Virus record (IMG/VR): IMGVR_UViG_3300009545_000018
Coordinates: 62,001 to 126,000 of that record
DNA length: 64,000 nt
Strand: one strand, 5' to 3'
Shown: positions 1 through 64,000 of the stretch, in pieces
Layout of the letters: each line of letters begins with the position of its first letter
How positions within the stretch are numbered: position 1 is the stretch's first letter
Program-made: the position numbers and the translations under genes
Notes under the pieces: model-generated
What the model was told of the DNA's origin: nothing
Databases searched by the model: none
Seen by the model: only the letters and a program-made list of their open reading frames with translations

Positions 1-108
1 ATTCAGATTTAGATCATAACAAAGCAATAAGTATAATGGAAAAGAAAAGCAATGTTGTGGTAACTAACAGACGAATTATTATAGAGCACGACACACTTAG
101 AGTAGCTA

Positions 109-516
109 ATGTCAACTAATATTTATATTATCATAGCGACTATTCTTTGGGGAGTGGGAGCCATTTTTACTAAGGTAGGCGCTAACAATTTACATCCTTT
201 AATGTTAGCATTAGTGGCAGAATTGTTCTATATAATATTTGTACCTTTAGGTATTTGGTTTACTAAAACTCCAATTCAAATGAACACTACGGGATTTATT
301 TTTGGATTTATTTCGGCGGCATGTGTTGGGGCAGGGTCCTTAGCTTATTACTTTGCTTTGCAGAAGGGTGCTGCGGGCACCATTGCAGCAGCAACAAGTG
401 TATACCCTGTGTTAACTTTAATTATTTCCGTTGCAATTTTAAACGAAGAAATAAGTTTAAGAAAAATAATTGGCTGCCTTCTTGCTATTATTTCTGTTAT
501 TATTATTTCAAAATGA
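109..516 (+). CDS. EamA/DMT family small membrane transporter
   Basis: 135 aa, 4-5 hydrophobic helices, YPVLTLIISVAILNEEIS EamA-like motif. Confidence 0.75.
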   Translation: MSTNIYIIIATILWGVGAIFTKVGANNLHPLMLALVAELFYIIFVPLGIWFTKTPIQMNTTGFIFGFISAACVGAGSLAYYFALQKGAAGTIAAATSVYPVLTLIISVAILNEEISLRKIIGCLLAIISVIIISK

Positions 517-830
517 AATGTCCTATTTGTCAGAAATTATTATTAACTAATATTAATGAAAAATGGTGTGAACAAACCGTTTTTACTAATGATAGTGCAA
601 ATTTACATTATGTAGTTTTTAATATTAAAAATAATAATATGGCTTTATTTTTTAAATATAAAGATCATTCATATGAATTTGACTATTTTTCTTCATCTCA
701 AAAAACAAATATAACATATTATATGGGCAAAACTACTCATGATAGTGATTTTTATTTAGGGGAAATGAAAAATCTAGAAGAACTCTATAAGGCAACACTT
801 AAGTATTTAAAAAACAAAGCATTCTTATGA
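513..830 (+). CDS. small CPxC protein with KAF C-terminal tag
   Basis: ATG at 513 (MKCPICQ) overlaps upstream stop; ends KNKAFL; longer track ORF start judged spurious. Confidence 0.7.
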   Translation: MKCPICQKLLLTNINEKWCEQTVFTNDSANLHYVVFNIKNNNMALFFKYKDHSYEFDYFSSSQKTNITYYMGKTTHDSDFYLGEMKNLEELYKATLKYLKNKAFL

Positions 831-1144
831 TAATGAAATGTCCCTTTTGTAAAGAAGAACTACAATTAGGTATAGAAATATATTTTTGTAATAATGATAA
901 ATTTATTTATCATGATGTAAGTTTTAATACAATAACAAAAGATATACATTTAGCATTTTTATCAGAAAATAAAGAAATAGAATATGAATTTGAATATCTT
1001 TCAGATAAAAAACTTGTAAGTCTATTTGTGTACTCTAACAATCCAGTTACAAGTTTTCTATCTTTAAATTTCGGGGAAATAAATTCTTTGGATGAATTTT
1101 ATACTAAAACAAAATCTTACGTCAAAAATATAGCATTTCAATGA
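827..1144 (+). CDS. small CPxC protein with KAF-like tag
   Basis: MKCPFC...KNIAFQ. Confidence 0.7.
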   Translation: MIMKCPFCKEELQLGIEIYFCNNDKFIYHDVSFNTITKDIHLAFLSENKEIEYEFEYLSDKKLVSLFVYSNNPVTSFLSLNFGEINSLDEFYTKTKSYVKNIAFQ

Positions 1145-1863
1145 TTGAACAATTAAAAACATTATACAACACTTCTCCTCTTGCTTCTAACTGGATTAAA
1201 GAAAATGAACCTGATCCAAATCTTATTTATAACAGTGGAGTTGGGCATCAAGTTAAGCAAGGAATAGCATTATCTAACTTAGTTAGGTTTGATTTAGATG
1301 AGCCTAGGGTGGCAGCCACTCATAGAAGTAAATCTTGCATACTTCCAGTCTTAATGTTTAAGGTTTGGCATTATGATAATGGAGGTGCCTTTTGCTTTAT
1401 AAGAGATAATTTTCATGATGTCAAGCTATCAGTAGTATCTGAGTTTCCTATTGATATTAATTATAATTATATACATCATGAAATGTCTCAAGAAGAATAT
1501 GATGCTGAAAAGAAACGCTGTATTGATTATGATAATAAAGGAACTCCCAGATTAACTGAAGATGAGAAATCTGGAGATGGTTGGATAAATGGTTGGTCCG
1601 GCAATAAAATTATCAGGAAAGATAATAAGATTTGGAAAGCCTATAACGTTAATGAAGTGTATTGTGAAGGCATTAATAGATTAAATTTGCCCAATGAAGT
1701 CTTTCGACCTTATGAAGAAGGTTATGATATGTTTACAATTGCGGCAGGATCTTTTGCACATGTTGCTTATTTATTTGAACATCTTCAAAACGAAATACAA
1801 CATAAGGTTTATTTAAAATTAAAACAAATTAGGGATCAAAATGATAATCTCAAAAGTATGTGA
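1141..1863 (+). CDS. hypothetical phage protein
   Basis: 240 aa ORF, translationally coupled. Confidence 0.6.
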   Translation: MIEQLKTLYNTSPLASNWIKENEPDPNLIYNSGVGHQVKQGIALSNLVRFDLDEPRVAATHRSKSCILPVLMFKVWHYDNGGAFCFIRDNFHDVKLSVVSEFPIDINYNYIHHEMSQEEYDAEKKRCIDYDNKGTPRLTEDEKSGDGWINGWSGNKIIRKDNKIWKAYNVNEVYCEGINRLNLPNEVFRPYEEGYDMFTIAAGSFAHVAYLFEHLQNEIQHKVYLKLKQIRDQNDNLKSM

Positions 1864-2326
1864 GAAAATTTCCAAAAGTTTGCCAGGTATAACTATTCGT
1901 TTGCCAAACCCTAAAACAAAAATTAAACAAGATTATTTAAGTCGTTTCTATTTTTTCTTAGCTGATCGAGATTTTGGAAACATATTCTTACATCACTTTC
2001 ATAGTTCAGATTTAGATGTAGGTGAAGGTGGATTTGGATTATTACATAATCATCCATTTTCCTGGTCATTATCATTTGTATTAGTCAATGGTTATTGGGA
2101 AGAAAGATTAAATCCAGACCAAACAGTTTCACGAAGATTTGTTAAACCATTTTCTTTTAACTTCCTATCTCGTAAAGATTTCCATCGGGTAGACTTAGTT
2201 GATGGTAAAAAAGCTTGGACTATATTTTTTACTGGTTCCCGTTCTAGTCGTGGCAGTTGGGGATTTTATGATAGGATAACTAAACAATATAAAGACTTTA
2301 CCACTTCACCTAATGCAATTAAATAA
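1841..2326 (+). CDS. cupin-fold protein
   Basis: LHHFHSSD..LHNHPFSW..FHRV motifs. Confidence 0.55.
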   Translation: MIISKVCEKISKSLPGITIRLPNPKTKIKQDYLSRFYFFLADRDFGNIFLHHFHSSDLDVGEGGFGLLHNHPFSWSLSFVLVNGYWEERLNPDQTVSRRFVKPFSFNFLSRKDFHRVDLVDGKKAWTIFFTGSRSSRGSWGFYDRITKQYKDFTTSPNAIK

Positions 2327-2337
2327 GGAAATATAAT

Positions 2338-2712
2338 ATGTCTACATCAAATTATAAAAGCAGATTATTAAATCCATTCTATCTAGGAATTTATAAGGAT
2401 AGTCGTGAAGATTATCTTACATATGTTGTTTATTTAAACGTCGCAACTGAAGAGGAACAAAAAGAGTTTAATGAAATATTTCGTGCTAAAGTATTAGCAG
2501 CATGGAATAAGCATATTAAGGATTGCGATAAACAAAGAGAAGAACATCAATCTCATATTGAACTTCAAAAGAAAGAAATTATTAAGTTAAGGCAACTTGG
2601 TCGTTTAGATATGGCGAATAAGCGTGAAGAGTTTGTTCTTCTTTTAGAAAAAAAAGAATTTCCAGGTTATACAACCTGGAGCTATAGATCGTTTGATTTA
2701 GGTTGGGATTAA
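2338..2712 (+). CDS. hypothetical protein
   Basis: ORF with AAGGA SD. Confidence 0.55.
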   Translation: MSTSNYKSRLLNPFYLGIYKDSREDYLTYVVYLNVATEEEQKEFNEIFRAKVLAAWNKHIKDCDKQREEHQSHIELQKKEIIKLRQLGRLDMANKREEFVLLLEKKEFPGYTTWSYRSFDLGWD

Positions 2713-2728
2713 TATATTTGAAATATAA

Positions 2729-3028
2729 ATGAACTGCCCCTTTTGTAAAAAATCTCTTATAAAAGAACCTGGCGGATATTTTTGTAAAAAAAACAAGACG
2801 CATGAATTTTCTATAGGTAACGATCCGTCTTCTGTAAATGATGAACCATATTGGCTTTTATATATTCATGAAGATAAAATTCAGATAGGGAAATATCCAA
2901 AGGGTAATTATATTACTTTTAGAAATAGAGATGGCTTTGGTGGAGAAATAATTAATATTGATCCATTTTCAATAAAAGATTCCCACTCAATTATTAATAA
3001 ATATAAAAAGTTAAAAGCCTTTTTATAA
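2729..3028 (+). CDS. small CPxC protein with KAF tag
   Basis: MNCPFC...KLKAFL. Confidence 0.7.
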   Translation: MNCPFCKKSLIKEPGGYFCKKNKTHEFSIGNDPSSVNDEPYWLLYIHEDKIQIGKYPKGNYITFRNRDGFGGEIINIDPFSIKDSHSIINKYKKLKAFL

Positions 3029-3040
3029 TCGTAATTATAT

Positions 3041-3343
3041 ATGACATTTAATATATGCCCACTTTGTCAATCTAAACTACCAGATAAGGGTGTAAGTTAT
3101 TATACTTGTTATGATAATAATCATGTTTATATTTATACTGGTGGTAATAAATGTTGGTATTTTAAAGATTGTAGAAAAAACATTAGAGTAGGTAAAGATC
3201 TATATAATTATTATATAGTTTTTGATAAAGTATCTTTTGGTAAAAATAATATGATAACATTACAACCTTTTAATGTTCAAGATTCTATGGAAATAATTGA
3301 TAAATTTTATGTTAGATATCAAAAGCTGAAAGCGTTCACTTAA
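3041..3343 (+). CDS. small CPxC protein with KAF tag
   Basis: ICPLC...KLKAFT. Confidence 0.7.
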   Translation: MTFNICPLCQSKLPDKGVSYYTCYDNNHVYIYTGGNKCWYFKDCRKNIRVGKDLYNYYIVFDKVSFGKNNMITLQPFNVQDSMEIIDKFYVRYQKLKAFT

Positions 3344-3354
3344 TAAAGGAATTC

Positions 3355-4089
3355 ATGAATTTTAAATCACTACTATCTAATAAATGGTTTTTAGCCGCAA
3401 CATTTTTCTTAATTTATACTTGGCTAATAAACTGGAAGTTTACCATAGTATTAATGTGTTCTATTGGCTTCCATGAGTCTGGTCACTTATGGGCAGCTAA
3501 TAAAAAAGGTTTATCCACTGGTGGTTTTGTTTTTATTCCATTTTTGGGAGGCTTAGCTGCCATCACAGAAAATTATAAAACTTTTGCACAACAAGCCTAT
3601 ATTGCTATCATGGGTCCTATTTGGGGATTAACTTTAGCAACTATAACAATGTTATTAGGAATTAGTCTGTCTAATAGTTTTTTAACAATTACTGCTACTT
3701 GGATGGGAATTTTTAATTTATTTAACTTAATACCCGTAACCTTTTTAGATGGCGGACAAATATTAAAAACAATTGTACTTTCTCTTTCAAAGATTTATGG
3801 ATTTACAATAATAAACTATTTAACAATAGTGACTGCTGGAATATTCTTTTATTATATTCATTCCCCTTTAATTATCTTTGCCACTATTATTTCAGTTCTA
3901 CAAAATATAGTTGAAGCTAAACAATATTTAAAGTCTAAGTCTTCTTTACCTAGAGATCTAACTAATAACCAGATGATTAAAACTATAATAAGTTATGTGT
4001 CAACAATAATACTATTAGTTATTATTATATGTATTGGGTTTACATATACTCATATATTTACTGGTCATTATAGCTTTATTGTTAAATAG
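3355..4089 (+). CDS. M50 (site-2) family intramembrane zinc metalloprotease
   Basis: HESGH zincin motif, NLIPVTFLDGG motif, multiple TM helices. Confidence 0.85.
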   Translation: MNFKSLLSNKWFLAATFFLIYTWLINWKFTIVLMCSIGFHESGHLWAANKKGLSTGGFVFIPFLGGLAAITENYKTFAQQAYIAIMGPIWGLTLATITMLLGISLSNSFLTITATWMGIFNLFNLIPVTFLDGGQILKTIVLSLSKIYGFTIINYLTIVTAGIFFYYIHSPLIIFATIISVLQNIVEAKQYLKSKSSLPRDLTNNQMIKTIISYVSTIILLVIIICIGFTYTHIFTGHYSFIVK

Positions 4090-4286
4090 GTTTGAAGCTA
4101 TGAGTTAACTTATATATATGCTACTCCCCTATAGATCCCCTCAACAGATGTCGAGAAAAAGTTCGTTTAATTTTTAATAATTGATTATTTAAAGTTTAAA
4201 ATATCATACCCTCAACTTGTCTCGTAGCCGCAGATATAGTACGTAACAATAATATAAATTAGTTTATAATTAGTAATAAGGTAAAA

Positions 4287-5456
4287 ATGTCTATTGCAGA
4301 TCTCTTAAATAAAAAGGTTCGTCTCTTCGTATTTGCCACAGGAGCGGGGGCAGGAGCCCAGAAAACATTATGGGACATTCCTGGATGTTCAAGTTTTCTT
4401 GTAGGAGCTGGATTTACATATGATACTAAACTTACCTCTAAGATAATTGGATATACTCCAAAGCAATTTGCTAGTTTAGATACAGCCGCTGAATTAGCTA
4501 TGGCAGCTTATATGGAAGCATATGATCCCACTCTTAAAGATCATGATACAATTGGTATTGGTCTTTCAGCTTCTGTAGCATCAACTGTTGCACATAAGGG
4601 TGATCATAGAATACATTTAGTTGCAATTAGTAATAAAAAAGTTTATACTATTTCCTTTATTGTTAATAAAGGAACTGGTGAGCCTCAGAGAAAAAATGAT
4701 GGTGAGATTGCTGATCGTCTTATTATAGAAACTATAAAGGGCATTACTAATGTAAATGGATTAAGTGGTTTGGATTCATTTAAATATATGTATAGTGGTT
4801 CTTGTTATGTTTCTAACATAGTAAGTGATGAAAATTCTAGTATAGTTAAAGATTTATTATTACAACGTCCCTTCTTTAAATCTGATGGAACTAAATGTTC
4901 AACCAAAGATTTTTTTGGAGAGGTGACAGAATACCCAAATTATATTTTTTATCCTGGTAGTTTTAATCCGCTGCATCATGGACATTTAAATGCGGCGAAA
5001 CAATCATATAAGACAGCAGTTCATTTAAATGATAATGTTGAAGGTGTAATATTTACTACTTGTATTAATCCAAAACATAAAGCAGAACCAACAGTTCCAG
5101 AGTTACTACAGCGTATTAAACAGATGCGAGGACATAATTTTCTACTTACAATGGATGACCCACTCTTTATTGATAAAGCAAAGATGTTTCCAGGGTCTAT
5201 GATTACTATTGGAACTGATGTATTATTATCTTTGTTTGACCCTAAGTGGGGAGTTGATGCAGTAGAAATGCTAGAAATATTTAGGGAAAACAATGTTCGG
5301 TTTCTAGTGCAGGGGCGTTTAGTTGATGATAAATTTGTTTCTTTGCGAAATGTTCGAGATCAAAATAAATTAATGCAAGATAATAAATACTATAAATTAT
5401 TTGCGCATGTAGAAGGTAGGGTTGATATTTCTTCTACTGAACTTAGAAATAAATGA
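4287..5456 (+). CDS. CinA-like / NMN adenylyltransferase-like fusion
   Basis: C-terminal PGSFNPLHHGH (HIGH) and ISSTELR; N-terminal CinA-like region. Confidence 0.7.
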   Translation: MSIADLLNKKVRLFVFATGAGAGAQKTLWDIPGCSSFLVGAGFTYDTKLTSKIIGYTPKQFASLDTAAELAMAAYMEAYDPTLKDHDTIGIGLSASVASTVAHKGDHRIHLVAISNKKVYTISFIVNKGTGEPQRKNDGEIADRLIIETIKGITNVNGLSGLDSFKYMYSGSCYVSNIVSDENSSIVKDLLLQRPFFKSDGTKCSTKDFFGEVTEYPNYIFYPGSFNPLHHGHLNAAKQSYKTAVHLNDNVEGVIFTTCINPKHKAEPTVPELLQRIKQMRGHNFLLTMDDPLFIDKAKMFPGSMITIGTDVLLSLFDPKWGVDAVEMLEIFRENNVRFLVQGRLVDDKFVSLRNVRDQNKLMQDNKYYKLFAHVEGRVDISSTELRNK

Positions 5457-5791
5457 CAGATAATCCAGAAATAGATGAGTATGGAATTAAGCGATGGTTT
5501 AATGAAAATGGTGAGTTACATCGTTTAGATGGTCCTGCAGTAATTGGACATGGATATGAAAGTTGGTATGTTAATGGAAAAAGACATCGAGATAATGGTC
5601 CGGCAGTAAGCATTGTTTATGAAGATGGAGTTCTTTGCCAAGAATGGTATATAAATAATCTTCTACATAGATTAGATGGTCCCGCAATTATTGATGAATA
5701 TGGTCCGGCTTGGTATGTAAATGACAATAAAATTGAATGCTCCTCTCAAGAAGAATTTAAAAAGTTACTTAAATTGAAAGCCTTTTGGTAA
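5453..5791 (+). CDS. HRLDGPA-repeat protein with KAF tag
   Basis: three HRxDGPA-like repeats; ends KLKAFW. Confidence 0.75.
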   Translation: MTDNPEIDEYGIKRWFNENGELHRLDGPAVIGHGYESWYVNGKRHRDNGPAVSIVYEDGVLCQEWYINNLLHRLDGPAIIDEYGPAWYVNDNKIECSSQEEFKKLLKLKAFW

Positions 5792-6030
5792 TGAAAGATT
5801 GGAATGAAAAAGCCGCCAAGAAATGGCTCTACCTTGCGGCTATGGATATAATTTCTGATGGATTATATGCTGAAGGTGGAGAATTAATTTATTATTATAA
5901 ATTTAATAAGAAAACAATATCTAGAGAATATTTTATCTTTATTATTAAAGATGTTCTTAGTTGGGACCATGATATGATAGAAGATGCAATAGAAGAAGTA
6001 AGAAAGTTAGCTTTATCAGCCTTTATTTAA
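5785..6030 (+). CDS. hypothetical protein, AF-type C-terminus
   Basis: ends ALSAFI. Confidence 0.55.
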   Translation: MVMKDWNEKAAKKWLYLAAMDIISDGLYAEGGELIYYYKFNKKTISREYFIFIIKDVLSWDHDMIEDAIEEVRKLALSAFI

Positions 6031-6031
6031 T

Positions 6032-6217
6032 ATGGAAAAGCAATCAATATATCCTTGTCCTATTTGTCAACAACCAATGACAATTATTGGGCTTAATAAT
6101 AAAAATAAAAAGATTGCAAGTTGTGGGCACGTTTTTTCATTTAGAAAAACCAAATCAGCCAAGATGCTAGATCGTAAATACATTCAAACACCATTTGGGC
6201 TAGAATTACGAAAGTAA
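6032..6217 (+). CDS. small Zn-ribbon protein
   Basis: CPIC...CGH. Confidence 0.55.
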   Translation: MEKQSIYPCPICQQPMTIIGLNNKNKKIASCGHVFSFRKTKSAKMLDRKYIQTPFGLELRK

Positions 6218-6281
6218 TTTTTAAATTTGACAAACGCCAAATCATGGCAATCTTTCGGGCTCAACATACAGGGAATTAATT

Positions 6282-6608
6282 ATGAAGCATAGTAAAACAA
6301 TAAATTTGATTTTCATTAATGCATTAGCAGCATCTATTTTGGGTTGTAGTAGCTCTGAAGAAGTTAAGCACTGTGTTGATGAAAATGGTGTTGTAATTGA
6401 TGAGTCTAATTGTGATCAAGGCAACCCTCATTACAGCCCACATTTTCGTTGGTACTATGGTGGCGGATTATTTAATAGGGGTTCTAGAGTATCAGGTGGA
6501 GGATATCATCCTCTTTCTGGTCATAGTTATTCCAGCCCTTCTCATGGCTCATCTTCAATTACTCGTGGTGGATTTGGTAGCCTTGGTCATGTTAGTTCTG
6601 GTGGATAA
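6282..6608 (+). CDS. YgiB/DUF1190-like lipoprotein
   Basis: lipobox ILGC, Gly/Ser-rich tail ending RGGFG, directly upstream of GspS-family gene. Confidence 0.65.
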   Translation: MKHSKTINLIFINALAASILGCSSSEEVKHCVDENGVVIDESNCDQGNPHYSPHFRWYYGGGLFNRGSRVSGGGYHPLSGHSYSSPSHGSSSITRGGFGSLGHVSSGG

Positions 6609-6610
6609 TT

Positions 6611-7753
6611 ATGCAAAGAAAAAGTATTACAGCACGTTCTAATTGGGAAAAAACTGTTGAGTCACAGGGGTTTCTTTTTCATTCAGTAGAGGGACAACCA
6701 TATTGGGACGAGTCTCATTACTATGAGTTTACTTCGTCCGAAGTAGATGAATTAGAAAAAGCCACCAATAATTTGCATGAGTTATGTTTAAATGCAGTTC
6801 AGCACGTTATTGATAATAATTTATATTCTAAATTATTTATTCCACAACATGCCATACCATTAATTGAATCCTCTTGGAATAATGAGACTCCTGCTATTTA
6901 TGGTAGGTTTGATTTATCTTATGATGGTAAGTCTTCTCCGAAGATGTTGGAATATAATGCTGATACGCCTACTTCTCTATTAGAATCAGCAGTTATTCAA
7001 TGGTATTGGTTGAAAGATCAGTTTCCTTCTTGTGATCAATTTAATTCCATCCACGAAAGATTAGTAAGTAAGTGGAAAGAATTAGGAGATTATTTAAATC
7101 CTGGACCATTATATTTAACTGGACTTGATATGATTGAGGATTATATGAATCTTCAATATATGGCAGAGACCGCCAAGCAAGCAGGATTAGAAACTAAAGA
7201 CATTAATATTGTTGATGTTGGTTGGGATTCTAAAGATAAAAAGTTTGTTGATAATGAATTTTATTCAATCACTAATGTCTTTAAATTGTATCCTTGGGAA
7301 TGGTTATTGAATGAAGAGTTTGGTAAAAACATAGGCGAATGTTTTGATAAGACTTGTTGGATTGAACCCCCATGGAAAATGATTTTATCCAACAAAGGAA
7401 TTCTTCCTATCTTATGGCAACTAAATCCTAATCATCCTAATCTATTACCGGCATTTTTTGATGATAAAAGTGTCTTGTTGAATAAGAGTTTAGTTAAAAA
7501 GCCGTTTTATTCTAGAGAAGGTGCTAACATTTCCATTGAAGAAAATGGGAAAATCATATCCAGTTCTGATGGTGAGTATGGAGAAGAAGGATTTATTTAC
7601 CAGAAGTTTGCCCCATTACCTAACTTTGATGGCAATCACCCTATGATTGGATCATGGGTTATTGATGGAGTATCTGCCGGAATTGGTATTCGAGAAGATA
7701 ATAGTTTGATTACAGGCAACCTTAGTAGATTTGTGCCACATATATTTAAATAA
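6611..7753 (+). CDS. glutathionylspermidine synthase family ATP-grasp ligase (YgiC-like)
   Basis: YGRFDLSYDG, EYNADTPTSLLE, SREGANI, GIGIRED motifs. Confidence 0.92.
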   Translation: MQRKSITARSNWEKTVESQGFLFHSVEGQPYWDESHYYEFTSSEVDELEKATNNLHELCLNAVQHVIDNNLYSKLFIPQHAIPLIESSWNNETPAIYGRFDLSYDGKSSPKMLEYNADTPTSLLESAVIQWYWLKDQFPSCDQFNSIHERLVSKWKELGDYLNPGPLYLTGLDMIEDYMNLQYMAETAKQAGLETKDINIVDVGWDSKDKKFVDNEFYSITNVFKLYPWEWLLNEEFGKNIGECFDKTCWIEPPWKMILSNKGILPILWQLNPNHPNLLPAFFDDKSVLLNKSLVKKPFYSREGANISIEENGKIISSSDGEYGEEGFIYQKFAPLPNFDGNHPMIGSWVIDGVSAGIGIREDNSLITGNLSRFVPHIFK

Positions 7754-7771
7754 TTATAGAAAGAAAATAAT

Positions 7772-8215
7772 ATGAAAAAAGATTTAGTAAAATCAATAAA
7801 ATCCATTTTAAGTAACGGTCAGCCTATGAAACTTATTAATATTTATAATAAGATTGTTGATGAGGGTGATGTAACTTCGCCTAACACATATATGTCAACT
7901 TATCTTGCATTAAGAGAAAATATTCATCTATTTGAAAAAGTATCTAAAGGCTATTACAAAATTAGAGATGAAAAAGAAACTAAAGCTTTTTTGCAATTGA
8001 AAAAAGATCCTGAAGAAGCTTTAGATGAGATATACGATTTTGTTAGCAAAAATCCAAACAAAACACCAACAGCTATCCATCAAGCTATTAATAATAGTGG
8101 AACCTATATTAGTTATAAGTCGGTTTGTCATCATTTAAGAAAAAATTGCTTTACAAGCAAGCTAGATAAAGTAAAAATTAATAAATATACTAGTGTTTAT
8201 TCTACTGAAGAATAA
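7772..8215 (+). CDS. putative winged-helix DNA-binding protein
   Basis: two HARE/wHTH-like segments; weak. Confidence 0.4.
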   Translation: MKKDLVKSIKSILSNGQPMKLINIYNKIVDEGDVTSPNTYMSTYLALRENIHLFEKVSKGYYKIRDEKETKAFLQLKKDPEEALDEIYDFVSKNPNKTPTAIHQAINNSGTYISYKSVCHHLRKNCFTSKLDKVKINKYTSVYSTEE

Positions 8216-8216
8216 T

Positions 8217-9715
8217 ATGTCTTTAGATAAAGTTTATCGTATAAAGTCTGTAAGAGAATACAATAGTTACGGTAGTAGTAAAAAATTTAAATTTAAAATA
8301 CAAAGAAGAGTAAAATTTTTATTTATATCCATTTGGGTAGATGAGTTATCAGACACTTATGATACAATTCAAACAGCAGAAAATTATCTCAAATCTTATT
8401 TAGAAGATAAACATTTTATTAAATACTTTTGTATTATAAGTAATTTTTCTGTTTTTGATGGCGAGACTTTAGTTGAATTAGAAAAGAAAACTAAATTAAA
8501 GGCATTTCTATAATGTACAGAATAGTCTGGGATCCTGAATATCATTATATTATACAAAAAAGATTTTTATATTTCTTTTGGTATACAATACGATATGATG
8601 GTGCATTATGTATTTCTTATTCGAAAAGAGAGCATGCAGAAGAAGTTTTAGAAAAATATATTGATAAAAAGAACTTGCAAAAATCTGGAATAAATCCAGA
8701 TATAAAATATTATTTAAATAGTAATAATAAATTGTTATCTGGAGATACTATTAATGAAGTAAATAAAAAGAGTAAGTTAAAGGCATTTTTATAATGTATA
8801 GAATTAGTTATCATCGAGTATATAAATTTATAATAGAAAGAAGATTTTTATATTTTTTCTGGATTATAATACGAGATCAAGAAGGGAATTTTGGCTGGAA
8901 TTACCCTACAAAAGAAGAGGCAGAAAAGGATCTACAAAAGTATTTAGATTTTAAAGCTACTAAAACAGATACTAATGTAAGTTATTATATGTTTCACAAT
9001 AGTAAGTTGCTCTCTGGCACTTCAGTTAAGGAAGTAAAGAAAAAACGTAAATTAATAGGATTTTTGTGATAGCAACCAGTTCTTCTAAAGAAGTTTGTAT
9101 TTATAAAGCTTTTGAGTGTAAATCATTATTAGAGTTTATGTTTTGTCTTAAGGAAGAATTAGTTCGTGGAATAACTTTTATATCATGCCTTAGAAATCAA
9201 GTCTCATGTGACTCAGAATTAGATGCCATATTAAGTAATGATCATTTTTACCATGTTACAGAAGATGGGGTGGCATATTCAATATTAGATTATAATTATT
9301 ATAACGGTTTTCTTTATAAAGAAATTCGACTATTAAATACTGATAAATTCTATCAATTTATTAAGGATAATGCTGATCGAATCGATAAGCTATATAAAAT
9401 GAAAGCTTTTATATGAACACCAAAAATATAGTTGAAGCAAAGTCTATGATAGAGTGGTTGTGTTTAATTGCACATGAATTTATTAATAATAAAGATTTAA
9501 CGATAGATACAGGGCTTATTGATTTGTTATATCCTAAATATTATTATATAGAATCAAATGATAAGATCATAGCAATACCAAAAAAGCTTCATAATTGGAA
9601 GAGCATTAAAGATTTTGGGTTAGATATTTCCGATGCGGAATATGATTTAATTGCATTTATTGCTCGTAATTGTGAAAAGCTAGATAAGATTTATAAATTG
9701 AAAGCCTTCATTTAA
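8217..9715 (+). CDS. array of five small KAF-tag proteins (8217-8513, 8513-8794, 8794-9069, 9066-9416, 9413-9715)
   Basis: overlapping start/stop codons; C-termini KLKAFL, KLKAFL, KLIGFL, KMKAFI, KLKAFI; first three share IQ/ERRFLYFFW-like motif. Confidence 0.75.
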
Positions 9716-9785
9716 TAATTTATTTTTATAAAATGTCCCATCATTTGACGGCAGTAATTGGATAATTACAACATATTAATGTTTT

Positions 9786-9861
9786 GCCTTCGTAGCTTAA
9801 TGGATAAAGTGCGATTTTTCTAAATTCGAAGATATAGGTTCGAGTCCTATCGAAGGTACCA
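9786..9861 (+). tRNA. tRNA-Arg(TCT)
   Basis: full cloverleaf, loop TT-TCT-AA, TTCGAGT T-loop, ends ACCA. Confidence 0.9.
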
Positions 9862-9862
9862 A

Positions 9863-10087
9863 ATGAATTATGATGAAGCTTTTTTAAAGTTTAAAGAACA
9901 ATATTCATCTCATCCTCGTGTGATGAAAATCATGATGGAACAATTTGGAGGAGATGAATTTTGTGTACTTTATCATGACAAGCATGATACATCTTCACCC
10001 ATTTCAGTAACCTCGTATGAGGGGTTTCCAGACTACTTTCGATCCATTAGTCAGCAAATTGCTGAATATGAGATAGGATTATTATAA
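9863..10087 (+). CDS. hypothetical protein
   Basis: 74 aa ORF directly after tRNA. Confidence 0.5.
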   Translation: MNYDEAFLKFKEQYSSHPRVMKIMMEQFGGDEFCVLYHDKHDTSSPISVTSYEGFPDYFRSISQQIAEYEIGLL

Positions 10088-10217
10088 TGCCTTTTCACTT
10101 TTGTATTGATGAAGCTATGATGATAATGGCAATGATTCCTTTTATAGGAATTTATTTTAAAAAACTTCACCTTTGGTATCATACCAAAGTAAAACATCGC
10201 AGTCATGATGGTCCCAA

Positions 10218-11873
10218 ATGAATGATTATTACAACTTATTAAATACTTGTGCTAAGCCTGTTCCTGGATTAAAGACAAAAGCTATTGCTTTTTATGATGA
10301 TTATAATTATCCGGTTTATTCAGAAGATACTTTTAAACCAGTAACTCAAAAAGCTAAATCTATTATCAATGGTATTACTTTACTTGAAAAGATAGATTTA
10401 AACAAATATGTTTCTTTAAGAGAGAATGTTGGAACAAAAGTTATTTGTTCCAGACTCTTAGAGCTAATTCAAGATCCAACAGATATTTCTCATCTTCCAG
10501 CTAAGTTCTGGGACGTGCATTTTCCTATCTTTGCTAGACCTTGTCCTTTAAAGCCTCGTCATGGATTCATAGATAGCAGAGTTATTTCGACTAAATCAGA
10601 ATTAGAGAAATTACTTTCGGAAGTTAAATCAGTAGATCCAAAAGGCGAAATCATTTTAATGCCTTTTATTAAAGCTGATTATAATGCTATCTTGTGTAAT
10701 AGCGGATACTTATCAATTGGTCCTGGTCATGACGGAGCTACTGCCGGCAATAATTCAGTTTCTTTTCCGGTAGCTCCAGCTAAAATTACTCAAAAAGTAA
10801 AGTTTAAATCTGGTTTGTCTTCAAAATCAACCGTTTTTATTGAGGCTGTCTTTAAAAAGCGTCGTTCGGCAAAACGTTTTGATTATGAATATAGTGTTAA
10901 TAAATCATTTTTTATTACACAACTACGTGGTGGTCCACCAGTTAGTGCGATGAATGATTTTATTCCAGAAAGAATGGATGTTAAAAAAGTAGTTATTCCA
11001 CATAATAACTTATTAAAATGGGAGGCAGAAACTAAAAAATTCCCTAAAGGTACAGTTGTGTATGGTAAAGGTCATACTTTAGCTAGTCATGCAGCTATTC
11101 ACTGCGCCATTAATAAAATACCGTTTATTACTTCTTTTGAGCCTCATGTTGGTGACAGTATTGCTCCTACCGCAATTAGTAAAGTAAAGTTTAATAAACA
11201 ACAATTTTTACGTGGAGTTACAGCCGCTTTAGTTTCTAAAGTTAGTAAAAGAAAAATGCTGCACTTTGCAGCAGTGATACTCCATAATTGGAACTATCTT
11301 TCTACTTCAGAACATTCATCTTGGTTATTAGGCATAGCATCAGTTTATCTTTCGAAAATTTTATGTGCCTTATCATATGGTGAGTATCGGCATTGCCATG
11401 GAAAAACTTTAAAATTTAAGAAGATTAAATCTTCCCGAACTAGAGGATCTATTTACTCTACCGTTATGGATGAAAAATCTTTTAGTTATTACATTAGAAA
11501 TGCTTATAAAATTAAAAAAGAATTTCAATCCAAAGCCAAATTTCGTCGGGGCTATGGTGGTAAGTTATGGGCAAATGCAGTTAAGCAATCCATTAATATC
11601 TGGAATACCATTGCTCTTATTCAAGATTCTAAAAACCTTACAACATCAAAAATTAAAAGCCTAATTAGTTTAGTTAACAAATCTATTAATTTAGTTCATA
11701 ATAATGGTTGGTTATTTAATAAAATAAGTGACAAATCGACTATGACAAAAATATCTGAACAACCAGGTCTTTCAGCGCTGGAATTAGCAGATGTATTTTA
11801 TGAGCATTTACAAAAAGTAAATTCTACTAAAAAATTAAAACCTTTAACTAAAGTAAATCTTACAGAAAAATAA
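10218..11873 (+). CDS. PEP-utilising (phosphohistidine swivel domain) enzyme-like protein
   Basis: GHTLASHAAIH resembles the GGxTSHAAI phospho-His motif; N-terminal FARPCP..PRHGF region. Confidence 0.6.
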   Translation: MNDYYNLLNTCAKPVPGLKTKAIAFYDDYNYPVYSEDTFKPVTQKAKSIINGITLLEKIDLNKYVSLRENVGTKVICSRLLELIQDPTDISHLPAKFWDVHFPIFARPCPLKPRHGFIDSRVISTKSELEKLLSEVKSVDPKGEIILMPFIKADYNAILCNSGYLSIGPGHDGATAGNNSVSFPVAPAKITQKVKFKSGLSSKSTVFIEAVFKKRRSAKRFDYEYSVNKSFFITQLRGGPPVSAMNDFIPERMDVKKVVIPHNNLLKWEAETKKFPKGTVVYGKGHTLASHAAIHCAINKIPFITSFEPHVGDSIAPTAISKVKFNKQQFLRGVTAALVSKVSKRKMLHFAAVILHNWNYLSTSEHSSWLLGIASVYLSKILCALSYGEYRHCHGKTLKFKKIKSSRTRGSIYSTVMDEKSFSYYIRNAYKIKKEFQSKAKFRRGYGGKLWANAVKQSINIWNTIALIQDSKNLTTSKIKSLISLVNKSINLVHNNGWLFNKISDKSTMTKISEQPGLSALELADVFYEHLQKVNSTKKLKPLTKVNLTEK

Positions 11874-11874
11874 A

Positions 11875-12456
11875 ATGCTTAAATTTATGAAGACCTGCAA
11901 TCATCAACCGAAAAAGATTTTTTCGCATGATGGAGTCAATTATTATTCTTCAGATGAAGATAATGCTATTTCATTTGACGGAGATTTAGTTGTTAATTTA
12001 ACTCAATCGCCAGGGATTAGAACATTATCTGGTGCTTATGATATTCCCGCCTTATCTCCGCATTTGATACAACTACCTCCAGAAATAGTTCTTGGATGGA
12101 TAGATATGTCTCGACCTCCAGTTAAAAGCTCTTTTTGGACAGCTTTACATCTTTATTGTAAAAATAATAAGTATAAAGATGTATTGTTCCATTGTGAGCA
12201 TGGTCATGGTAGAACTGGAACCGCACTTTGTGCAATGCTAACGGCTCTTAAGCACACATCAATTAAAACTGCTATTGAGGAAGTCAGAGAGTCTCATTGT
12301 CAATTTGCAGTTGAAAGTGAAAAACAAATTGAGTATCTTTTATTATTAGATAATGAATTAAATGGTAGGCTTCTTCCAGAAGAGGAAGAAGATCTTGAGA
12401 AATTAGTGGATAGTTTATTGCCACCCAGATTAATTAATCGTTCACTAAAAGGATAG
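11875..12456 (+). CDS. dual-specificity/protein-tyrosine phosphatase
   Basis: HCEHGHGRTG = HCx5R signature. Confidence 0.85.
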   Translation: MLKFMKTCNHQPKKIFSHDGVNYYSSDEDNAISFDGDLVVNLTQSPGIRTLSGAYDIPALSPHLIQLPPEIVLGWIDMSRPPVKSSFWTALHLYCKNNKYKDVLFHCEHGHGRTGTALCAMLTALKHTSIKTAIEEVRESHCQFAVESEKQIEYLLLLDNELNGRLLPEEEEDLEKLVDSLLPPRLINRSLKG

Positions 12457-12459
12457 ATA

Positions 12460-13611
12460 ATGTTAACTTTAAATATTTCAGATACAGATGTTACAACAGG
12501 ATCGGTTCCAATTACTTGGTGTTTAGATAATGAAGACATCAAAAATATTATGGAATCATTTGATAATGATCCTATTGTTCTTATTGTAGTTGCTCCGCAA
12601 CAGAGATATTCGGCAAGAAAAGAAATAAGATATATTGTTCCATTAAAAGATTTAATGACTTATATTTCTTTTAAAAGACCTGGTCCTAATAAAATTTTCG
12701 CGGCAGTTCTTGATATGGATATTAAAACTGCTCGCGATGTATTCCTACGAAAATATGATAGGGAATATTTATCTCATGCCCTTAATTATGAGGGAACAAA
12801 GATACAACATTCTAAATTTAATGAAACATCACTAGATGTAAATGTGCCAGAGGAAGCCTTTGCTCCAGAACCACCACAATGGGAAAAAGATTGGGTCCTT
12901 TGGTTGGTTAGTGATAAAGGTTTAGATCAATGTGATTTTCGTAAAAGAAAGATTTTTGCATACACATTACAGCCAATCATCTTTGCTTTAAATTATTTAT
13001 TTAGAGCATTGTTGATCTTTATTTCTGCCTCGCTTTTGCTTGAAAGCTGTAGTCTTAAATTATTAACTAAACCATTACAAAATAATCTTTGTGATTCTTT
13101 TGATTTATTTTATGAACGCTGTTTAGCATTTGGTGAAACTAGGGAGTCTGGTTGGAAATTAACAAATCAACACTCTTGTACTTTTAAAAATTATACGTTG
13201 ACTTGTTGGTATAGTTTTACTAAATTTGGTGGATTACTATTTTTACCAGTATTATGGTTATGTGTTTTTGCACTTTATCATTTCTTTGGGGCGCATGTAA
13301 TTATTAGTCTTGGCATTTTTTGTGCCATTAATATATTTTTATTGATTTTAGTGGGAGCATTAGGTACCTTGGTAGGAAAAATTGCTTGGACATTTATTAA
13401 GCGTGATGTTAAAGAAAAGACCAAGAACACTGACAATGTTAGTAAAAACAAAACCTTTTTTAATAAAAAAGAAATTGAATATATTGCTTGTAATCCAGTT
13501 AACATGCAACCATCTTATGTGAAAGTAGAAGCCTTGCCTATTCAAAAGCGCTCAATTAAATTGCGCTATCAACAACTTAAGTCCAAAATTTGTCGTCCAT
13601 TTCCAGGATAA
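12460..13611 (+). CDS. hypothetical membrane protein
   Basis: 383 aa, 3 hydrophobic segments. Confidence 0.55.
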   Translation: MLTLNISDTDVTTGSVPITWCLDNEDIKNIMESFDNDPIVLIVVAPQQRYSARKEIRYIVPLKDLMTYISFKRPGPNKIFAAVLDMDIKTARDVFLRKYDREYLSHALNYEGTKIQHSKFNETSLDVNVPEEAFAPEPPQWEKDWVLWLVSDKGLDQCDFRKRKIFAYTLQPIIFALNYLFRALLIFISASLLLESCSLKLLTKPLQNNLCDSFDLFYERCLAFGETRESGWKLTNQHSCTFKNYTLTCWYSFTKFGGLLFLPVLWLCVFALYHFFGAHVIISLGIFCAINIFLLILVGALGTLVGKIAWTFIKRDVKEKTKNTDNVSKNKTFFNKKEIEYIACNPVNMQPSYVKVEALPIQKRSIKLRYQQLKSKICRPFPG

Positions 13612-13615
13612 TCTT

Positions 13616-13996
13616 ATGTTTGCTTTAGGACATATTCATTTTAAAAAATATACTTTGTATGTAACTTTGCCTGTAATCTCTGAAGTAAAAGAATATCAGC
13701 AAGGGGCTGATAATCAATCATATTATGAAGTGCTCTTATCAAAGAAGGAGTTACTTCAAGAAGGATCGACCATTCCAGTTACACAACTGTATAATTTTTA
13801 TGTTGATATTATGTCGGAACCTCTTTTAAGAAGTGTTATGGAGGTTGATGAAAAACTTCATCCAATAAAGGATTTTACTGATATGGTTCAATATCAAGCT
13901 TATTTGGATCGTAAAAGTAGTTCTCAACCTTTATACAAACTATCTCATAAGAATGTAACTATGTTAATAGGTATGCTAGAGGTATTAGACAAATAA
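13616..13996 (+). CDS. hypothetical protein
   Basis: ORF track. Confidence 0.5.
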   Translation: MFALGHIHFKKYTLYVTLPVISEVKEYQQGADNQSYYEVLLSKKELLQEGSTIPVTQLYNFYVDIMSEPLLRSVMEVDEKLHPIKDFTDMVQYQAYLDRKSSSQPLYKLSHKNVTMLIGMLEVLDK

Positions 13997-14112
13997 AATT
14001 ATAAATTATTTTAGGCGCCTCCCATCGTCTAACGGCAGTAATATTATAATATAGACTTTAAGATAAGCTTTATTAATCCCCTCCTTTTTCTAATAGAGCT
14101 TATCTTAATTAT

Positions 14113-14198
14113 GCTATTGTGGTGTAATGGCAGCCACGTATCGCTTAGAACGATATGTCCGTAAGGACGTAGGGGTTCAAGTCCCTTCAGTAGCACCA
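14113..14198 (+). tRNA. tRNA-Leu(TAG)
   Basis: type II cloverleaf, stem TATCG/CGATA, loop CT-TAG-AA, ACCA. Confidence 0.92.
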
Positions 14199-14205
14199 AT
14201 TTCAA

Positions 14206-14679
14206 ATGAAGTATTCAAAAGAATTACTATCTAAACTAGTTTCTGAATGTACTACTGTTGCAGAGCTAATGAGAAAGTTAGGACTCCAACAATCTGGAGG
14301 AACACATTCATTTTTAACTAAAAGAATAAAATCATTTAGTATTGACACATCTCATTTTGTTGGTTCTGCTTTTAATGCGGGACTAAATCATGTAGGCGGT
14401 CCAGAGAAACTATGTTCAACAGATGTTTTAGTCCTAGATAGGCTTAACGGTCAAAGAGAGAAATCTTTTAGATTAAAGAGAGCATTATTAGAATCTAACA
14501 TAAAAGAAGAGTGTGAACAATGTGGTGTGAGTACTATTTGGAATAATAAACCAATTACACTTCATATTGATCATAGAGATGGTAATGGTCTAAATAATTG
14601 TATAGAAAATTTAAGGTTCCTTTGTCCTAATTGTCATTCTCAAACGGACAATTATGGATCTAAAAATATTGGAAAATAA
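14206..14679 (+). CDS. HNH homing endonuclease
   Basis: CEQC...LHIDHRDG...N..ENLRFLCPNCH. Confidence 0.9.
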   Translation: MKYSKELLSKLVSECTTVAELMRKLGLQQSGGTHSFLTKRIKSFSIDTSHFVGSAFNAGLNHVGGPEKLCSTDVLVLDRLNGQREKSFRLKRALLESNIKEECEQCGVSTIWNNKPITLHIDHRDGNGLNNCIENLRFLCPNCHSQTDNYGSKNIGK

Positions 14680-16298
14680 TGTCAGAAGAATCCCTTATAG
14701 AAACCCGTCGCCAGAAGCATATTAAAGCTAATGGTGGAACTTACCCCATTGCTAATGATAGTAATTCAATTGATGATATCATTGGGCATAATTTAATTAT
14801 GCGGTTTAAACAACCAGAATCTGACATTAAAACAACTATCTGCTTCTCTGATTTAGAAGGAGAAGAACTCGTTAAGGTTCATGGCAGACTAACCAGTATC
14901 AGAAATACTGGCGGCATTACTTTTCTTAAAATTAAAGATAATACTGGTGCAATACAAATAATTGTTTCAAAAAAAGAATTATCTAATTATAAAGATTTAG
15001 CTAATTTAGATTTAGGCGACATTGTTGAAGTCGAAGGTAAAGTGGTTTTTTCTAAGACCAAAGAATTATCGGTTCTTATGTCTAGCTGGATCTTATTGTC
15101 TAAAGCTATTAGACCTTTACCAGAAAAATATCATGGCATTACAGATGTAGAATTAAAATATCGCAAGAGATATCTAGATTTAATTTGTTCGGATGAGTCA
15201 AGAGAGATCTTTAAATTAAGGTCACTTGTTATTTCTTCCATAAGAAATTTTTTAATTCAGGACGGTTTTATGGAAGTAGAGACTCCAACATTAAATATAG
15301 TTAATAGTGGGGCTAATGCCAAACCATTCCAGACACACCACAATTCTTTAGATATGGATCTTAATTTGAGAATTGCTCCGGAGCTTAATCTCAAGCGATT
15401 AATTGTGGGAGGATTTGATAAAGTATTTGAAATTGGTAAGAATTTTCGTAATGAAGGGCTGTCTACTAGACATAATCCAGAATTTACTATGCTTGAATTT
15501 TATGAGGCTTATAGTAATTTTGGTAATTTAATAGATAAAACAATGCGGCTTTTCAATTATATTGAGGGTGATTTAGAAACTTACTATCAAAGTAAACCAG
15601 AAGAAAAAGTATTATTTGATAAATGGAAAACTGCTCGCCCCTTTTCTTTTTCCTTTTGGAAAGAATTACCTATGTGGGATTTAGTACTTCATGCTTGTAA
15701 TAAAGCAGAAATATTAATTCATCACGGAATTCATCCTCTAGTAAAAGACAGCCCAACAGATGGTGCTCCTTTATTAGAAAGAATTAATTTAAATAATGAA
15801 AGATTATTAAAAATTGATTGGAAAGATTTGTTAGACAAATTAAATCTGGAAAAAGATAATGGTCAAATAATAGGATTATTATTTGAATATCTTGCTGAAC
15901 CATTTCTTACTGAAGATTATAGAACTGCTGATGGTACACATTCTTTGCCAGTCATTGTAACGCAATTCCCCACAGAGCTTTGTCCTTTAGCCAGAGCTTA
16001 TGATAAAGCCCCAACATTATGTGAGCGTTTTGAGCTTTACATAGATGGCAAAGAAATTGCTAATGCCTTTCAAGAACTTAATGATCCAGTAGAACAAAGA
16101 AAAAGGTTTGATGAACAGCTAGTAAGCAATCAAAGAGATGCTATGGATATCGACAATGATTACATTGAAGCTTTAGAATATGGCATGCCTCCAACTGTTG
16201 GTTTGGGTCTAGGAATAGATCGTTTGGTAATGTTATTAACTAATTCATCATCCATTAAAGATGTAATTTTATTTCCTACAATGAAGCCATTAAAGTAA
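14679..16298 (+). CDS. lysS: class II lysyl-tRNA synthetase
   Basis: OB fold, YRKRYLDLI, LRIAPEL.LKRL, FRNEGLSTRHNPEFT, GMPPTVGLGLGIDRL. Confidence 0.95.
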   Translation: MSEESLIETRRQKHIKANGGTYPIANDSNSIDDIIGHNLIMRFKQPESDIKTTICFSDLEGEELVKVHGRLTSIRNTGGITFLKIKDNTGAIQIIVSKKELSNYKDLANLDLGDIVEVEGKVVFSKTKELSVLMSSWILLSKAIRPLPEKYHGITDVELKYRKRYLDLICSDESREIFKLRSLVISSIRNFLIQDGFMEVETPTLNIVNSGANAKPFQTHHNSLDMDLNLRIAPELNLKRLIVGGFDKVFEIGKNFRNEGLSTRHNPEFTMLEFYEAYSNFGNLIDKTMRLFNYIEGDLETYYQSKPEEKVLFDKWKTARPFSFSFWKELPMWDLVLHACNKAEILIHHGIHPLVKDSPTDGAPLLERINLNNERLLKIDWKDLLDKLNLEKDNGQIIGLLFEYLAEPFLTEDYRTADGTHSLPVIVTQFPTELCPLARAYDKAPTLCERFELYIDGKEIANAFQELNDPVEQRKRFDEQLVSNQRDAMDIDNDYIEALEYGMPPTVGLGLGIDRLVMLLTNSSSIKDVILFPTMKPLK

Positions 16299-16305
16299 AA
16301 TAATT

Positions 16306-17364
16306 ATGACTGAAATTTTATTAGCAAAACCAAAATTATCTTCTGATTTTATTGATTCTTCCGTTGGCGAGCCTTACATTATTCGCAAGCATCTCTTTGA
16401 TATGTTTACATGGGACGAGGATGTTGGAGCTGTTGATCTATCATATCCTTTTCCTCAAGGATATGAGCCGTTAGTTAAGATGTTGGAAGATAAACATCAA
16501 GCTCCAGTTATTATAACAAATGGCGCAAAACAAGCCTTGGGTGGGGCTTTTTACTCTCTACAAAAAATGGGTAAAATTAGAATGGGAATGAGAAAGCCAT
16601 ATTGGGCACTCATTCCTCCACTAGCAGAAATGCATGGAATTGTTCCGACTTTTCCAAAACAAGATGTGGATTGTCACCCAAATTTAACAATAGCTAAATT
16701 TAAGGATGACTTTAATCCAAAAGATTTAGATAGTTATTTATGTATAAATCCTAACAATCCTGATGGTTGGGTATCAAATGATATAGAAAATTTGTATTTA
16801 TTATTTGAGAGTCACAAGATTCCATTCATATTTGATGGCGCTTATTATCATGATATGTATATGCAAGGCACATATCCTAAACATAAGCAACTTGGTGACG
16901 TTCAAATTTATACTTTTTCTAAGTCTTTAGGTTTATCTGGACTTAGATTAGGGTACGCTGTTTGTCATAATACAGAGTTTTATAAACACATGTCTGCTTA
17001 TATGGAAGCTATGACAGTTGGAGTATCAACTATATCTCAAAGATATCTTTATAATTTACTTCAATCTATGAATCAGGATCCGGAACTAGTTCGTTCTTTT
17101 GAAGAAAGATGTTTTCTTTCTTTGTTAGAAAACAAAAAAGAATGTTTAAATATTAATCCGGAAGTTTTGGAATTGCCAAGTAATTTTACAGATATTCCAG
17201 GAATGTTTGGATGGTGTAAAGTAGGACCTAAAGCTGATTTTAATAAAGCTAAAATTCATTTTGTTGGTGGTAAGTTATTTGGTGCTGAGGATATGATACG
17301 AATAAATTTAGCTTTTGAAAATCATGTAATCAAAGATATTGTAAATAGATTGAATTCATTATGA
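16306..17364 (+). CDS. PLP-dependent class I/II aminotransferase
   Basis: NPNNPDG, DGAY, TFSKSLGLSGLRLGY. Confidence 0.85.
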   Translation: MTEILLAKPKLSSDFIDSSVGEPYIIRKHLFDMFTWDEDVGAVDLSYPFPQGYEPLVKMLEDKHQAPVIITNGAKQALGGAFYSLQKMGKIRMGMRKPYWALIPPLAEMHGIVPTFPKQDVDCHPNLTIAKFKDDFNPKDLDSYLCINPNNPDGWVSNDIENLYLLFESHKIPFIFDGAYYHDMYMQGTYPKHKQLGDVQIYTFSKSLGLSGLRLGYAVCHNTEFYKHMSAYMEAMTVGVSTISQRYLYNLLQSMNQDPELVRSFEERCFLSLLENKKECLNINPEVLELPSNFTDIPGMFGWCKVGPKADFNKAKIHFVGGKLFGAEDMIRINLAFENHVIKDIVNRLNSL

Positions 17365-17699
17365 AATCATTTGTAGCTGTTATTACTTGTCTAACTTCAG
17401 AATATCATAAAGCTATTTCTCCATCTTTAATTACTTTAGGCTATGAAGTATCAGCCGGGGCAGCGTCTGGTAAAATATCTGTTGATAAATCGGCAATTTC
17501 AACTATAGGTTATTTATTAAAAATTGAAAGTAAAAATGCTAACCAGGTTCGTGATGATATTAAACAGATATGTGATAGTAATAAAGTGTACTATTATTCT
17601 TGTGTGGTATTTCAATTATCAGAATCTGCATGGTGTCTCGGAAACATAGAATGTGAAACAGATCCAACGAGAGTGTTACAATTAAAAGCATTATGGTAA
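17361..17699 (+). CDS. hypothetical protein with KAF-like tag
   Basis: ends QLKALW. Confidence 0.6.
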   Translation: MKSFVAVITCLTSEYHKAISPSLITLGYEVSAGAASGKISVDKSAISTIGYLLKIESKNANQVRDDIKQICDSNKVYYYSCVVFQLSESAWCLGNIECETDPTRVLQLKALW

Positions 17700-17700
17700 G

Positions 17701-17904
17701 ATGACTAAAATTCCTTATGATTTAATTGCTATTGAAGCAGATAAATTAATTACGGAAATGGTGGTGTCTCCTATGTATGAACATAATGTTTTTTATATAA
17801 AATATTTATTTTATCTTAATGCTTGCGGGTGGACTGATAAAGAATTTGATCGTGAAACTCTTCGAAGAATAGATTGTTCTTGGGAGGAAAGGTTTTTAAA
17901 TTAA
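17701..17904 (+). CDS. hypothetical protein
   Basis: 67 aa ORF. Confidence 0.5.
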   Translation: MTKIPYDLIAIEADKLITEMVVSPMYEHNVFYIKYLFYLNACGWTDKEFDRETLRRIDCSWEERFLN

Positions 17905-18278
17905 TGATTATTGTTATAATACTGTTGATGCTTTTTTGCCTAGCGGGTTTTCAAATATATCAAAGTAAACCTAAGCCAACTAAACCATTAGTTAAATTTA
18001 AAGTTGATGATATAAGTGTCACTTTATTTTTTGAAAAGGGACAAGAATTACATAAAAAATTTGAAGGTAGAGTATATAAAACATGTTATCCAACAGCGCA
18101 CCGTGTGTTTTATTATTACGAAACTGTTAAAGCAGAAGATACTATGTTGCGCTGGTTACAGAAAAATAAAGAAAGCGGATTTGTTGCCATTGATGATTCT
18201 ACTCTATTACCAGTAGAACAAATTACTAATATTAATATAGATAAATCTTCCAGAGAAATTGAGTTAGAAGCATTATGA
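17904..18278 (+). CDS. membrane-anchored hypothetical protein
   Basis: N-terminal TM helix from ATG 17904. Confidence 0.55.
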   Translation: MIIVIILLMLFCLAGFQIYQSKPKPTKPLVKFKVDDISVTLFFEKGQELHKKFEGRVYKTCYPTAHRVFYYYETVKAEDTMLRWLQKNKESGFVAIDDSTLLPVEQITNINIDKSSREIELEAL

Positions 18279-18339
18279 AAATTTTGTTTATTATTATAAT
18301 TCTTTCTGCATTTTATTTTATATTGATGAAATCAGGAAA

Positions 18340-18963
18340 ATGGAATCAATGAAACAAAAAATCAGAACCATTCCTAATCTAGCTGATACTTCTCCTGCAC
18401 ATCTTTCTGCTATAGAAAAAGGATTAGAACATTTTGGATCTTGGCAGTATAATGTAGAAGATAGATTTAAATCTTTGGCTCAAGAAGAAATTAAAGCAGA
18501 ATTAAGGCGCACAGCTTTTCCATATGCTGTATTATTTGAACACCTCATTGGAGATTTTAATTTAGGAACTGGTATTAGAAATGCTAATGCCTTTAATGCC
18601 AGAGAAGTATTTTATCTCGGAAATAAAAAATGGGATAAGCGAGGAGCTACTGGAGTATATAATTATACTGATATCACCTTTCTATCTACCATAGATGAAG
18701 TAATAGAGTTGCAATCTAAATATACTTTTATTGGAGTAGATAATGTTCCTGGAAGTATTCCGCTAAATGAAATAGAGTATCAACCAAACACTCTTTTTGT
18801 TTTTGGAGAAGAGGGGGTAGGTTTAACTCCTGCGATGCAATCTTTTTGTAAAAACATTGTTTACATTAAACAATACGGATCAGTAAGATCTTTGAATGTT
18901 GGAACTGCTAGTGGTATTATAATGCATGATTTTGTCACCAGATTCAAACCACACAATTTATAA
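18340..18963 (+). CDS. SpoU/TrmH family RNA 2'-O-methyltransferase
   Basis: NLGTGIRNA, FGEEGVGL, RSLNVGTASGI SPOUT motifs. Confidence 0.9.
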   Translation: MESMKQKIRTIPNLADTSPAHLSAIEKGLEHFGSWQYNVEDRFKSLAQEEIKAELRRTAFPYAVLFEHLIGDFNLGTGIRNANAFNAREVFYLGNKKWDKRGATGVYNYTDITFLSTIDEVIELQSKYTFIGVDNVPGSIPLNEIEYQPNTLFVFGEEGVGLTPAMQSFCKNIVYIKQYGSVRSLNVGTASGIIMHDFVTRFKPHNL

Positions 18964-19016
18964 TTTTAAAAATAGGCAGCCCTTGACAATTTATTTATAG
19001 AAATAATGTTATAGGT

Positions 19017-19310
19017 GGCAATTATGCCTAGTCTTTGCAATGCAGAATAACTGTCTGCTAGTGAGGTTTAAGCTCATGAAAACGGGAGTAGTTACCCGAA
19101 GAAGTAGCCGGCTCGGCTGTTCCAAAAGAACAATAGTTTGCTAACAAGGATAGCGATACAATTATCATAATAAGTCTTATGAAAGTCAAAACGAACTTTT
19201 GATATAAGTAAGAACTAAAAGGTATGTAGAAGCGGAACACTTAGATACATAGGAATAAGGTGTAACAGCTTTATTCCGCTGAAACAAGTTAAACCGTATC
19301 CGTAATTTTT
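19017..19310 (+). ncRNA. putative structured ncRNA, class unknown
   Basis: intergenic, follows TTGACA promoter, chain of hairpins (CGGG/CCCG, TGTTC/GAACA, CATAA/TTATG, TATGTA/TACATA, GGAATAA/TTATTCC); ends approximate. Confidence 0.45.
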
Positions 19311-19497
19311 AATATGTCCAAATTAATATATACAACAATACTTTCATTTATTACGCTATACTTACTCAATGCATTATGGCTCTTTGTGGTATACAAATGT
19401 AATATATTTCATTTAGATTTTGTATGGGGACCATTTGGTGCTCTAATTTTATTCCAATCTGTTATGATTGGAATTGGTCGTAGCATATAGGTTTAAT

Positions 19498-19917
19498 ATG
19501 AGACACGCTGCTGTTATGTTAATTATAAACAGAGAAGGTAAAATTTTAGCCGTTTCTCGCCGTTATGACTCATCTAAGTTCGGACTTCCAGGCGGCAAAC
19601 TTGAGGAAGGCGAATCTACCTCTGATGCTGCCCGAAGAGAAACCCTAGAGGAAACAGGAGTAAAAGTTACCGCCTGTGACTTAATTTATACTAGAGTTGA
19701 AAAGAAACATAATGATAGTGGGGAAGATTTCAATACACATTGTTTTTATGCTACTGAATTTGATGATTCAGGATTAGTAAAATCTTCAGAAGAAGGAACG
19801 GTAAAGTGGATGAGTTCTTCAGAATTAACTTCTATGGAACACGGGGCTTTTCCGGATTATAATTCTAAAACAATAGAATCGTTTAAATTAAAATACCCAG
19901 AGATTAAAATATCATAA
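19498..19917 (+). CDS. NUDIX hydrolase
   Basis: GGKLEEGESTSDAARRETLEETG Nudix box. Confidence 0.92.
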   Translation: MRHAAVMLIINREGKILAVSRRYDSSKFGLPGGKLEEGESTSDAARRETLEETGVKVTACDLIYTRVEKKHNDSGEDFNTHCFYATEFDDSGLVKSSEEGTVKWMSSSELTSMEHGAFPDYNSKTIESFKLKYPEIKIS

Positions 19918-19937
19918 TAAAGTTAGGAATAATTAAA

Positions 19938-20561
19938 ATGAAATTAAATAGTATTGTTTGTGCGTTTATGATTGCTACTTGCGCTATTACATCAACTGGT
20001 TGTGGTCTTTTAGATCAAGGTGTGCAAAAATATGACACTTTAGTAGATAAAGATGAAAAGTGTAACCAGGCTTGGTCAGACTATGAGGCACAATTACAAA
20101 GACGTTCTGATATGATTCCAAATTTAGTAGCTGTTGTAAAAGGTTCTGCTGCACATGAGCATAGTACTCTTAAAGATGTAATTGATGCTAGGGCTAGTGC
20201 CACTCAAGTTAAATTAAATGCTGATGATTTAACCGATCCAGCTAAGGTTGAAGCATTTAAAAATGCTCAAGCAGGTTTGACGGGCGCGTTAAGTAAGCTT
20301 ATGAGCATTCAAGAACAGTATCCAACACTTCAAGCTAATGCTCAATTCCATGATTTAATGATCCAAATGGAAGGAACAGAAAATCGCATTTTGACAGCAC
20401 GTCGAGATTATAATACATCAGTACAAAGTTTTAACTTAGAGTTACGACGTGTTAGTGGAAAAGTGGTTAATCCATTGACTGGCAGGGAATTTAAACCACG
20501 AGTTTATTTTTCTGCTGATGCTGATGCTAAGACCGCTCCCAAAGTTTCTTTTGATAAATAA
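19938..20561 (+). CDS. lemA: LemA family protein
   Basis: LQRRSDMIPNLV, YPTLQAN, ENRI..ARRDYN. Confidence 0.9.
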   Translation: MKLNSIVCAFMIATCAITSTGCGLLDQGVQKYDTLVDKDEKCNQAWSDYEAQLQRRSDMIPNLVAVVKGSAAHEHSTLKDVIDARASATQVKLNADDLTDPAKVEAFKNAQAGLTGALSKLMSIQEQYPTLQANAQFHDLMIQMEGTENRILTARRDYNTSVQSFNLELRRVSGKVVNPLTGREFKPRVYFSADADAKTAPKVSFDK

Positions 20562-20636
20562 TATCTAAAAATGATATACGTAATAATGTATTTTCTATTT
20601 ATGATATTTTGTTGTTGGCGAATGGAGTCCAGATAA

Positions 20637-20831
20637 ATGACATTTTTATTATTTGTACTAGCGGTAGTGGTATTGATATTAGCAATACGTTATGGTTTTG
20701 TTGGTATCCTATTAGATATATTCTTTGCCATTGTTACTGGCGGAAGCTCTTCTGGTAGTTCTGGTAAGAGTGGAGGAAGTGGATTTGGTGGAGGAGATTC
20801 TGGGGGATCTGGTGCCTCTAGTGATTTTTAA
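20637..20831 (+). CDS. short TM protein with TPM-type Gly-rich tail
   Basis: TM helix plus GFGGGDSGGSGASSDF. Confidence 0.65.
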   Translation: MTFLLFVLAVVVLILAIRYGFVGILLDIFFAIVTGGSSSGSSGKSGGSGFGGGDSGGSGASSDF

Positions 20832-20844
20832 TTGGAGATTTAAG

Positions 20845-21735
20845 ATGAAGAAAAGTATTTATACATTAATTGGTTTATTAGCATTATCAACTTTAGGTTG
20901 TTCAAGTGAAGAAATTCCAGCCGCTCATAAAGGCAGAATGTTTGAAAAGACGGGCGCGCTCGCCTTTTATAGTGGCGAGGTAGGTTTTACAGGACCTATT
21001 CTTGGTCCAGGAACGCATTATACTGGATTGTACAATGAACTTAAAATGGTAGAGTGTGCCCAAGGAACCAAAAAAGAAACGCTGCCATCCTTAACAAAGG
21101 ATGGAGTACAATTTAGCGTGGATGTCTATACAAGATTTTCTGCTAATTGTGACGATGATGCTGCATTAAAATCTATCTTAGATAAGTTTTCTCCTGGATG
21201 GACCGACGATGAAAAGCACCCAGAATGGAAACATGTAATCTTTGGTGTTCAATTATATGATCAACTAGCTCGCCCAGCTCTTGGTTCTTCTGTCAGAAAA
21301 TCAGTATCTCCTTATATTGCTAATGATATTAACAATAATCGAGAAAAGATATTTGATGAAACCACCAAATCATTCTTAGACGATATTAATAATCAAAAGC
21401 CCAAGATGATTAATATCTTAGAAATTAATCTTTCTAATTTAGATTTTCCTGATGAATTAGATAAGGCTAACGTAGCTCGGGCGGAACAAGCCGTTTTCAA
21501 AGATAAGGCTATTGCTGAACGTGAGAGAGTAACGGCTGAAATTGAAACTATGAAAATGAGAAAAGATTTAGCCACTAGTGAATCTAATAATGAAGCAGTT
21601 CGTATTGATGCCCTTGGTTCTGCCTATCGTCGCAACCCAGAATATGTTCAATTAGAATCTATTCGGGTAGCGGCTGAAAAAGGGAATTTAATTATAGCTC
21701 AACCAGGGACCGGGCTAATCATTCAACATAAGTAA
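20845..21735 (+). CDS. SPFH/prohibitin-like lipoprotein
   Basis: lipobox TLGC, LTKDGVQFSVDV, C-terminal coiled coil; start at ATG 20845. Confidence 0.75.
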   Translation: MKKSIYTLIGLLALSTLGCSSEEIPAAHKGRMFEKTGALAFYSGEVGFTGPILGPGTHYTGLYNELKMVECAQGTKKETLPSLTKDGVQFSVDVYTRFSANCDDDAALKSILDKFSPGWTDDEKHPEWKHVIFGVQLYDQLARPALGSSVRKSVSPYIANDINNNREKIFDETTKSFLDDINNQKPKMINILEINLSNLDFPDELDKANVARAEQAVFKDKAIAERERVTAEIETMKMRKDLATSESNNEAVRIDALGSAYRRNPEYVQLESIRVAAEKGNLIIAQPGTGLIIQHK

Positions 21736-21740
21736 AAAAT

Positions 21741-22049
21741 ATGAGATTTGTTTTAGAGTTTGCGGTTTTAATTGGTATTGTTACTTTAATTGTTTTCATA
21801 GTTAAAGTATCATATGCAGCATGGTCTAAAAGACGAGATATAATTGCCAAAAAAGAAGAAGCTATGTGGCAGGATCTTCGCCAGGCGTTAAGTAATAACT
21901 CTAAACAAAGATTAGAGGACTGTCTTATATTACATAATAAAAATATTCCAAAAGAAATAAAACCAATAATTCAATCTAGAATTGATGATTTAGCAATTAA
22001 AGAATCTGATGATAAGGCTTTAAAGATTATACATTTTACAGATAAATAG
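21741..22049 (+). CDS. membrane-anchored hypothetical protein
   Basis: N-terminal TM helix. Confidence 0.55.
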   Translation: MRFVLEFAVLIGIVTLIVFIVKVSYAAWSKRRDIIAKKEEAMWQDLRQALSNNSKQRLEDCLILHNKNIPKEIKPIIQSRIDDLAIKESDDKALKIIHFTDK

Positions 22050-22060
22050 GATTTAAATAA

Positions 22061-23188
22061 ATGAAAAAATATATTTCGTTATTGTTCGCCGTATTAATTA
22101 CGGCTTTTACGGCAAATGCTATGGCATTTGCCCCTCCACCTAAACCAGATAATGGTTGGTACATTGTTGATCAGGCAAATAAATTATCTGAAGATCAAAA
22201 ATCTAATCTCAATAAAAAGATTGATGGTATTAATAAAAATACTAAGAATGAATTTGCTGTTTTAATTATCACATCTATGGATGGAGATAATATTGAGGAT
22301 GTGGCTCAAAACACCTTTCGTAGTTGGGGTGTTGGTAAAGCCGGGTTAAATAACGGAGTATTACTTGCTATTTCAGTAGGTGAACGTAAGATGCGTTTAC
22401 AAACTGGCAAAGGGGTAGAGGGTGATTTACCAGATCTTAGAGCAAAAGATATCTTAGATCAAACTCTTAAACCACATTTAAAGAATGGTGATTTTTATGG
22501 AGGTATTGATGCGACTATTGATGCAACATCTTCTTTTCTAGAATCACGTGCCAACAAACAAGCTTCTCCGGCTCCAGATTCTCAAGAAAGCCCAGTATCA
22601 TCTACTACAGAAAATTCTAGTTCTGCTGGTGTTTTTCTCTTGATTTTATTTTTAGGTCTTGGAGGTGGTGGTTTATTTTTCTATTGGCTTATTCGTCGGG
22701 CAGAGCGTAAAGAAAAGGAAGCTAGTCTTCGTGATTGGCAAAAAGAGCAAGACATTTATAATAAATACGTTCAAAAACAACAAGATATTATTAATAAATA
22801 TGCTGCTGATGTTGCTAAAGCTAAAAGACAAAAATCTGCTGCGGCACCTAATATTAATCATTCCGCTGTTAATTCAGTTACTGCTGGTACAGTAGCTGTC
22901 GCTGTTGTTGGAACATCCGCCGTAGCAGCTTCTCATTTATCATCTGATGATGAGGTTAAAAAGCGCAAGAAGCGAGAAGCTGAACAAGCCCGTGAAGCTG
23001 AAGCTGCATCTAGAAAACGTCGAGATGAGGAAGAAGCAGCTGCTCGTAGACGCAGAGAAGAAAGTTCTTCATACTCTAGCTATGATTCTGGGAGTAGTAG
23101 CAGTTATGATTCTGGTAGTAGCTATGACTCTGGTGGTGGATTTGGTGGAGGAGACTCGGGTGGGTCCGGCGCCAGCAGTGATTGGTGA
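22061..23188 (+). CDS. TPM-domain (YgcG-like) membrane protein
   Basis: signal peptide, FRSWGVGKAGLNNGVLL, GKGVEGDLPD, TM, GGGFGGGDSGGSGASSDW tail. Confidence 0.88.
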   Translation: MKKYISLLFAVLITAFTANAMAFAPPPKPDNGWYIVDQANKLSEDQKSNLNKKIDGINKNTKNEFAVLIITSMDGDNIEDVAQNTFRSWGVGKAGLNNGVLLAISVGERKMRLQTGKGVEGDLPDLRAKDILDQTLKPHLKNGDFYGGIDATIDATSSFLESRANKQASPAPDSQESPVSSTTENSSSAGVFLLILFLGLGGGGLFFYWLIRRAERKEKEASLRDWQKEQDIYNKYVQKQQDIINKYAADVAKAKRQKSAAAPNINHSAVNSVTAGTVAVAVVGTSAVAASHLSSDDEVKKRKKREAEQAREAEAASRKRRDEEEAAARRRREESSSYSSYDSGSSSSYDSGSSYDSGGGFGGGDSGGSGASSDW

Positions 23189-23194
23189 AAATTT

Positions 23195-23398
23195 ATGGTA
23201 AAAGTAATTTCTAAAAAACCAGTTTCTTCTAAGAAGTGTATCTGTTCTAATTGTGGATATAAACTAGAGTATACTATAGAAGATGTTAAACGGCACGACT
23301 ATACAGATTATGCCGGTTATTCTGATACATATTACTATATAATTTGTCCACGTACAAATTGTAATAACAAGAATGAAGTAAAGCAATATATTGTTTAA
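23195..23398 (+). CDS. Zn-ribbon protein
   Basis: CSNC...CPRTNC. Confidence 0.6.
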   Translation: MVKVISKKPVSSKKCICSNCGYKLEYTIEDVKRHDYTDYAGYSDTYYYIICPRTNCNNKNEVKQYIV

Positions 23399-23410
23399 AA
23401 GATTAGGAAA

Positions 23411-23809
23411 TTGTTAATGGATAATAAAAGATTTTTAATACAATGTGCCGGTAGAAATGCATTTGATTTGGCTATGAAAGTAGCATTTATTACTGAATAT
23501 GATGACAATGATCCTAAAATGAAGGTCTCTCATTATTTTGAAGATCCAGAAAAAGGATTAGTCTTTCTTTGGTCTGAAGATAAATCGGTTAATTCTATTA
23601 AATTACCAGTTGATTTGAATTGGGAAGGTGCTGCTAATCTGGCGTGGCAGTGGTTACAAAATCAGCCAAATGAAAAATATCAAGAAGATCTTGATCATGC
23701 TGGAAGTAATAGTAAAGGATTTAGAGTTTATAATGAAGCTTGGGGACATATCAAGTCACATTATGCTGTTGTAGGAATAGTTCCTATTTGGGCTTGGCAC
23801 GGGAAGTAA
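23411..23809 (+). CDS. hypothetical protein
   Basis: ORF with AGGA SD. Confidence 0.55.
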   Translation: MLMDNKRFLIQCAGRNAFDLAMKVAFITEYDDNDPKMKVSHYFEDPEKGLVFLWSEDKSVNSIKLPVDLNWEGAANLAWQWLQNQPNEKYQEDLDHAGSNSKGFRVYNEAWGHIKSHYAVVGIVPIWAWHGK

Positions 23810-23811
23810 TA

Positions 23812-24084
23812 ATGGAAAACCCAGCAACGTGGAATCAATGTATTAGAATATTAAATAATAGTCTCAATTATGGAAATGATTCTATGTTAACGACAGATAA
23901 AGTTTTATCAATTTTAATTAATAATAATTTTCTTATACCTGAAGATAAAAATAATCAAAAAATTATTGATGCTATTGACAAGTCTATAGCAAGTCATCAA
24001 TATGCTATTGATAATCAATGTTGCGGGAATAGTATTGGAAACATAATTTATTTTAATTTGAAACCTTTAGGTGTTGTAGAATAA
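23812..24084 (+). CDS. hypothetical protein
   Basis: ATG 23812 just after upstream stop. Confidence 0.5.
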   Translation: MENPATWNQCIRILNNSLNYGNDSMLTTDKVLSILINNNFLIPEDKNNQKIIDAIDKSIASHQYAIDNQCCGNSIGNIIYFNLKPLGVVE

Positions 24085-24089
24085 CTAAT

Positions 24090-24206
24090 GTCGAGATGGC
24101 GAAAAGGTAAACGCGGAAGAATTATGGGTATAATACATAATTCATCTGGGAAACTGTAATTATACTACATAACCCTTGCAGGTTCAAGTCCTTGCTCTCG
24201 ACACCA
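24090..24206 (+). tRNA. atypical type-II tRNA-like RNA with extended anticodon arm
   Basis: GTCGAGA/TCTCGAC+ACCA, Leu-like D arm, TTCAAGT T-loop; 21-nt loop containing ATTATG/CATAAT. Confidence 0.7.
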
Positions 24207-24208
24207 TA

Positions 24209-24478
24209 ATGAATAAATATGATAATGAATATTGGTCAATAATTGAAGAGGCTCAACTTTATTTAAATATAGATGTTCTTAATTATGCTAAAAATAATAA
24301 ACATGGAGTTTTTTATCTTTATGAAAGTCCATGGACCGGAGAGCTAATAGCAAAATATGAAGATGATATATTTGAATTCCGATATTATAATGAATGGAAA
24401 TATCTCATTAAATATAATAATGAGTTAATTTTTGAACAAGAATTAATTAAAAGAATAAAACTTATTGCCTTTATTTAA
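24209..24478 (+). CDS. small protein with KAF-like tag
   Basis: ends KLIAFI. Confidence 0.65.
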   Translation: MNKYDNEYWSIIEEAQLYLNIDVLNYAKNNKHGVFYLYESPWTGELIAKYEDDIFEFRYYNEWKYLIKYNNELIFEQELIKRIKLIAFI

Positions 24479-24492
24479 AGTTTGTTGTTGAA

Positions 24493-24888
24493 ATGAAAGA
24501 TATTTGTAATATGCAAATTAAAATGTTTAAATCTAAAATTCATCGTGCTACCTTAACTGGAGCAAATCTCGAATATGAAGGATCAATTAAAATTGATTCT
24601 GATCTTTTAGATGCTGCTAATATACTTGAATATGAATCAGTTTATGTATGGAATATTAATAATGGTAATAGGTTAATGACATACACTTTACGAGGTGAAG
24701 CTGGTTCAGGCATTGTAGAATTAAATGGCAGTGCTGCCAGATTAGGTCATAAAGGTGATTTAATAATCATTACTACCTTTGCTGACATGACCCCCTTAGA
24801 AGCTAAAGAATTTAAACCTACTGTTGTTTTAGTAGATTCTTTTAATAAAGTTAAATCTATATCAGATAGATCAGGCGGATTAACATGA
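24493..24888 (+). CDS. panD: aspartate 1-decarboxylase
   Basis: KSKIHRATLTGANLEYEGSIKID (G-S self-cleavage site), LNGSAAR; start may be 24511. Confidence 0.93.
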   Translation: MKDICNMQIKMFKSKIHRATLTGANLEYEGSIKIDSDLLDAANILEYESVYVWNINNGNRLMTYTLRGEAGSGIVELNGSAARLGHKGDLIIITTFADMTPLEAKEFKPTVVLVDSFNKVKSISDRSGGLT

Positions 24889-25079
24889 GCAATAAAACAT
24901 CTAAGAAAAAGAAAGCTCCCAAGAAAATTAAAAGAATTGACGAAGATAATCCTGAACATTTTGAAGAGAAAATATCAGAACAAATTAAACAACAAGATAA
25001 AGTTCAAACTGAAATTATAATAAATAATGGAGTAGTGATAGTAAATCCCGTTTACAATCCACTTGATGAAAATAAATAA
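24885..25079 (+). CDS. hypothetical protein
   Basis: 64 aa ORF. Confidence 0.45.
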   Translation: MSNKTSKKKKAPKKIKRIDEDNPEHFEEKISEQIKQQDKVQTEIIINNGVVIVNPVYNPLDENK

Positions 25080-25087
25080 ATCATTAA

Positions 25088-25699
25088 ATGCAAACATTAA
25101 AACTTATTCAACTTAATAATTGTCTAATTAATTATAAATTAGGAAAAGAAATTGGTTGTGGGGCTGATGGACAACTATTTGAACTTGCAGACTTTAAAGA
25201 TAAAGTAATTAAGATATCAGTAATATTTGATTTAGATTTTATTGGTAAAGATGTATTAAATAATAAATATGATGCATTTTCTAAAAACCTAAGTTATTTA
25301 CAACAACACAATACTATTTTTGCAAAAGTCTTTGATTTTCAAAAGATTGGAATCTTTAAAAGATTATTCAATAACATAGATCAATATTATTTATTACATT
25401 ATTGTGTAATGGAAAAATGCTTTAAGCTTACTGAAGATGAGAAAAAAGTATTTCATACAATTATTTCTCATGAAGATCGTGGAATAACAAAAAAATTTTC
25501 AACAGAAAAAATTGAAGAAATATTATTTGGATTATCGCGGGGGCTTGACTTTGATTCTAAAAAGATTAAATTGTTTTATGAATCAGTGATGACATCACCC
25601 ATTAAACATTTAGATTTGCATCCCAGAAATATTATGAAAGATATTAATGGGAATTTTAGATTAATAGATTTTGACCGAATTCAATTGGAGATTACATGA
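25088..25699 (+). CDS. protein kinase-like fold protein
   Basis: IGCGADG loop, HLDLHPRNIM, LIDFD. Confidence 0.75.
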   Translation: MQTLKLIQLNNCLINYKLGKEIGCGADGQLFELADFKDKVIKISVIFDLDFIGKDVLNNKYDAFSKNLSYLQQHNTIFAKVFDFQKIGIFKRLFNNIDQYYLLHYCVMEKCFKLTEDEKKVFHTIISHEDRGITKKFSTEKIEEILFGLSRGLDFDSKKIKLFYESVMTSPIKHLDLHPRNIMKDINGNFRLIDFDRIQLEIT

Positions 25700-26304
25700 A
25701 AGTTAATATTACATATTTAAAAAAACTAGTTGATCAATTAGAGACAGAGTTAAAGACGTCTGAAATGGATACTGGCACCGCACTCTCTAAAGAGGCTCAA
25801 GAAGCGCTAGAACATGAAAAACTAATTGCTTTGAATAAGGCGGGTGGCGTTTGTATGGGCATTTATCAAGAAGCTATAATGTTAGTCTCTGATATTCATA
25901 AAGTAGTAGCATCATCTTTTGGTCCTCCAAAATCATCAAAGGATGATGTTGTAGAGACTTTGTTGGGCTCCTTTAATAAATCATTTAAAGTTAATGGCGA
26001 TAAAAATAATTAGGAGATTAAAATGTATTCAGCATCAAAAAATGATATAAAGACTTTTGCACAAAAAATAGAGATCTTGGCTAAAGAGGTTTCTTCTACC
26101 ATTGATAATGGTGGCGATGTATTAGCGGTGGCTAACAAATTAGTAAGTAATAGTAATACATTCGTTTTTGTTTTGGGTGAAGTGTATGCCGTAGACCAGT
26201 TAGCAAAAAATACGCCTACACCACAAACAAATAAAATTTCTACGGTTAAAAATTCTAACTATCATAATGTTAGAGACAGTTTGGGACGCTTTAAAAAAGC
26301 ATAA
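25696..26304 (+). CDS. two hypothetical proteins (25696-26013, 26023-26304)
   Basis: ORF track, GGAG SD. Confidence 0.5.
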
Positions 26305-26331
26305 TTTTATATTAAATATTGGAGTAAAATC

Positions 26332-26694
26332 ATGAGTAACAATGTAACAAGAGCTACAGAAAAGTTTGAGAGTATTGCTAAGGCTACAGAAGATGCCTTA
26401 AATAGTTGGAGCGGTGAAGGATGTTTACAGTTTCCAACCTTATTGGGAATGATGGCTGTAAAATTCAATTGGGATGAACAAGAGGTTCGTAAAAACGATC
26501 CATTGATTAGGTTTTTTATTAGAGAGCATGATGATTGGCACGTTACTCGTGGTGCTCATGGTGGTATCATGAGAATGTCCGAGAAACAGAAGAAAGAGCA
26601 AAGTCGAGTGGCTAAGAATGCCGCCAAAGAAGCAGCTCGCGTAGCTGTCGAAAATGCAACAAACATATCAACTACCTCTGAAACACAAGAGTGA
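26332..26694 (+). CDS. putative winged-helix protein, paralog of 63460-63747
   Basis: ATE..L..S...Q..L ... VTRGAHGGI. Confidence 0.55.
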   Translation: MSNNVTRATEKFESIAKATEDALNSWSGEGCLQFPTLLGMMAVKFNWDEQEVRKNDPLIRFFIREHDDWHVTRGAHGGIMRMSEKQKKEQSRVAKNAAKEAARVAVENATNISTTSETQE

Positions 26695-26700
26695 GTTGCC

Positions 26701-26738
26701 AAAAGGGACGTGAGAAAAAACTCACGTCCCTTTTATTT
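26701..26738 (+). terminator. intrinsic terminator
   Basis: AAAAGGGACGTGAG-AAAAAA-CTCACGTCCCTTTT. Confidence 0.88.
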
Positions 26739-26765
26739 ATCTGATATATGTAGTGTGAGGTATTT

Positions 26766-27317
26766 ATGAGTTCTTTATCTAAAATTTTAATTGTTAGTTT
26801 ACTGTTTTGTACGGCATCATGTACTTCTTGTTCTAAGAAAAATGTAACTGATCCACCAAAACCATTACCCACTTCTACTGAGACGGTAATAGTTCCTCCA
26901 GTACCCACTACACAATTAGTAGAATCATATCATGCAAGTGTAACTGTTCCATTACTCTTTCAAGACCAGCATAAAGATACTACTAATGATCCTAATTATA
27001 GGCTTTTTGCCAATATGAATGCTAATGAATTACTTTCATTAGATGCTGAGGCGTTTTCCTCTTCATATGAAGAATATGTATTAGAGGCTATAAGATTTAT
27101 AAAAGAAACTGGCGGCACCATACAATCAGCCAATTCTGTAACTCTTAATGGACAGAAAATGACATTGATAGAATCTTCTAGGGAAGGTATTGTGGCTTAT
27201 TTTTGGGTAACAACCAAAGATGGGTATGGTTATACTTTTACTTGTGGTGGAGAAGAAACATCTTCTACTATAGAAGATACCTGTGCGATGCTATCTACGA
27301 CTTTTCAAATTAAGTGA
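26766..27317 (+). CDS. putative lipoprotein
   Basis: signal peptide with Cys, Pro/Thr linker. Confidence 0.6.
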   Translation: MSSLSKILIVSLLFCTASCTSCSKKNVTDPPKPLPTSTETVIVPPVPTTQLVESYHASVTVPLLFQDQHKDTTNDPNYRLFANMNANELLSLDAEAFSSSYEEYVLEAIRFIKETGGTIQSANSVTLNGQKMTLIESSREGIVAYFWVTTKDGYGYTFTCGGEETSSTIEDTCAMLSTTFQIK

Positions 27318-27643
27318 AAACATGGAAAATAGAGATGGCAGTAGTTGCTATCATTCTTTTATTGGTTAATTTGTTAACTCATAAATTATTTACCATAGAA
27401 ATAATATCTGCTGTTGCTGTTTTGTTGACTTTCGGTTATGCCCAAATATCTAGTAGATTAAGTGAACATCAATCTATTATAGAACAGCCTACGATAGATT
27501 GCTATCGCAAACTTATCCTATATTATATAGGAAAAGAGGTTTGCTGGTTTGGATATTTTTTATTAACTAAATCTTACTCTGCTTTAGTTGGTGTATTAGT
27601 ATTTCTCTTATATCCGTTATGGAGGAAGTACTATAAATCATGA
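27314..27643 (+). CDS. membrane protein
   Basis: 3-4 TM helices. Confidence 0.6.
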   Translation: MKTWKIEMAVVAIILLLVNLLTHKLFTIEIISAVAVLLTFGYAQISSRLSEHQSIIEQPTIDCYRKLILYYIGKEVCWFGYFLLTKSYSALVGVLVFLLYPLWRKYYKS

Positions 27644-28065
27644 AAGTAAAATGTCCTATTTGTGCGACTTGGTTAACCAAAAAATCAAGACGTGATTATT
27701 GGAATTATGAAAAAATATACACTTCATTAATTTGCAATCATTGTGTTCAAAAACAAGGTTACTTCTTTAAAGTAGATTTGTGTGATAATAATGAAGAAGA
27801 TTTTTATTTATCAATGGCTATGTCTTTTGTGCATAAAAAATATTATTGTAATGGTAAAATCGTAAATTACAAAAACAATGATATAGATATTTGTTTTTAT
27901 GTATTCGGCATGCCACATGGTAATTTAAAAGATATTACATATGAGAAAAAATTTAACTTTAATGATCTCTGTGATAAAAACATAGATATTTTAGATTACA
28001 ATGAAGTATATTGGCTTTTTAAAAAAGAGGCTCGCAGGTGGTCTAAACTACAGGTATTTTCATAA
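27640..28065 (+). CDS. CPxC Zn-finger protein, KAF-like end
   Basis: CPIC...CNHC; ends KLQVFS. Confidence 0.55.
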   Translation: MKVKCPICATWLTKKSRRDYWNYEKIYTSLICNHCVQKQGYFFKVDLCDNNEEDFYLSMAMSFVHKKYYCNGKIVNYKNNDIDICFYVFGMPHGNLKDITYEKKFNFNDLCDKNIDILDYNEVYWLFKKEARRWSKLQVFS

Positions 28066-28943
28066 TGGATAAAATATTGTTAATAGATGGGATGAATCAA
28101 ATGTGGCGAGCTAATACTACCTTTGGTCCGCCAATCAAACATATTCAAATTGAAGATAAATGCGCTTGTAAGTCTCCTTGGAATGTTACAGATAACTTTT
28201 GTTATGGGGAAAAATATGGTGTAGTTTTTAATTTCTTTAGAAATCTTAGACCATTAATTGAATTATTTCAGCCCAATAAATGTTTCTTTGTTTTAGAGGG
28301 TCATCCTCAATTTAGATATGATTTATTTTCTGACTACAAAGCTAATAGAATTATCAAGACTGCTTCTGCAGTTAAACAGGAAATATTTGATAAATTTGAA
28401 ATTATTAAAACACTTATTCGTTATTTGCCAATAACAATAGTCAAATCAGATAATTATGAATGTGATGACGTCATTGCAACTCTGGCAGAAAATTTAAAAG
28501 ATGAAGATGTTACTATACTAAGTAATGATTCTGATTATATTCAATTATTGCAAAAAGGATATAAAAATCTTTGCATTTATAATCCAATAAAAAAAGTTGC
28601 TATGGAAGCTCCATCTTATCCTTACGTAGCTTGGAAAAGTTTAGCCGGTGATAAATCTGACAATATTCCCTCACTGTTAACACCCAAGAAAGTTATAAAA
28701 TGCATGGAAGATCCGACAGCTTTTCAGGCGTTCCTATCCAGCGAAGAGAATAGAGCAAATTTTAATATTAATCGTCAACTGATAGAGTTTAGGTCAGTAC
28801 CTGAAGAAGAAATTTCTTTTGTTGAAGGTATATCTAATTTTGATGCATTACGTAAAGAATTTATCAAAATGAAATTTGACACAATAACAAATGATAAAAG
28901 TTGGGAAAAGTATATTAATACATTTGATTGTATCAACTTATAG
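28065..28943 (+). CDS. 5'-3' exonuclease / T4 RNase H-like (FEN family)
   Basis: LLIDG, YKANR, YECDDVIATL, SNDSDY, LAGDKSDNIP. Confidence 0.92.
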   Translation: MDKILLIDGMNQMWRANTTFGPPIKHIQIEDKCACKSPWNVTDNFCYGEKYGVVFNFFRNLRPLIELFQPNKCFFVLEGHPQFRYDLFSDYKANRIIKTASAVKQEIFDKFEIIKTLIRYLPITIVKSDNYECDDVIATLAENLKDEDVTILSNDSDYIQLLQKGYKNLCIYNPIKKVAMEAPSYPYVAWKSLAGDKSDNIPSLLTPKKVIKCMEDPTAFQAFLSSEENRANFNINRQLIEFRSVPEEEISFVEGISNFDALRKEFIKMKFDTITNDKSWEKYINTFDCINL

Positions 28944-28951
28944 GAGTATAA

Positions 28952-29416
28952 ATGAAAATATTAAATATTAAATATATTCCGTTCGAGCCTGTTAAGCCTT
29001 CTCCGCCATTAGAGTATATTAAAAAATATAATCCTATTGATGTGGGTTATTATGAAAAAGAATTTACCATTGCAGATATTGAAAAGAAATTACCTCCCAA
29101 TATCATGTTGAGCGATGTAATTTTTGTTCTTGAATCTTCTTATGAAGATGATAGTACTACTATTACTACTACTTCTATTTTTTATCTTACTAAAATTAAA
29201 AATCCCAAATACGAATCGGAATTGAAAAAATATAATAAAGAAATTGAAATTTACAATAAAAAATATTCTAAATTTCAAGTAGAATTAAAAGAATATGAAG
29301 AACAACAAGCCGCGAAGCAGCTATTATTGGAAAGCCAGGCTTTACAAAGAGCAGAGAAAGAATTATTGGCAGCTCAGCGTAAAGTAGAAAAACTTAAGAA
29401 AAAATTAAAAGTATAA
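28952..29416 (+). CDS. coiled-coil hypothetical protein
   Basis: Lys/Glu-rich C-terminal helix. Confidence 0.5.
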   Translation: MKILNIKYIPFEPVKPSPPLEYIKKYNPIDVGYYEKEFTIADIEKKLPPNIMLSDVIFVLESSYEDDSTTITTTSIFYLTKIKNPKYESELKKYNKEIEIYNKKYSKFQVELKEYEEQQAAKQLLLESQALQRAEKELLAAQRKVEKLKKKLKV

Positions 29417-30010
29417 ATGAATATATTTATAATTGGATTACCACGATCAGGTCGCACTACAATTGCAAAAGAAATTTCTAAGAAATTAGGATATACTTAT
29501 GTATCAAGCACTGATTGGATTAAACAAACTTTTAGATTGCAAAATCCAGATGAACATGAGCAGTCTTATGTGGAAGAATATCAAAAATATGTTTTTGATA
29601 GATTAAAAGTAAATCCAGATCTTAATGTAAAAAATATTGTAGATACCATGGCTTGCCAGAAAGATAATAATTTTATTATTGATGGCATTAGTTCCCCCCG
29701 AGACTTTGTTAATTTATTTGACTACAATAAAGATATTGTAGTTATTTTGAATAGAGTTGATAACGAACATTATCATAAAGATTATGATGGTATCTTTATT
29801 TCAGCCGTTAAAGATTATTGTTTTTGGTTAGCTGCCGCCGAATTATTAGAAAAATCACATTGGCTTGAATATAATTTTAAAATAAAGGGAGAGCCTTTAG
29901 ATATTGTTAAACCTATGGGGGCAAAAAATTCTGTTTTCTTGGTCAAGAATATTAATCGAGTTATATCTCACTTAGAAGAACAAGTGAGGAATGTTGTTAA
30001 ATTATCCTAA
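29417..30010 (+). CDS. P-loop nucleotide kinase-like protein
   Basis: IIGLPRSGRTT Walker A at N-terminus, IIDG. Confidence 0.7.
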   Translation: MNIFIIGLPRSGRTTIAKEISKKLGYTYVSSTDWIKQTFRLQNPDEHEQSYVEEYQKYVFDRLKVNPDLNVKNIVDTMACQKDNNFIIDGISSPRDFVNLFDYNKDIVVILNRVDNEHYHKDYDGIFISAVKDYCFWLAAAELLEKSHWLEYNFKIKGEPLDIVKPMGAKNSVFLVKNINRVISHLEEQVRNVVKLS

Positions 30011-30758
30011 TGATTTTATAAATAAAATTATTTGTGGCGACTCAATTGAAATAATGAAACAGATGCCCAACGAATCTGTTGATTTAGTTATTACGTCACC
30101 ACCATATAATCTTAATATAAGAAAAACATATGCCAATACTGCAAAGAATTTCAAAGGCAAATGGAATAACTCTAAATTACAATTATCTGGTTATGATTCT
30201 CATTTAGATAATATGCCGGAAGATAAATATATTGAGTGGCAGCAAAATATTCTTAAAGAATGTTTCAGGTTAATTAAAGATGATGGTGCAATATTTTACA
30301 ATCACAAATGGAGAGTTCAAAAGGGACTTTATCAGCAAAGATTAGAAATTATACAAGGATTACCATTAAGGCAAATTATTATCTGGAAAAAAGCAGGTGG
30401 TATTAATTTTAATGAAGGTTATTATTTGCCAACATATGAAATTATTTATTTGATAACTAAGCCTAAATTTAAAATTGCTAATAAATCATATAAGTATGGT
30501 GATGTTTGGGAAATACCACAACAAAAAGGTAGTTGGCACCCAGCTCCATTTCCTTTAGAAATACCTAAACGATGTTTAGAGTCTACTAACGGAGATGTAA
30601 TTCTAGATCCTTTTATGGGGTCCGGAACTGTTGCTGAGGCTTGTATTAAAGCAAACAAGAACTATATAGGAATTGATATTTCTTCAGAATACTGTACAGA
30701 AACTGAGAAGCGACTTAGCTCAATCGTCCAACCCAGTAATGTGCAAATTATTAAGTAA
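29991..30758 (+). CDS. N4-C/N6-A DNA methyltransferase (beta class)
   Basis: TSPPYN, HPAPFP, DPFMGSGT. Confidence 0.92.
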   Translation: MLLNYPNDFINKIICGDSIEIMKQMPNESVDLVITSPPYNLNIRKTYANTAKNFKGKWNNSKLQLSGYDSHLDNMPEDKYIEWQQNILKECFRLIKDDGAIFYNHKWRVQKGLYQQRLEIIQGLPLRQIIIWKKAGGINFNEGYYLPTYEIIYLITKPKFKIANKSYKYGDVWEIPQQKGSWHPAPFPLEIPKRCLESTNGDVILDPFMGSGTVAEACIKANKNYIGIDISSEYCTETEKRLSSIVQPSNVQIIK

Positions 30759-30889
30759 TTCTTGAAAAATCTTATCAGCATACTCTTTTGAATCTTGAGT
30801 GGTTGATTGATTAGCTTTATCAATTGCATCTTGAGCCGTTTTGTTAAGTTTAGCTTCCTTAACAATTTTATTTATAATATTTTTCTTGT

Positions 30890-31642
30890 TCATAGTAATC
30901 CGCCTTGTAAGTGATTTATAATTTTTGAAGTTGTTTCAGTTAATGGTATAAAGAACTTAACTTGATTATATTTAGTATATAATTCATTACCATACTGTAT
31001 TAGTTTTTCTATTTCTTCTTTAGGGCTATCAGCATTTACAGATAATATTTCATTCTTAAAAATTAAAAATTTACTACTATGTTCAGCATATACCCTAACT
31101 TCATTTTGTTGTTCTGCATAATTATTCATAGCCTTATTTAATTCTTTGGTTGTCTTTGCTAAATATGCAGTATCATTATTTTGTTTAGCAACAGCCACAT
31201 TATTTATCAAATTTTCAAATAAGATATTTTTTTCGGACATTAATTTTCGTATAATTGATTTTTTTATTTCATGTTTTTGTGTAGCAATTCTGGTTTGCAA
31301 CTGTAAACATAGCCCTTCTAAGTTATTTGATTTTTTTATTTCTCTTAGTTTGGTTGCTATTTCCTTATTTTTATTTTGTCTTTCAATAAATTTTGGATGA
31401 TTTTCTAGCTCTAAATTTATCAGCTGTAATTCTTTTTCTAAATCTTGTTTTTTTGCCGGATCTATTTCGTTTTTTAAAAGTTGTAAAACTATTTTTTTAC
31501 GATTTAATAATTCAGATCCATCATAAAACTTTGATAAATATTTTCTTTGTCTTTCTTTTGCTTTAGAACGATATAAAGATCTTTTATTAGGATCCATCAT
31601 AATTTTTTTATATTGTTCTTTTCTTTTATCTATTTTGGGCAT
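30890..31642 (-). CDS. helical protein, duplicate of C-terminal half of 31646-33031
   Basis: shared YRxKAKERQxKYL, LQxRIATQK, YAxQQNEVxVYxEHS, YxQVKFF. Confidence 0.75.
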   Translation of the reverse strand: MPKIDKRKEQYKKIMMDPNKRSLYRSKAKERQRKYLSKFYDGSELLNRKKIVLQLLKNEIDPAKKQDLEKELQLINLELENHPKFIERQNKNKEIATKLREIKKSNNLEGLCLQLQTRIATQKHEIKKSIIRKLMSEKNILFENLINNVAVAKQNNDTAYLAKTTKELNKAMNNYAEQQNEVRVYAEHSSKFLIFKNEILSVNADSPKEEIEKLIQYGNELYTKYNQVKFFIPLTETTSKIINHLQGGLL

Positions 31643-31645
31643 AAA

Positions 31646-33031
31646 TTATAATTTGCTTTGCAAATAGCTAACGATTTGAGATGTTGTATCTACAACAGTT
31701 TTAAAAAATTTAACTTGTTGGTAATTCATACAAAGTTCTTTGCCATTATCAATTAGTGCTTGCACAGCAGGTTTAGCCTCTTCTGGTACGCCAGAATCTA
31801 ACCAACCTAATTTATTTAATTCTTTAACTTGATCTTTGTAAGCTTTGAATTTCAAACTATGTTCAACATATACTTTAACTTCATTTTGTTGATCGGCATA
31901 TGCACTCATTGCCTTATTTAATTCTTTTGTGGCAGCTGTTAATGCTACAGTATCATTTGCTTCTTTAGCTTTTTCAATAGCGTCTAATTGTGGCTTAAAC
32001 ATAGAATCTTTATTGGCTAATAATTTATCAGTTATACTTTGTTTTACTACAATTTTTTGAGTGGCTATTCTTTGTTGTAAATGAGTTAATAAACCATCTA
32101 AATTACCACTTTCTTTAACATTTCTAATCTTTGTAGCAACATCCTTATTCTTATCATGGCGTCTTAGAAAGTCTTTTTGTTTTTGTAGCTCTTGATCTAT
32201 TTCCAATAACTCTTGTTCTAGTTTGTGAGTCTTTTCAACACTAGTTTCATTTTTAAGCATTCTGATAATCAATTCTTTACGAGCTTGTAAATCAGTACCA
32301 GATTTAAATTTTTCTAAATATTTCGCTTGTCTTTCTTTAGCTTTAGTACGATAAATTCCTTTTTTAATAGGATCATCCATTATATCTCTGTATAATTTAC
32401 GACGAGATTCGATATAAGAACGATATTGTGGATGGTTAGGATTTAGTTTTTTTAAAGCCATTAGGTTTTCAAACCAGCGTTTTTTAGCTTCTAAATTTTG
32501 TCTAACTTTATCTCCAGTCCAAGTAATGTTTTTGTCGCCCTTATCAATGCCTTGTTGATTAAACTCTTTAGCTAATTGGGCAGCTTTCATATCAGAAATT
32601 TCAAAGTCTTCACCAGCAAAAGACTTTAATTTATTAGCGGCATCATCATATACTTGTACTACAAAGGTTAAGAAGTCGGCAGGATTAAAGTTTTCGTCCC
32701 ATCCTTGTTCTTCTGTTAGATTAAAGTATGGATTTTTAATGATTCTTTCTAATCTTTTTTCTAGAGTTGTTAAGAGTTCACCAGCATCTTCGAAGTTTTC
32801 TGGGTCTAAATGTTCTGAATCTGTCTTAAGAGTATTCATTAGCTCTTTATATCCAGACATGAATGTCTCAAATTGTTGAAACAGCTCTTCATCTCTAATA
32901 TCATAATCTTCAGATTTGGTTAAAATATCTGCAACTGAAGCTGCTATTTTAACCATATGATACTCAAAATGAGCATCAATGGAGAATTTTTCTATACGAT
33001 TGACAAGTTGTGCTAGTTTATCCATCTTCAC
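31646..33031 (-). CDS. large helical hypothetical protein
   Basis: 461 aa, AAGG SD on minus strand. Confidence 0.75.
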   Translation of the reverse strand: MKMDKLAQLVNRIEKFSIDAHFEYHMVKIAASVADILTKSEDYDIRDEELFQQFETFMSGYKELMNTLKTDSEHLDPENFEDAGELLTTLEKRLERIIKNPYFNLTEEQGWDENFNPADFLTFVVQVYDDAANKLKSFAGEDFEISDMKAAQLAKEFNQQGIDKGDKNITWTGDKVRQNLEAKKRWFENLMALKKLNPNHPQYRSYIESRRKLYRDIMDDPIKKGIYRTKAKERQAKYLEKFKSGTDLQARKELIIRMLKNETSVEKTHKLEQELLEIDQELQKQKDFLRRHDKNKDVATKIRNVKESGNLDGLLTHLQQRIATQKIVVKQSITDKLLANKDSMFKPQLDAIEKAKEANDTVALTAATKELNKAMSAYADQQNEVKVYVEHSLKFKAYKDQVKELNKLGWLDSGVPEEAKPAVQALIDNGKELCMNYQQVKFFKTVVDTTSQIVSYLQSKL

Positions 33032-33082
33032 CTTTAATTCAAAAGTATTCGATTTTATTACCTAAGATGATATATCATTTGT

Positions 33083-33991
33083 ATGAATAAAACAATAAAA
33101 TCTCCTTATTCTTTATTTGGAGGAAAATCTAAAGTATCTTCTATAATTTGGGAAAGATTAGGTGAAGTTTCTAATTATATTGAGCCATTTGCTGGAACTT
33201 TGGCGGTTTTATTAGGAAACCCTAATATTCCAAAAATAGAAACAGTTAATGATATAAATTGTTATATTGCTAATTTTTGGCGAGCTGTTGCTGCTGAACC
33301 GGATAAAGTAGCAAGTTTTGCAGATTACCCATTAACACAAACCGACTTGCATGCCCGCCATAGATGGTTAGTTTCCAGCACCAATGATAATTTTCGATTA
33401 AAAATGGATACAGATCCTGACTTTTATGATGTAAAAATTGCAGGATGGTGGTTATGGGGAATAGGCGCATCTATTGGAAATAATTGGTTAAATTCGAAGG
33501 GGTTAAATTCTATGCCTTTATTGTCTTCCGCAGGGGGAGGCATTCATGGATTAACCAATAATATTGATGACTGGATGCATCAATTACAAAAAAGAATGCG
33601 CCGAGTTCGGGTAGCATGTGGCGATTGGAAAAAAATACTTACTCCATCTATTAGCTTTAATAACAAAGGATTAACTGATAAAGATATAACTGGAATTTTG
33701 TTAGATCCGCCATATGATTTTACTTCAAGATCTAAAGTTTATGATAATGATGAAGATATTTTTCTTAATGTAGTTAAGTGGGCTGTTGAAAATGGTAGCA
33801 ACCCTAGATTAAGAATAGCTTTATGTGGTTATGATGGAGATTGGGGAATTCCAGATTCTTGGGAGAAATATAACTGGAAAGCCAATGGCGGGATGGCAAA
33901 CCTGGGAAATAAACAAGGCAAACAAAATGCTAATAAAGAAGTAATATGGTTTTCTCCTTTTTGTTTAAAGTCAGAAAATGAAATTATATAA
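33083..33991 (+). CDS. DNA adenine methyltransferase (D12/Dam-like)
   Basis: YSLFGGKS, YIEPFAG, DPPY. Confidence 0.88.
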   Translation: MNKTIKSPYSLFGGKSKVSSIIWERLGEVSNYIEPFAGTLAVLLGNPNIPKIETVNDINCYIANFWRAVAAEPDKVASFADYPLTQTDLHARHRWLVSSTNDNFRLKMDTDPDFYDVKIAGWWLWGIGASIGNNWLNSKGLNSMPLLSSAGGGIHGLTNNIDDWMHQLQKRMRRVRVACGDWKKILTPSISFNNKGLTDKDITGILLDPPYDFTSRSKVYDNDEDIFLNVVKWAVENGSNPRLRIALCGYDGDWGIPDSWEKYNWKANGGMANLGNKQGKQNANKEVIWFSPFCLKSENEII

Positions 33992-34932
33992 TAACTTAAA
34001 AAAACATCTTAATAAGTCTAATCTAGAATTAACTCAAGATATGGCATATTATATAGCTCTTGCCATTAAAGAGTATTTGCCTAGCTTTTACGAAAGAGCT
34101 AAGAAATCTGATTGTGATGATTTAAAGTTAGTAAAATATACTGATGCTTTAGATTTAACTGAAGAGGAAATTATAAAGATATTAAAGTATGCTGGTAAAA
34201 TTGGAAATTTAAAAGCTTTTATTTAAAGATTATGAAACTAAAACAAGGTTTTTCTAAAACAAAAATAACAAAAGACATGTATCCTATGTTATTATTTGCT
34301 ATTAAGCAAGTATTGCCAGAATTTTATAATGCATGTTACAGTAGAAGAATGAATGAAACGACTATAATTTTATTCGCCTTAAACGAAAGTATTGATGAAA
34401 TATCTTATTATAAAATAATTGATATCTGTGAAAAATATAAATCTATGCAGGCATTTTCATGACATCAATTAATAAAATTTTAGATTACAAGGCAATAGAT
34501 ATTGTAAAAAATTACCCAATTCTTATTTTAGTTATTAAAGAAATTTTTCCAGACATATATGACAGCAAGAAAATAGAAAATTGGTCTGACTTAACTATTA
34601 TCTCTTATATTTTAAATTTAAAAATAAATACAATTACAGTAGGCAAATTTCTTTTGTTATATGATAGGTATCAAAAATTTTATGTGTTTAGTTAAATGAA
34701 AATTAATACATTAATGTATAGTTGTGATTGGGAAGTTTTATTTCTAGCAATTAGTCAAGTGTATCCAGAAATGGTTATAGAGGCTAAAAAATATTTAGTT
34801 GGAAAATACGGACATTATATTTCAAATGAAACTATTATTGGCTATTGTGCAGTACAAATTGACTCTAGTTTAGATTCAAAATTAGTTGTTGATGTCTATA
34901 ATAGATTATTGAAGTTAAAAAGTTTTACTTAA
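33978..34932 (+). CDS. array of four small KAF-tag proteins (33978-34226, 34232-34462, 34459-34695, 34696-34932)
   Basis: ends NLKAFI, SMQAFS, KFYVFS, KLKSFT; share AIK(E/Q)xxP(E/D)xY-like motif. Confidence 0.7.
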
Positions 34933-34964
34933 CGGGCACTTATATCGATGAAGAAAGAAAAATT

Positions 34965-36155
34965 ATGCAAGTAATATATACTGGTGAAAAAATACCTAAG
35001 AAGATAACGAAATCAATATTTTTGGCTGGACCATCTGCTCGTCCTGGACAAGAAGATGAAGTAGCTCATTGGCGTCATGATGCTATTAAGATCTTAGAAG
35101 ATAAGGGGTTTGACGGAGTAATATTTAGTCCAGAAAATAGGGACGGTTCTTTTGGTAAGGATTTTGATTATGATGATCAAATAGATTGGGAAGATGAGTG
35201 TCTTAATATTGCTGATTGTATTTTGTTTTGGGTTCCACGAGATTTATCACTAGATTCTAATGGTAATTTGAAATTAGGAGGACTTACAACTAATGTGGAA
35301 TTTGGCGCATGGTGTAATTCTGGCAAAGTATTATTTGGTGCTCCCCCTAAAGCAGATAAAGTAAGATATTTACAACGTTATGCTGATACCTATAATTTAG
35401 GTAATTATGAAAATTTAACGGAACTATTACAGGCAGCTATAGATAAATTGGGAAATGGCGCTGAAAGAAATGAGGGGGAAAGATATGTTCCATTAATGAT
35501 TTGGAATACTCCATCTTTTCAATCTTGGTATACAGCGCAAACTAATGCTGGTAATGTCTTAGAGACTGCCAAATTATTATATTCTTTTCGACCCGGGTTT
35601 AAAGACTTTGTATTTCTCTGGATTCTTAAAGTTGAAGTTTATATTACATCAGAAAAAAGAAGCAAAACAAATGAATTTGTTCTCGCCAGAACAGATACAT
35701 CTTCTGTTGTTATGTGGTATCCAGAAGGTGAATCTATTGAGGAGAATTTAGTTGTCTTAATAAAAGAATTTAGATCTCCAGCATCTACGGAAGATGGTTT
35801 CATTTATGAAAATGCCGGCGGATCTTCTCATAATCCAAAAGAAGATGCTTTTGACACTGCTATTGAAGAAGTACACGAGGAGACAGGGCTTATGATTGAT
35901 AGTAAAAGATTAAAATCAATGCAATCTAGACAAGTCTGTGGAACATTATCTTCTCATAAAAATTATTTATATTCTTATCAATTAAATAAAGAAGAATTAG
36001 ATTGGCTAAAATCTCAAGATGGAATTGCTCATGGAGTAGAAGAAGATACGGAAAGATCTTTTGTTACTATTTCTAGTGTGGGAGAAATATTGCAAAGCAC
36101 TAATGTAGATTGGGCTAATTTGGGCGCTATATTATCAGTAATAGTTAAAAATTAA
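34965..36155 (+). CDS. nucleoside 2-deoxyribosyltransferase-like / NUDIX fusion
   Basis: IFLAGP, QIDWE, ILFWVPR, TNVEFG; C-terminal AGG..TAIEEVHEETG. Confidence 0.82.
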   Translation: MQVIYTGEKIPKKITKSIFLAGPSARPGQEDEVAHWRHDAIKILEDKGFDGVIFSPENRDGSFGKDFDYDDQIDWEDECLNIADCILFWVPRDLSLDSNGNLKLGGLTTNVEFGAWCNSGKVLFGAPPKADKVRYLQRYADTYNLGNYENLTELLQAAIDKLGNGAERNEGERYVPLMIWNTPSFQSWYTAQTNAGNVLETAKLLYSFRPGFKDFVFLWILKVEVYITSEKRSKTNEFVLARTDTSSVVMWYPEGESIEENLVVLIKEFRSPASTEDGFIYENAGGSSHNPKEDAFDTAIEEVHEETGLMIDSKRLKSMQSRQVCGTLSSHKNYLYSYQLNKEELDWLKSQDGIAHGVEEDTERSFVTISSVGEILQSTNVDWANLGAILSVIVKN

Positions 36156-36181
36156 ATCTATTAAAAATAACATATGTATTT

Positions 36182-36343
36182 ATGTTATTTGATAAAAGCA
36201 AACATGTTTTATTTAGATGTGAGTCTTGTGGAACAATTGTGTCTGTTGATTTTGAAGACGAAGATGATATTGAAAAGTTAGATGAAAATAAAATTGTATT
36301 AGAGTGCCCTTGTGGGGGAAGTTCCGAGATTTTAAGAAATTAA
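36182..36343 (+). CDS. small Zn-ribbon protein (below ORF-track cutoff)
   Basis: 53 aa, CESC...CPCG. Confidence 0.55.
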   Translation: MLFDKSKHVLFRCESCGTIVSVDFEDEDDIEKLDENKIVLECPCGGSSEILRN

Positions 36344-36433
36344 TTTTATAAATTATTAAGATATTGACAATATTGGCGAGCACCTTAAATTAGAGTGTGC
36401 CTAGATTATAAATTTACTATTACAGAAAATTAT

Positions 36434-36979
36434 ATGACTAATAACTCTTTCATAAATGAATTGTCTCAGTTGCGCCCTAATTCTACCTTTTTAGTCCTTA
36501 AAGGTTATCGAAATTCTTATTCTGAAGTTTCAGATTATAATATAGTTTTTAATGTTAATTATCAAAATGCATTGCAGAAAAGCATTAATTTTCTACAAAA
36601 TTATACGCCCCTTTCTTCTTTAGAAATTCAAGCAAAAGATGAATTAATTGCTAGTTATCAAAAATCTTTAACTAAAATGGAAACAATTCCATTTGAGGAA
36701 CTTGAAGATAATTATCTTCATTTTAAAGATGATAATGGAGATTATATTAAAGGGGTAAAGTATCATTTGAAATCTGATACTATTCATTTATATGGATTTG
36801 TGGTGCATAAAAAAATTATTATCCCAGGCAATTACCCCCAAGTTAATAAAAGGGAATTAACACTTGTTAAAGATAAATTATCTAAACTAACAATCGTATC
36901 AAAATTTAGACAATTTAAGATTGTACCAGAACAATTAGATTATATTAAAGTTAATAAATTAACAATATTTCCTGAATGA
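36434..36979 (+). CDS. hypothetical protein
   Basis: follows TTGACA promoter. Confidence 0.6.
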   Translation: MTNNSFINELSQLRPNSTFLVLKGYRNSYSEVSDYNIVFNVNYQNALQKSINFLQNYTPLSSLEIQAKDELIASYQKSLTKMETIPFEELEDNYLHFKDDNGDYIKGVKYHLKSDTIHLYGFVVHKKIIIPGNYPQVNKRELTLVKDKLSKLTIVSKFRQFKIVPEQLDYIKVNKLTIFPE

Positions 36980-37731
36980 GAACTATTAATAAATCTACAC
37001 TTGACTCTATTAAAATAAGGGTTGAAAAATTTCTTAATAAAAAAGATATTTTATTTTACGATTATGAAAATATGCGAGAAAATATTCTTTTTCTTATTAA
37101 AGAGAATGCTGTTCTTAAAGAAAAATTATTTGATTTAGAACAAGAATTGCCTGATGATAAACGTTGGGAAAACATTTTAGCTTCTAAATTAGAATTAGCA
37201 TTTTTAGAAAATGAAGCTAAAGAGTTCTTTGAAATAAATAATTCTATCAATAATCAAACATATACAATTATCATTCAGAAAAAGTTTGGGAAAACACCTA
37301 AACAACTTTTGAAATCTTCCGAGATTCGTCGTTTAAAAGCAATTAGAAAAATTGTAAGCTTACAAAAGCATATAATAGAATTACAAAAAACTTGCACCGA
37401 TTATAATAATCAAATTGGTGCTTTGACAAACATTGTAAGCAAACCTTTTCAAAATGATGAGTCTGTACGATTATCTCGACAAATTGTTGAGGCTGCGCTT
37501 CTTAAAGCACAACAATTAGCACATTCATTTAATACTCAGTTCATAAAATATGAAACTGTTAAATTACATAAATCATTTACAGCATCTTATTATGAAAGCT
37601 GGCGCCGTGCTTCTGACGCAGAAAGTCAAGTAGAAAAGTTGAAAAACGAAATTAGTAAAATAAAAAGAGTCATTTTGCAAAAGAAATATCCATTCTGTCG
37701 GATATATAAAGGAAGATTAAAGAAAAAATAA
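36976..37731 (+). CDS. coiled-coil hypothetical protein
   Basis: 251 aa. Confidence 0.55.
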   Translation: MRTINKSTLDSIKIRVEKFLNKKDILFYDYENMRENILFLIKENAVLKEKLFDLEQELPDDKRWENILASKLELAFLENEAKEFFEINNSINNQTYTIIIQKKFGKTPKQLLKSSEIRRLKAIRKIVSLQKHIIELQKTCTDYNNQIGALTNIVSKPFQNDESVRLSRQIVEAALLKAQQLAHSFNTQFIKYETVKLHKSFTASYYESWRRASDAESQVEKLKNEISKIKRVILQKKYPFCRIYKGRLKKK

Positions 37732-37823
37732 TTTTATTATTTGCAAAACCTTGACGGCAATATACAATGATTTAACTTGTTTGCCTCACAATTCGTTGAA
37801 TTTATTTCAAATATAAAAGGAGA

Positions 37824-39404
37824 TTGATTATGGTATCTAAAAATTTATTTAAGTCTACAGGTTCAGTTAAGAAAGCAATTAAACCAGTTAATGCTGTTAA
37901 TAATGCGGGCGGTGTGGCTTATACTATGGATGATAAGGCTGCCTTAGCGCAACTTGCCATGACTGGTTGTTTTAATGGAACTTATTATGTTGATGCTAAA
38001 GATCAACTTAATCAAGTTGTTGCTCTTGCTAATAAGCTTCCAGTAGAGTTCGTGGCAAAGTTAGCAGTATATGCTCGCCAAGAAGGTTTTATGAAGGATA
38101 TGCCTGCAGTATTAGCCGCAGTTGTTGCTAGCAAAGATACTGTTCTTTTATCCAAGATCTTTCCAAAGGTTATTGATAATCCAAAAATGGTTCGTAACTT
38201 TGTACAAGTTATTCGTTCTGGAGTAACAGGCAGAAAAAGTTTGGGAACCCGTCCTAAGAAATTAATTCAAAATTATTTGAATTCATTAACTGATGAGCAG
38301 TTGTTTAAGGCTGATGTAGGTAATAGCCCTTCATTACAAGATATTATTAAGTTAGCTCGTCCTAAGCCAGCTACTAAGAATCGCTCTGCTTTGTATGGTT
38401 ATTTGCTAGACAAGGAATATAATCCAGAAGACTTATGTTCCTTGGTTCAAGAGTTTGAATCTTTCAAAAAAGAAATGAGTTTGGATATTCCAAATGTTCC
38501 ATTTCAAATGTTAACAGCTTTGCCATTAACTGATAAGCATTGGAGCAAGATTGCTGAAAATGCAACCTGGAATCAAACCAGAATGAATTTAAATACTTTT
38601 GCTCGTCATAAGGTATTTGAAGATGCTACTACTTTAAACCTATTGGCTGAGAGATTAGCTGATTCTTCACAAATTGCAAAAGCAAAGGTATTCCCATATC
38701 AATTGTTTGCTGCATTTAAAAATGTAACTGCAGATGTTCCTAAGAAATTAACTAATGCTTTACAAAAAGCAGCGGATGCTTCGCTGGAAAATATTCCAGC
38801 TATTGAAGGTGAAGTTCACGTTTTAGTTGATGTATCAGGCAGCATGAGTAGCCCAGTCACTGGTAATCGTGGTTTTGTCACTAGTACTATGCGTTGTATT
38901 GATGTAGCAGCCTTAATGGCTTCTGCATTAATGCGCAAGAATGAAGATACTAAGGTATATCCATTTGATACTAGAGTTCATAATCATTCATTGAATCCAA
39001 TGGATTCAGTGATGACTAATGCGGCAACTCTTGCTGCATTTGGTGGTGGAGGAACTGATTGTGGTATGGCGTTAGAGAATTTAAATAAGCAGAAAGCCAA
39101 AGGCAATCTTGTTATTTATGTTTCTGATAATGAGTCTTGGGTAGATACTACTCCTAATTCCTATTATTCTCAAAGAGGTACTAAGGTAATGGAAGAGTGG
39201 AATAAATATAAAGCTCGTAATCCAAAAGCCAAATTGGTTTGTATTGATGTCACTCCTAATAAAACCACTCAAGCTCATAATAGAGAAGATATAATCAACA
39301 TTGCAGGATTTTCTGATCAAGTATTCGATGTTATTGCATTATTCCAAAAATTTGGCAATAATAAAGATCTTTGGGTTCAAACCATTGACTCAGTAGAAAT
39401 GTAA
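37824..39404 (+). CDS. rsr: Ro60 / TROVE-domain RNA-binding protein
   Basis: NNAGGVAY, LAQLAMTG.FNGTYY, YARQEGFMKDMP, MNLNTFARH, vWA DVSGSM, GGGGTDC, SDNESW. Confidence 0.93.
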   Translation: MIMVSKNLFKSTGSVKKAIKPVNAVNNAGGVAYTMDDKAALAQLAMTGCFNGTYYVDAKDQLNQVVALANKLPVEFVAKLAVYARQEGFMKDMPAVLAAVVASKDTVLLSKIFPKVIDNPKMVRNFVQVIRSGVTGRKSLGTRPKKLIQNYLNSLTDEQLFKADVGNSPSLQDIIKLARPKPATKNRSALYGYLLDKEYNPEDLCSLVQEFESFKKEMSLDIPNVPFQMLTALPLTDKHWSKIAENATWNQTRMNLNTFARHKVFEDATTLNLLAERLADSSQIAKAKVFPYQLFAAFKNVTADVPKKLTNALQKAADASLENIPAIEGEVHVLVDVSGSMSSPVTGNRGFVTSTMRCIDVAALMASALMRKNEDTKVYPFDTRVHNHSLNPMDSVMTNAATLAAFGGGGTDCGMALENLNKQKAKGNLVIYVSDNESWVDTTPNSYYSQRGTKVMEEWNKYKARNPKAKLVCIDVTPNKTTQAHNREDIINIAGFSDQVFDVIALFQKFGNNKDLWVQTIDSVEM

Positions 39405-39412
39405 GCAGGTAT

Positions 39413-39733
39413 ATGCAAATGAAAATTGTTGAGCATAGATTTGGAAAATATACAGCTCATGAGCCGCAAGAATGTTATTTTGCCGTAGTGGAACCAAATA
39501 TGGAAGATTATCCGCCCGTACTTATTTTTATTTCAGATAAAGAGACTTGGGATAAAAATAAATATACTGGGGATGTTAAGTTTGAAGACGGAATTCTTCC
39601 AGAAGAATTTGTGGAGTGGGTAGAGTCTGTTTATGAATCAAATTCTACGTCGCAAGAAATAAAAGAGGCTTTACTAAAAGTAGGCTTTACTTATTGTCAA
39701 GAGATGGAGTCTTGTATAGAAGAGTATAATTAA
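39413..39733 (+). CDS. acidic hypothetical protein, paralog of 41131-41436
   Basis: ECYF..EDYP..WDKN motif. Confidence 0.6.
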   Translation: MQMKIVEHRFGKYTAHEPQECYFAVVEPNMEDYPPVLIFISDKETWDKNKYTGDVKFEDGILPEEFVEWVESVYESNSTSQEIKEALLKVGFTYCQEMESCIEEYN

Positions 39734-39737
39734 ACTA

Positions 39738-40061
39738 ATGAAAACCATGTTGTTTGAAAAAACTATTAATTTAGTTAAAACTTTAAGAGAAACATTCACA
39801 ACTCGATGTTTACATAATCAAAAATTGCCCCTTTTTAGTTGGTTACATAGAAATTCTAGTAACTTTTCGAATGAAGAGTTTGAAGAGTTTTGGAAATTTT
39901 TAGTAATTTTATTTAAATATAAATATAAGGATATGAGCTTATTTTATGAAGCAGGAGAGTCTCCATTAGAAATGTTTGATTTTAGAGCAAACAAAGATCA
40001 AATCAATGACTTTATTTCTTTATTAGAAAATAAAATTAATAAATTGAAAGCTTTTATTTAA
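39738..40061 (+). CDS. small KAF-tag protein
   Basis: ends KLKAFI. Confidence 0.65.
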   Translation: MKTMLFEKTINLVKTLRETFTTRCLHNQKLPLFSWLHRNSSNFSNEEFEEFWKFLVILFKYKYKDMSLFYEAGESPLEMFDFRANKDQINDFISLLENKINKLKAFI

Positions 40062-40897
40062 TGATTAAAAGAAATGGTATTGAAATTAAGACTGCCCAAG
40101 CTCCAAATATAGTAGCAGCAAAAGATACTTTAAATATTCTTAAGAATAAAAATTATCTTGTTAAAGATAAGATCATAGATATTTCAGTGGCATTAGATAA
40201 TTCAATTAAAAATACTAAGTTATATTTGCCAGAAGATTGTTTTAATAGTAAAAATAATTTAATTAAACCTACTATAGAGGTAACAAATGAAACTACTACC
40301 TCTGCTGGGTTAAGATTATTAAATAGTGGTTTAGAAAATATTGTAGCTTTGAATTTTGCCTCAGCTAGAAATGTTGGGGGCGGATTTTTAGCGGGGGCAG
40401 TTGCCCAAGAAGAAGATTTGTGTCGGTGTTCTGGATTATATCTTTGTATTAAAAGCAAACCTATCTTTTATAATAAAAACATTTTATGTGATGATACTTT
40501 CTATACTAATCATATTATTTACTCACCCAATGTTCCTTTCTTTCGTAATGATAATCTAGATCTTTTAGAAGAGATATTCCACATTTCTATTATTTCTGCG
40601 CCCGCACCTAATGTTAGAGCTATGGAGAATGTTGATGAAGATAATTTAAGAAGCATATTAGAAATAAGGGCAGCTAGAATTTTACAGATTGCTATTGAAA
40701 ATAATCATGAAAATATTATCTTAGGAGCTTGGGGCTGTGGTGCTTTTGGTAATGATTCTAAAATGATAATTGAGGTTTTTCAAAAGGTATTAAATAGATA
40801 TCCTCATTTCAAACATGTTTGTTTTGCCGTCTTTGATAATAAAATAAATGCCCCTATTTTCAATGCATTTAAAGAAGCATTTGAAAATAATGAATGA
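40061..40897 (+). CDS. TIGR02452 / bacterial PARG-like ADP-ribose glycohydrolase
   Basis: LNFASARNVGGGF..GAVAQEEDLCRCS, LGAWGCGAFGND. Confidence 0.9.
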   Translation: MIKRNGIEIKTAQAPNIVAAKDTLNILKNKNYLVKDKIIDISVALDNSIKNTKLYLPEDCFNSKNNLIKPTIEVTNETTTSAGLRLLNSGLENIVALNFASARNVGGGFLAGAVAQEEDLCRCSGLYLCIKSKPIFYNKNILCDDTFYTNHIIYSPNVPFFRNDNLDLLEEIFHISIISAPAPNVRAMENVDEDNLRSILEIRAARILQIAIENNHENIILGAWGCGAFGNDSKMIIEVFQKVLNRYPHFKHVCFAVFDNKINAPIFNAFKEAFENNE

Positions 40898-41117
40898 TTT
40901 TAAAGTTGGAGATTTTGTTAAATTGGCACTTGTAGCTAAAGATGTTATGCCTTTAAATTATTCTCTGTATCAATTTAGTATTGGTAAAATTACTCATATA
41001 CAATATCATGTGATACAACAATGTAATTATATATCAGTGTGTTGGTCTAATGACACCAGAACTTATGTTTATATGGATAAACATTTAGTTAAAACAAATT
41101 TAAAAGCTTTCGTGTAA
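40890..41117 (+). CDS. small KAF-tag protein
   Basis: MNDFKVGD...NLKAFV. Confidence 0.65.
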   Translation: MNDFKVGDFVKLALVAKDVMPLNYSLYQFSIGKITHIQYHVIQQCNYISVCWSNDTRTYVYMDKHLVKTNLKAFV

Positions 41118-41130
41118 AGGAAATATTAAA

Positions 41131-41436
41131 ATGAAAATAGAAAATGATACAGAAATATATGTTCCAAATGAATGTTACTTTGGAATTGATGAAAGTGAAG
41201 ATTATCCAACGACCGTTCTTATTGTGAATAAAGATTATTGGGATAAAAATCAATGTACCAACGAATCTATTGGAGATCAATCGTTTGAATCAACTATTAT
41301 TCCAAATGATTTTTATAATGTTATGGAAGCCACTTGGGAAACCCAAATGCCTATGGAAAAAGCCAAACTAATTTTAGAGAAATCTGGTTTTACTTTTAAT
41401 AAATCATTATCTGAGTTTGTAGCAGATTATGTATGA
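41131..41436 (+). CDS. acidic hypothetical protein, paralog of 39413-39733
   Basis: ECYF..EDYP..WDKN motif. Confidence 0.6.
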   Translation: MKIENDTEIYVPNECYFGIDESEDYPTTVLIVNKDYWDKNQCTNESIGDQSFESTIIPNDFYNVMEATWETQMPMEKAKLILEKSGFTFNKSLSEFVADYV

Positions 41437-41720
41437 TACCACAAGAATTTCATAATAAAGCCATAGAAATACTTACAAAATGGAGGAAAACTCCTTGTAT
41501 GTATGCTTCTGATTATGAAGCTTGGATGACTATGGTTCTTGCAATTATGGAATTTGTTGATGTAAGAAATGAATCTCCTGGATTTTTTAAAAAACATATA
41601 GGTACTTATGGTAATTCATATCTAAATTTAGATAAGAAATTAGATGATGAATGGGCTCATAAAGTTATAGATGAAGCAATTAATATTATTAAAATAAATA
41701 AATTAAAAGCTTTTATTTAA
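41433..41720 (+). CDS. small KAF-tag protein
   Basis: ends KLKAFI. Confidence 0.65.
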   Translation: MIPQEFHNKAIEILTKWRKTPCMYASDYEAWMTMVLAIMEFVDVRNESPGFFKKHIGTYGNSYLNLDKKLDDEWAHKVIDEAINIIKINKLKAFI

Positions 41721-41780
41721 ATTTATTTTAAATAACTGAAGATATATTTTTTCTTGCACTTCATTGGCAAGAGGATATTT

Positions 41781-42470
41781 ATGACAAAAGAAAATTATAC
41801 ATTAGTAGGCGTAGTAATAGATCGTAGCGGGTCTATGAGTTCATTAGTTTCTGATACAATTGGTGGATTTAATTCCCTTTTAAAAGAACAAAAAAACGAG
41901 CCTGGACAAGCTTCTGTTAGTTTATGTTTATTTAGTACAGATTATAAACTTACTCATTATGATGATATTAATCAGGTTGAAGAATTAAATGAAATTTCTT
42001 ATAGACCAGGTGGTGGTACTGCACTATTAGATGCTTTGGGTACTACAATTGATGAGATTGGAGTTAGATTAGCTGCTAAAAATGAAGAAGATAGACCATC
42101 TAAAGTAATTATTATAGTGATTACTGATGGTCAGGAAAATTCATCTAGAAAATATTCTAAAAATAAAATTAAAGAAATGATTTCTCACCAAGAAGAAAAA
42201 TATAATTGGTCATTTACTTTTATTGGCGCCAATATGGATGCAGTTAGTGCTGGCGACTCTATTGGGTTTTCTGCCAATAATTCTTATAATTATTCCGCTT
42301 CCGCTGGTGGGACTCAAAAAGTATATGCTACCATGAATAATTCTTTAAAAAGAGCTAGAGTTATGGGAAGTGGCATGAAATCTAATGAATCCTTATTTAC
42401 TCCAGAAGAGGCGCAAAGCTTATTAGATTCTGATAAAAAGGTGAAAGATAATGCAGAAAATAAGTCATAA
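41781..42470 (+). CDS. vWA-domain protein
   Basis: IDRSGSM MIDAS, GGTALLDA, ITDGQENSS. Confidence 0.88.
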   Translation: MTKENYTLVGVVIDRSGSMSSLVSDTIGGFNSLLKEQKNEPGQASVSLCLFSTDYKLTHYDDINQVEELNEISYRPGGGTALLDALGTTIDEIGVRLAAKNEEDRPSKVIIIVITDGQENSSRKYSKNKIKEMISHQEEKYNWSFTFIGANMDAVSAGDSIGFSANNSYNYSASAGGTQKVYATMNNSLKRARVMGSGMKSNESLFTPEEAQSLLDSDKKVKDNAENKS

Positions 42471-42942
42471 AATATTAGTGCTATTTCTGTTGTGCTTTGG
42501 ATGTTCTTCTGTAACTTCTACTATAAAAGATCCTGTAACTACCAAACATTCTTTACAAGTAGATCGAATATTAAATAATCCAGAAGCACCACACCTGGCA
42601 GACCCTTCTTCAGAAGCAGAAAGAATTTGTATAAAACAAGGTGGCAGAATTATAGGTCTAAATCATAGTTCTTTTAATTGTCAATTAGATAATGAAACTA
42701 TTTTTTCTTATTATATAATACCCATTTCTTCAGATGAAAGTAAGATTGTTGGAATGCGAGTTTTCTTTCATCATGATAATGGTTCTTTATTACAACTTGC
42801 CACCCAAAAATTTGGACAACCTACTTTATGGAAAGATAATGTTGCTTCTTGGTATAATGAAAATAATGGAGTAGTTATGTCTATAGAATCTCATGATAAA
42901 ATCACTATTATCAGTTTTTATATTGCAGCGGCATTTATGTAA
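42451..42942 (+). CDS. putative lipoprotein
   Basis: signal peptide with lipobox-like CFGC. Confidence 0.55.
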   Translation: MQKISHKILVLFLLCFGCSSVTSTIKDPVTTKHSLQVDRILNNPEAPHLADPSSEAERICIKQGGRIIGLNHSSFNCQLDNETIFSYYIIPISSDESKIVGMRVFFHHDNGSLLQLATQKFGQPTLWKDNVASWYNENNGVVMSIESHDKITIISFYIAAAFM

Positions 42943-43139
42943 TGACAAGTGAAAAATGGGTCGCCGGAGAAAATAGTATTTTTTGGTTTCTGCCAGGAAC
43001 CGATCTGTTACATCGTATAGATGGTCCAGCTATAGAATATTCTCATGGTGTTAATTATTGGTACTATAATGGCATTCAAATTGACTGTCAATCTCAAGAA
43101 GAGTTCAATCGTAAAATTAAACTCTTAGCATTTTTATAG
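42942..43139 (+). CDS. HRIDGPA-repeat protein with KAF-like tag
   Basis: LHRIDGPA; ends KLLAFL. Confidence 0.7.
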   Translation: MTSEKWVAGENSIFWFLPGTDLLHRIDGPAIEYSHGVNYWYYNGIQIDCQSQEEFNRKIKLLAFL

Positions 43140-43147
43140 GGGTTTAT

Positions 43148-43867
43148 ATGGATCCAAAATGGAAAAATCCTGATTTATCATTAGGTGAGCGATGTGTAGC
43201 TTTTGCAGAAAATGAAATGAATAATGGAGTAAAAGAAGATAAACCTAATTCTTTTACTTCGCCCCGATTAAGAGAATACTTTGCCATTTGCACTCGTTTA
43301 GTTAATGGTAAAGAAGTTTCTATGAAAAGCTTTACTGCTGGTAATTGGTGTGCCGCTGGCGTCTCTTTTTGTTTACATGAAAGTCTATTACTTAATGAAA
43401 TGGCGCCTCATGGTTATCGTTTAGGTGTAGTTGAATTAGTAGCAGATATGCAACACAATAAAACTTATTTTACTATTGATGAGGTTCGCAAAGGACTATA
43501 TACTCTTAAAGTTGGCGATATTATTATTTTTGATAGAAGCAATCCTAATAAACCAGAAACTCAATGGTTTCGTCATGTTGGAAGAATTTATAGTGTAGAT
43601 GGTTTGGATTCTTTTAAATGTATCTCTGGTAATTCTGGGGGACAATGGAGAATTAGTTCTCATAATTTATCTCAAACTAATTTGTTAGGGTTTGGTTATT
43701 ATCCAGAAAAAGCGGCTCCTACAACAGTAAATCCAGTTCAACCAAGACAACCATTATCATTTGATAATGTTGATATTTTATCTCTTGCCCCCTTAGAAGA
43801 TTCTGGTAAATTTATTTCTCAAGGGTTTTTTGATAAATTTTTTAATTTGTTTGGAAATAAATCATGA
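43148..43867 (+). CDS. CHAP-like cysteine amidase / cell-wall hydrolase
   Basis: NWCAAGVS, GDIIIF, HVG, ISGN. Confidence 0.6.
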   Translation: MDPKWKNPDLSLGERCVAFAENEMNNGVKEDKPNSFTSPRLREYFAICTRLVNGKEVSMKSFTAGNWCAAGVSFCLHESLLLNEMAPHGYRLGVVELVADMQHNKTYFTIDEVRKGLYTLKVGDIIIFDRSNPNKPETQWFRHVGRIYSVDGLDSFKCISGNSGGQWRISSHNLSQTNLLGFGYYPEKAAPTTVNPVQPRQPLSFDNVDILSLAPLEDSGKFISQGFFDKFFNLFGNKS

Positions 43868-44160
43868 TTGATATTGAAGATATGGTTGAGCAATTGTATC
43901 AAGCTTCTTTAGATCAAACAAATGTTTCTAAAGAAAAAATGCGTTTAATATTAAATTTAGCATTACAAAAGCAATGTAATAATAATTTAGATATTATTTA
44001 TAAATATCTAAATCAATGGAGCGCAACTAAAGTATTAGGCTCTGAAGATAATGATCCGACCTCAAGATTAATTAAATTATTGTTCAGTTTAATCACTGAT
44101 GATATTAATGATGAAGTTAAAGAATATGGAAAGCTATCTGTTAATTATAATATAAAATAA
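43864..44160 (+). CDS. hypothetical protein
   Basis: ORF track. Confidence 0.5.
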   Translation: MIDIEDMVEQLYQASLDQTNVSKEKMRLILNLALQKQCNNNLDIIYKYLNQWSATKVLGSEDNDPTSRLIKLLFSLITDDINDEVKEYGKLSVNYNIK

Positions 44161-44167
44161 TATTGCG

Positions 44168-45170
44168 ATGGATCAAAAAGATTTAATAATACAAGAATTA
44201 CATAATATCATTTATAAATATGGCGTCAAAGCTTTAATGGAATTTGAGTCTAGGTTTCCGTGTGATCAATTAAGTTGTGTTAAAGTTCCATATAATCATA
44301 TTCCTAACAATTCAAAATTCATAGAGAGAAATTTTGGATATGGAATTTTTGTTTGGCAAGGAATTTCTTATAATGATGCATATTTATTTAGAATTCAATC
44401 ATATGAGAAATTTTGGATCGATTGGAATCAATTTAAACGTTATCTAGAATTATTAGCATTTACATGAAGACTAAAAAAGATATTGCAGATTTACTTCGAC
44501 CTATGCTTGAAAAATATGGAAGAGAATATCTTGTTAATTTTAACTTATTGATTAATAACGTTACTTGGGACGGCACTCTTAGTGAGTATGTTTCTATTCC
44601 TTTTAATAACATAAGTGAACACAGAGTTAATTGTAGTTCTTTTTTAGAGCTTAAACAACATATTAATAATTTAGAGATGAAAAGAACTTGGGGAAATTCG
44701 TGGACATATATTGAAGTTCCATCTGATTGTAATGATTTTTTTCATCTTAGAATTGATGGTGTTGAAAATTTTTACATTAAGTGGGAAAAATATCAAAGAT
44801 ACTTAAATTTGAAAGCTTTTATATAATGACAACAGAAGAAGATTTTAGAAAAAGTTTATCTTGTATTATTGAAAAATTTGGTCCAGAACATTTTAGTGTT
44901 ATTTTAACAATTGCACAAAATTCAAGCTTTTATTTTAAAAGTAAAAATATGTTATTAATACCATTTAAATCTAATTCTTCGTTTAAAAGAGTAAATGTTA
45001 AATATGAGGAGTGTGCCGCTGTTGTATGGAAAAATTATGCTAATCATAAATATTTTCCATTTCCTCCAGATTGTGATGATTGGTATTGTATGCTTGGTGA
45101 TTCTTTTGAAAGTATACTAACTCTGTATAATGTTGGTAGCAAAATGATAAAAATGAAAGCTTTTATATAA
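44168..45170 (+). CDS. array of three KAF-tag proteins (44168-44467, 44464-44826, 44826-45170)
   Basis: ends ELLAFT, NLKAFI, KMKAFI; mutually similar N-termini. Confidence 0.7.
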
Positions 45171-45664
45171 TGACAATTGGAATATTTGCTGGCAGTTTTG
45201 ATCCTATTACTTTAGGGCATTTAGATATTATAAATCGTAGTTTAACTTTTTTAGATAAATTAATAGTGTTAATAGCAGTTAACCCAAATAAGAAAACCAC
45301 TTTCTCTTTAAATAAAAGAAAATCTTTAATTATAGAGAGTCTTTTCGAAACATCAACGAGATCTGCAGATGTTATAGTGGATTCATATGATGGATTGGTT
45401 GTTAATTATGCTAAGTTACATGGAGCTTCAGTTTTGATTAGAGGTGTTCGTACCTCAACAGATTTTGAATATGAAACTAATTTAGCTAATGGTAATAGAT
45501 TATTAGCACCAGAGATTGAAACTGTCTTTATACCAACTCGTCCAGAATTATCTGTAGTATCTTCTTCCATGGCTAAAGAAATTAATAAATGGAATGGTGA
45601 TGTATCTAAATTAGTTACAGTTAAAGTTAAAAATGCTCTGAATGAAATTGTGAGTTTAAAATGA
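45170..45664 (+). CDS. coaD: phosphopantetheine adenylyltransferase
   Basis: AGSFDPITLGHLDII, IRGVR..DFEYE, VSSSMAKE. Confidence 0.93.
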   Translation: MTIGIFAGSFDPITLGHLDIINRSLTFLDKLIVLIAVNPNKKTTFSLNKRKSLIIESLFETSTRSADVIVDSYDGLVVNYAKLHGASVLIRGVRTSTDFEYETNLANGNRLLAPEIETVFIPTRPELSVVSSSMAKEINKWNGDVSKLVTVKVKNALNEIVSLK

Positions 45665-45912
45665 AAGTTAAAGAATTTAATAAAAGAGATAAAGCTATAG
45701 GTACTTTAGTACATACCACAGAGTATATTTATAGTGTTATTTACCCTTTCTTCCAACCAGGTTTTTGTGAAGGCGTAATTGATCTTATTAAAGATACTAA
45801 GTATGTACATATAATTGTTGATAATAATTTATCTAAAAATAAAATCGAAGCTATTGTTGAATCTGATTTTCAAGAAGAAAAAGAATATATTGTAATTGAA
45901 ACCGCCGATTAA
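45661..45912 (+). CDS. hypothetical protein
   Basis: ORF track. Confidence 0.5.
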   Translation: MKVKEFNKRDKAIGTLVHTTEYIYSVIYPFFQPGFCEGVIDLIKDTKYVHIIVDNNLSKNKIEAIVESDFQEEKEYIVIETAD

Positions 45913-45935
45913 TTTATTTTTTAAAATAACGGGCG

Positions 45936-45963
45936 TTGACAACAAGTAAGTCGGAGTTATAAT
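45936..45963 (+). promoter_or_regulatory. sigma70-like promoter
   Basis: TTGACA-N16-TATAAT. Confidence 0.75.
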
Positions 45964-45970
45964 ATGCCTT

Positions 45971-46159
45971 GTGCTAAGCAATGATGATTTATTGGGATTA
46001 GAGGAATCAGTAGCTATTAAGTTATTAAAAGATTCTAATAGTTCTTTTAGAATTACTAAGAGAGATAATCAGCATTATATTGTAACTCGAGACTTTAAAC
46101 CAGAAAGATTTAATTTAGAAATTAAAGATGCTTTAATTGTTAAAGTAACAAAAGGATAA
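45971..46159 (+). CDS. I78 peptidase-inhibitor-like small protein
   Basis: VTRDFKPERFNLEI resembles TMDYRxDRLNV motif. Confidence 0.5.
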   Translation: MLSNDDLLGLEESVAIKLLKDSNSSFRITKRDNQHYIVTRDFKPERFNLEIKDALIVKVTKG

Positions 46160-46212
46160 AAATCTAGGAATAACATGATATAAATAATACGTATTTGTTA
46201 TTTTAAGTTTAT

Positions 46213-46302
46213 GGGGAAGTAGCTCAGCCGGCCAGAGCGCTTTACTGTTTTATAAAACGAATAGTGAAGAGGTCGATGGTTCAAATCCATCCTTCCCCAC
46301 CA
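46213..46302 (+). tRNA. tRNA with 20-nt anticodon loop, identity uncertain
   Basis: GGGGAAG/CTTCCCC+ACCA, canonical D and T arms; anticodon arm extended to about 11 bp. Confidence 0.75.
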
Positions 46303-46374
46303 TGAATCAAATGCAGATAAGATTACATTTAACAGTTAATTAAAAAAGCATCTTATCAATAATTTGTTGATTCA
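46303..46374 (+). ncRNA. scaffold-family ncRNA copy A
   Basis: TGAATCAA/TTGATTCA, GATAAGAT/ATCTTATC, ATGC and TACATT motifs. Confidence 0.7.
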
Positions 46375-46380
46375 TTTAAT

Positions 46381-46464
46381 GCCGTAGTTGGACAGTGTGG
46401 TGAGTCCAAGACGCTGTAAACGTCCCGGTAAACTTTGTAGGTTCGATTCCTACCTGCGGCACCA
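46381..46464 (+). tRNA. tRNA-Tyr(GTA)
   Basis: loop CT-GTA-AA, long variable arm, ACCA. Confidence 0.9.
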
Positions 46465-46518
46465 AAAGATAAAGCAAAGTAATTTGCCTTGTTATTTGAC
46501 AACTTAATAGTTATGTAT

Positions 46519-46593
46519 TGGGTAGTAATGTCAACCTGGTAGACGCCTCCGTTTGGATCGGAGAAGTTGCGAGTTCAAATCCCGCCTACCCAA
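46519..46593 (+). tRNA. tRNA-Pro(TGG)
   Basis: CTCCG/CGGAG stem, TT-TGG-AT; no encoded CCA. Confidence 0.85.
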
Positions 46594-46653
46594 CAAATAT
46601 AAATGATTTCATATAGTTAGCAAAGCCAAAGTATTTGGTCAACAAAGTATGGT

Positions 46654-47622
46654 TTGAACTGTTATATATTCTGTATGATTGTCATACAGAAACGATCTTT
46701 TTCTTTAGAAGAGTTAAGAGAAATATTCAAAAGTTCATTGTCAAAGCAAGATGTTGCCATAAAGTTAGGTTTTACTTATAGTAATGGGAAAGTTTATAAA
46801 AAAATTGAGAAACTTTCTATTGAATATAATTTATCGACGGATCATTTTGATCCATTTTTAAGTCAAAGATTAAATACAAAATTTCCTAAAATAGAAAAAG
46901 AATGTCCTATATGCGGTAATTTATTTGAAACTAAACATGGACATCGTGATGAAAAAATTACTTGCTCAATATCATGCTCTAATACTTATTTTGCTCCTAG
47001 TAAACACACTGAATTATCAAATTTAAAAAGATCGTTAAAGCTTTTAAAAAATTCAAAAAATGAAACTGTCAATATAATAAAAGTTCGTAAAAAACGTAAA
47101 AAGAATTTTAAATTAAAAGCTGTTGTTTTATATATTAAGTCTTGTGAATTTTGTGATTATGATTTTGAAACTTATAATAAAAATAAAAGATTTTGCAATA
47201 TATCATGTCAAATCAAACATAATTGGGAAGATCCCAATTATCGTATTAATATTATAAATAAAGCTAATGAAAGAGTTACAAATGGAACCCATAATGGGTG
47301 GTCATCAAGATCAAAACTAAAACCTTCTTATGCTGAACAATATGTTATCAATCTTTTAGATGAGTTAAAAATAACAAATATTACTCGAGAATACAAAATT
47401 AACAAATGGTTTATTGATTTTGCTGATATAGATAGAAAATTAGCTTTAGAAATAGATGGTAAACAACATGAATTACCAGAACGTAAGGCTTCGGATCAAG
47501 TTAAAGATCAATATTTAAAAGATAATGGTTGGACCATTTTAAGAATAAAATGGAAAAAGATAACAGCAGAATTTAGAGAAGAATTAATAAAAGTTTTGCA
47601 AAATTTCACAAGGATCATATAA
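46654..47622 (+). CDS. homing endonuclease, Vsr/DUF559-like
   Basis: CPIC and CxxC Zn motifs, IDFAD..LALEIDGKQH..D..L..GWTILRIKW. Confidence 0.82.
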   Translation: MNCYIFCMIVIQKRSFSLEELREIFKSSLSKQDVAIKLGFTYSNGKVYKKIEKLSIEYNLSTDHFDPFLSQRLNTKFPKIEKECPICGNLFETKHGHRDEKITCSISCSNTYFAPSKHTELSNLKRSLKLLKNSKNETVNIIKVRKKRKKNFKLKAVVLYIKSCEFCDYDFETYNKNKRFCNISCQIKHNWEDPNYRINIINKANERVTNGTHNGWSSRSKLKPSYAEQYVINLLDELKITNITREYKINKWFIDFADIDRKLALEIDGKQHELPERKASDQVKDQYLKDNGWTILRIKWKKITAEFREELIKVLQNFTRII

Positions 47623-48026
47623 TGAATTTTAAAGATGCTCAAGACAAGTTTGATAATGAAATTAAATCAAAATCAACTATTGTAACACATAATAAAAATG
47701 CTGTAAATCAATATAGATGTTTCGACGCTGGTCTTGTCTTAAGAACGTTAAGACAACTATCTATTTCGAATCATATAGTTGATTTATATAATTTTTTTAC
47801 ATCACATCCATTTAAAATTAATAATACTTCAGATTTAGATAATTTAAGAAATAAAATTAAACTTGCAAACCAAGATTTGAGTAAATTTAGGGAGGTGGAG
47901 TTTAATTCTTATAAAGTAATAAATGAATCTTTGATTTTATCAATTGAAAAAGATATAGAATTTATTATTTCTTCTTTTAAAGAATTAGAAAAAGCTCTAC
48001 GTGATATACAAGATTCAGAAATTTAA
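47622..48026 (+). CDS. hypothetical protein
   Basis: ORF track. Confidence 0.5.
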   Translation: MNFKDAQDKFDNEIKSKSTIVTHNKNAVNQYRCFDAGLVLRTLRQLSISNHIVDLYNFFTSHPFKINNTSDLDNLRNKIKLANQDLSKFREVEFNSYKVINESLILSIEKDIEFIISSFKELEKALRDIQDSEI

Positions 48027-48053
48027 TATTACAACATTAAAGGAAAACACAAC

Positions 48054-48215
48054 ATGAACGAAATAACTGATTTAAAACCGTATTTAAAATATAACAATGG
48101 CGTGGTTACCGTCTTGAAGGTATTAGCCTTCCCATTAAACTGGGTAGCTGATGTATTCGAAAATTGGAGTCGCAAGCGCACACAAAAGAAATGTGAAAAG
48201 TGGCTATCTGAATAA
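48054..48215 (+). CDS. small hypothetical protein (53 aa)
   Basis: AAGGA SD, MNEITDLKPYL...WLSE. Confidence 0.5.
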   Translation: MNEITDLKPYLKYNNGVVTVLKVLAFPLNWVADVFENWSRKRTQKKCEKWLSE

Positions 48216-48319
48216 TTTTATACTACTAGAGTAGTATTCTTTTATCTATACTGGTTGAGTTACCCAGCTAAAATATAAACTTCCAGGCACGGTAGCCTGG
48301 TTAATCAAAACCGATTTAT

Positions 48320-48397
48320 AGGCTTCTAGCTTAACTTTTAGAGCAAGGGACATAAAGAGTCCCGTGGATCTTGGTGTAAATCCAAGGGAGCCTGCCA
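48320..48397 (+). tRNA. atypical tRNA-like RNA (loop AT-AAA-GA)
   Basis: AGGCTTC/GGAGCCT+GCCA, GGGAC/GTCCC, T-loop TGTAAAT, D-loop lacks GG. Confidence 0.65.
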
Positions 48398-48402
48398 TTT
48401 AT

Positions 48403-48484
48403 TGCGGGGTAGAGGAGTATGGTTATCTCACCAGCCTCATAAGCTGTGGTATACGTGGGTTCAAATCCCACCCTTCCGCAACCA
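48403..48484 (+). tRNA. tRNA-Met(CAT)
   Basis: CT-CAT-AA loop, TTCAAAT T-loop, ACCA; slightly irregular acceptor junction. Confidence 0.8.
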
Positions 48485-48552
48485 CTGGATGGTGGTTACC
48501 AAATCCGCAAAGGGGTATAGAAATATACTCGGAGGATTGAATCCACTATTAT

Positions 48553-48687
48553 GCAATTCTGGTATAATGGCATTACTGACTCTAAAAAGAGTATCACTTA
48601 CAAAGAAACCTGTGAGGCTACCAGGAAATTATTGTAAGAATAACGCCTTGCCTGGCGTAGATGTTGGTTCGATTCCAACGGATTGCA
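48553..48687 (+). ncRNA. tRNA-like RNA with multi-hairpin central insertion
   Basis: GCAATTC/GGATTGC, D arm, GTTGG-TTCGATT-CCAAC; about 80 nt of hairpins replace anticodon/variable arm. Confidence 0.6.
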
Positions 48688-48691
48688 TTAA

Positions 48692-48782
48692 GTGATGTTT
48701 GATAAGTAATCACGCCAGAAACATGATTTATCATGTTTGCCCTGATCAGCCTGGTAGTTAGGTGCAAATCCTAAGCATCACA
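48692..48782 (+). ncRNA. tRNA-like RNA with branched anticodon arm
   Basis: GTGATGT/GCATCAC, TTAGG-TGCAAAT-CCTAA, AAACATGA/TCATGTTT hairpin inside CCAG/CTGG. Confidence 0.55.
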
Positions 48783-48798
48783 ACAACTGAGTTTATAT

Positions 48799-49079
48799 GC
48801 CCGAATCCCTATATTGGTTAAGACATATAGACAATAGTCCGGTCTTAGGCTACCATTAAGGAGTAATCCTTTTAGAGACCACTGCTTCGGTGTGGGCAAA
48901 CCCGGCATTTAGGTGGAAAGCCTAATAAATTTTGCTTGATTAAATAGTTTCTTGCTACAAGATCAACGGTGTACAACGAATCTTGCTATTTAATTGGGAA
49001 GTCTTATAATTGTGGACTTGGTGAAACAGGTATAAGGCGAATTACGCTCGATATTGGATAAAACTAACATTGGGCGCCA
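48799..49079 (+). ncRNA. 281-nt structured RNA ending in GCCA
   Basis: GCCCGA/TTGGGC terminal stem plus GCCA; GTAA, cTTCGg, GCAA tetraloops. Confidence 0.55.
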
Positions 49080-49143
49080 TGAATCAAATCCGTATAGGAA
49101 TACATTCGGAAAAAATAAATCTTATACACTACTTGTTGATTCA
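49080..49143 (+). ncRNA. scaffold-family ncRNA copy B
   Basis: TGAATCAA/TTGATTCA, GTATAGGA/TCTTATAC, TACATT. Confidence 0.7.
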
Positions 49144-49148
49144 ATTAT

Positions 49149-49225
49149 TGTCGATTAGCTCATCGTTAGAGCGCCCGGCCGTAAGAGTCTGGAGGTACTA
49201 GGTTCAATTCCTAGATCGACAACCA
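49149..49225 (+). tRNA. tRNA with irregular anticodon arm (Thr-CGT-like, uncertain)
   Basis: TGTCGAT/ATCGACA+ACCA, good D and T arms; loop region CCGTAAGAGT. Confidence 0.65.
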
Positions 49226-49337
49226 TGTAACAAATGCCAGGGCAGCATTACATTTATTGGAATTAAATCCGATGAGGCTCGACTCCTCTTAAGGTCCGGT
49301 GACAGGCAAAACATGTTGCTCATTATTTGTTGTTACA
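49226..49337 (+). ncRNA. scaffold-family ncRNA copy C
   Basis: TGTAACAA/TTGTTACA, GGCAGCAT/ATGTTGCT, TACATT; cargo includes GAGG-CTCGACT-CCTC. Confidence 0.7.
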
Positions 49338-49465
49338 AATTTTTGACAGTATATCTAAACTGTATAGTGTGAGTTATGCGCAAGGGATAATTACCTAAGT
49401 AGCAACTATAGGTTTGCTAGTTAATCCTACACATGAATCAGAGTTAACCTGAAAACTAGCACAAT

Positions 49466-49539
49466 GCGAGTATGGCATAATGGTTGTGTCCCATGTTTCC
49501 AACTTGGTTATCTCAGTTCGATTCTGAGTACTCGCTCCA
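49466..49539 (+). tRNA. tRNA-Gly(TCC)
   Basis: GCGAGTA/TACTCGC, T73, TT-TCC-AA, CCA. Confidence 0.9.
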
Positions 49540-49591
49540 TGCCCACTAACTTAATTACATAAAAGTAAGGTTGTCGGGGCGCCAAATTTAC

Positions 49592-49666
49592 GTTCTGGTC
49601 GTCTAAATAATTAGGACATCTCCGCGAAAGGGGAAGATATTGGAGAATTACCAATCTGGAGCGCCA
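49592..49666 (+). ncRNA. non-canonical tRNA-like RNA
   Basis: GTTCTGG/CTGGAGC+GCCA, T-loop AGAATTA, anticodon loop GCGAAA. Confidence 0.6.
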
Positions 49667-49753
49667 TAAGTTAGTGGCTGGAAATCATTTAAGCGAGTTC
49701 AAATGCAATAACAGTCCGCCTAATTGCTCGTATATTAGGTAACTTAATTTTAT

Positions 49754-49830
49754 GCCCCTGTCGTCGTAAAAAGTCAGGACATCTCCAGTAATAGGAGAAG
49801 ATGTTGGAGAATTGCCAACTGGGGGTGCCA
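49754..49830 (+). ncRNA. non-canonical tRNA-like RNA, paralog of 49592-49666
   Basis: GCCCCTG/TGGGGGT+GCCA, TCTCC/GGAGA, T-loop AGAATTG. Confidence 0.6.
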
Positions 49831-50132
49831 AAGGCAAGTAAGGACCAGGAAGCCTTATGAGCTGCTGGTTTTTCATATAGGGAACTAGCCTGGTTAGTCC
49901 TATATGAGAACCAACCAATGTCTTTAAATAAAGAAATTTATATAAGGACACCATGATTAATTTGTGCAGCTGACTTATATTGGATTTCGCGATCTGATAT
50001 ATGAGTGCTGGAAAATACGGAAAGTTGGAAAACTGATGCACACCGTATAAGTTAACTAAATCACTAACTGTTATTATCTACGCGAATAGATAAAAACAAA
50101 GTAATTAGTTAATTATAATTAATCAAAAACTT

Positions 50133-50226
50133 TAGCAAATGCAGTAAGGATTACATTGGTTATAGTCAATCGAAAGATTGATGGTGGGTATCGATTCCCA
50201 CAGTATCTTTACAAAACTTGTTGCTA
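50133..50226 (+). ncRNA. scaffold-family ncRNA copy D
   Basis: TAGCAA/TTGCTA, GTAAGGAT/ATCTTTAC, TACATT; cargo GNRA hairpin plus GTGGG-TATCGATT-CCCAC. Confidence 0.7.
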
Positions 50227-50230
50227 TTAT

Positions 50231-50367
50231 TCCGAGGTACGTCTAATGGTAAGACACGCGGCTGTGGGAACTATAGGTTAATAATAAGTCCCGTTCGATT
50301 CGGGCAGTTCCAAGAATAACCGCGCGGTGGTAACACTTTGTAGGTTCGAGTCCTACCCTCGGAGCCA
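50231..50367 (+). tRNA. tRNA-Asn(GTT)-like gene with 51-nt insertion in the anticodon
   Basis: TCCGAGG/CCTCGGA+GCCA; CGCGG-CTGT[50266-50316]TAA-CCGCG. Confidence 0.75.
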
Positions 50368-50392
50368 TTATATTAAATAAAAGGAAAGTACT

Positions 50393-50554
50393 ATGCAAGT
50401 TCAAATACATCTTTACAATCAATCCAATCCTATTGTGTTGGAACATGTAACTAATGCTTATCAAAAAGGTGATTTTTATTGTGTTATGTTTGCTAGTAAA
50501 CTAGTTCAAAAGTTTCCAATTCAACATATATTTAGAATAATAGAAACTCCTTAA
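50393..50554 (+). CDS. small hypothetical protein (53 aa)
   Basis: AAGGA SD, MQVQIHLYNQSNPI... Confidence 0.55.
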   Translation: MQVQIHLYNQSNPIVLEHVTNAYQKGDFYCVMFASKLVQKFPIQHIFRIIETP

Positions 50555-50557
50555 TGT

Positions 50558-51330
50558 ATGATTTCAAAATTAACAATCAAATCTTATGGAGTGACAGTAA
50601 CTCTTCCCAGTGAAATTCTAATTTTAGAAGATTGTATCTGGGCTAAAACTGGTGAACATTTAGCTTTAGGAAAAGACAAAAATATTATGGGTAATGATTG
50701 TTTTATTGTCCTTAGAAAAAACGGAGTTGTTATTTCTGGACCTTCTCCTTTAATTCATTCGGTTGGAGCAAATAGTTTAATTTATCAAGAGTGTTCGGTA
50801 GAAAAATATTATAAAATGAAAGCATTTTTGTAATGATCAAATATGTTGATGATAACGGTAAAGAAAAAATTTTACCTGAAAAAATAGTTATACTAAAATG
50901 TCCTGATAGTTGGCTTATTGAGCCTGGAGATTATATAGAATTTATTCATACATATTATCTTCATATGAGGATCTCCAGCTTTGAAATCAAAGTTTTAAAA
51001 GGATATCATAAGAATAAAATATTTGATTTACTCTTTAGTCATTTATCTAAGATTGAATATGTAAGCATAGAAAAGTTTGAAAAACTAAAGGCGTTTGTTT
51101 AAATGGAAACCAAGTGGATTTTAGTAACACAACAAAACTCTGTTTACTATAATAAAATCTTAGAATTAAAAGAAGGTTGGACATCAACCATTTATAATGG
51201 GACTATTGTTTGGTTTATTGAGTCAGTAAATGGTCAAGTTAGACATTATCCGGATTGGTTTGAGTTAAACGATTTGCCAACACATACAGTAGTAACAAAG
51301 GATGCCCTTAATTTATTAGCCTTTTTATAA
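50558..51330 (+). CDS. array of three KAF-tag proteins (50558-50833, 50833-51102, 51103-51330)
   Basis: ends KMKAFL, KLKAFV, NLLAFL. Confidence 0.7.
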
Positions 51331-51336
51331 AAAACT

Positions 51337-51579
51337 TTAGATGAATGCCGCAATGGAATACATATACAACCGATAGCTGAATGTCGCAAGACATTCAATA
51401 TCTCCGATTTCATAAAAGAGATATGAACCAACCTAAAGGAATTCCTATAAGGATAAACTATGTGACTGACAAACTTGAAGCCAGTTAAAGCTCAAGTCCT
51501 CTATGGTATTATTAGGATAAGATATACTGTGCTATTGGATAAAATTAATCGCACTTTCTATTGCATTCTTGTCATCTAA
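51337..51579 (+). ncRNA. scaffold-family ncRNA copy G (large cargo)
   Basis: TTAGATGA/TCATCTAA, ATGCC, GCAATGGAA/TTCTATTGC, TACAT, CTTG. Confidence 0.62.
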
Positions 51580-51591
51580 TTAACTTTTCAT

Positions 51592-51720
51592 TTAAATGAA
51601 TGCCGATTCGGGAATACATTAAACACAAAGATACTGCAGCATGTGCCAGGCTAATCCACATGTACCTTAGGAGTACTCAGGGTAAAGTGTACCGACTTCT
51701 CAATCACCTTTGTCATTTAA
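51592..51720 (+). ncRNA. scaffold-family ncRNA copy H
   Basis: TTAAATGA/TCATTTAA, ATGCC, GATTCGGGAA/TTCTCAATC (imperfect), TACATT, TTTG. Confidence 0.62.
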
Positions 51721-51721
51721 C

Positions 51722-52962
51722 ATGAATTACTTAAAACACACATTAGATAACGGCACAGTATTAGAAATACCAGAAGAATTTATGGTATTAGATAATTTAC
51801 CATCAGAAGATCTACATTACAAAGTAGAATTAATTCTTGATTTTATTAGAGGCTGGGTATTTAAAATAACCCATATAAATGGTTTAGAACTAACTCAATA
51901 TAAAGAAGATCCAACATGGATTTGTTATTTTAGTCCAGAAAAGATTTTTAATAAAAAAATTATACCATGTTCACTTGAAAAATTTAACAATATGAAAGCA
52001 TTTTTATAATGTCAAAAGAAGAAAAACCATTATCACCTTATGAGATAAGAAGATTAGGTCATTGCAAAGAAACAGAGCAGTGTGTTGATGATCTATATTG
52101 TAATTGTCCTTGTTTACCTTGTTCTAAGCAAGATTGTTTTAGACCAGGATGTAAATGTGGTAGAACTCATCCATATAAAAATTAATGTACTTACATATCC
52201 ATGATAAAGATGTTCCATCTTCTATTTTAGTTTTAGAAGACTCAAAAACTCACACCATTGAAAAGAATTCTCATTTTGTTTTTAGAAAAATTAAGTATAA
52301 TGAATATTGTGTTGATTTTTTTAATGGTAAAGATAATCGTTATTCTTATGCAAGATATTCAGAAGATGATTTATATCGTATGTTTTTTGATGGCAAATTA
52401 AAATATAAAGAATTTTCTTTAGCCCAGTTTAATAAAATAAAAGCATTTTTATGAAATATTATATTATTGAGGATACAGTAGTTCCAAGTGAGTTCATTAT
52501 AATTCATGATACAGATTTATGTAGAATTTATAATATTTATCCAGAGTTTAATAGAAATATTTATACTCATAAGAATTTTTTTGATTATATAAGCTACGAT
52601 CTTGATTATAATTTTATTTCGATTGCTACCATGCCAGGCAGTCAATTACTAAGTTATATTGATAATAATAAGTTATTTCCAATAGAAAAGTTTAATAGTT
52701 TAAAGGCTTTCTTATGAAATATATTCAAACTGCTAAATATAATTATCCAGAAGAAATATTTGTAACACAAAGTTTCTTTAGACACGAGTGGACTAATAAA
52801 CACTTGGTATTAAAACAATATAATGAATATGTATTAAGTGTATTTTTAATAAATGGGGAAGAGCCCTCACATCCAATGGCTATTACCAATAATTTCATTC
52901 ATGAGGCTAATTTTTTAGAAATGTCTTTAGAAAGATATTTAAAGATTAAATCTTTCTTATAA
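51722..52962 (+). CDS. four KAF-tag proteins (51722-52009, 52185-52454, 52451-52717, 52714-52962) and a Cys-rich 58-aa ORF (52009-52185)
   Basis: ends NMKAFL, KIKAFL, SLKAFL, KIKSFL; overlapping start/stops. Confidence 0.7.
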
Positions 52963-52985
52963 TAACTTGATATATAGTAATTCAT

Positions 52986-53059
52986 GCCTTCATCGTTCAA
53001 TGGTAGGACGCTGGATTGTCACTTCAGTAACAGCGGATCGTAACCGCTTGGAGGCGCCA
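52986..53059 (+). tRNA. tRNA-Asp(GTC) with atypical T-loop
   Basis: GCCTTCA/TGGAGGC+GCCA, TT-GTC-AC, T-loop ATCGTAA. Confidence 0.85.
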
Positions 53060-53066
53060 TTATTAT

Positions 53067-53142
53067 CCGCTATGAGTCTCTTGGTTGAGCTGAAGGTTCT
53101 TATAAAGCTTTTGGACAAGTTCAAATCTTGTATGGCGGACCA
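53067..53142 (+). tRNA. degenerate tRNA-like element
   Basis: CCGCTAT/ATGGCGG+ACCA, ACAAG-TTCAAAT-CTTGT; weak D and anticodon arms. Confidence 0.5.
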
Positions 53143-53197
53143 TGAGGAATATTCCTCACTTTGCACATGGTATCCATGTGATAATTTAGGAGCACTC

Positions 53198-53476
53198 ATG
53201 TTAGATAATAGAGATGGTTATATTTGTCCCGATCAGCGTGTTGGATTTAATAATCATTCAGGTTTGAATTTTTCTGATATATCTTCAGAAGAATATCGAA
53301 TTTATGAATTTGAAAGCGGAAGATCAATCTTAATAAATAAACCATTAAGATTAAATGTCTCACCAAGTGGTGGACATAGGGTATTTGATGAAGATAAAGT
53401 ATCTCATTATATTCCTAAAGGTTGGATTCATCTTAAATGGAAAGCCAGAGAAGGTCAACCTAATTTTGTGAAATGA
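53198..53476 (+). CDS. hypothetical phage protein
   Basis: AGGAG SD before ATG 53198; DISSEEYRIYEF..SGGHRV..SHYIPKGW; the track's earlier start overlaps tRNAs. Confidence 0.7.
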   Translation: MLDNRDGYICPDQRVGFNNHSGLNFSDISSEEYRIYEFESGRSILINKPLRLNVSPSGGHRVFDEDKVSHYIPKGWIHLKWKAREGQPNFVK

Positions 53477-53516
53477 ATTTATCAAGCAATAATATTAAGT
53501 TATTATTGCTTTGACT

Positions 53517-53586
53517 ATGGACAAATTAGATAAGGATTACATTTTATTGGAAAAACAAACATCTTTGTCAACTACTTGTTGTCCAT
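53517..53586 (+). ncRNA. scaffold-family ncRNA copy E
   Basis: ATGGACAA/TTGTCCAT, GATAAGGAT/ATCTTTGTC, TACATT. Confidence 0.7.
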
Positions 53587-53589
53587 TAT

Positions 53590-53666
53590 GGTACATAGGC
53601 GAATCTAGTGAACGCAAAACCCTGAAGAGGTTTGGAGCCCAGAGCGTAACTTGGGATGTACCACCA
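53590..53666 (+). tRNA. tRNA-Phe(GAA) with atypical T-loop
   Basis: GGTACAT/ATGTACC+ACCA, AAACC-CTGAAGA-GGTTT, T-loop AGCGTAAC. Confidence 0.8.
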
Positions 53667-53782
53667 AGAAAGGTAGCGCCTTTCAGCCTGCTCACATGGA
53701 CGAAACTGTGACGTTCCCTCTTGGCTGTATAGCTCAAGTAGTAAAAGGGACAGCCGGTTCACCTGGTTGGAAACGGTGATAA

Positions 53783-53859
53783 AGTCATCTAGTTTAATGG
53801 TAAAACGCCATCACATTTATGTGCCGGCGGAGATCTGGGTTCGAGTCCCAGGATGATTT
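53783..53859 (+). tRNA. degenerate tRNA with expanded anticodon loop
   Basis: AGTCATC/GATGATT, canonical D and T arms, 13-nt loop, no CCA. Confidence 0.55.
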
Positions 53860-53862
53860 CTA

Positions 53863-54013
53863 TGAAAACAAATGCCCGTACAAGGATTACATTCATTATA
53901 GGAACGTGAAGAAAGTTCGATTCTTTCCGCAGCGACCAAACTAAAAACAATTGCTGCGTGGTGTATTGGTTAACACACGAAAAAAACATCTTTGTCAATT
54001 TTTGTTGTTTTCA
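53863..54013 (+). ncRNA. Y RNA-like ncRNA: scaffold copy F with circularly permuted tRNA domain
   Basis: TGAAAACAA/TTGTTTTCA, ACAAGGAT/ATCTTTGT; inside: T arm, CGCAGCG-ACCA, linker, TGCTGCG, D arm. Confidence 0.78.
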
Positions 54014-54033
54014 ATTATTTAAATAGGTGAAAC

Positions 54034-54366
54034 ATGAAATGTAAGATTCATCCAAAATATAAAGCCATATATCAGCCTAGGAAAACTAATAAGTTTCCAG
54101 ACGGTTGTATGGAATGTATTAAAATTTTTAACAAAAAACATAAAGTTTTTCTCTGTACAAGGAATCTTAGTAAAAATAATAATTTGCTTTTTAAAAAGGG
54201 TAAACATTATCAATTTATTTGTAAACAAAAAGTTATTAGTCATATGCCTTTTTCCAAATCACCGTATGATTATTTAATATATATTCGAAATGAAAGAGGG
54301 GATTACTCTTTTTTTAGTAAAGATAAAAATTTTCCTTATTTTTGGATAAAAGATTATTTCGAATAA
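54034..54366 (+). CDS. hypothetical protein
   Basis: AGG SD, MKCKIHP. Confidence 0.5.
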   Translation: MKCKIHPKYKAIYQPRKTNKFPDGCMECIKIFNKKHKVFLCTRNLSKNNNLLFKKGKHYQFICKQKVISHMPFSKSPYDYLIYIRNERGDYSFFSKDKNFPYFWIKDYFE

Positions 54367-54372
54367 CACTAT

Positions 54373-54449
54373 CGACCTCTAGCTCATTTGGTTAGAGCGA
54401 CCGCCTGATACGCGGTAGGTGCGGGGATCATAGCCCCGGGGGTCGACCA
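54373..54449 (+). tRNA. tRNA-Ile(GAT) with atypical T-loop
   Basis: ACCGC-CTGATAC-GCGGT, CGGGG-ATCATAG-CCCCG, ACCA. Confidence 0.87.
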
Positions 54450-54483
54450 TTAACAATATAATAATTTGAATTAGGAACTCTAT

Positions 54484-55011
54484 ATGTGGACAAAAGAAGA
54501 TCAAAAAAAATCAGACCAAGCGTTTAGAGAAAGACGAAGAGCGCGTACACATATTGAAACGCCAATCAGTAAAATTTGTTCTGGATGTTTAATAGATAAA
54601 CCAGCTAGTGAATTTACAAGAGACAAAATCTCTAAAGATGGTTTAAAATTTCATTGCAAAACTTGTACTAAAAAAGAAGGCGATGCTTAGAAAAACAAAA
54701 ATTGGTTTAAAAAATTGTTACATACCGCAAAATCAATTTCGAAAAAATATAATCTTTTATTTGATTTAGATGAAGATTTTATAATTGGTTTATTTAATAA
54801 ACAAGATAGAAAATGTTTTTATCTTGGAATAGATTTAGAACCAGCATTTAATAGAAGAAAATTAAATTCTCCATCATTAGATAGAATAGATTGCAATAAA
54901 GGATATACTAGGGATAATGTAGTTTTATGTTCACAATTTGCCAATTTAGGTCGGTGTGATGTTCCTTTTGAAGAATTTAAAAATTTTTGTAACAAATTAT
55001 TAAATAATTAA
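54484..55011 (+). pseudogene. HNH-type homing endonuclease interrupted by one in-frame TAG
   Basis: CSGC..CKTC domain in frame with SLDRID..GY..NV domain; TAG at 54688-54690. Confidence 0.7.
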
Positions 55012-55032
55012 TATATTGACACTATTGGAAGG

Positions 55033-55827
55033 ATGGTTACTATGAATACTAGTTATTTTCAAGTTTGTAAATGTCATTGTCATATTTCTAAGAATGTCAA
55101 GCACATTATGGCTTGTTGTTTTAATTGTAGCATTTGTGATAAGAATATTGTAAATGTTTATTTTACTTCGCACAAAAAAGCATGTGAAGAAGAAAAGAAG
55201 CAATTATTAGAAAAAATAACAAAAGAATTTAATGAAAGCACAAATAAGGATCATGGCGACAACAATTCATGAATTAAAAAATTGGTTCTTAAAGGGTAAG
55301 ACAAAGGGAGCTACACATATGATTATTGTTTGCTCTACTTTTGATTGGGAAGATTTTCCAATTTATGTTATGCCAAGCCAAGATGTCAAAAAAGAATTTG
55401 ATTTACAATCTAAAAAAGAGATGCAAAAGATAATGGAAGTTTATAATCTTAATAAAGATATTAGTGCTCAATTAAACCAATTTCGAACAATGGAGTTTTA
55501 ATGGACAATTTAATGTCAGACTTAAGACAGTCAGTAGCTTTATTTAAACACTCTTTATCTTCTTTTATTTTAAAGAAAGAGGTCTTTTCCATTGTTGATG
55601 GGTTGTCGTATCAACAATATTGTTTACAAGAAGCAATCTTTTATTTAGTTGAAATGGAAAGAGCCGCAAAAACCTTATTGCATTTATCATTGAATGATCA
55701 AAAACAAATTATGTTTTGGGCAATTCAAATGAGAGATGAAATGCAAAGAATCTTAAAAAATGATTTTCATACCATTTATGAGATGTTTTTGACCGATAAT
55801 GAGACGAGAGTAATTAATGCGTATTAA
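55033..55827 (+). CDS. three hypothetical proteins (55033-55272 Cys-rich, 55253-55501, 55501-55827)
   Basis: downstream of TTGACA-N16-TACTAT at 55016-55043; coupled ORFs. Confidence 0.5.
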
Positions 55828-56289
55828 GATAGAAAAAGCAAATAATAAAGCTAAATGTCGTGGACTTAAATGTAAAAAATTACCAGAATTTATCAATCGT
55901 AAAGGTAGAATAAGAAAAGACACTAGTTGCGCTGTTGTTAGTATAGCTAGTGCAGGTGGTGGAGCTACCGCCTTTTATTGTAGAGATTGTATTGATCAAA
56001 TTTATATGGATATGAAAATGGCTTTGGATCCAAAATTATGGATATTTAAATGAGAAATATTTTATATATTAAAGTGGAGCCTAATCCTGGTGGTAATGCT
56101 CCATGTTATTATAAAAATTGTAGTAATAATCCAGATTTAATAAATAAAGATGGTTCTATTAAAACAGGAACTTTAAGAGCTAGAATAGAAAATTCTTTCT
56201 ACTGTAAAGAATGTATTCCGAAAGTTTATAAGGATTTATGCTTTCAAATAAAGAGAGAATTAGATCCTAAGTTGTGGGCATTTAAATAA
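55817..56289 (+). CDS. two paralogous Zn-finger proteins (55817-56053, 56050-56289)
   Basis: FYCxxCI and C-termini LDPKLWIFK / LDPKLWAFK. Confidence 0.65.
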
Positions 56290-56290
56290 T

Positions 56291-56374
56291 GGGTTCGTCG
56301 CATAGTGGTATTGCACCTGGCTCTTAACCAGACGTAGAAATGCAACGTCGGTTCGATTCCGACCGGACCCACCA
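56291..56374 (+). tRNA. tRNA-Lys(CTT) with long variable arm
   Basis: CT-CTT-AA, 14-nt variable region, ACCA. Confidence 0.88.
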
Positions 56375-56387
56375 ACATATTAAATAT

Positions 56388-56461
56388 GGGCTTATAACTC
56401 AATGGTAGAGTAGCTGGCTTTTAACCAGTTAATCAGAGTTCGACTCTCTGTGAGCCCACCA
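56388..56461 (+). tRNA. tRNA-Lys(TTT)
   Basis: CT-TTT-AA, canonical, ACCA. Confidence 0.92.
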
Positions 56462-56484
56462 ATCCAATTAGGAGATTTATTAAT

Positions 56485-56907
56485 ATGATTGATTCATTAA
56501 AAGATTTAGAATTAGATAAAATTGATTTAAAAGCCGAAGATTATTTAGAAAAAATTAATTCTATTCTTCAAGAAAAACTTGGAGTAGGATTTAAAGAGAT
56601 CAAATCTCCTTTAATAGACTATGTTAAGTCTCATGCCGAAGAGTTATCATTATCATTTCCTAATATTGCGCCCCATGGTGACTATAGTAAAATGATTGAG
56701 GATAATGATGGTATGTCAAATTTTCTAAAGTCTTTAGAGAATTTAGATGATTGGAAAGTCTTATCAATAGATGAAGATACTAAATTTAATTTATTAAAGT
56801 TTTCTTTCGTATCTATAGCAGTAGATGATGGTGATTCCTTGGAAGGATTTACTTATCTATCTAAAGATGGTAAAATTAAACATTCTTTTGCTCAATATGT
56901 CGGATGA
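56485..56907 (+). CDS. acidic hypothetical protein
   Basis: AGGAG SD. Confidence 0.55.
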   Translation: MIDSLKDLELDKIDLKAEDYLEKINSILQEKLGVGFKEIKSPLIDYVKSHAEELSLSFPNIAPHGDYSKMIEDNDGMSNFLKSLENLDDWKVLSIDEDTKFNLLKFSFVSIAVDDGDSLEGFTYLSKDGKIKHSFAQYVG

Positions 56908-57209
56908 AAGACCTTACTGACGAAGAGATTGCAGAAGGTTGCGTCATGACAAGTGATGGGACAAAAAGATGGTATAATAAGGAAAACATATTGCATCGTT
57001 TAGATGGTCCTGCCATATTGTGTACCAATGGCAGTTATGCTTGGTATAAAGATGGTAAAAGACATCGTTTAGATGGTCCGGCTTATTATCTAAAAATCGC
57101 TTATAAATCATTAGAAATTATAAAAGAGTGGTATTTTGAAGGTAAAAAAATAGAATGTAGTTCTCAGGAAGAATTTGAAAAACTAATCAAACTAAAAGCA
57201 TTTTGGTAA
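56904..57209 (+). CDS. HRLDGPA-repeat protein with KAF tag
   Basis: two HRLDGPA repeats; ends KLKAFW. Confidence 0.75.
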   Translation: MKDLTDEEIAEGCVMTSDGTKRWYNKENILHRLDGPAILCTNGSYAWYKDGKRHRLDGPAYYLKIAYKSLEIIKEWYFEGKKIECSSQEEFEKLIKLKAFW

Positions 57210-57212
57210 AAC

Positions 57213-57770
57213 ATGGTAAATGATTTAAAAACAAAAATAATAAACTTATATGGCGGACCAGGCGTTGGTAAGAGTACTTCTGCAGCTTATCTTTATTTTT
57301 TATCTAAAATAAATAAACAAAATGCTGAATTAGTTCGAGAATATGCCAAGGATTGGGTATATCAGGACAGAAAGATTGGTCCCTACAATCAAATATATTT
57401 CTTGGGAAAACAAATTCATAAAGAGAGTTTACTATATGGAAAAGTAAATTATATAATTACTGACTCTCCCATTATGATGAGTGTATATTATGCTTATCTA
57501 TATTGCGAAAAGGACTTGGCTGATGGAGTTTGTTGTGCAGCTGAAGCTTTTTATGAGCAAGCCAGAAAAGATGGTCATCAACATATCCATGTTATGTTAA
57601 GTCGAGCACATCCTTATGATCCTAATGGTAGGTATCAATCTGAAAAAGAGGCGGTTCAAATTGATAATGGAGTTAGAAAACTTTTGTCAGATTTAGATAT
57701 TCCTTTTATAGAGTGCAAAAGTGACGAAAATGATTTATCTGAATTAATGATGCATTTACAAAAACTATGA
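57213..57770 (+). CDS. P-loop ATPase/kinase (AAA_28/NadR-like)
   Basis: GGPGVGKST, VREYAK, ITDSP. Confidence 0.8.
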   Translation: MVNDLKTKIINLYGGPGVGKSTSAAYLYFLSKINKQNAELVREYAKDWVYQDRKIGPYNQIYFLGKQIHKESLLYGKVNYIITDSPIMMSVYYAYLYCEKDLADGVCCAAEAFYEQARKDGHQHIHVMLSRAHPYDPNGRYQSEKEAVQIDNGVRKLLSDLDIPFIECKSDENDLSELMMHLQKL

Positions 57771-58135
57771 GAAAAAATTTTATATTAGAAACATTATTAG
57801 AGAGTGGGGAAGTAGTTTGGAAACCCCGCGGCAACTCTATGACTCCTAAAATTAATTCTGGAGATCAAGTTTTAATAAAATCTTCAAATCAATTAATACT
57901 ATTAGTTGGTGATATTGTGTATGTTAAGGTAAAGAGTAATTATTATTTGCATCTAATATCAGCAATTGATGGTGATAGATATCAAATTTCCAACAATCAT
58001 GGTTTTGTAAATGGGTGGGTTCATCGAAATAATATCTTTGGAATATGTATTAAGATAGAAGATAAAGTTCTCTTGAATGGTGAAGATTTAAAACTTAGAG
58101 AAGAAGCATTTACCTCTGAACAAAGTAAAGCTTGA
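57767..58135 (+). CDS. S24/S26 peptidase-like protein
   Basis: GNSMTPKINSGD motif; second catalytic position appears to be His. Confidence 0.65.
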   Translation: MRKNFILETLLESGEVVWKPRGNSMTPKINSGDQVLIKSSNQLILLVGDIVYVKVKSNYYLHLISAIDGDRYQISNNHGFVNGWVHRNNIFGICIKIEDKVLLNGEDLKLREEAFTSEQSKA

Positions 58136-58223
58136 TATAAGATTTAATGTTCAGTAGATCTTAAAAGTTAATTTAGAGTCCAAATCTAAATCTTCTCGAA
58201 TAAATTTAATGATATATAACTAT

Positions 58224-58297
58224 GGGGCTGTGATATAATGCGATTATGTTGCCCTTGCAAGGCAAAAAAATGGGTTGGATTCCCATCAGCTCCACCA
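58224..58297 (+). tRNA. tRNA-Ala(TGC)
   Basis: G3:T70 pair, CT-TGC-AA, ACCA; T-loop TTGGATT. Confidence 0.9.
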
Positions 58298-58326
58298 ATT
58301 TATTATAATAATTAATCCGTCATTTC

Positions 58327-58761
58327 ATGATATATGAATTGGTCATGAGACCATTATTAACAATAAACGCTTACGGTTCTGTAATTGACAATAGCAGAAA
58401 AAATTATGCTGGAAATTATACTGGAGCTATGGGACCTATAGGACCTACGGGTCCAACAGGTCCAACAGGTCCTATAGGGGGCGCTTTTATCTCAGCTTCT
58501 ATACCAGCTATTGCTACAAATTCAACATCCGGTGCCTCTCTTGTTTGGAATGGTTCTGGAGCTGGATGGATCTCCTCATATATTTCTGGAGCTACTGCCG
58601 CTTCAGGATACGGAAAGTCTCTAACTCACGTGAATCCTTCAACTTCTGTCTCAGTTGGACCCAAATATATTTCTATATTAGGTGGTTCTTTTTATAAAGA
58701 CCAACCAGATGATTATCCAAAATACCGAAATATAATAAGCGGAAGCTTTATCAATAAATAA
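58327..58761 (+). CDS. Ser/Gly-rich protein with short collagen-like (GPT)n repeat
   Basis: GPIGPTGPTGPTGPIG. Confidence 0.55.
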   Translation: MIYELVMRPLLTINAYGSVIDNSRKNYAGNYTGAMGPIGPTGPTGPTGPIGGAFISASIPAIATNSTSGASLVWNGSGAGWISSYISGATAASGYGKSLTHVNPSTSVSVGPKYISILGGSFYKDQPDDYPKYRNIISGSFINK

Positions 58762-58835
58762 TCTTTCTACCATAACTAATGGTAATAAAAGAGAATAACA
58801 TCATGCAACTTAATTAATCTTTTAAGGGAATAAGT

Positions 58836-59711
58836 GTGATGTCTAATAAAGCTATAGAATCAGAAGATCTTCCAGAATTAGAGTTGATTGAAATGGACAA
58901 GCATTCTGAAGAAAAAATAAAGAGAATAAACAAAGACATTTTGGGATTACAGACCGAAAGTGACTTAGTACTTTTTAAACATATTCCAGAAATAGTAAAT
59001 AAATTAGATTATTTATCAAATAATTTTAATATTCTTAGAGACGATCATACTGATACTAATAGATTAGTACGTAAGATGTATTATGATCAAATACCATCTT
59101 TACATTCTAAAATAGATAGTCTGAATGATAAGTTAGATCTTCTTTGTAGTAAAATAGATAAGTTAATAAACAAATGATAGTATATTTAATTATCTTGATA
59201 TTGGCAATAGCTACTTCGATTTGTGCAGCAATGTATTGGACTGTTAAAATTGAGTTAAAACATTTACAAGATAATTTTCAGATTAAACTATTAGCCAAAC
59301 ATATTAGTTTAACAAGAGAAATAGAATCCCTTACTAAGATTAGGGCTAAGGAATTAGATTTTACTGAACTAGATAAAATCATAGAAAATTTAAGAAGGCT
59401 CCACAATGGATAATGATCTATTAGAGCGCGCGCTCGACAAACAAGAACTTTTTGAAAAGTCTCTTTTAGAATTAAGAGATATTTCTTATGCTCTAAAACT
59501 AAGTGTAAACACTCAAGAATTAGAGAATAGATATTTAAAGCAATCTGTAGAAGAGCTTAAAAAGATTCTTGAAAAAGAAGCAGAAAAAAGAGAACAAGAA
59601 AAACAGGCAGCTAAATCATCAGCTACCACAGTTAAAACTGCATTAATTACTGGCATATTAGGTTTTATTACTGCTACAGTAGTTGCAATTATTTCTTTGT
59701 TCAAACATTAA
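58836..59711 (+). CDS. three coiled-coil/TM proteins (58836-59177, 59174-59413, 59406-59711)
   Basis: heptad patterns; N- or C-terminal TM helices. Confidence 0.55.
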
Positions 59712-59727
59712 TAACTATTAAGTTGTC

Positions 59728-60108
59728 ATGCCAACACAAAAAGAAATATTAAATTCTTTGCGTTGCCCAATTTGTCAATCACAAATTGATGGAGTATCTT
59801 ATTCAATAAGATTTTATTGTGCCCAAGATCAAAAACATTATAATGTTTGGATTAAAGATGGTAAATTAAAAAAAGAAACTATTAATCTTTATGATTTAAA
59901 AAAATTATTAAAGTATGAATTAACGCAGACTTATGAGACTAATGGTGTTAAAACGATAATTATATTAGAAAATATTGATGCAGAGGGTAGGGAAATTTTC
60001 TCATTTGAGGAAAATTCTTATACAGCTAATCTTGCTTTATTTGATTTTAGAAATTTTAATTATGATAAAGCTATAAATAAAATAAAAACATTTTTAGTAT
60101 TTGGATAA
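59728..60108 (+). CDS. CPxC protein with extended KAF-like end
   Basis: CPIC...KIKTFLVFG. Confidence 0.6.
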   Translation: MPTQKEILNSLRCPICQSQIDGVSYSIRFYCAQDQKHYNVWIKDGKLKKETINLYDLKKLLKYELTQTYETNGVKTIIILENIDAEGREIFSFEENSYTANLALFDFRNFNYDKAINKIKTFLVFG

Positions 60109-60129
60109 TTTGTCTCTTAGGAGAATGTC

Positions 60130-61026
60130 ATGTCAAAGAAAAATTTAGCCAGAACAGCCATAGAAGGTGGTAGGGTTAACACTTGGGAACGTCGCCATTC
60201 CCATAATCAAGAACGCAGATCAATTAGAGAGTTTTGTCAAAAAGTTTTGATTGATCCAGAACTAGCTGAAGAAATTGATATTGAAGAAAAAGATTTAATT
60301 TGTAAAGAATTTCATGATAAATTAAATCCAATGTTTCGTTGGCTTCGTTCTAAAGTAGGTCAACCTTGGTCAGAAGTTCGTTCAGAAATAACTAAGAAAT
60401 TTGATGCTCGCACTACTGCTGGGCGTCATATTTTATATGACCATTTGTTATCTTCTGTTAATGATACTCAAAGTGGTTTTGATCAATATGGAAACATTAT
60501 CGATCCTACTATTGAAGTTATTGGTAAGAGAAAAGAAATTAAATATTATTTTGGTCGTCCTTATAATGAATTTTATGTTAATCAAGAAGGTATTCTTTGC
60601 AAAGTTATTCGAGAAAAATATCCTTATGCATTTGTTACAGAAATTGAATATAAAGAAGCTGGTGATTGGTTAAATGGAAGAATGATTGTAGACAAGGGTG
60701 GCGTCTTATTTTGGTGCTGCCCGATGGATGGCATTTGGAAAGCTTCGTGGTTTGACCCTAATGGTACTGTTCCACAATCTTATAAATTATTCTTGGGTTA
60801 TTATTTATTTGATAATGGCTTACATAAAGCTCCCGGATTTATAGGCTTTGACTGGGAAGAGACTTCAAACTTTACTGGCAAAATTCATAGTGATTACTGG
60901 AATTTAATTGAAAACCCATTCTCTTTTAAACAAAGAGGCTCATTATCTGAAGATGAATTAAAATTCTTTAAATCACTAAAGAAAAAGTTGCAAAAAGATA
61001 TTTTAGACTATACTAAAGGCAGATGA
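60130..61026 (+). CDS. hypothetical phage protein
   Basis: 298 aa, AGGAG SD. Confidence 0.6.
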   Translation: MSKKNLARTAIEGGRVNTWERRHSHNQERRSIREFCQKVLIDPELAEEIDIEEKDLICKEFHDKLNPMFRWLRSKVGQPWSEVRSEITKKFDARTTAGRHILYDHLLSSVNDTQSGFDQYGNIIDPTIEVIGKRKEIKYYFGRPYNEFYVNQEGILCKVIREKYPYAFVTEIEYKEAGDWLNGRMIVDKGGVLFWCCPMDGIWKASWFDPNGTVPQSYKLFLGYYLFDNGLHKAPGFIGFDWEETSNFTGKIHSDYWNLIENPFSFKQRGSLSEDELKFFKSLKKKLQKDILDYTKGR

Positions 61027-61932
61027 TTATTTAGTTAAATGATATTTATTTCTTGTTTTTAATCTATTTCTAATGGCTGTGCCATGAACTCCAAGTTGTT
61101 TTGCTACTTGCTCTATATTTGATAATTTTATCATCTCAATTAATTTATCATCATTTGGCCAATTTATTTTAGTATTAATATTTAATTTTTTTAATTTTCG
61201 TTTATCAATTATAGGAGATTTTTCATAAAAATCAATAATATTATATGCTAATTGCTCTTTTCTTTTTAAGCTAAGTTGCGATTTATCATAATAAATTAAA
61301 GATAAAAATTTATAAGCATTTTTTCCAATAACATATAAGGAATAACACTTATTTTTTTGTATGATTGGCTTGTTATCAACAATATTTGGTTTTGATTGTT
61401 TTTTCTCAGTTATTCCGGCTTTTATATTAATTGATGCCAAATAATTTTGAATTTTATTCAAGAAAATTAAAGAAGATGAAGTTAAACTACAAACTCTTTT
61501 AATTGATGTTTTATTTTTATATATTCCTATAGATCCATCACCATCAATACATCCTCTTAAAAAATCTCGTATATATATTTCTGGAATATTTGGGAAATCA
61601 ATAATTAATGTTTTTCTAGGAAAACAGCCATGGCTAATTAACCATTGAGCAATTTCATTGCGTATTATTCTAATTCCATAATAATTTTCTTTAAATTTAT
61701 GTAATTTGAGATTTGTACCAATAATATCTTTAATAGAATTAAGCCAGTCTTGATCGCAAGAACTTATTTGACAAGCAAATGTGTTTTTATTGTTTTTATA
61801 AACACACCCATCAGTATAAAACACTCCTAATAAATAATAGGAAATTTCATTTTCATTGTAAAATATGTTGTAATTATAATTATATTTTATACTCATAACA
61901 TGAGATATATCACCACTAACTATTTTTATCAC
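61027..61932 (-). CDS. LAGLIDADG homing endonuclease (double motif)
   Basis: YLLGVFYTDGCV and FLRGCIDGDGSI, C-terminal HTH; start may be 61896. Confidence 0.88.
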   Translation of the reverse strand: MIKIVSGDISHVMSIKYNYNYNIFYNENEISYYLLGVFYTDGCVYKNNKNTFACQISSCDQDWLNSIKDIIGTNLKLHKFKENYYGIRIIRNEIAQWLISHGCFPRKTLIIDFPNIPEIYIRDFLRGCIDGDGSIGIYKNKTSIKRVCSLTSSSLIFLNKIQNYLASINIKAGITEKKQSKPNIVDNKPIIQKNKCYSLYVIGKNAYKFLSLIYYDKSQLSLKRKEQLAYNIIDFYEKSPIIDKRKLKKLNINTKINWPNDDKLIEMIKLSNIEQVAKQLGVHGTAIRNRLKTRNKYHLTK

Positions 61933-61940
61933 ATTTTTAT

Positions 61941-62477
61941 ATGTCTTATGAGGATAATTTTATAGTTTATGGACCATATTTATCTAAGGATACTGGACGT
62001 AAAATAGTTATTGTAAAATCTAAAAAAGATGGTACAAAAAGAACGATGACTTATCCACGATGGTTACTTGAAGTTCATATGGAAAAACCATTAGATTCTG
62101 ATTTAACTGTGGATCATTGGGACTCAAATCATACTAATGATTCTATTGATAATTTTAAGTTATTTCCAAGATCTGAACATTCATCTAATGATACCAGACG
62201 TGTTAAATTAGTTAAATTCAAATGTAAATGGTGTGACAAAGATTTTGAAAGAAGTCCCCGTCTTATTAGAGATAAATCTAAAAAAGATAAAGCCGGACCC
62301 TTTTGTTCTAGACCTTGTGCTGGCAAATATAGCAGAAAAGTACAGCTCAAATTAATTGATCCAATGGAAGCTCAGCCCATGATAGAAAGCGAATATTATA
62401 AGAAAAAATATGCGTCAGCCATCAATGATATGGTTGATATTTATATTGATTTTTGCTGTGATGTTTGGGAAGAATAA
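61941..62477 (+). CDS. HNH homing endonuclease
   Basis: TVDHWDSNHTNDSIDN, CKWC..FCS..C. Confidence 0.8.
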   Translation: MSYEDNFIVYGPYLSKDTGRKIVIVKSKKDGTKRTMTYPRWLLEVHMEKPLDSDLTVDHWDSNHTNDSIDNFKLFPRSEHSSNDTRRVKLVKFKCKWCDKDFERSPRLIRDKSKKDKAGPFCSRPCAGKYSRKVQLKLIDPMEAQPMIESEYYKKKYASAINDMVDIYIDFCCDVWEE

Positions 62478-62529
62478 ATTAAAATATTTGCAGTCTTGAC
62501 TTTTATTATTTACATTTTATATTGATGAC

Positions 62530-63039
62530 ATGGAAAAATACAATTATACTATTAGAGATAATTATTTATTATTTTGGCACAGTCACTTTTCAAATTGGTA
62601 TCCAGCAAATTTTATAATTGACATTGCTGATGTGGGTACCATGAGATTTAATTGTGCCGAACAATATATGATGTATATGAAGGCAAAAACTTTTGATGAT
62701 AAATCTATAATGTCCAGTATTATTAATACAAATGATCCAAAAGAACAAAAAAGACTTGGTAGAGACGTTAAAAATTTTAATCCGATAGTTTGGGACAAAC
62801 TAAAAGAACCAGTAGTATATTATGCATGTTTGGCTAAGTATTCGCAGAATGAAGACCTTAAAAAGGACATTCTTGATACTAAAGATTTAATCTTAGTAGA
62901 AGCATCACCTTATGATAAAATTTGGGGAATTGGCATGGCAGAGAGTGATCCTGATGCTACTAATGAAAGTAAGTGGAAGGGTCAAAATTTATTAGGCAAA
63001 GCTTTAATGAAAGTAAGAAATACTTTGAGGTCTAAATGA
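62530..63039 (+). CDS. NADAR (YbiA/DUF1768) family hydrolase
   Basis: FSNWY, AEQYMMYMKA, KRLGR, LVEASPYDKIWGIG, GQNLLGKALM. Confidence 0.93.
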   Translation: MEKYNYTIRDNYLLFWHSHFSNWYPANFIIDIADVGTMRFNCAEQYMMYMKAKTFDDKSIMSSIINTNDPKEQKRLGRDVKNFNPIVWDKLKEPVVYYACLAKYSQNEDLKKDILDTKDLILVEASPYDKIWGIGMAESDPDATNESKWKGQNLLGKALMKVRNTLRSK

Positions 63040-63356
63040 AAAAAGATAATTTAAATAATTTTTTTAAAGGTTGGACGATTGGGAATATAACCCCAACACT
63101 TATCAAAACTAATGAATTTGAATTTGCTATAAAAAAATATAAAGCTGGAGATTTTGAAAATTTACATCATCATAAAATTGCCCAAGAAATTACATATATT
63201 ATTTCTGGTGAAGTTGAAATGAATGGTGAAAAATTTGTCGCTGATGATATTATAATTATTGACCCCAATGAAAGCACCGATTTCAAATGCTTATCAGATT
63301 CTATTACTGCAGTAATTAAATATCCCGGCGCCAATAACGATAAATATATAGATTAA
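63036..63356 (+). CDS. cupin-domain protein
   Basis: HHHKIAQEITYIISG. Confidence 0.75.
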   Translation: MKKDNLNNFFKGWTIGNITPTLIKTNEFEFAIKKYKAGDFENLHHHKIAQEITYIISGEVEMNGEKFVADDIIIIDPNESTDFKCLSDSITAVIKYPGANNDKYID

Positions 63357-63459
63357 AGAATTAACTTTAATTTTTTAAAATTTTGTATTGTTGACAAAAT
63401 TTTTTTAGTGGCTAAACTAGTTGCGGTAAAAAGACTAAAATGTCTAAAAATTATTTTAA

Positions 63460-63747
63460 TTGGAGTCAATTATGAATCAAGAAGTTACATCATTAATCAA
63501 AAATATTGAAATTGTATTTAGTGCTACTGAAACCAACTTACAAGCTATGAGTGTTGGTGAACGTATTCAAATGAAAGATTTAACAGCTGCCGTGGGGCTA
63601 GCTGTTGCAAAAGATCCTAAAGATATTTTGCCTTTCGTAAGCTATTTTGTCCATAACACCTCCTTAGCTTATGTTAGCCGAGGTAAAAATGGCGGAATCA
63701 TTCGTGGAGCCAAGTCAGTAAAGAACGAATCAACTCAAACAGTTTAA
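63460..63747 (+). CDS. putative winged-helix protein, paralog of 26332-26694
   Basis: ATETNL..S..Q..L ... VSRGKNGGII; preceded by TTGACA-N16-TAAACT. Confidence 0.55.
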   Translation: MESIMNQEVTSLIKNIEIVFSATETNLQAMSVGERIQMKDLTAAVGLAVAKDPKDILPFVSYFVHNTSLAYVSRGKNGGIIRGAKSVKNESTQTV

Positions 63748-63771
63748 TTTAACTTTATAAATTATTACTTG

Positions 63772-63800
63772 AGGCTGGACTTGTTCCAGCCTTTTTATTT
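63772..63800 (+). terminator. intrinsic terminator
   Basis: AGGCTGGA-CTTGT-TCCAGCCT-TTTT. Confidence 0.85.
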
Positions 63801-63827
63801 AGAGTTTTGAAAAAAGGTTAGAAAATT

Positions 63828-64000
63828 ATGAAAGAACACAATTATTTATTTACAAAATATATTCTACCAAACTTAGGAAAAAAACAAGATGATGTTTTTT
63901 CCATACTAGAAAGGGGGCACCCAGGTTTATTAGTTTATTTTTTAAATAATCCATCTATTATTATAGATGAAACGGAGCACTTTCCCGTGTATGTTCCTAC
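63828..64000 (+). CDS. partial ORF running off window
   Basis: ATG 63828, open to end. Confidence 0.45.
   Translation, partial: MKEHNYLFTKYILPNLGKKQDDVFSILERGHPGLLVYFLNNPSIIIDETEHFPVYVP

What the first reader, a model, noticed from the sequence alone, without database searches (positions are those of the whole stretch)
49592..54449. The near-universal T54-A58 T-loop pair is swapped to A54-T58 in five tRNA genes
Seen: T-loops ATCGTAA (Asp 52986), ATCATAG (Ile 54373), AGCGTAAC (Phe 53590), AGAATTA (49592) and AGAATTG (49754) all have A at 54 and T at 58. In the last two, A56 goes with loss of the D-loop GG and a T that could supply the 19-56 pair (inference). Established: U54-A58 is a nearly invariant reverse-Hoogsteen pair, and U54 is the TrmA/TrmFO methylation site. 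The repeated double change suggests the fold is kept while sequence-specific recognition is avoided (host tRNases, modification enzymes, integrases or homing nucleases targeting tRNA 3' halves). tRNA scanners may miss these genes.
Basis: partly seen in the sequence, partly recalled or inferred. Interest (0 to 1): 0.75.

Follow-up and report, generated by a model that had tools for sequence, protein, structure and literature searches.

The report
Inverted T-loop pair in phage tRNAs
Three tRNA genes of a 448-kb soil phage carry the normally invariant T-loop pair U54-A58 the other way round (A54-U58), a compensated change that recurs in phage tRNAs but almost never in cells and that may protect them from enzymes that read the T-loop.

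Summary
The window lies in a 447,763-bp, 31% GC phage from a rhizosphere metagenome with about 38 tRNA genes. A54/T58 is real in tRNA-Asp(GTC) (ATCGTAA), tRNA-Ile(GAT) (ATCATAG) and tRNA-Phe(GAA). The Phe loop is the 7-nt AGCGTAA, not the 8-nt AGCGTAAC.

The other two loci (49592, 49754) are a conserved pair of tRNA-like RNAs. Their "anticodon" loops are 6, 7 or 10 nt and lack U33, so the 54/58 numbering is only an analogy there.

The swap is far beyond chance. In 374 unique phage tRNAs, T58 occurs only with A54 (14 A/T, 9 A/A, 0 T/T; p = 2e-19), and A54 goes with purine-60. Syntenic relatives carry canonical TTCAATT (Asp) and TTCGAAT (Ile) in the orthologous genes, so 54 and 58 changed together and the swap is derived. 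The Asp T-arm sits in 12 tRNAs of viral contigs. In 596 Gb of prokaryote genomes it sits in 3, two of them in dense tRNA arrays.

The elbow partners are kept, so the fold is probably kept. The mechanism is inferred: loss of U54, and of U55 in Phe, removes the UUC motif needed by T-loop nucleases such as prokaryotic Schlafen (Cash), and removes the m5U54 site. Neutral compensated drift is a serious rival. I found no prior report.

The parts
52986..53059 (+). tRNA-Asp(GTC), the only Asp tRNA of the phage. D-loop AATGGTA keeps G18 G19. 3' end GCCA.
   Evidence: ARAGORN. Rfam tRNA 50.4 bits. The ortholog in L249 is identical over nt 1-25 but has T-arm GCCGG-TTCAATT-CCGAC.
53037..53043 (+). T-loop ATCGTAA of tRNA-Asp: A54 T55 C56 G57 T58 A59 A60.
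   Evidence: Read directly and parsed by ARAGORN. The same 17-nt T-arm lies in 12 tRNAs of other viral contigs.
54373..54449 (+). tRNA-Ile(GAT), the only AUY decoder of the phage. D-loop ATTTGGTTA. 3' end ACCA.
   Evidence: ARAGORN. Rfam 49.9 bits. MFE is a clean cloverleaf. Orthologs in L249 and L251 have TTCGAAT.
54427..54433 (+). T-loop ATCATAG of tRNA-Ile(GAT): A54 T55 C56 A57 T58 A59 G60.
53590..53666 (+). tRNA-Phe(GAA), the only GAA tRNA called (ARAGORN also calls a Phe(AAA) at 48320). D-loop AATCTAGTGAA lacks GG and has AG. 3' end ACCA.
   Evidence: MFE cloverleaf. ARAGORN only at -ps85. No Rfam tRNA hit. The ortholog at L249 4519-4595 has compensatory changes in acceptor, anticodon and T stems. 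It shares the upstream cassette of the Tyr and Leu tRNA genes.
53643..53649 (+). T-loop AGCGTAA of tRNA-Phe: A54 G55 C56 G57 T58 A59 A60, closed by G53-C61 (53642/53650). One T of 53651-53652 is bulged.
   Evidence: Register fixed by A52-T62 -> C52-G62 in the ortholog. The same loop type is AGCGTTA in L018 tRNA-Pro and AGCATTA in L094 tRNA-His.
49592..49666 (+). tRNA-like RNA A: cloverleaf ending GCCA, 6-nt 'anticodon' loop GCGAAA, 'T-loop' AGAATTA (49644-49650), D-loop without GG.
   Evidence: No Rfam family. Not a decoding tRNA.
49754..49830 (+). tRNA-like RNA B, a paralog of A: 7-nt loop AGTAATA with G at 33, 'T-loop' AGAATTG (49808-49814).
   Evidence: The ortholog at L249 1401-1478 keeps the T-arm and acceptor with compensatory changes but has a 10-nt loop.
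53522..53589 (+). Upstream cassette (…AAGGATTACAT…CATCTTTGTCAA…CTTGTTG…). It is also found before tRNA-Tyr (46381), tRNA-Leu (49149), the interrupted tRNA (50231) and the ORF at 54034. Likely a promoter or processing signal.
   Evidence: Function is inferred.

Best explanation
Shown.
- Asp(GTC), Ile(GAT) and Phe(GAA) are otherwise intact elongator tRNA genes of a huge phage.
- In them the tertiary pair 54-58 of the T-loop is inverted, from U54-A58 to A54-U58, and pyrimidine-60 is replaced by a purine.
- The change is compensated, since 54 and 58 always change together.
- It is derived in this phage lineage. It recurs independently in many phage and tRNA-array tRNAs and is almost absent from ordinary cellular tRNA genes.
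- The partners that build the tRNA elbow are kept (G18 G19 with U55 C56) or co-vary (A18 G19 with G55 C56 in Phe).

Inferred.
- The L-shape, and therefore charging and decoding, are preserved. The loop is a U58 variant of the A54/A60 'initiator-type' T-loop.
- The benefit is the loss of U54, and in Phe also of U55. The RNA no longer shows the UUC (T-Psi-C) sequence and cannot receive m5U54.
- T-loop-reading host proteins would then fail on it. The first candidates are T-loop tRNases of defence or competition systems: Schlafen/Cash type, which needs U54 and U55, and CdiA-CT(E479) type.
- This would be the T-loop counterpart of the anticodon-loop changes by which phage tRNAs escape anticodon nucleases.

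The two AGAATT loci are a separate thing: a conserved family of tRNA-like RNAs of unknown function.
For: Covariation.
- 374 unique phage tRNAs, seeds excluded: 346 T/A, 14 A/T, 9 A/A, 3 C/A, 1 G/G, 1 A/G, 0 with T58 without A54. Fisher p = 2e-19.
- Position 60 is T or C in 342 of 346 canonical loops. It is A or G in 23 of 24 A/T loops and 15 of 15 A/A loops.
- Same stem, four loops, scanned in IMG/VR. A/T gives 22 hits, 12 in tRNAs. A/A gives 16 hits, 7 in tRNAs. T/T gives 2 hits, none in a tRNA.

Orthologs.
- A syntenic relative, L248/L249, is 73-90% identical. It has Asp TTCAATT and Ile(GAT) TTCGAAT.
- A second relative, L251, has Ile TTCGAAT.
- Three distant kin of 412-506 kb have 41 of 41 tRNAs with T/A, including 4 Asp and 5 Ile(GAT).
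- Phe keeps AGCGTAA in the relative, with compensatory stem changes.

Phage restriction.
- The exact Asp T-arm gives 94 hits in 596 Gb of prokaryote genomes, about the number I estimate for chance (roughly 70). Only 3 hits lie in tRNAs: two in arrays of 9-11 tRNAs and one a lone tRNA-His. A fourth contig with 18 tRNAs carries two more A54/T58 loops.
- Contigs that hold one swapped tRNA hold more: 10 of 106 non-seed tRNAs. Three randomly reached jumbo phages have 0 of 55.
- L260 has 9 of 31 tRNAs without U54.

Integrity of the genes.
- D-loop GG is present in 352 of 360 tRNAs with U55-C56. It is absent in 8 of 9 with G55-C56, most of which carry AG instead.
- Asp(GTC) and Ile(GAT) are the only such tRNAs called in the genome. 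Phe(GAA) is the only GAA tRNA, beside an odd Phe(AAA) at 48320.

Candidate readers of the loop.
- CbCash cuts 5' of U55, targets UUC, and single U54 or U55 mutations abolish cleavage. Whether phage tRNAs are targeted is stated to be open (PMC13462974).
- CdiA-CT(E479) cuts the T-loop (PMC9086364).
- The phage carries three RNA-ligase-family genes, as tRNA-repair phages do.
Against: - No expression, charging, structure or cleavage data. No RNA run was listed.
- Only 3 of about 38 tRNAs here are swapped, plus Glu(CTC) and Ser(GGA) with A54/A58. At most about a third are non-U54 in any contig seen. A broad T-loop nuclease such as CbCash would still destroy the rest, so the argument needs a nuclease with tRNA-specific reach.
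- Most jumbo phages sampled have none.
- A viable intermediate, A54-A58, exists, so a neutral path is open.
- The host and its defence systems are unknown.
- A:U is not among the trans Watson-Crick/Hoogsteen pairs seen at this site in solved structures (PMC2615604). The geometry, and even whether the pair forms as assumed, is unknown.
- The sample of phage tRNAs is partly seeded on the trait, and all numbering rests on ARAGORN parses.
Confidence: 0.4

Rival explanations
1. Neutral compensated drift. Phage tRNAs act briefly and at high copy, so they are under weaker constraint on modification-dependent stability. U54-A58 drifts to A54-A58, which is tolerated as in eukaryotic initiators, and then to A54-U58, which is simply another stable solution. 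No recognition is being avoided.
For: - All steps of the path are seen: T/A, A/A, A/T, plus C/A and G/G.
- The trait is sporadic within genomes, 3 of about 38 here. It is absent from most jumbo phages sampled.
- tRNA genes turn over quickly between the window phage and its relative. For example, the Lys genes are unrelated in sequence.
Against: - The swapped tRNAs are not generally degraded. All other conserved positions and tertiary partners are intact.
- Swapped genes cluster in particular phages: 10 of 106 against 0 of 55 and 0 of 41.
- Three separate tRNAs flipped in one lineage at different times. Phe flipped before the split from L249, Asp and Ile after it.
- In Asp and Ile the changes pile up in the T-arm and anticodon stem (16 of 29 and 16 of 27 positions). 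The first 25 nt are identical and the flanks are 83-90% identical. That looks like targeted replacement rather than clock-like drift.
Confidence: 0.33
2. Tuning of the tRNA itself rather than escape from a nuclease. The A54/R60 loop changes elbow rigidity or removes dependence on host TrmA, TruB or TrmI. The phage tRNA then folds and works unmodified, or behaves differently on the ribosome, as A54/A60 do in eukaryotic initiator tRNA.
For: - A54 with purine-60 is the signature of the eukaryotic initiator T-loop. There A54, A60, m1A58 and A20 rigidify the T/D-loop contact (PMC3950347).
- The exact initiator loop ATCGAAA occurs in phage elongator tRNAs.
- U54 is the m5U site and A58 the m1A site (PMC7912444). 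Both are lost.
Against: - The D-loops lack the A20 partner. They read GGTA or GGTTA.
- Nothing explains why only some isoacceptors would need this.
- No modification data exist.
Confidence: 0.17
3. The swapped genes are decaying pseudogenes or non-translational decoys.
For: - Three of the five loci escape standard tRNA detection.
- A and B really do lack a usable anticodon loop.
Against: - Asp and Ile(GAT) are the only tRNAs called for their anticodons, and Phe(GAA) is the only GAA tRNA.
- Cloverleaves are perfect and CCA is encoded.
- Compensatory substitutions against orthologs show purifying selection on structure.
Confidence: 0.05
4. A DNA-level cause. The change removes or creates a site for a restriction enzyme, integrase or homing endonuclease. 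For example, GTTCGAA loses TCGA and TTCGAA, and GATC appears.
For: By inspection, G53-A54-T55-C56 reads GATC, and the canonical TTCGAA/TCGA is lost in ATCGT loops.
Against: - The strict 54/58/60 covariation and the D-loop covariation are RNA-structure signals. A DNA-site model predicts no such pairing.
- Loops such as ATCATAG and AGCGTAA do not share a DNA site.
- Most tRNAs of the same phage keep TTCGA.
Confidence: 0.03

Closest known systems
Eukaryotic initiator tRNA T-loop (A54, A60; A54-A58 pair)
   Same: - A at 54 and a purine at 60 in place of U54 and pyrimidine-60.
- U55, C56 and R57 are kept.
- The identical loop AUCGAAA occurs in some phage tRNAs found here.
   Different: - Position 58 is U, not (m1)A, so the pair is A-U rather than A-A.
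- The carriers are bacterial-virus elongator tRNAs (Asp, Ile, Phe and others).
- The D-loop partner A20 is absent.
T-loop / UA_handle RNA motif and its known pair variants
   Same: Same topology: a 1-5 tertiary pair stacked on a G-C pair, two bulged residues, and a turn that docks a D-loop base.
   Different: In solved structures the pair is U:A 92%, C:A 4%, and A:A, G:A, C:C and G:G 1% each (PMC2615604). A:U is not listed. The phage tRNAs show C:A, A:A and G:G as well, but A:U is their commonest variant.
Phage tRNAs that escape host tRNA nucleases through anticodon-loop changes (e.g. T5 tRNAs against PARIS or retron-Eco7; Azam et al. 2024, PMC11555353, cited)
   Same: A phage-encoded tRNA that keeps its decoding role while altering the nucleotides a host nuclease reads.
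   Different: The site would be the T-loop, a feature common to all tRNAs. No nuclease-tRNA pair has been tested for it.
T-loop-cleaving tRNases: prokaryotic Schlafen Cash (type III CRISPR) and CdiA-CT(E479)
   Same: They cut within U54-U55-C56. CbCash loses activity on U54 or U55 single mutants. These are exactly the positions changed here.
   Different: These are the possible selective agents, not relatives of the finding. The phage has no Schlafen-domain gene and its host is unknown.
Mitochondrial and other 'bizarre' tRNAs with degenerate elbows; bacterial tRNA gene arrays
   Same: - Departures from U54, A58, G18 and G19.
- Most of the few 'cellular' occurrences found here lie in dense tRNA arrays.
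   Different: Here the elbow is not lost. Each change is matched by a partner change, and the rest of the tRNA is canonical.

Membership tests
Canonical elongator tRNA (Rfam RF00005): Asp 52986 and Ile 54373 | Cloverleaf with 7-bp acceptor stem, 7-nt anticodon loop with U33, D-loop G18 G19, T-loop U55 C56, encoded or addable CCA, and a score over the Rfam gathering cut-off. | tested here: met
   ARAGORN default calls. Rfam 50.4 and 49.9 bits against a cut-off of 29.
Canonical elongator tRNA (Rfam RF00005): Asp, Ile, Phe | U54-A58 reverse-Hoogsteen pair and pyrimidine-60. | tested here: not met
   A54, T58 and A60 or G60 in all three. This is the finding itself.
Canonical elongator tRNA (Rfam RF00005): Phe 53590 | Score over the Rfam cut-off; G18 G19 with U55 C56. 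| tested here: not met
   No RF00005 hit at E <= 10. D-loop has AG, T-loop has G55 C56. The cloverleaf, U33, GAA anticodon, ACCA end and compensatory changes against the ortholog are present.
Canonical elongator tRNA: loci 49592 and 49754 | 7-nt anticodon loop with U33 and a conserved anticodon. | tested here: not met
   Loops of 6, 7 and 10 nt in A, B and the ortholog. C or G at 33. No Rfam hit.
Structured tRNA-like RNA (loci 49592 and 49754) | Acceptor, D and T helices supported by covariation; 3' NCCA. | tested here: met
   15 pairs, 100% paired in 3 sequences, 4 pairs with changes on both sides. Slid controls are 36-60% paired. With only three sequences this is modest support.
Eukaryotic-initiator-type T-loop | A54 and A60. 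| tested here: met
   A54 in all three. A60 in Asp and Phe, G60 in Ile. Purine-60 in 23 of 24 A/T loops.
Eukaryotic-initiator-type T-loop | A58 (m1A58) pairing with A54; A20 in the D-loop; CAU anticodon and initiator role. | tested here: not met
   T58. D-loops read …GGTA. Anticodons are GTC, GAT and GAA.
T-loop / UA_handle motif | [quoted passage not shown] | not testable with these tools
   Sequence covariation supports a 54-58 contact. The geometry needs a structure, and A:U is not among the reported variants.
Phage tRNA as counter-defence against a tRNA nuclease | A host nuclease cleaves the host or canonical tRNA, and the phage variant resists and rescues infection. | not testable with these tools
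   Only circumstantial: restriction to phage, and the known U54/U55 requirement of CbCash.
Bacterial Y RNA (YrlA) tRNA-like module (considered for A and B because an Rsr/Ro60-like gene lies at 37824-39404) | Match to the Rfam Y-RNA models; canonical T-loop and D-loop mimic plus a Ro-binding helix. | tested here: not met
   No Rfam family at gathering score in the window or at E <= 10 locally. The loops are not canonical.

The most novel reading that the evidence does not exclude
A54-U58/purine-60 T-loops, and the A54-G55 form with a matching A18 in the D-loop, are a dedicated phage counter-defence. The invariant T-Psi-C sequence is rewritten so that the fold is kept, which makes chosen phage tRNAs invisible to T-loop-cutting immune nucleases (Schlafen/Cash and similar). 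The trait would then mark phages whose hosts use such nucleases. It would also give the first natural example of an inverted 54-58 pair that still supports translation.
Probability: 0.25. Interest if true: 0.8.

Novelty: new variant of a known kind. Interest (0 to 1): 0.62.

Why it matters
- U54-A58 is treated as a near-universal feature of tRNA, and the only textbook exception is the eukaryotic initiator. A recurrent, compensated inversion in working phage tRNAs shows that the T-loop has another viable sequence solution. It also offers a natural set of variants for testing what TrmA, TruB, TrmI, RNase P, the ribosome and T-loop nucleases actually read.
- It bears directly on a question left open in 2026: whether phage tRNAs escape T-loop-cleaving Schlafen nucleases.
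- In practice, the G55 forms are missed by ARAGORN at default settings and by Rfam. Phage tRNA repertoires, here the only Phe(GAA), are therefore under-called.

Tried and rejected
- Megablast of the region and blastn of tRNA-Asp against 50,697 cultured phage records found no match. tRNA-Ile gave only generic 5'-half matches. A 34-nt T-arm query gave only chance hits. The trait was therefore not found in cultured phages by these queries, which is not a census.
- LUZ24-like Pseudomonas phages matched a neighbouring Asp-Pro cluster, but their tRNA-Asp has the canonical TTCGAAT.
- The exact Ile T-arm gave 4 viral hits, none in a tRNA.
- Patterns for the A/B T-arm and the Phe T-arm in viral and metagenome contigs gave only chance hits, plus the window's own record and the one relative. 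No further homologs of A/B or of the AGCGTAA Phe were found.
- The search for related loci with a single protein found nothing. The relatives came from the search for homologous proteins plus look-up of encoding contigs. Two relatives could not be read because their sample files were too large.
- For expression, one DNA run holds the sequence, probably the source sample. No RNA run was listed.
- I considered and rejected an 8-nt T-loop for Phe, a Y-RNA identity for A/B, and a phage-encoded Schlafen nuclease that spares the phage's own tRNAs (most of its own tRNAs keep UUC).
- I also considered that the shared 17-nt T-arm is a horizontally moving cassette. This is not needed. Swapped loops sit on many different stems, and the flanks show no shared sequence.

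Full report
**Context**

The window is bases 62001-126000 of a 447,763-bp IMG/VR virus record with 31% G+C, judged complete by CheckV. One DNA run of a rhizosphere metagenome holds it.

ARAGORN finds 37 tRNA genes in the genome, all on one strand, including two tRNA(CUA). The window also encodes:
- a lysyl-tRNA synthetase at 14679-16298;
- an Rsr/Ro60-like protein at 37824-39404.

The genome has three RNA-ligase-family genes and no Schlafen-domain gene. The finding lies in the densest tRNA region.

**The observation**

Two of the five loci are ordinary tRNA genes in every respect but the T-loop.
- Asp(GTC), 52986-53059, has T-arm AGCGG-ATCGTAA-CCGCT.
- Ile(GAT), 54373-54449, has CGGGG-ATCATAG-CCCCG.
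- Both are found by ARAGORN at default settings and by Rfam at about 50 bits. Both keep the D-loop GG, U33 and an encoded CCA.

The third locus, 53590-53666, folds as a cloverleaf with anticodon GAA and 3' ACCA.
- ARAGORN calls it only at 85% threshold, and Rfam does not report it.
- Its ortholog in a related phage differs by compensatory changes in the acceptor stem (A-T to G-C), the anticodon stem (C-G to T-A) and the T stem (A52-T62 to C52-G62).
- The T-stem change fixes the register. G53-C61 closes a 7-nt loop AGCGTAA, and one T is bulged in the 3' strand.
- A54 and T58 stand, and U55 is G as well.

The last two loci (49592-49666 and 49754-49830) are paralogs ending GCCA.
- With the ortholog in the relative, all 15 pairs of the acceptor, D and T stems are paired in all three sequences. 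Four pairs changed on both sides. Slid controls give 36-60% paired.
- The 'anticodon' loop is 6, 7 or 10 nt, position 33 is C or G, and neither U55, C56 nor a D-loop GG exists. No Rfam family matches.
- They are a conserved family of tRNA-like RNAs. Calling the A and T of AGAATTR '54' and '58' is an analogy that cannot be tested here.

**Is the swap more than chance?**

I collected tRNAs from four sources: the whole genome, contigs reached through T-arm patterns, randomly reached jumbo phages, and relatives of this phage.

Among 374 unique phage tRNAs with 7-nt T-loops (seed arms excluded), the 54/58 combinations are:

| 54/58 | Count |
|---|---|
| T/A | 346 |
| A/T | 14 |
| A/A | 9 |
| C/A | 3 |
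| G/G | 1 |
| A/G | 1 |
| T58 without A54 | 0 |

Fisher's exact test gives p = 2e-19.

A third position joins in. Position 60 is a pyrimidine in 342 of 346 canonical loops. It is a purine in 23 of 24 A/T loops and in 15 of 15 A/A loops.

As a controlled test I scanned IMG/VR for the Asp T-stem carrying each loop:

| Loop on the Asp T-stem | Hits | Hits in tRNAs |
|---|---|---|
| A54/T58 | 22 | 12 (Asp, Glu, Ala, Thr) |
| A54/A58 | 16 | 7 |
| T54/T58 | 2 | 0 |

**Orthologs**

Through the AAA_28 kinase gene at 57213-57770 I found a syntenic relative, L248 = L249, with 73-90% nucleotide identity over 49750-61027.
- Its tRNA-Asp is identical to the window's over the first 25 nt, but its T-arm is GCCGG-TTCAATT-CCGAC.
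- Its tRNA-Ile(GAT) is likewise identical over 25 nt and over the last 12, but has CCGGG-TTCGAAT-CCCGG.
- A second relative, L251, has CCGAG-TTCGAAT-CTCGG.
- Three more distant kin of 412-506 kb have 41 of 41 tRNAs with T54/A58, among them four Asp and five Ile(GAT).

So 54 and 58 changed together, and the swap is derived in the window's lineage. The Phe swap predates the split from L249. The Asp and Ile swaps are younger.

The differences between orthologs are concentrated in two places:
- Asp: 16 of the 29 positions of anticodon stem plus T-arm differ, against 2 of 45 elsewhere.
- Ile: all ten anticodon-stem positions and 6 of 17 T-arm positions differ.

**Distribution**

- The exact Asp T-arm has 94 matches in 596 Gb of prokaryote genomes. 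I estimate about 70 for a random 17-mer.
- Only three of these matches lie in tRNAs. Two are in arrays of 9-11 tRNA genes and one is a lone tRNA-His. A fourth contig with 18 tRNAs in 3.2 kb carries two more swapped loops.
- Judged from the chance hits, the viral collection is roughly a tenth of that size (my estimate), yet it gives 12 tRNA hits.
- Contigs with one swapped tRNA tend to have more: 10 of 106 non-seed tRNAs. L018 has 6 of 14 without U54 and L260 has 9 of 31.
- Three randomly reached jumbo phages have 0 of 55.
- The trait is thus rare overall, confined to phage-like contexts, and clustered in particular phages.
- In this genome there are five default or near-default calls with A54: Asp, Ile and Phe (A/T), and Glu(CTC) and Ser(GGA) (A/A).

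**Is the fold kept?**

This is an inference, but it has support.
- tRNAs with U55-C56 have a D-loop GG in 352 of 360 cases.
- Those with G55-C56 lack it in 8 of 9 cases. Most of them, including the window's Phe, carry AG at the matching place, as if G18-U55 had become A18-G55.
- Those with U55-U56 lack GG in 16 of 16 cases.

The phage tRNAs therefore vary their elbow by partner changes, not by decay.

The A54/purine-60 signature is that of the eukaryotic initiator T-loop, where A54, A60, m1A58 and A20 form a rigid network (PMC3950347). The identical loop ATCGAAA occurs in phage elongators. The window's loops are its U58 variant.

In solved RNA structures the pair at this site is U:A in 92%. 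The rest are C:A, A:A, G:A, C:C or G:G, and A:U is not listed (PMC2615604). The full-text library has no paper with 'A54-U58' or its variants. A 2021 review names the eukaryotic initiator as the special case (PMC7912444).

**Why?**

The constant element is the loss of U54. Position 58 is U or A, and 60 follows.
- U54 is the m5U site, and with U55-C56 it forms the T-Psi-C sequence.
- A 2026 study shows that prokaryotic Schlafen nucleases linked to type III CRISPR (CbCash) cut tRNAs 5' of U55 and target UUC. They are inactive on single U54 or U55 mutants. The study leaves open whether phage tRNAs are hit (PMC13462974).
- A contact-dependent-inhibition (CDI) toxin, CdiA-CT(E479), also cuts the T-loop (PMC9086364).

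An A54-U58 loop, and still more an A54-G55 loop, would remove those determinants while keeping the fold. This is the same logic as anticodon-loop escape by phage tRNAs.

I rank this first at about 0.4. The trait is restricted to phage, clustered, repeatedly derived, and tied to position 54.

The main weakness is that only a minority of tRNAs in any phage are changed, which a broad nuclease would not spare. Neutral compensated drift (0.33) and tuning of the tRNA itself (0.17) remain open. Nothing here measures expression, charging or cleavage.

**Verdict**

- For the two tRNA-like RNAs it is only nominal.
- The covariation is strong and the swap is derived.
- The functional reading is plausible but untested.
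- It is a new variant of a known kind.

Noticed in passing
window 49592-49830 and 49831-50060: Two paralogous tRNA-like RNAs ending GCCA, with non-tRNA loops. About 230 nt of non-coding sequence follows them. It holds long stretches identical to the relative and folds into several hairpins (MFE -63 kcal/mol). It may be one processed RNA unit. Function unknown.
   Followed up: partly
window 50231-50364: A tRNA-like gene (Rfam 39.3 bits) whose acceptor, D and T arms are normal but whose anticodon region carries an insertion of about 60 nt. The insertion holds a second T-arm-like hairpin (CCCG-TTCGATT-CGGG). ARAGORN reads it as an intron.
   Followed up: no
window 53897-53980: What looks like the 3' half of a tRNA (T-arm GAAAG-TTCGATT-CTTTC, acceptor strand CGCAGCG, ACCA) lies about 15 nt upstream of a matching 5' half (TGCTGCG plus a D-arm with GG). 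The order is permuted. The stretch is not conserved in the relative. Permuted gene, split tRNA or rearrangement remnant: undecided.
   Followed up: partly
window 46308-46384, 49085-49153, 50136-50230, 53522-53589, 53875-54030: A repeated upstream cassette (…AAGGATTACAT…CATCTT(T)ATCAA…CTTGTTG…) precedes several tRNA genes and one ORF. There are three exact copies of the 11-mer. Probably a phage promoter or processing signal.
   Followed up: partly
window 52986-53059 and 54373-54449 against L249 3948-4021 and 5321-5397: Between close relatives the acceptor and D arms of Asp and Ile(GAT) are identical, while the anticodon stems are almost wholly replaced by compensating pairs (7 of 12 and 10 of 10 positions). 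The anticodon stem, like the T-arm, seems to be a hot spot.
   Followed up: partly
window 48320-48397; L253 1482-1559 and 3718-3794; L254 7010-7083 and 17454-17528: A second class of odd elbows in this phage family: T54-G55 loops (TGTAAAT, TGCAAAT, TGCGATC, TGAAAAT) with D-loops lacking GG and often carrying AG. This suggests a G18-U55 to A18-G55 tertiary covariation.
   Followed up: partly
window 46213-46302: A high-scoring tRNA (Rfam 59.5 bits) that ARAGORN reads with an 8-nt anticodon loop (anticodon GTTT) and a 17-nt variable region. Either an Asn tRNA with an extra loop base or a four-base decoder.
   Followed up: no
genome 212881-213035 (outside the window): Two adjacent tRNA(CUA) genes, so the phage may read TAG as a sense codon. 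The ORFs of the window read well under code 11, and I named no other code.
   Followed up: no
window 50558-52962 and 56904-57209: A run of small paralogous ORFs (75-101 aa), most ending in …K(A/S)FL, between the tRNA genes. The relative has them too. No family assigned.
   Followed up: no
window 14679-16298, 37824-39404, 46654-47622; genome 44638, 140899, 201161: The phage carries a lysyl-tRNA synthetase, an Rsr/Ro60-like protein (TROVE plus vWA) and three RNA-ligase-family genes. By eye only, the ORF at 46654-47622 inside the tRNA region looks like a zinc-finger endonuclease. Together these make a large RNA-handling kit.
   Followed up: partly
L260 4821-8230 (IMGVR_UViG_3300037452_000118): An unrelated 129-kb viral contig with 31 tRNA genes in 3.4 kb. 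Nine lack U54 (ATCGAAG, ATCGTGG, ATCAATA, CTCGAAA, GTCGGAA, ATCGAAA). It is the richest natural set of T-loop variants seen here.
   Followed up: partly

What the first reader, a model, noticed from the sequence alone, without database searches (positions are those of the whole stretch)
50231..50367. tRNA-Asn with a tRNA-like mini-element inserted in the anticodon
Seen: removing 50266-50316 (51 nt) joins CTGT and TAA into the exact Asn loop CT-GTT-AA, and the T1-A72 pair and G73 match Asn. The insert folds on its own: GGAACT/AGTTCC stem enclosing a T-arm mimic CCCG-TTCGATT-CGGG. It is far too short for a group I intron and I see no clear bulge-helix-bulge. Inference: either a new short spliced tRNA intron needing a phage nuclease and ligase, or an unspliced decoy that resists anticodon nucleases.
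Basis: partly seen in the sequence, partly recalled or inferred. Interest (0 to 1): 0.8.

Follow-up and report, generated by a model that had tools for sequence, protein, structure and literature searches.

The report
Mini-tRNA insert splitting phage tRNA-Asn
A transfer RNA gene of a 448-kb soil phage is split inside its anticodon by a 51-base miniature tRNA look-alike. The same split site turns up in several unrelated phages, which suggests an undescribed way of cutting such inserts out with the cell's own tRNA-trimming enzymes.

Summary
Window 50231-50367 is a real tRNA gene (Rfam tRNA 39.3 bits). A 51-nt insert (50266-50316) lies between anticodon positions 35 and 36. Removing it gives the loop CTGTTAA (GTT, Asn), which fits U1-A72 and G73.

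The insert is an acceptor-like stem, a 17-nt AT-rich linker and a canonical T arm. This is not chance.

The kind is not new. Lak megaphage tRNAs carry "enigmatic introns" with nested tRNA-like modules (Devoto 2019). I show that the Lak "Tyr" intron really sits in tRNA-Asn at the same CTGT|TAA site, and intron-less orthologues fix its borders. Two more viral lineages (L080 Asn, L168 Asp) hold nested tRNAs at this site. Their ends coincide with the insert borders.

Best explanation: an intervening sequence cut out through its tRNA-like module. RNase P would cut at U-1/G+1, which is exactly the 5' border. An RNase Z-type cut would make the 3' border. A ligase would then seal the exons; the phage encodes an Rnl5-type RNA ligase about 67 kb away.

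No RNA data and no relatives of this phage exist, so splicing is inferred, not shown. It is a new, minimal variant of a known but unexplained kind.

The parts
50231..50265 (+). 5' exon: acceptor 5' strand (50231-50237), D arm, anticodon stem 5' strand CGCGG (50257-50261), and loop nucleotides C32 U33 G34 U35 (50262-50265)
   Evidence: Rfam tRNA alignment; ARAGORN -i. The 5' flank ...ATTAT| is the same as in other tRNAs of the array.
50266..50316 (+). 51-nt intervening sequence between anticodon positions 35 and 36
   Evidence: Single copy in the window and in all held loci. No Rfam family matches it on its own.
50266..50272 (+). Inner acceptor-like 5' strand GGGAACT: a G50266/A50312 mismatch plus 6 Watson-Crick pairs. 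U50265 is at -1 and G50266 at +1.
   Evidence: Minimum-free-energy fold; motif scan.
50273..50289 (+). 17-nt AT-rich linker ATAGGTTAATAATAAGT with a D-loop-like GGTTA; no D arm or anticodon arm
   Evidence: Read from the sequence. The inner module of the Lak Phe intron has the same layout (18-nt linker with GGTTA).
50290..50304 (+). T-arm mimic CCCG-TTCGATT-CGGG; the fifth layer is a U50289/C50305 mismatch
50306..50312 (+). Inner acceptor-like 3' strand AGTTCC plus A50312, directly after the T stem as in a tRNA
50313..50316 (+). 4-nt single-stranded tail AGAA, in the place of N73 + CCA of the inner module. The insert ends at the equivalent of tRNA position 76.
   Evidence: Inference from the geometry. 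In L168 the nested tRNA ends in a real TCCA flush with the 3' border.
50317..50367 (+). 3' exon: U36 A37 A38 (50317-50319), anticodon stem 3' strand CCGCG (50320-50324), long variable arm (50325-50339), T arm (50340-50356), acceptor 3' strand (50357-50363), G73 (50364), CCA (50365-50367)
   Evidence: The joined exons fold into a clean cloverleaf with a V arm, -31.5 kcal/mol.
46213..46302 (+). Possibly related: a second tRNA whose anticodon loop reads CTGT + 13 nt (46249-46261, TTTATAAAACGAA) + TAG. The site and the GAA end are the same, but there is no tRNA-like module. It has A73 and G1-C72, so its identity is unclear (Asn or Ile).
   Evidence: 11-bp extended anticodon helix, z -4.95.

Best explanation
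The 51 nt are an intervening sequence of the 'tRNA nested in a tRNA' kind found in large phages. They split an Asn-type tRNA (GUU; class II-shaped body) between U35 and U36.

What is left of the nested tRNA is its top half only: a 7-layer acceptor-like helix stacked on a 5-layer T arm, plus a 4-nt tail. That top half is the minimal substrate of the tRNA end-processing enzymes.

Proposed mechanism, all inferred:
1. RNase P cuts 5' of G50266, at U-1/G+1 and 12 stacked layers from the T loop. This leaves ...CUGU-3'OH.
2. An RNase Z-type or similar cut at the end of the AGAA tail leaves 5'-P-UAA....
3. The two exons are held together by the outer acceptor and anticodon stems.
4. An ATP-dependent RNA ligase seals them. 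This ligase type needs exactly 3'-OH/5'-P ends, and the phage encodes one of Rnl5 type.

The product would be a tRNA reading AAU/AAC.

Shown: the anatomy, the recurrence of the site in other phages, exact borders in the Lak orthologues, and the presence of a ligase gene. Inferred: that the RNA is cut and rejoined, and by which enzymes.
For: 1. The outer gene is intact: Rfam tRNA 39.3 bits despite the insert, encoded CCA, and the same 5' flank as neighbouring tRNAs. The joined exons give a clean cloverleaf.

2. The stems of the insert are GC-rich and its linker is AT-rich in a genome of 30.8% GC, as expected for a maintained RNA structure.

3. The same site is used in Lak phages. The interrupted Lak-B1 gene has the exons of Lak-A1's uninterrupted tRNA-Asn(GTT), and the reverse holds at a second Asn locus. 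In both, the only possible split is CTGT|...|TAA. The Lak-A1 and Lak-C1 tRNA-Thr genes differ by an exact 114-nt insert that ends right after the inner discriminator.

4. Independent lineages show the same thing. The L080 tRNA-Asn insert (58 nt) scores 41.9 bits as a tRNA lacking its anticodon arm and spans the insert from first to last base. The L168/L174 tRNA-Asp insert (68 nt) scores 40.5 bits as tRNA from its first base and ends in TCCA flush with the 3' border. In this window, L080 and L168 the 5' border is U|G.

5. The inner T stem covaries between the Lak-A and Lak-B Phe introns.

6. Ligases are present. This phage has a 366-aa RNA ligase (PF09414 + PHA02142 OB fold, KIHG motif, related to the Naegleria nick-sealing ligase) at contig 44,083-45,183. 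Lak-A1 has an annotated Rnl2 and a CCA-adding enzyme.

7. There is demand for the tRNA. AAT is the second commonest of the 15 codons tabulated in the window's large ORFs (58.8 per mille, after AAA). No uninterrupted tRNA-Asn lies in the about 96 kb of this genome that I could read.

8. That the acceptor/T-arm minihelix is enough for RNase P, RNase Z and the CCA-adding enzyme is established knowledge, not tested here.
Against: There is no RNA evidence of any kind, and only the interrupted DNA form is seen. No relative of this phage was found, so the insert's conservation is untested.

The inner helix has two mismatched layers (G/A and U/C). Its tail is AGAA, not CCA, so a cut at 50316|50317 is not a textbook RNase Z site. 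A cut after N73 would leave a 10-nt loop.

In the Lak introns the nested tRNA starts 27-31 nt after the 5' border, so RNase P cannot define that border there.

Short 13-15-nt hairpin inserts at the same site (window 46249-46261; L152) carry no tRNA-like module. This points to recognition of the outer loop instead.

Rnl5-type ligases are known for nicks in duplexes, not for anticodon loops. A class II-shaped tRNA-Asn is unknown in cells.
Confidence: 0.5

Rival explanations
1. It is a spliced intron, but the cuts are set by a dedicated endonuclease that reads the outer tRNA. The enzyme would recognise the loop C-U-G-U of GUN tRNAs, by a ruler or by sequence, and cut after U35. The nested tRNA-like module would be cargo or a selfish passenger.
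For: The site after U35 recurs in Asn and Asp tRNAs of four lineages, whatever the insert. Short hairpin inserts without any tRNA-like module sit at the same place (window 46249-46261, L152). The Lak 5' border is not at the inner +1 position.
Against: No candidate endonuclease was found among the window's ORFs that were scanned. The Lak Thr, Gly and Phe introns lie at 36|37, not 35|36. The exact coincidence of the borders with inner positions 1, 73 or 76 in L080, L168 and Lak would be left unexplained.
Confidence: 0.15
2. It is a DNA-level insertion that is never removed from the RNA. The gene would be a disabled tRNA, carried along in a tRNA array that is rich in homing endonucleases and tRNA fragments.
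For: The array holds several aberrant tRNA-like genes and fragments (46213, 48552-48688, 53783-53860, 53890-53980). HNH, GIY-YIG and LAGLIDADG endonuclease genes lie nearby. The inner module is degenerate: Rfam does not recognise it.
Against: The exons are intact and the insert's stems stay GC-rich in an AT-rich genome. The insert is single-copy with no target-site duplication. It lies at exactly the site where the Lak inserts are exact and mobile between paralogues. No other Asn tRNA was seen in about 96 kb despite heavy AAT use.
Confidence: 0.15
3. It is an unspliced, functional chimeric tRNA mimic. Possible roles are a decoy for anticodon- or tRNA-targeting defence nucleases, or a partner RNA for the phage's Ro60 homologue.
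For: The window encodes a Ro60/TROVE protein (37824-39404), and bacterial Ro60 binds tRNA-like Y RNAs (own knowledge). Other tRNA-like genes in the array lack a normal anticodon loop. Phage tRNAs are known to evade tRNA-targeting defences (PMC10264068).
Against: No Y RNA or YrlA match in Rfam. The topology differs from YrlA. The intron-less orthologues in Lak show that the uninterrupted form is the functional tRNA. Nothing ties Ro60 to this locus.
Confidence: 0.1
4. It is a processing cassette without rejoining. RNase P and RNase Z would release the mini-tRNA-like RNA, or tRNA halves, as the product, and the outer tRNA would serve only as a scaffold.
For: The borders match tRNA end-processing sites. 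In L168 the nested tRNA carries CCA and a 7-nt loop CUUAUAA.
Against: In this window the inner module has no anticodon arm and no CCA, so it cannot decode. The exons are kept intact, and the phage keeps a ligase.
Confidence: 0.08
5. It is an archaeal or eukaryal-type bulge-helix-bulge intron, or a self-splicing or self-cleaving RNA.
For: It lies in the anticodon loop and has a length typical of protein-spliced tRNA introns.
Against: There are no two 3-nt bulges separated by 4 bp in any predicted fold. It is at position 35|36, not 37|38. No group I, ribozyme or other Rfam family matches even at E up to 10. At 51 nt it is far below group I size.
Confidence: 0.02

Closest known systems
Lak megaphage tRNA 'enigmatic introns' (Devoto et al. 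2019, Nat Microbiol, PMC6784885)
   Same: An insert in the anticodon loop of an otherwise intact tRNA of a very large phage. The insert holds a nested tRNA-like module: an acceptor-like stem and a T arm with a TTCGAWT loop. The inner module of the Lak Phe intron (52 nt: stem, 18-nt linker with GGTTA, T arm) has the same layout as this one. The Lak intron annotated as 'Tyr(GTA)' sits at the identical CTGT|TAA site of tRNA-Asn.
   Different: Lak introns are 79-141 nt long. They begin with a WUACAR hairpin and an A-rich linker before the nested tRNA, and they end right after its discriminator C. Here the nested module starts at the 5' border, there is no 5' hairpin, and a 4-nt AGAA tail precedes the 3' border. 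There is no sequence similarity beyond the T loop. The phages are unrelated: Prevotella gut phage with recoded TAG versus a rhizosphere phage.
Nested tRNAs in viral contigs L080 (tRNA-Asn) and L168/L174 (tRNA-Asp), found here
   Same: The same site after U35 and the same U|G 5' border. The nested tRNA-like starts at the first base of the insert.
   Different: Their nested modules still score as tRNA in Rfam (41.9 and 40.5 bits), keep a D arm, and end flush at N73 or at a true CCA. This window's module is reduced to the acceptor/T-arm minihelix, and Rfam does not recognise it.
Archaeal and eukaryal protein-spliced tRNA introns (bulge-helix-bulge; EndA/Sen endonuclease; RtcB or Trl1 ligase)
   Same: A short intron in the anticodon loop, presumably removed by an endonuclease and a ligase.
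   Different: No BHB motif. Position 35|36 instead of 37|38. The ends predicted here are 3'-OH/5'-P, not 2',3'-cyclic-P/5'-OH. The host is bacterial.
tRNA-like processing signals: mitochondrial tRNA punctuation and MALAT1 mascRNA
   Same: A tRNA-like fold inside a longer transcript recruits RNase P and RNase Z, and its ends define the cut sites (own knowledge).
   Different: In those cases the flanks are not rejoined. Here rejoining would amount to splicing.
Phage T4 tRNA repair (PrrC nuclease; Pnkp; Rnl1)
   Same: A phage RNA ligase seals a break in a tRNA anticodon loop.
   Different: There the break is damage done by the host and needs end healing. Here the break would be programmed, with ends that can be ligated directly. 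This phage's ligase is of Rnl5 type.
Bacterial group I introns in tRNA genes (tRNA-Leu UAA, tRNA-fMet and others)
   Same: The only well-established tRNA introns in bacteria; they lie in the anticodon loop.
   Different: They are more than 200 nt long, self-splicing and have a conserved core. Nothing of that is present here.

Membership tests
Phage tRNA intervening sequence with a nested tRNA-like module (Lak type) | The insert lies in the anticodon loop of an otherwise complete phage tRNA gene | tested here: met
   Rfam tRNA 39.3 bits with a 54-nt loop insertion; ARAGORN -i. The contig is a 447,763-bp viral contig.
Phage tRNA intervening sequence with a nested tRNA-like module (Lak type) | The insert contains an acceptor-like helix whose 3' strand directly follows a T arm with a T-loop consensus | tested here: met
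   GGAACT/AGTTCC around CCCG-TTCGATT-CGGG. Unique in the window; present in 9 of 200 shuffles of the whole window.
Phage tRNA intervening sequence with a nested tRNA-like module (Lak type) | An end of the nested module coincides with a border of the insert | tested here: met
   The 5' border is inner position +1 (U-1/G+1), if the G/A layer is counted. The 3' border falls at the equivalent of position 76, which is less certain. Compare L080, L168 and Lak.
Phage tRNA intervening sequence with a nested tRNA-like module (Lak type) | An intron-less allele or orthologue shows that the borders are exact | tested here: inconclusive
   Shown for Lak. For this phage no relative was found in any collection, and the DNA run holds only the interrupted form.
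Phage tRNA intervening sequence with a nested tRNA-like module (Lak type) | The insert is removed at RNA level | not testable with these tools
   No RNA run was listed. It has not been shown for Lak either (PMC6784885).
tRNA-Asn (GUU) | Anticodon GUU, G73, and (as in E. coli) U1-A72 | tested here: met
   U1-A72 and G73 are read directly. GUU arises only after removing 50266-50316. The same split occurs in proven Lak tRNA-Asn genes.
tRNA-Asn (GUU) | Class I body with a 4-5-nt variable loop | tested here: not met
   The variable arm is 15 nt. The 3' half resembles the phage's own tRNA-Tyr. The phage's tRNA-Gln and tRNA-Lys(CTT) also carry long V arms.
Bulge-helix-bulge tRNA intron | Two 3-nt bulges separated by a 4-bp helix at the splice sites; usually position 37|38 | tested here: not met
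   The minimum-free-energy and centroid folds show a 1 x 4 internal loop next to a 3-bp helix. The position is 35|36.
Group I intron or small self-cleaving ribozyme | Match to a conserved catalytic core | tested here: not met
   No Rfam match at E up to 10 on the insert alone or on the 301-nt region.
Y RNA / YrlA (Ro60 partner) | A Ro60-binding stem formed by the 5' and 3' ends, plus a tRNA-like domain without a free CCA | tested here: not met
   No Rfam hit. This RNA has a free acceptor end with CCA. The only link is the Ro60 gene 11 kb away.

The most novel reading that the evidence does not exclude
Large phages carry a class of tRNA introns that are themselves stripped-down tRNAs. They would be excised by the universal tRNA end-processing enzymes, with RNase P making the 5' cut and an RNase Z-type enzyme the 3' cut. 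A phage ATP-dependent RNA ligase would then reseal the exons. That would be a third, so far undescribed route of tRNA splicing and the first protein-dependent one in the bacterial world. It has a preferred homing site after U35 of GUN (queuosine-family) tRNAs. This window would hold its minimal form, showing that only the acceptor/T-arm minihelix is needed.
Probability: 0.3. Interest if true: 0.9.

Novelty: new variant of a known kind. Interest (0 to 1): 0.72.

Why it matters
Bacteria and their viruses are thought to have only self-splicing tRNA introns. The Lak 'enigmatic introns' have stayed unexplained since 2019.

This window supplies the smallest example. The comparisons made here add three concrete handles:
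- a common insertion site, after U35 of Asn and Asp tRNAs, in four unrelated phage lineages;
- borders that coincide with positions 1, 73 or 76 of the nested tRNA;
- a phage ligase that needs exactly the ends RNase P and RNase Z produce.

Together they turn an oddity into a mechanism that can be tested with three purified enzymes and one 137-nt transcript.

If the mechanism is true, tRNA annotation of large phages is systematically wrong for these genes: bacterial-mode tools miss them, and eukaryotic mode misplaces the intron and misnames the tRNA, as with Lak 'Tyr'. It would also mean that phage tRNA supply can be gated by a phage-encoded ligase.

Tried and rejected
**Relatives of this phage.** None was found.
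- blastn of the locus and tblastn of a 551-aa protein against 50,697 phage records gave nothing close.
- Exact-pattern scans of IMG/VR with the insert, the 5' half and the 46213 loop returned only the source contig.
- Protein-seeded locus searches returned only the source contig.
- The metagenome scan with the T-arm/V-arm pattern returned the source contig plus unrelated Tyr-like tRNAs.

**RNA evidence.** No RNA run was listed. The one DNA run holds only the interrupted form.

**The insert as a repeated mobile element.** There is no second copy in the window or in any held locus.

**Known RNA families.** Nothing matches the insert.

**BHB, group I, ribozyme.** Rejected; see the membership table.

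**Tyr, His or Ile readings.** GTA cannot be produced from this loop. GTG, GAT and AAT can be, but they do not fit G73/U1-A72 or the Lak and L080 parallels.

**Bacterial genomes.** The Asn-D-arm + CTGTR pattern hit mainly ordinary tRNA-His genes (Acidobacteria, candidate-phyla bacteria and a few other lineages), plus three tRNA 5' halves followed by unrelated sequence. None had a short tRNA-like insert.

**ARAGORN with forced introns** on the metagenome loci gave mostly artefacts.

**A covariance model of the nested modules** was not built. MAFFT could not align the 5' strands cleanly, and I did not type hand-made alignments.

**Walking the genome downstream** failed for lack of DNA. The upstream walk found the ligase. 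About 350 kb of the genome remains unread.

Full report
**Source.** The window is part of IMGVR_UViG_3300009545_000018, which is the same as Ga0105237_10000004. This is a 447,763-bp viral contig from a rhizosphere metagenome. Window position 1 corresponds to contig position 62,001. GC content is 30.8%. The finding lies in a tRNA array between 46 and 58 kb.

**The observation.** ARAGORN and Rfam miss the gene with default settings. With laxer filters the Rfam tRNA model matches 50231-50364 end to end at 39.3 bits (gathering score 29), with a 54-nt insertion in the anticodon loop and a second insertion in the variable region.

The minimum-free-energy fold keeps the outer cloverleaf. It folds the insert as GGAACU/AGUUCC closing a CCCG-UUCGAUU-CGGG hairpin. 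Folding energies are not significant (z about -1).

The motif is significant. A 6-bp Watson-Crick stem enclosing, within 30 nt, a T-arm hairpin that abuts its 3' strand occurs once in the 64 kb. It occurs in 9 of 200 dinucleotide shuffles of the whole window.

Other splits of the same loop give GTG, GAT or AAT, so the Asn call needs outside support.

The body is class II-shaped, and its 3' half is closest to the phage's own tRNA-Tyr. Long V arms recur in this phage's tRNA-Lys(CTT) and tRNA-Gln, so the arm is a trait of this phage's tRNA set and not a defect.

**Context in the window.** The gene has an encoded CCA and the same ...ATTAT| 5' flank as several neighbouring tRNAs. The insert's stems are GC-rich and its 17-nt linker is AT-rich, as expected for a maintained structure in an AT-rich genome. 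The insert is single-copy, and no Rfam family matches it, including tRNA and the ribozymes.

AAT is the second commonest of the 15 codons tabulated in the large ORFs (58.8 per mille, after AAA). No uninterrupted tRNA-Asn lies in the roughly 96 kb of the genome I could read.

A second tRNA (46213-46302) has the loop CTGT + 13 nt + TAG, which uses the same site. That insert also ends in GAA but has no tRNA-like module.

**Precedent.** Devoto et al. 2019 (PMC6784885) reported 'enigmatic introns' in Lak megaphage tRNAs, one of which 'may encode a tRNA'. Their Table S6 sequences all show a short 5' hairpin, an A-rich linker and a nested tRNA-like module. A later survey repeats the observation without a mechanism (PMC13037316). 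I found no paper that explains them.

**Re-analysis of Lak.** I fetched the tRNA regions of Lak-A1, Lak-C1 and Lak-B1.

- Lak-A1 tRNA-Thr differs from Lak-C1 tRNA-Thr by exactly 114 nt: CTTGT|...C|AA. The 3' border falls right after the discriminator of the nested tRNA.
- The intron annotated in 'tRNA-Tyr(GTA)' is in fact in tRNA-Asn. The exons of the interrupted Lak-B1 gene equal Lak-A1's uninterrupted tRNA-Asn(GTT), and both genes lie between tRNA-Arg and tRNA-Glu.
- The interrupted Lak-A1 gene in turn matches Lak-B1's uninterrupted tRNA-Asn next to tRNA-Val.
- The only split that restores CTGTTAA is CTGT|...|TAA, between positions 35 and 36. That is the site of this window's insert.
- The intron therefore occupies different Asn paralogues in the two Lak lineages. 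Insertion or loss is exact and has happened more than once.
- All four Lak introns end with the inner acceptor strand plus C, directly before the 3' exon.
- The inner T stem covaries between the Lak-A and Lak-B Phe introns.
- The inner module of the Lak Phe intron (52 nt) has the same layout as this window's: stem, 18-nt linker with GGTTA, T arm.

**More lineages.** I scanned IMG/VR for an Asn/Asp-type D arm followed by CTGT and a purine.

- L080 (a 55-kb contig) has a tRNA-Asn with CTGT|58 nt|TAA. The insert alone scores 41.9 bits as a tRNA without an anticodon arm, and the match runs from its first to its last base.
- L168 and L174 (93-kb contigs) have a tRNA-Asp with CTGT|68 nt|CAC. The insert scores 40.5 bits as tRNA from its first base and ends in TCCA flush with the 3' exon.
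- L152 has a tRNA-Asp with a 15-nt hairpin at the same site.
- The same pattern in 185,579 bacterial and archaeal genomes hit mainly ordinary tRNA-His, plus three tRNA 5' halves followed by unrelated sequence. None had a short tRNA-like insert.

So the site after U35 of GUN tRNAs is interrupted in at least four unrelated phage lineages. In this window, L080 and L168 the 5' border is U|G at position +1 of the nested module.

**Mechanism (inferred).** The borders coincide with the natural ends of the nested tRNA: position 1 at the 5' side, and position 73 (L080, Lak) or 76 (L168) at the 3' side.

In this window, counting the G50266/A50312 and U50289/C50305 layers gives a 7 + 5 stack. U50265 is then at -1 and G50266 at +1, which is the preferred context of bacterial RNase P (own knowledge). 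The AGAA tail takes the place of N73-CCA, so the insert corresponds to positions 1-76 of a mini-tRNA.

RNase P and RNase Z leave 3'-OH and 5'-P ends. ATP-dependent RNA ligases seal these without end healing.

This phage encodes such a ligase at contig 44,083-45,183. It has PF09414 at 1.6e-20, a PHA02142 OB fold and a KIHG motif, and its best solved relative is the Naegleria nick-sealing ligase. Lak-A1 has an annotated Rnl2 and a CCA-adding enzyme.

The window's element keeps only the acceptor/T-arm minihelix, which is the minimal substrate of these enzymes. That is what one expects if the module is retained for processing and not for decoding.

**Weak points.**
- There are no RNA data and no relatives of this phage.
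- The tail is not CCA, and a cut after N73 would leave a 10-nt loop.
- In Lak the 5' border is 27-31 nt upstream of the nested tRNA, so another activity is needed there.
- The 13-15-nt inserts at the same site have no tRNA-like part, which favours recognition of the outer loop.
- Rnl5 ligases are known for duplex nicks.
- The tRNA array also contains several aberrant tRNA-like genes and fragments, so a dead gene cannot be excluded.

**Verdict.** The Asn/intron reading is supported by comparison, not by RNA. The element is a new, minimal variant of a reported but unexplained kind. The comparisons made here yield a specific, testable splicing model.

Noticed in passing
window 46213-46302: A tRNA whose anticodon loop is CTGT + TTTATAAAACGAA + TAG. 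It folds into an 11-bp extended anticodon helix (z -4.95). The site and the GAA end match the finding, but there is no tRNA-like module. With A73 and G1-C72 its identity (Asn or Ile) is unclear.
   Followed up: partly
L072:9414-9581 and L074:9358-9576 (Lak-A1, Lak-B1): The Lak intron published as lying in tRNA-Tyr(GTA) lies in tRNA-Asn(GTT) between positions 35 and 36. It occupies different Asn paralogues in the A and B lineages, and each has an intron-less orthologue in the other lineage.
   Followed up: yes
window 48552-48688 and 48689-49080: A tRNA-like gene with an acceptor stem, a D arm, a T arm and three extra hairpins in between (z -2.87). It is followed by about 400 nt of GC-rich, ORF-free sequence ending in ...GGGCGCCA. 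No Rfam match.
   Followed up: partly
window 53783-53860 and 53890-53980: A tRNA whose anticodon arm is closed into a long hairpin. Just downstream lie a T arm + acceptor 3' strand + ACCA, followed 14 nt later by a matching acceptor 5' strand + D arm. This is a permuted-looking arrangement or a pair of tRNA fragments.
   Followed up: no
window 46306-46330, 49088-49112, 49232-49256, 50139-50160, 53871-53895: A recurring motif AAATGC-N(5-10)-GATTACATT after or before tRNA genes. The TTGTTG...TAT motif directly precedes several tRNA 5' ends. These may be promoter or processing signals.
   Followed up: no
window 50133-50226: The leader just upstream of the finding folds into a four-way structure with a T-arm-like hairpin GTGGG-TATCGATT-CCCAC (z -3.17).
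   Followed up: partly
window 14679-16298, 56291-56374; L148:7516-7604: The phage encodes a lysyl-tRNA synthetase (TIGR00499, 4.5e-151). Its tRNA-Lys(CTT) (84 nt) and tRNA-Gln(TTG) (89 nt) have long variable arms, which are not known for these tRNAs in cells.
   Followed up: partly
window 37824-39404: A Ro60/TROVE + vWA homologue (Rsr-like). No Y RNA was found by Rfam in 44-60 kb. Nearby lie a PARG-like protein (40061-40897) and a NADAR protein (62530-63039).
   Followed up: no
window 50558-52962: Seven tandem paralogous ORFs of 75-99 aa ending in ...K(A/S)F(L/V), directly downstream of the tRNA. No family match for the two that were scanned.
   Followed up: no
L004:342-437, L045, L053:3541-3636, L068:3456-3552: Marine phage-like contigs carry a 96-nt class II-shaped tRNA with U1-A72, G73 and loop CTGTTTC (anticodon GTT, U37), next to a normal tRNA-Asn. 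L053 has PHROG hits. No cultured phage has it.
   Followed up: partly
L018, L019, L021, L024-L026, L031, L034, L057, L060 and others: A widespread family of Tyr-like tRNA-shaped RNAs, mostly in lake metagenomes. They start GTAGACGTGAGTGG and end ...ACCA, and many copies have a TTGACA/TATAAT-type promoter. The anticodon arm is replaced by a CCTCC...GGAGG helix with hypervariable inserted hairpins. Rfam sees at most a weak tRNA (31 bits).
   Followed up: no
L176:312-1412 (contig 44,083-45,183) and L176:3562-4221: An Rnl5-type RNA ligase (OB fold + PF09414, KIHG motif) and, 2 kb further on, a metallophosphoesterase that could act in RNA end healing.
   Followed up: partly
L080:4633-4747 and L080:8217-8291: The contig with the clean nested tRNA also has a second oversized tRNA-like gene (115 nt) and a CTA suppressor tRNA, which hints at TAG recoding as in Lak.
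   Followed up: no

What the first reader, a model, noticed from the sequence alone, without database searches (positions are those of the whole stretch)
51337..51720. Two large-cargo scaffold RNAs in tandem inside a KAF-tag gene array
Seen: the 380-nt gap between KAF-tag ORFs is filled almost exactly by two scaffold copies (243 and 129 nt). They share the variant TGA-ATGCC..GGAA-TACAT and TTG-TCA, and their cargo is unrelated to tRNA (e.g. TGAATGTC-GCAA-GACATTCA hairpin). This shows the scaffold is not confined to tRNA-derived cargo. Inference: cargos might be aptamer-like decoys or antisense guides.
Basis: partly seen in the sequence, partly recalled or inferred. Interest (0 to 1): 0.6.

Follow-up and report, generated by a model that had tools for sequence, protein, structure and literature searches.

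The report
Phage Y RNAs beside a Ro60 gene
The two RNAs filling this gene gap belong to a conserved family of Y-RNA-like small RNAs that travels with a phage-encoded Ro60 protein in giant phages, so they are new, oddly equipped members of a known RNA class and not a new kind of element.

Summary
Window 51337-51579 (243 nt) and 51592-51720 (129 nt) are two tandem copies of a structured RNA element that has eight copies in this 448-kb phage genome, all on the + strand between 46.3 and 54.0 kb. The shared frame is a closing stem P1, an unpaired AUGC, a second stem P2, UACAU, a variable insert, P2', N3-6 YUUG, and P1'. A covariance model built only from other phages recovers both copies (E 4e-9 and 9e-11). 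Both stems covary strongly.

The "scaffold" is most likely the Ro60-binding stem of Y RNAs. A Ro60/Rsr orthologue lies 12 kb upstream on the same strand. The element occurs in at least 26 Ro60-encoding giant-phage contigs, always on the Ro60 strand where orientation is known. It often lies within 1 kb of the gene, including in loci without tRNAs. Several members carry the permuted tRNA-like module (V, T, AS, D) that defines YrlA.

The inserts of the two copies studied here are not tRNA-like. They have no relatives and no antisense targets, so the decoy and guide ideas are unsupported. Ro60 binding and expression are untested. Verdict: a new variant of a known kind.

The parts
51337..51579 (+). 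Copy D, Y-RNA-like, 243 nt. P1 51337-51344 / 51572-51579; J1 AUGCC 51345-51349; P2 51350-51358 / 51556-51564; UACAU 51359-51363; 192-nt insert 51364-51555; J2 AUUCUUG 51565-51571.
   Evidence: Sequence. MFE fold recovers P1 and P2 with a multibranch insert, z -3.66. R1 30.9 bits, D not in its training set. R2 39.9 bits, E 4e-9.
51592..51720 (+). Copy E, Y-RNA-like, 129 nt. P1 51592-51599 / 51713-51720; J1 AUGCC 51600-51604; P2 51605-51614 (C51609 bulged) / 51697-51705; UACAU 51615-51619; 77-nt insert 51620-51696; J2 ACCUUUG 51706-51712.
   Evidence: Sequence. Fold recovers P1 and P2, overall z -0.03. R2, built without this genome, gives 45.7 bits, E 9e-11.
51379..51398 (+).
   Evidence: The exact 20-23-mer also occurs in two unrelated metagenome contigs, about the number expected by chance.
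46302..46375 (+). Copy A, minimal insert (21 nt). It starts right after the CCA of the tRNA at 46213-46302 and ends 7 nt before tRNA-Tyr.
   Evidence: (E 2e-10).
49079..49144 (+). Copy B, minimal insert (14 nt). It is preceded by ...GCGCCA and followed by tRNA-Leu.
49225..49338 (+). Copy H. Its insert has a hairpin plus a T-arm-like hairpin. It starts right after the CCA of tRNA-Leu.
50130..50229 (+). Copy C. Its insert has a hairpin plus a T-arm-like hairpin. It shares the 5' flank AAAAACUUUAG with D.
53516..53587 (+). Copy F, minimal insert (18 nt).
53863..54013 (+). Copy G. Its insert has a T arm, a long stem-loop and a D-arm-like hairpin, which is the YrlA-type permuted tRNA-like module. 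It follows tRNA-Met.
   Evidence: An orthologous copy exists in relative L119 at 18128-18354.
37824..39404 (+). Ro60/Rsr orthologue (526 aa; TROVE ring plus Ro60-type vWA domain with a DVSGSMS MIDAS-like motif); the proposed protein partner.
   Evidence: Pfam vWA_Ro60 1.4e-15 and TROVE 7e-8, both above cut-off. PDB: phiLo Ro60 9kop 2e-14, D. radiodurans Rsr 2nvo 5e-12 over residues 25-507. It is the only TROVE locus in the genome.
45936..45963 (+). Perfect sigma-70-type promoter match (TTGACA-16-TATAAT) upstream of the tRNA/Y-RNA region; a possible start of the polycistronic precursor.
   Evidence: consensus match only.

Best explanation
D and E are two phage-encoded Y-RNA-like (Yrl) small RNAs. 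Its parts are P1 ending in ..YGA, an unpaired AUGC opposite N3-6 YUUG, P2 ending in GGRA, and then UACAU. This frame is proposed to be the binding site for the phage's own Ro60 protein (window 37824-39404). The variable insert would correspond to the effector module of Y RNAs. In known systems that module tethers Ro60 to a partner such as polynucleotide phosphorylase, or mimics tRNA.

Shown here: the RNAs form a conserved, covarying family that co-occurs with Ro60 genes on the same strand in giant phages. Some members carry the YrlA-type permuted tRNA module.

Inferred: Ro60 binds the frame. The RNAs are cut from long tRNA/mRNA precursors, using tRNA-processing enzymes where tRNAs abut them; for D and E, which have no flanking tRNA, nucleases would trim back to the Ro60-protected stem. 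The non-tRNA inserts of D and E would recruit different, unknown partners.
For: (1) A Ro60 orthologue lies 12 kb upstream on the same strand.
(2) R1 finds 68 elements (60 outside the window) in the window plus 14 of the 22 other loci searched, which were 20 Ro60 loci found through the protein plus two cultured-phage loci. All are on the Ro60 strand. Nine loci have a copy within 1 kb of the Ro60 gene, including L125 and L128, which have no tRNA genes.
(3) Ascertainment without Ro60: a DNA-pattern scan of IMG/VR gave 11 new model-positive records, and 9 of them encode a Ro60 homologue (43-65% identity). None of 5 model-negative control records does.
(4) Specificity: 0 hits in 910 kb of unrelated viral DNA and none elsewhere in the own genome.
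(5) Structure: 94.5% of cells are paired, all 15 pairs show double changes, and the covariation score is 0.89 against 0.09-0.12 for slid controls.
(6) The invariant letters are the unpaired ones, AU(GC), UAC(AU) and U(U)G, as expected for a protein-contact site.
(7) Matches to published Y RNA features (PMC4201824, PMC12135203): 5'/3' stem-bulge-stem; the motif GNCGAAN0-1G is exact in GC-rich relatives (..GCCGA|AUG); YUAY follows the second stem (UUAC/CUAC); the V, T, AS, D module order in L140 12338-12474, L125 8685-8819 and window copy G equals that of a mycobacteriophage YrlA; co-transcription with tRNAs is known for D. radiodurans Yrn2.
(8) Tandem arrays like D-E (12-nt spacer) are typical of the family: 7 in L125, 9 in L126, at least 15 in L129.
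Against: No binding or expression data exist. The only run holding this DNA is the source rhizosphere metagenome.

R1 does not detect the experimentally bound Yrl1/Yrl2 of Thermus phage phiLo, the classical YrlA of a mycobacteriophage, or anything near the Ro60 gene of Myxococcus phage Mx1 (50% identical Ro60). Homology to characterised Y RNAs therefore rests on architecture and short motifs.

In D and E the CGAA motif reads UGAA.

In this genome the elements lie 7-15 kb from Ro60, beyond the 4 kb typical of bacteria.

One apparently complete 52-kb phage (G007) has a strong copy but no Ro60. Seven distinct Ro60 loci had no hit within 10 kb.

The inserts of D and E have no homologues, so their structures are single-sequence predictions, and E folds no better than shuffles.
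Confidence: 0.75

Rival explanations
1. They are punctuation or processing spacers of the phage tRNA operon: structured substrates for RNase P, Z, E or III that define tRNA ends, with no link to Ro60.
For: Many copies abut tRNAs. 12 of 68 start within 10 nt of an upstream tRNA 3' end, often directly after CCA, and 19 of 68 end within 10 nt of a downstream tRNA.
Against: D and E have no flanking tRNA. L125 (7 copies) and L128 (3 copies) have no tRNA genes at all, yet the copies sit next to Ro60. tRNA-rich Ro60-free viral DNA was not enriched. Invariant unpaired motifs and the YrlA-type module are not needed for punctuation.
Confidence: 0.09
2. The frame binds a different co-inherited protein, for example the nearby vWA protein, a tRNA-modifying or CCA-adding enzyme, or a host factor. 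The link to Ro60 would be only shared ancestry within one clade of giant phages.
For: All Ro60-positive records are related giant phages (Ro60 43-68% identical), so co-occurrence is partly phylogenetic. G007 has a copy without Ro60. A vWA protein lies at 41754-42470, and Mx1 also has one near its tRNAs.
Against: Copies lie immediately beside the Ro60 gene in nine loci of widely differing GC content. The motif and module match Y RNAs specifically.
Confidence: 0.09
3. They are self-cleaving ribozymes or other catalytic RNAs that release tRNA 3' ends, by analogy with HDV-like theta ribozymes next to phage tRNAs.
For: Several copies begin exactly after CCA.
Against: No Rfam ribozyme family matches even at E up to 5. 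The topology is a simple nested stem-loop-stem without the pseudoknots of HDV-like ribozymes. Minimal copies are only ~62 nt, with 14-nt loops. D and E follow an ORF, not a tRNA.
Confidence: 0.03
4. They are cis-regulatory leader or attenuator structures for the downstream KAF-type gene, or simply an untranslated spacer.
For: E ends 1 nt before the ATG at 51722, which has no Shine-Dalgarno sequence, so P1 of E could affect its translation.
Against: The same element occurs 66 more times in non-equivalent contexts: between tRNAs, in tandem arrays and next to Ro60. No promoter or terminator signal lies in the gap.
Confidence: 0.03
5. They are a retron-like or mobile (MITE-like) element.
For: Terminal inverted repeats (P1) with a G close to the stem; multiple copies.
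Against: The genome has no reverse transcriptase. The P1 and P2 sequences differ between copies while keeping their pairing, which points to selection on RNA structure and not copy-paste spread. There are no target-site duplications.
Confidence: 0.01

Closest known systems
YrlA-type bacterial and phage Y RNAs (Chen et al. 2014, RNA 20:1715, PMC4201824)
   Same: Encoded on the Ro60 strand. The 5' and 3' ends pair. The GNCGAAN0-1G motif lies near the 5' end (exact in GC-rich relatives). YUAY follows the second stem. Several family members carry a permuted tRNA-like module in the order V, T, AS, D. More than one Y RNA per genome, some without the tRNA module. Co-transcription with tRNAs.
   Different: In this family the GNCGA part is base-paired inside P1, and the 3' strand (YUUG) is also conserved, which is more like Deinococcus and metazoan Y RNAs. 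UACAU is invariant. R1 does not hit a mycobacteriophage YrlA. Copy numbers reach 8 to 15 or more per phage. D and E carry large non-tRNA inserts. In this genome the distance to Ro60 is 7-15 kb.
Yrl1/Yrl2 of Thermus phage phiLo with phiRo60 and host PNPase (NAR 2025, PMC12135203; PDB 9KOP, 9L5Y)
   Same: Phage-encoded Ro60 (closest solved structure to P0001) with stem-bulge-stem RNAs bearing a CGAA motif near the gene. This is experimental precedent that phage Ro60 binds such RNAs and forms a complex with host PNPase.
   Different: There is no model-level similarity. phiLo has two RNAs directly upstream of Ro60 and no tRNA-array context.
Metazoan and Deinococcus Y RNAs (Ro60-binding bulged helix GGUCCGA / UUGACC)
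   Same: Conserved lower stem with both strands conserved, a UUG on the 3' strand, and a modular loop that tethers effectors.
   Different: The pairing register differs: covariation places the A of ..CGA opposite the U after UUG. The internal loop is larger and asymmetric.
Stable non-tRNA RNAs inside phage tRNA clusters (T4 species 1 and 2 RNAs; from my own knowledge, not tested)
   Same: Small structured RNAs co-transcribed and processed with phage tRNAs.
   Different: T4 has no Ro60, and no sequence comparison was made here.

Membership tests
Y RNA / Yrl (Ro60-associated ncRNA) | Encoded near a Ro60/TROVE gene on the same strand | tested here: met
   Ro60 lies at 37824-39404 (+) and D/E 12 kb downstream (+). 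In relatives, copies lie within 1 kb of Ro60 in 9 loci, and all 68 hits are on the Ro60 strand. In this genome the distance exceeds the 4 kb typical of bacteria.
Y RNA / Yrl (Ro60-associated ncRNA) | 5' and 3' ends pair into a stem interrupted by a conserved bulge or internal loop (stem-bulge-stem) | tested here: met
   P1 and P2 are recovered by MFE folding and supported by covariation (15 of 15 pairs). The loop letters AUGC and YUUG are invariant.
Y RNA / Yrl (Ro60-associated ncRNA) | CGAA / GNCGAAN0-1G motif near the 5' end | tested here: inconclusive
   The motif is exact in GC-rich relatives (GCCGAAUG). D reads GAUGAAUG and E reads AAUGAAUG, so CGAA becomes UGAA. Column counts at the C and G positions are C 47 / U 19 and G 52 / A 16.
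Y RNA / Yrl (Ro60-associated ncRNA) | Physically bound and stabilised by Ro60 | not testable with these tools
   Needs EMSA or immunoprecipitation. The complex tool takes proteins only.
Y RNA / Yrl (Ro60-associated ncRNA) | Expressed as a discrete small RNA | not testable with these tools
   Only the source DNA metagenome holds the sequence.
Y RNA / Yrl (Ro60-associated ncRNA) | Detectable sequence/structure homology to characterised Y RNAs | tested here: not met
   R1 gives no hit on the mycobacteriophage YrlA, phiLo Yrl1/2 or the Mx1 Ro60 locus. Rfam has no model that detects the mycobacteriophage YrlA either, so Rfam's silence is uninformative.
YrlA subfamily (tRNA-mimicking Y RNA) | Permuted tRNA-like module: V, T arm, acceptor-like stem-loop, D arm | tested here: not met
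   Not met for D and E: no T or D arm, and no tRNA call. Met for other family members: window copy G, L140 12338-12474 and L125 8685-8819. D and E are therefore non-YrlA Y RNAs of the same frame, like YrlB or Yrn2 in bacteria.
Ro60/Rsr protein (for P0001) | TROVE HEAT-repeat ring plus C-terminal vWA domain with MIDAS motif | tested here: met
   Pfam TROVE 32.5 bits (cut-off 23) and vWA_Ro60 58 bits (cut-off 27.7). Near full-length match to Rsr 2nvo. DVSGSMS is present.
Self-cleaving ribozymes next to phage tRNAs (HDV-like/theta, hammerhead, twister, hatchet) | Match to the family's covariance model and topology | tested here: not met
   No Rfam ribozyme hit at E up to 5. The topology is nested and has no pseudoknot.
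Retron ncRNA | Adjacent reverse transcriptase | tested here: not met
   No RVT_1 match in the whole genome.

The most novel reading that the evidence does not exclude
A clade of soil giant phages carries Ro60 together with a fast-evolving library of up to 15 or more Y-RNA adaptors. These share one Ro60-binding frame but have diversified heads: tRNA mimics, minimal hairpins, and lineage-specific large modules such as D and E. Each adaptor would direct Ro60, and a host exonuclease such as PNPase, to a different RNA or protein partner, or would sponge host tRNA-directed defence nucleases. Under this reading D and E are phage-specific protein-binding modules.
Probability: 0.25. Interest if true: 0.75.

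Novelty: new variant of a known kind. Interest (0 to 1): 0.55.

Why it matters
Y RNAs are still poorly understood, and only a handful have been studied in bacteria and one phage. This family offers many natural variants of one Ro60-binding frame with exchangeable heads. It gives clear sequence signatures to mutate (AUGC, UACAU, YUUG). Its organisation in arrays interleaved with tRNAs suggests that giant phages invest heavily in Ro60-based RNA surveillance or counter-defence. It also explains structured 'gaps' in phage tRNA regions that annotation pipelines leave blank, because Rfam did not detect a classical phage YrlA either.

Tried and rejected
- Rfam at gathering and at E up to 5: only tRNAs. 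A positive control showed that Rfam also misses a classical phage YrlA.
- Nucleotide search of cultured phages: only tRNA matches.
- First IMG/VR pattern (AAATGC..GGAWTACAT): 115 loci, all chance matches, with 0 model hits in the 100 loci searched.
- My hand-written descriptor was too permissive on its own (26-34 hits in shuffled genomes). I used it only to seed alignments.
- Reverse transcriptase and RtcB: absent.
- Orthologues of the D and E inserts: none in the closest relatives G001, G002, G009, G013.
- Antisense targets in the phage genome: none longer than 14 nt.
- Metagenome scan with the D hairpin 20-mer: the source contig plus two unrelated contigs, one beside a 23S rRNA end. I read these as chance or convergent GNRA hairpins.
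- RNA-seq evidence: none available.
- Weak model hits at 25670-25738 and 27010-27071: they lack AUGC or P2, and the first lies in coding sequence. Rejected.
- The 41-aa ORF at 51600-51725 and the 61-aa minus-strand ORF at 51246-51431: no support. The ATG of the first comes from the conserved UGAAUGCC motif.
- Pfam and PHROGs for the KAF-type proteins: nothing.

Full report
WHAT IS THERE. The window is bases 62001-126000 of a 447,763-bp IMG/VR virus contig with 31% G+C, recovered from a rhizosphere metagenome. Between the stop of one small ORF (51330) and the ATG of the next (51722) lie two tandem elements. Each has:
- an 8-bp closing stem P1 (UUAGAUGA/UCAUCUAA in D, UUAAAUGA/UCAUUUAA in E, which includes a compensatory G-C to A-U change);
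- an unpaired AUGCC;
- a 9-bp stem P2 ending in GGAA;
- the pentamer UACAU;
- an insert of 192 nt (D) or 77 nt (E);
- the return strand of P2;
- a 7-nt single strand ending in YUUG;
- the return strand of P1.
Unconstrained MFE folding recovers P1 and P2 in both copies.

THE FAMILY. Six more copies lie on the same strand between 46.3 and 54.0 kb. I built covariance model R1 from 12 short-insert copies, three of them from the window. With filters off it finds exactly the eight copies in the window, including D, which was not in its training set. It finds nothing else in the whole genome. I then built a second model, R2, from 67 elements of 18 other phage contigs, with no sequence from this genome. 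R2 recovers all eight copies, with E-values from 6e-12 to 3e-7; D scores 4e-9 and E scores 9e-11. One caveat applies: the members of R2 were selected by R1. R1 gave 0 hits in 910 kb of unrelated viral contigs. On the 68-member alignment, 94.5% of cells form pairs. All 15 modelled pairs show double compensatory changes. The covariation score is 0.89, against 0.09-0.12 when the partner columns are slid; that alignment is model-fitted, which favours the structure somewhat. The invariant letters are the unpaired ones: A and U of AUGC (68/68), UAC of UACAU (68/68), and U and G of YUUG (68/68). That pattern is what a protein-recognition surface would show.

THE KEY CONTEXT. A TROVE search of the genome hit one open frame, window 37824-39404 on the + strand. 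Its 526-aa product matches Pfam vWA_Ro60 and TROVE above their cut-offs. It also matches the solved Ro60 of Thermus phage phiLo, D. radiodurans Rsr and vertebrate RO60. The phage therefore encodes a Ro60 orthologue 7-15 kb upstream of the eight elements, on the same strand.

CO-OCCURRENCE. The Ro60 protein retrieved 23 giant-phage loci from IMG/VR, 43-68% identical. I searched the window plus 22 other loci with R1: 20 of these Ro60 loci and two loci from cultured phages (Mx1 and a mycobacteriophage). R1 found 68 elements, 60 of them outside the window, in the window and 14 of the other loci. Every element is on the Ro60 strand. In nine loci a copy lies within 1 kb of the Ro60 gene. L125 has seven tandem copies directly upstream of it, and L128 has three directly downstream. 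Neither locus has a single tRNA gene.

To avoid ascertainment through Ro60, I scanned IMG/VR with a DNA pattern from the frame and filtered the matches with R1. This gave 11 new positive records. Nine of them encode a Ro60 homologue. The two exceptions are a 28-kb fragment and one 52-kb contig rated complete. None of five model-negative control records has Ro60. Two other pattern-matched records that had no model hit in the stretch held also encode Ro60. The association is strong, but all positive phages are related, so part of it is shared ancestry.

COMPARISON WITH KNOWN Y RNAs. Chen et al. 2014 (PMC4201824) define bacterial and phage YrlA RNAs by five features: proximity and co-orientation with Ro60; a GNCGAAN0-1G motif near the 5' end; a YUAY shortly after; a permuted tRNA-like domain (V, T, AS, D); and more than one Y RNA per genome, some lacking the tRNA domain. 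D. radiodurans Yrn2 is made on one precursor with a tRNA. The phiLo study (PMC12135203) shows a phage Ro60 binding two stem-bulge-stem RNAs that carry a CGAA motif, and forming a complex with host PNPase.

The present family fits these features as follows:
- In GC-rich relatives the end of P1 plus the loop reads ..GCCGA|AUGC, which is GNCGAANG.
- YUAC follows P2.
- The inserts of L140 12338-12474, L125 8685-8819 and window copy G contain a hairpin, a T arm, a long stem-loop and a D arm. A YrlA-like RNA that I located upstream of Ro60 in mycobacteriophage ScoobyDoobyDoo has them in the same order.

There are also differences:
- The GNCGA segment is paired within P1, and covariation supports that register.
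- The 3' strand is conserved as well.
- In this AT-rich phage CGAA has become CAAA or UGAA.
- R1 detects neither the mycobacteriophage YrlA, nor phiLo Yrl1/2, nor anything near the Ro60 gene of Myxococcus phage Mx1.
I therefore file the family as Y-RNA-like by architecture, motif and genomic linkage. Demonstrable homology was tested and not met.

THE INSERTS OF D AND E. Neither insert is tRNA-like. The insert of D folds into a multibranch domain closed by an 8-bp helix, with a GCAA-capped hairpin and several others, and it is more stable than shuffles (z -3.66). The insert of E shows a 7-bp hairpin, a weaker second hairpin that is kept only in part in the centroid structure, and, by eye, a 4-bp hairpin with a 7-nt loop; it is no more stable than shuffles. 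I found no homologue of either insert in the closest relatives (Ro60 65-68% identical) or in JGI metagenomes beyond the source contig. Nor is there any complementarity longer than 14 nt to the phage genome.

Large inserts are rare but not unique in the family: 5 of 68 elements are 195 nt or longer. Tandem pairs with spacers of up to 50 nt are common. It also fits the known modularity of Y RNAs. The antisense-guide idea finds no support.

MECHANISM (largely inferred). The region is probably transcribed as long precursors; a perfect sigma-70-type promoter match lies at 45936-45963. Where tRNAs abut the elements, RNase P and tRNA 3'-end processing would define their ends: 12 elements start within 10 nt of a tRNA 3' end and 19 end within 10 nt of a tRNA 5' end. 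D and E sit between protein genes, so other nucleases would have to trim them back to the Ro60-protected stem. Ro60 would bind the P1/loop/P2 frame. The insert would then recruit a partner, with PNPase as the precedent, or mimic tRNA.

RIVALS. Pure tRNA-operon punctuation is contradicted by the tRNA-free Ro60 loci and by D and E themselves. A different co-inherited protein partner cannot be excluded without biochemistry. The ribozyme, leader and mobile-element readings have little support.

NOVELTY. Phage Ro60 with Y-like RNAs is known from mycobacteriophages, CcrColossus, phage G and phiLo. TROVE proteins have been noted in a subset of jumbo phages (PMC7824862). My literature searches found no description of three things:
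- this frame signature (AUGC, UACAU, YUUG);
- arrays of 8 to 15 or more copies interleaved with tRNAs;
- large non-tRNA modules such as D and E.
The library is incomplete, and two Wolin-lab reviews could not be read.

LIMITS. There are no expression or binding data. The insert structures rest on single sequences. E-values from the shortened calibration are rough. The co-occurrence was not corrected for phylogeny.

Noticed in passing
window 50558-52962 (+): Seven tandem paralogues of ~75-95 aa share an N-terminal (V/L)P(S/E)E(I/F)hhL motif and a C-terminal EKFxK(L/I/M)KAFL tail (the 'KAF-tag' family). Most are translationally coupled (ATGA / TAAATG overlaps). No Pfam or PHROG match. A 58-aa Cys-rich ORF (52009-52185) sits among them.
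   Followed up: partly
window 51713-51724: Copy E ends 1 nt before the ATG (51722) of the next KAF-type gene, which has no Shine-Dalgarno sequence. Processing at the 3' edge of E would leave a nearly leaderless mRNA, or P1 of E could occlude the start.
   Followed up: no
window 49591-49667 and ~49754-49831 (+): Two related (~74-85% identical) cloverleaf-like RNAs end in ..GCGCCA / ..GUGCCA with atypical arms. Neither ARAGORN nor Rfam calls them. A third CCA-ending hairpin element precedes copy B (to 49079). The ORF-free stretches 48480-49080 and 49540-50130 are G+C-rich and probably hold further unannotated RNAs.
   Followed up: partly
window 46213-46302 and 50231-50364 (+): Two tRNA genes carry insertions: 16 nt in the anticodon loop (ARAGORN reports anticodon 'gttt'), and about 60 nt in the second (Rfam tRNA 39.3 bits, missed by ARAGORN). 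These may be introns or non-standard tRNAs.
   Followed up: no
window 40061-40897, 41754-42470, 45170-45664 (+): Between Ro60 and the tRNA/Y-RNA region lie a microbial-type PARG (poly-ADP-ribose glycohydrolase, E 4e-44), a vWA-domain protein and a cytidylyltransferase-like (NMNAT-type) protein. The genome has no RtcB.
   Followed up: partly
window 46654-47622 (+): A 322-aa ORF with a DUF559 / REase_MTES_1575 endonuclease domain and zinc-finger-like Cys pairs is inserted in the tRNA region; likely a homing-type endonuclease.
   Followed up: no
window 50393-50554 (+): A 53-aa ORF matches phrog_10299 (unknown function, E 4e-19). It is the only small ORF here with a known phage family.
   Followed up: no
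L127, L130, L137, L138, L139 (Ro60 loci of other giant phages): These Ro60-encoding contigs carry suppressor-type tRNAs (anticodons CUA or UUA) near Ro60 and gave no R1 hit within 10 kb. They may use stop-codon recoding and a different Y RNA type.
   Followed up: no
L205 3332-3401 (IMGVR_UViG_3300033070_000722, 52 kb, rated complete): A strong family member (53.6 bits) sits in a phage with no detectable Ro60 gene. It may rely on a host Ro60, or it may be an exception to the linkage.
   Followed up: partly
L291 332-354 and L292 2856-2878: The 23-nt GCAA hairpin of copy D occurs exactly in two unrelated metagenome contigs, one next to the 5' end of a 23S rRNA gene and one followed by a second GCAA-capped hairpin upstream of a gene. 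I read this as chance or convergence.
   Followed up: partly
L129 (IMGVR_UViG_3300034782_000062), L126, L125: Some relatives carry very large Y-like arrays: at least 15 copies in L129, mixed with about 30 tRNAs and a tmRNA, 9 in L126, and 7 in L125 directly upstream of Ro60. Inserts reach 272 nt.
   Followed up: partly
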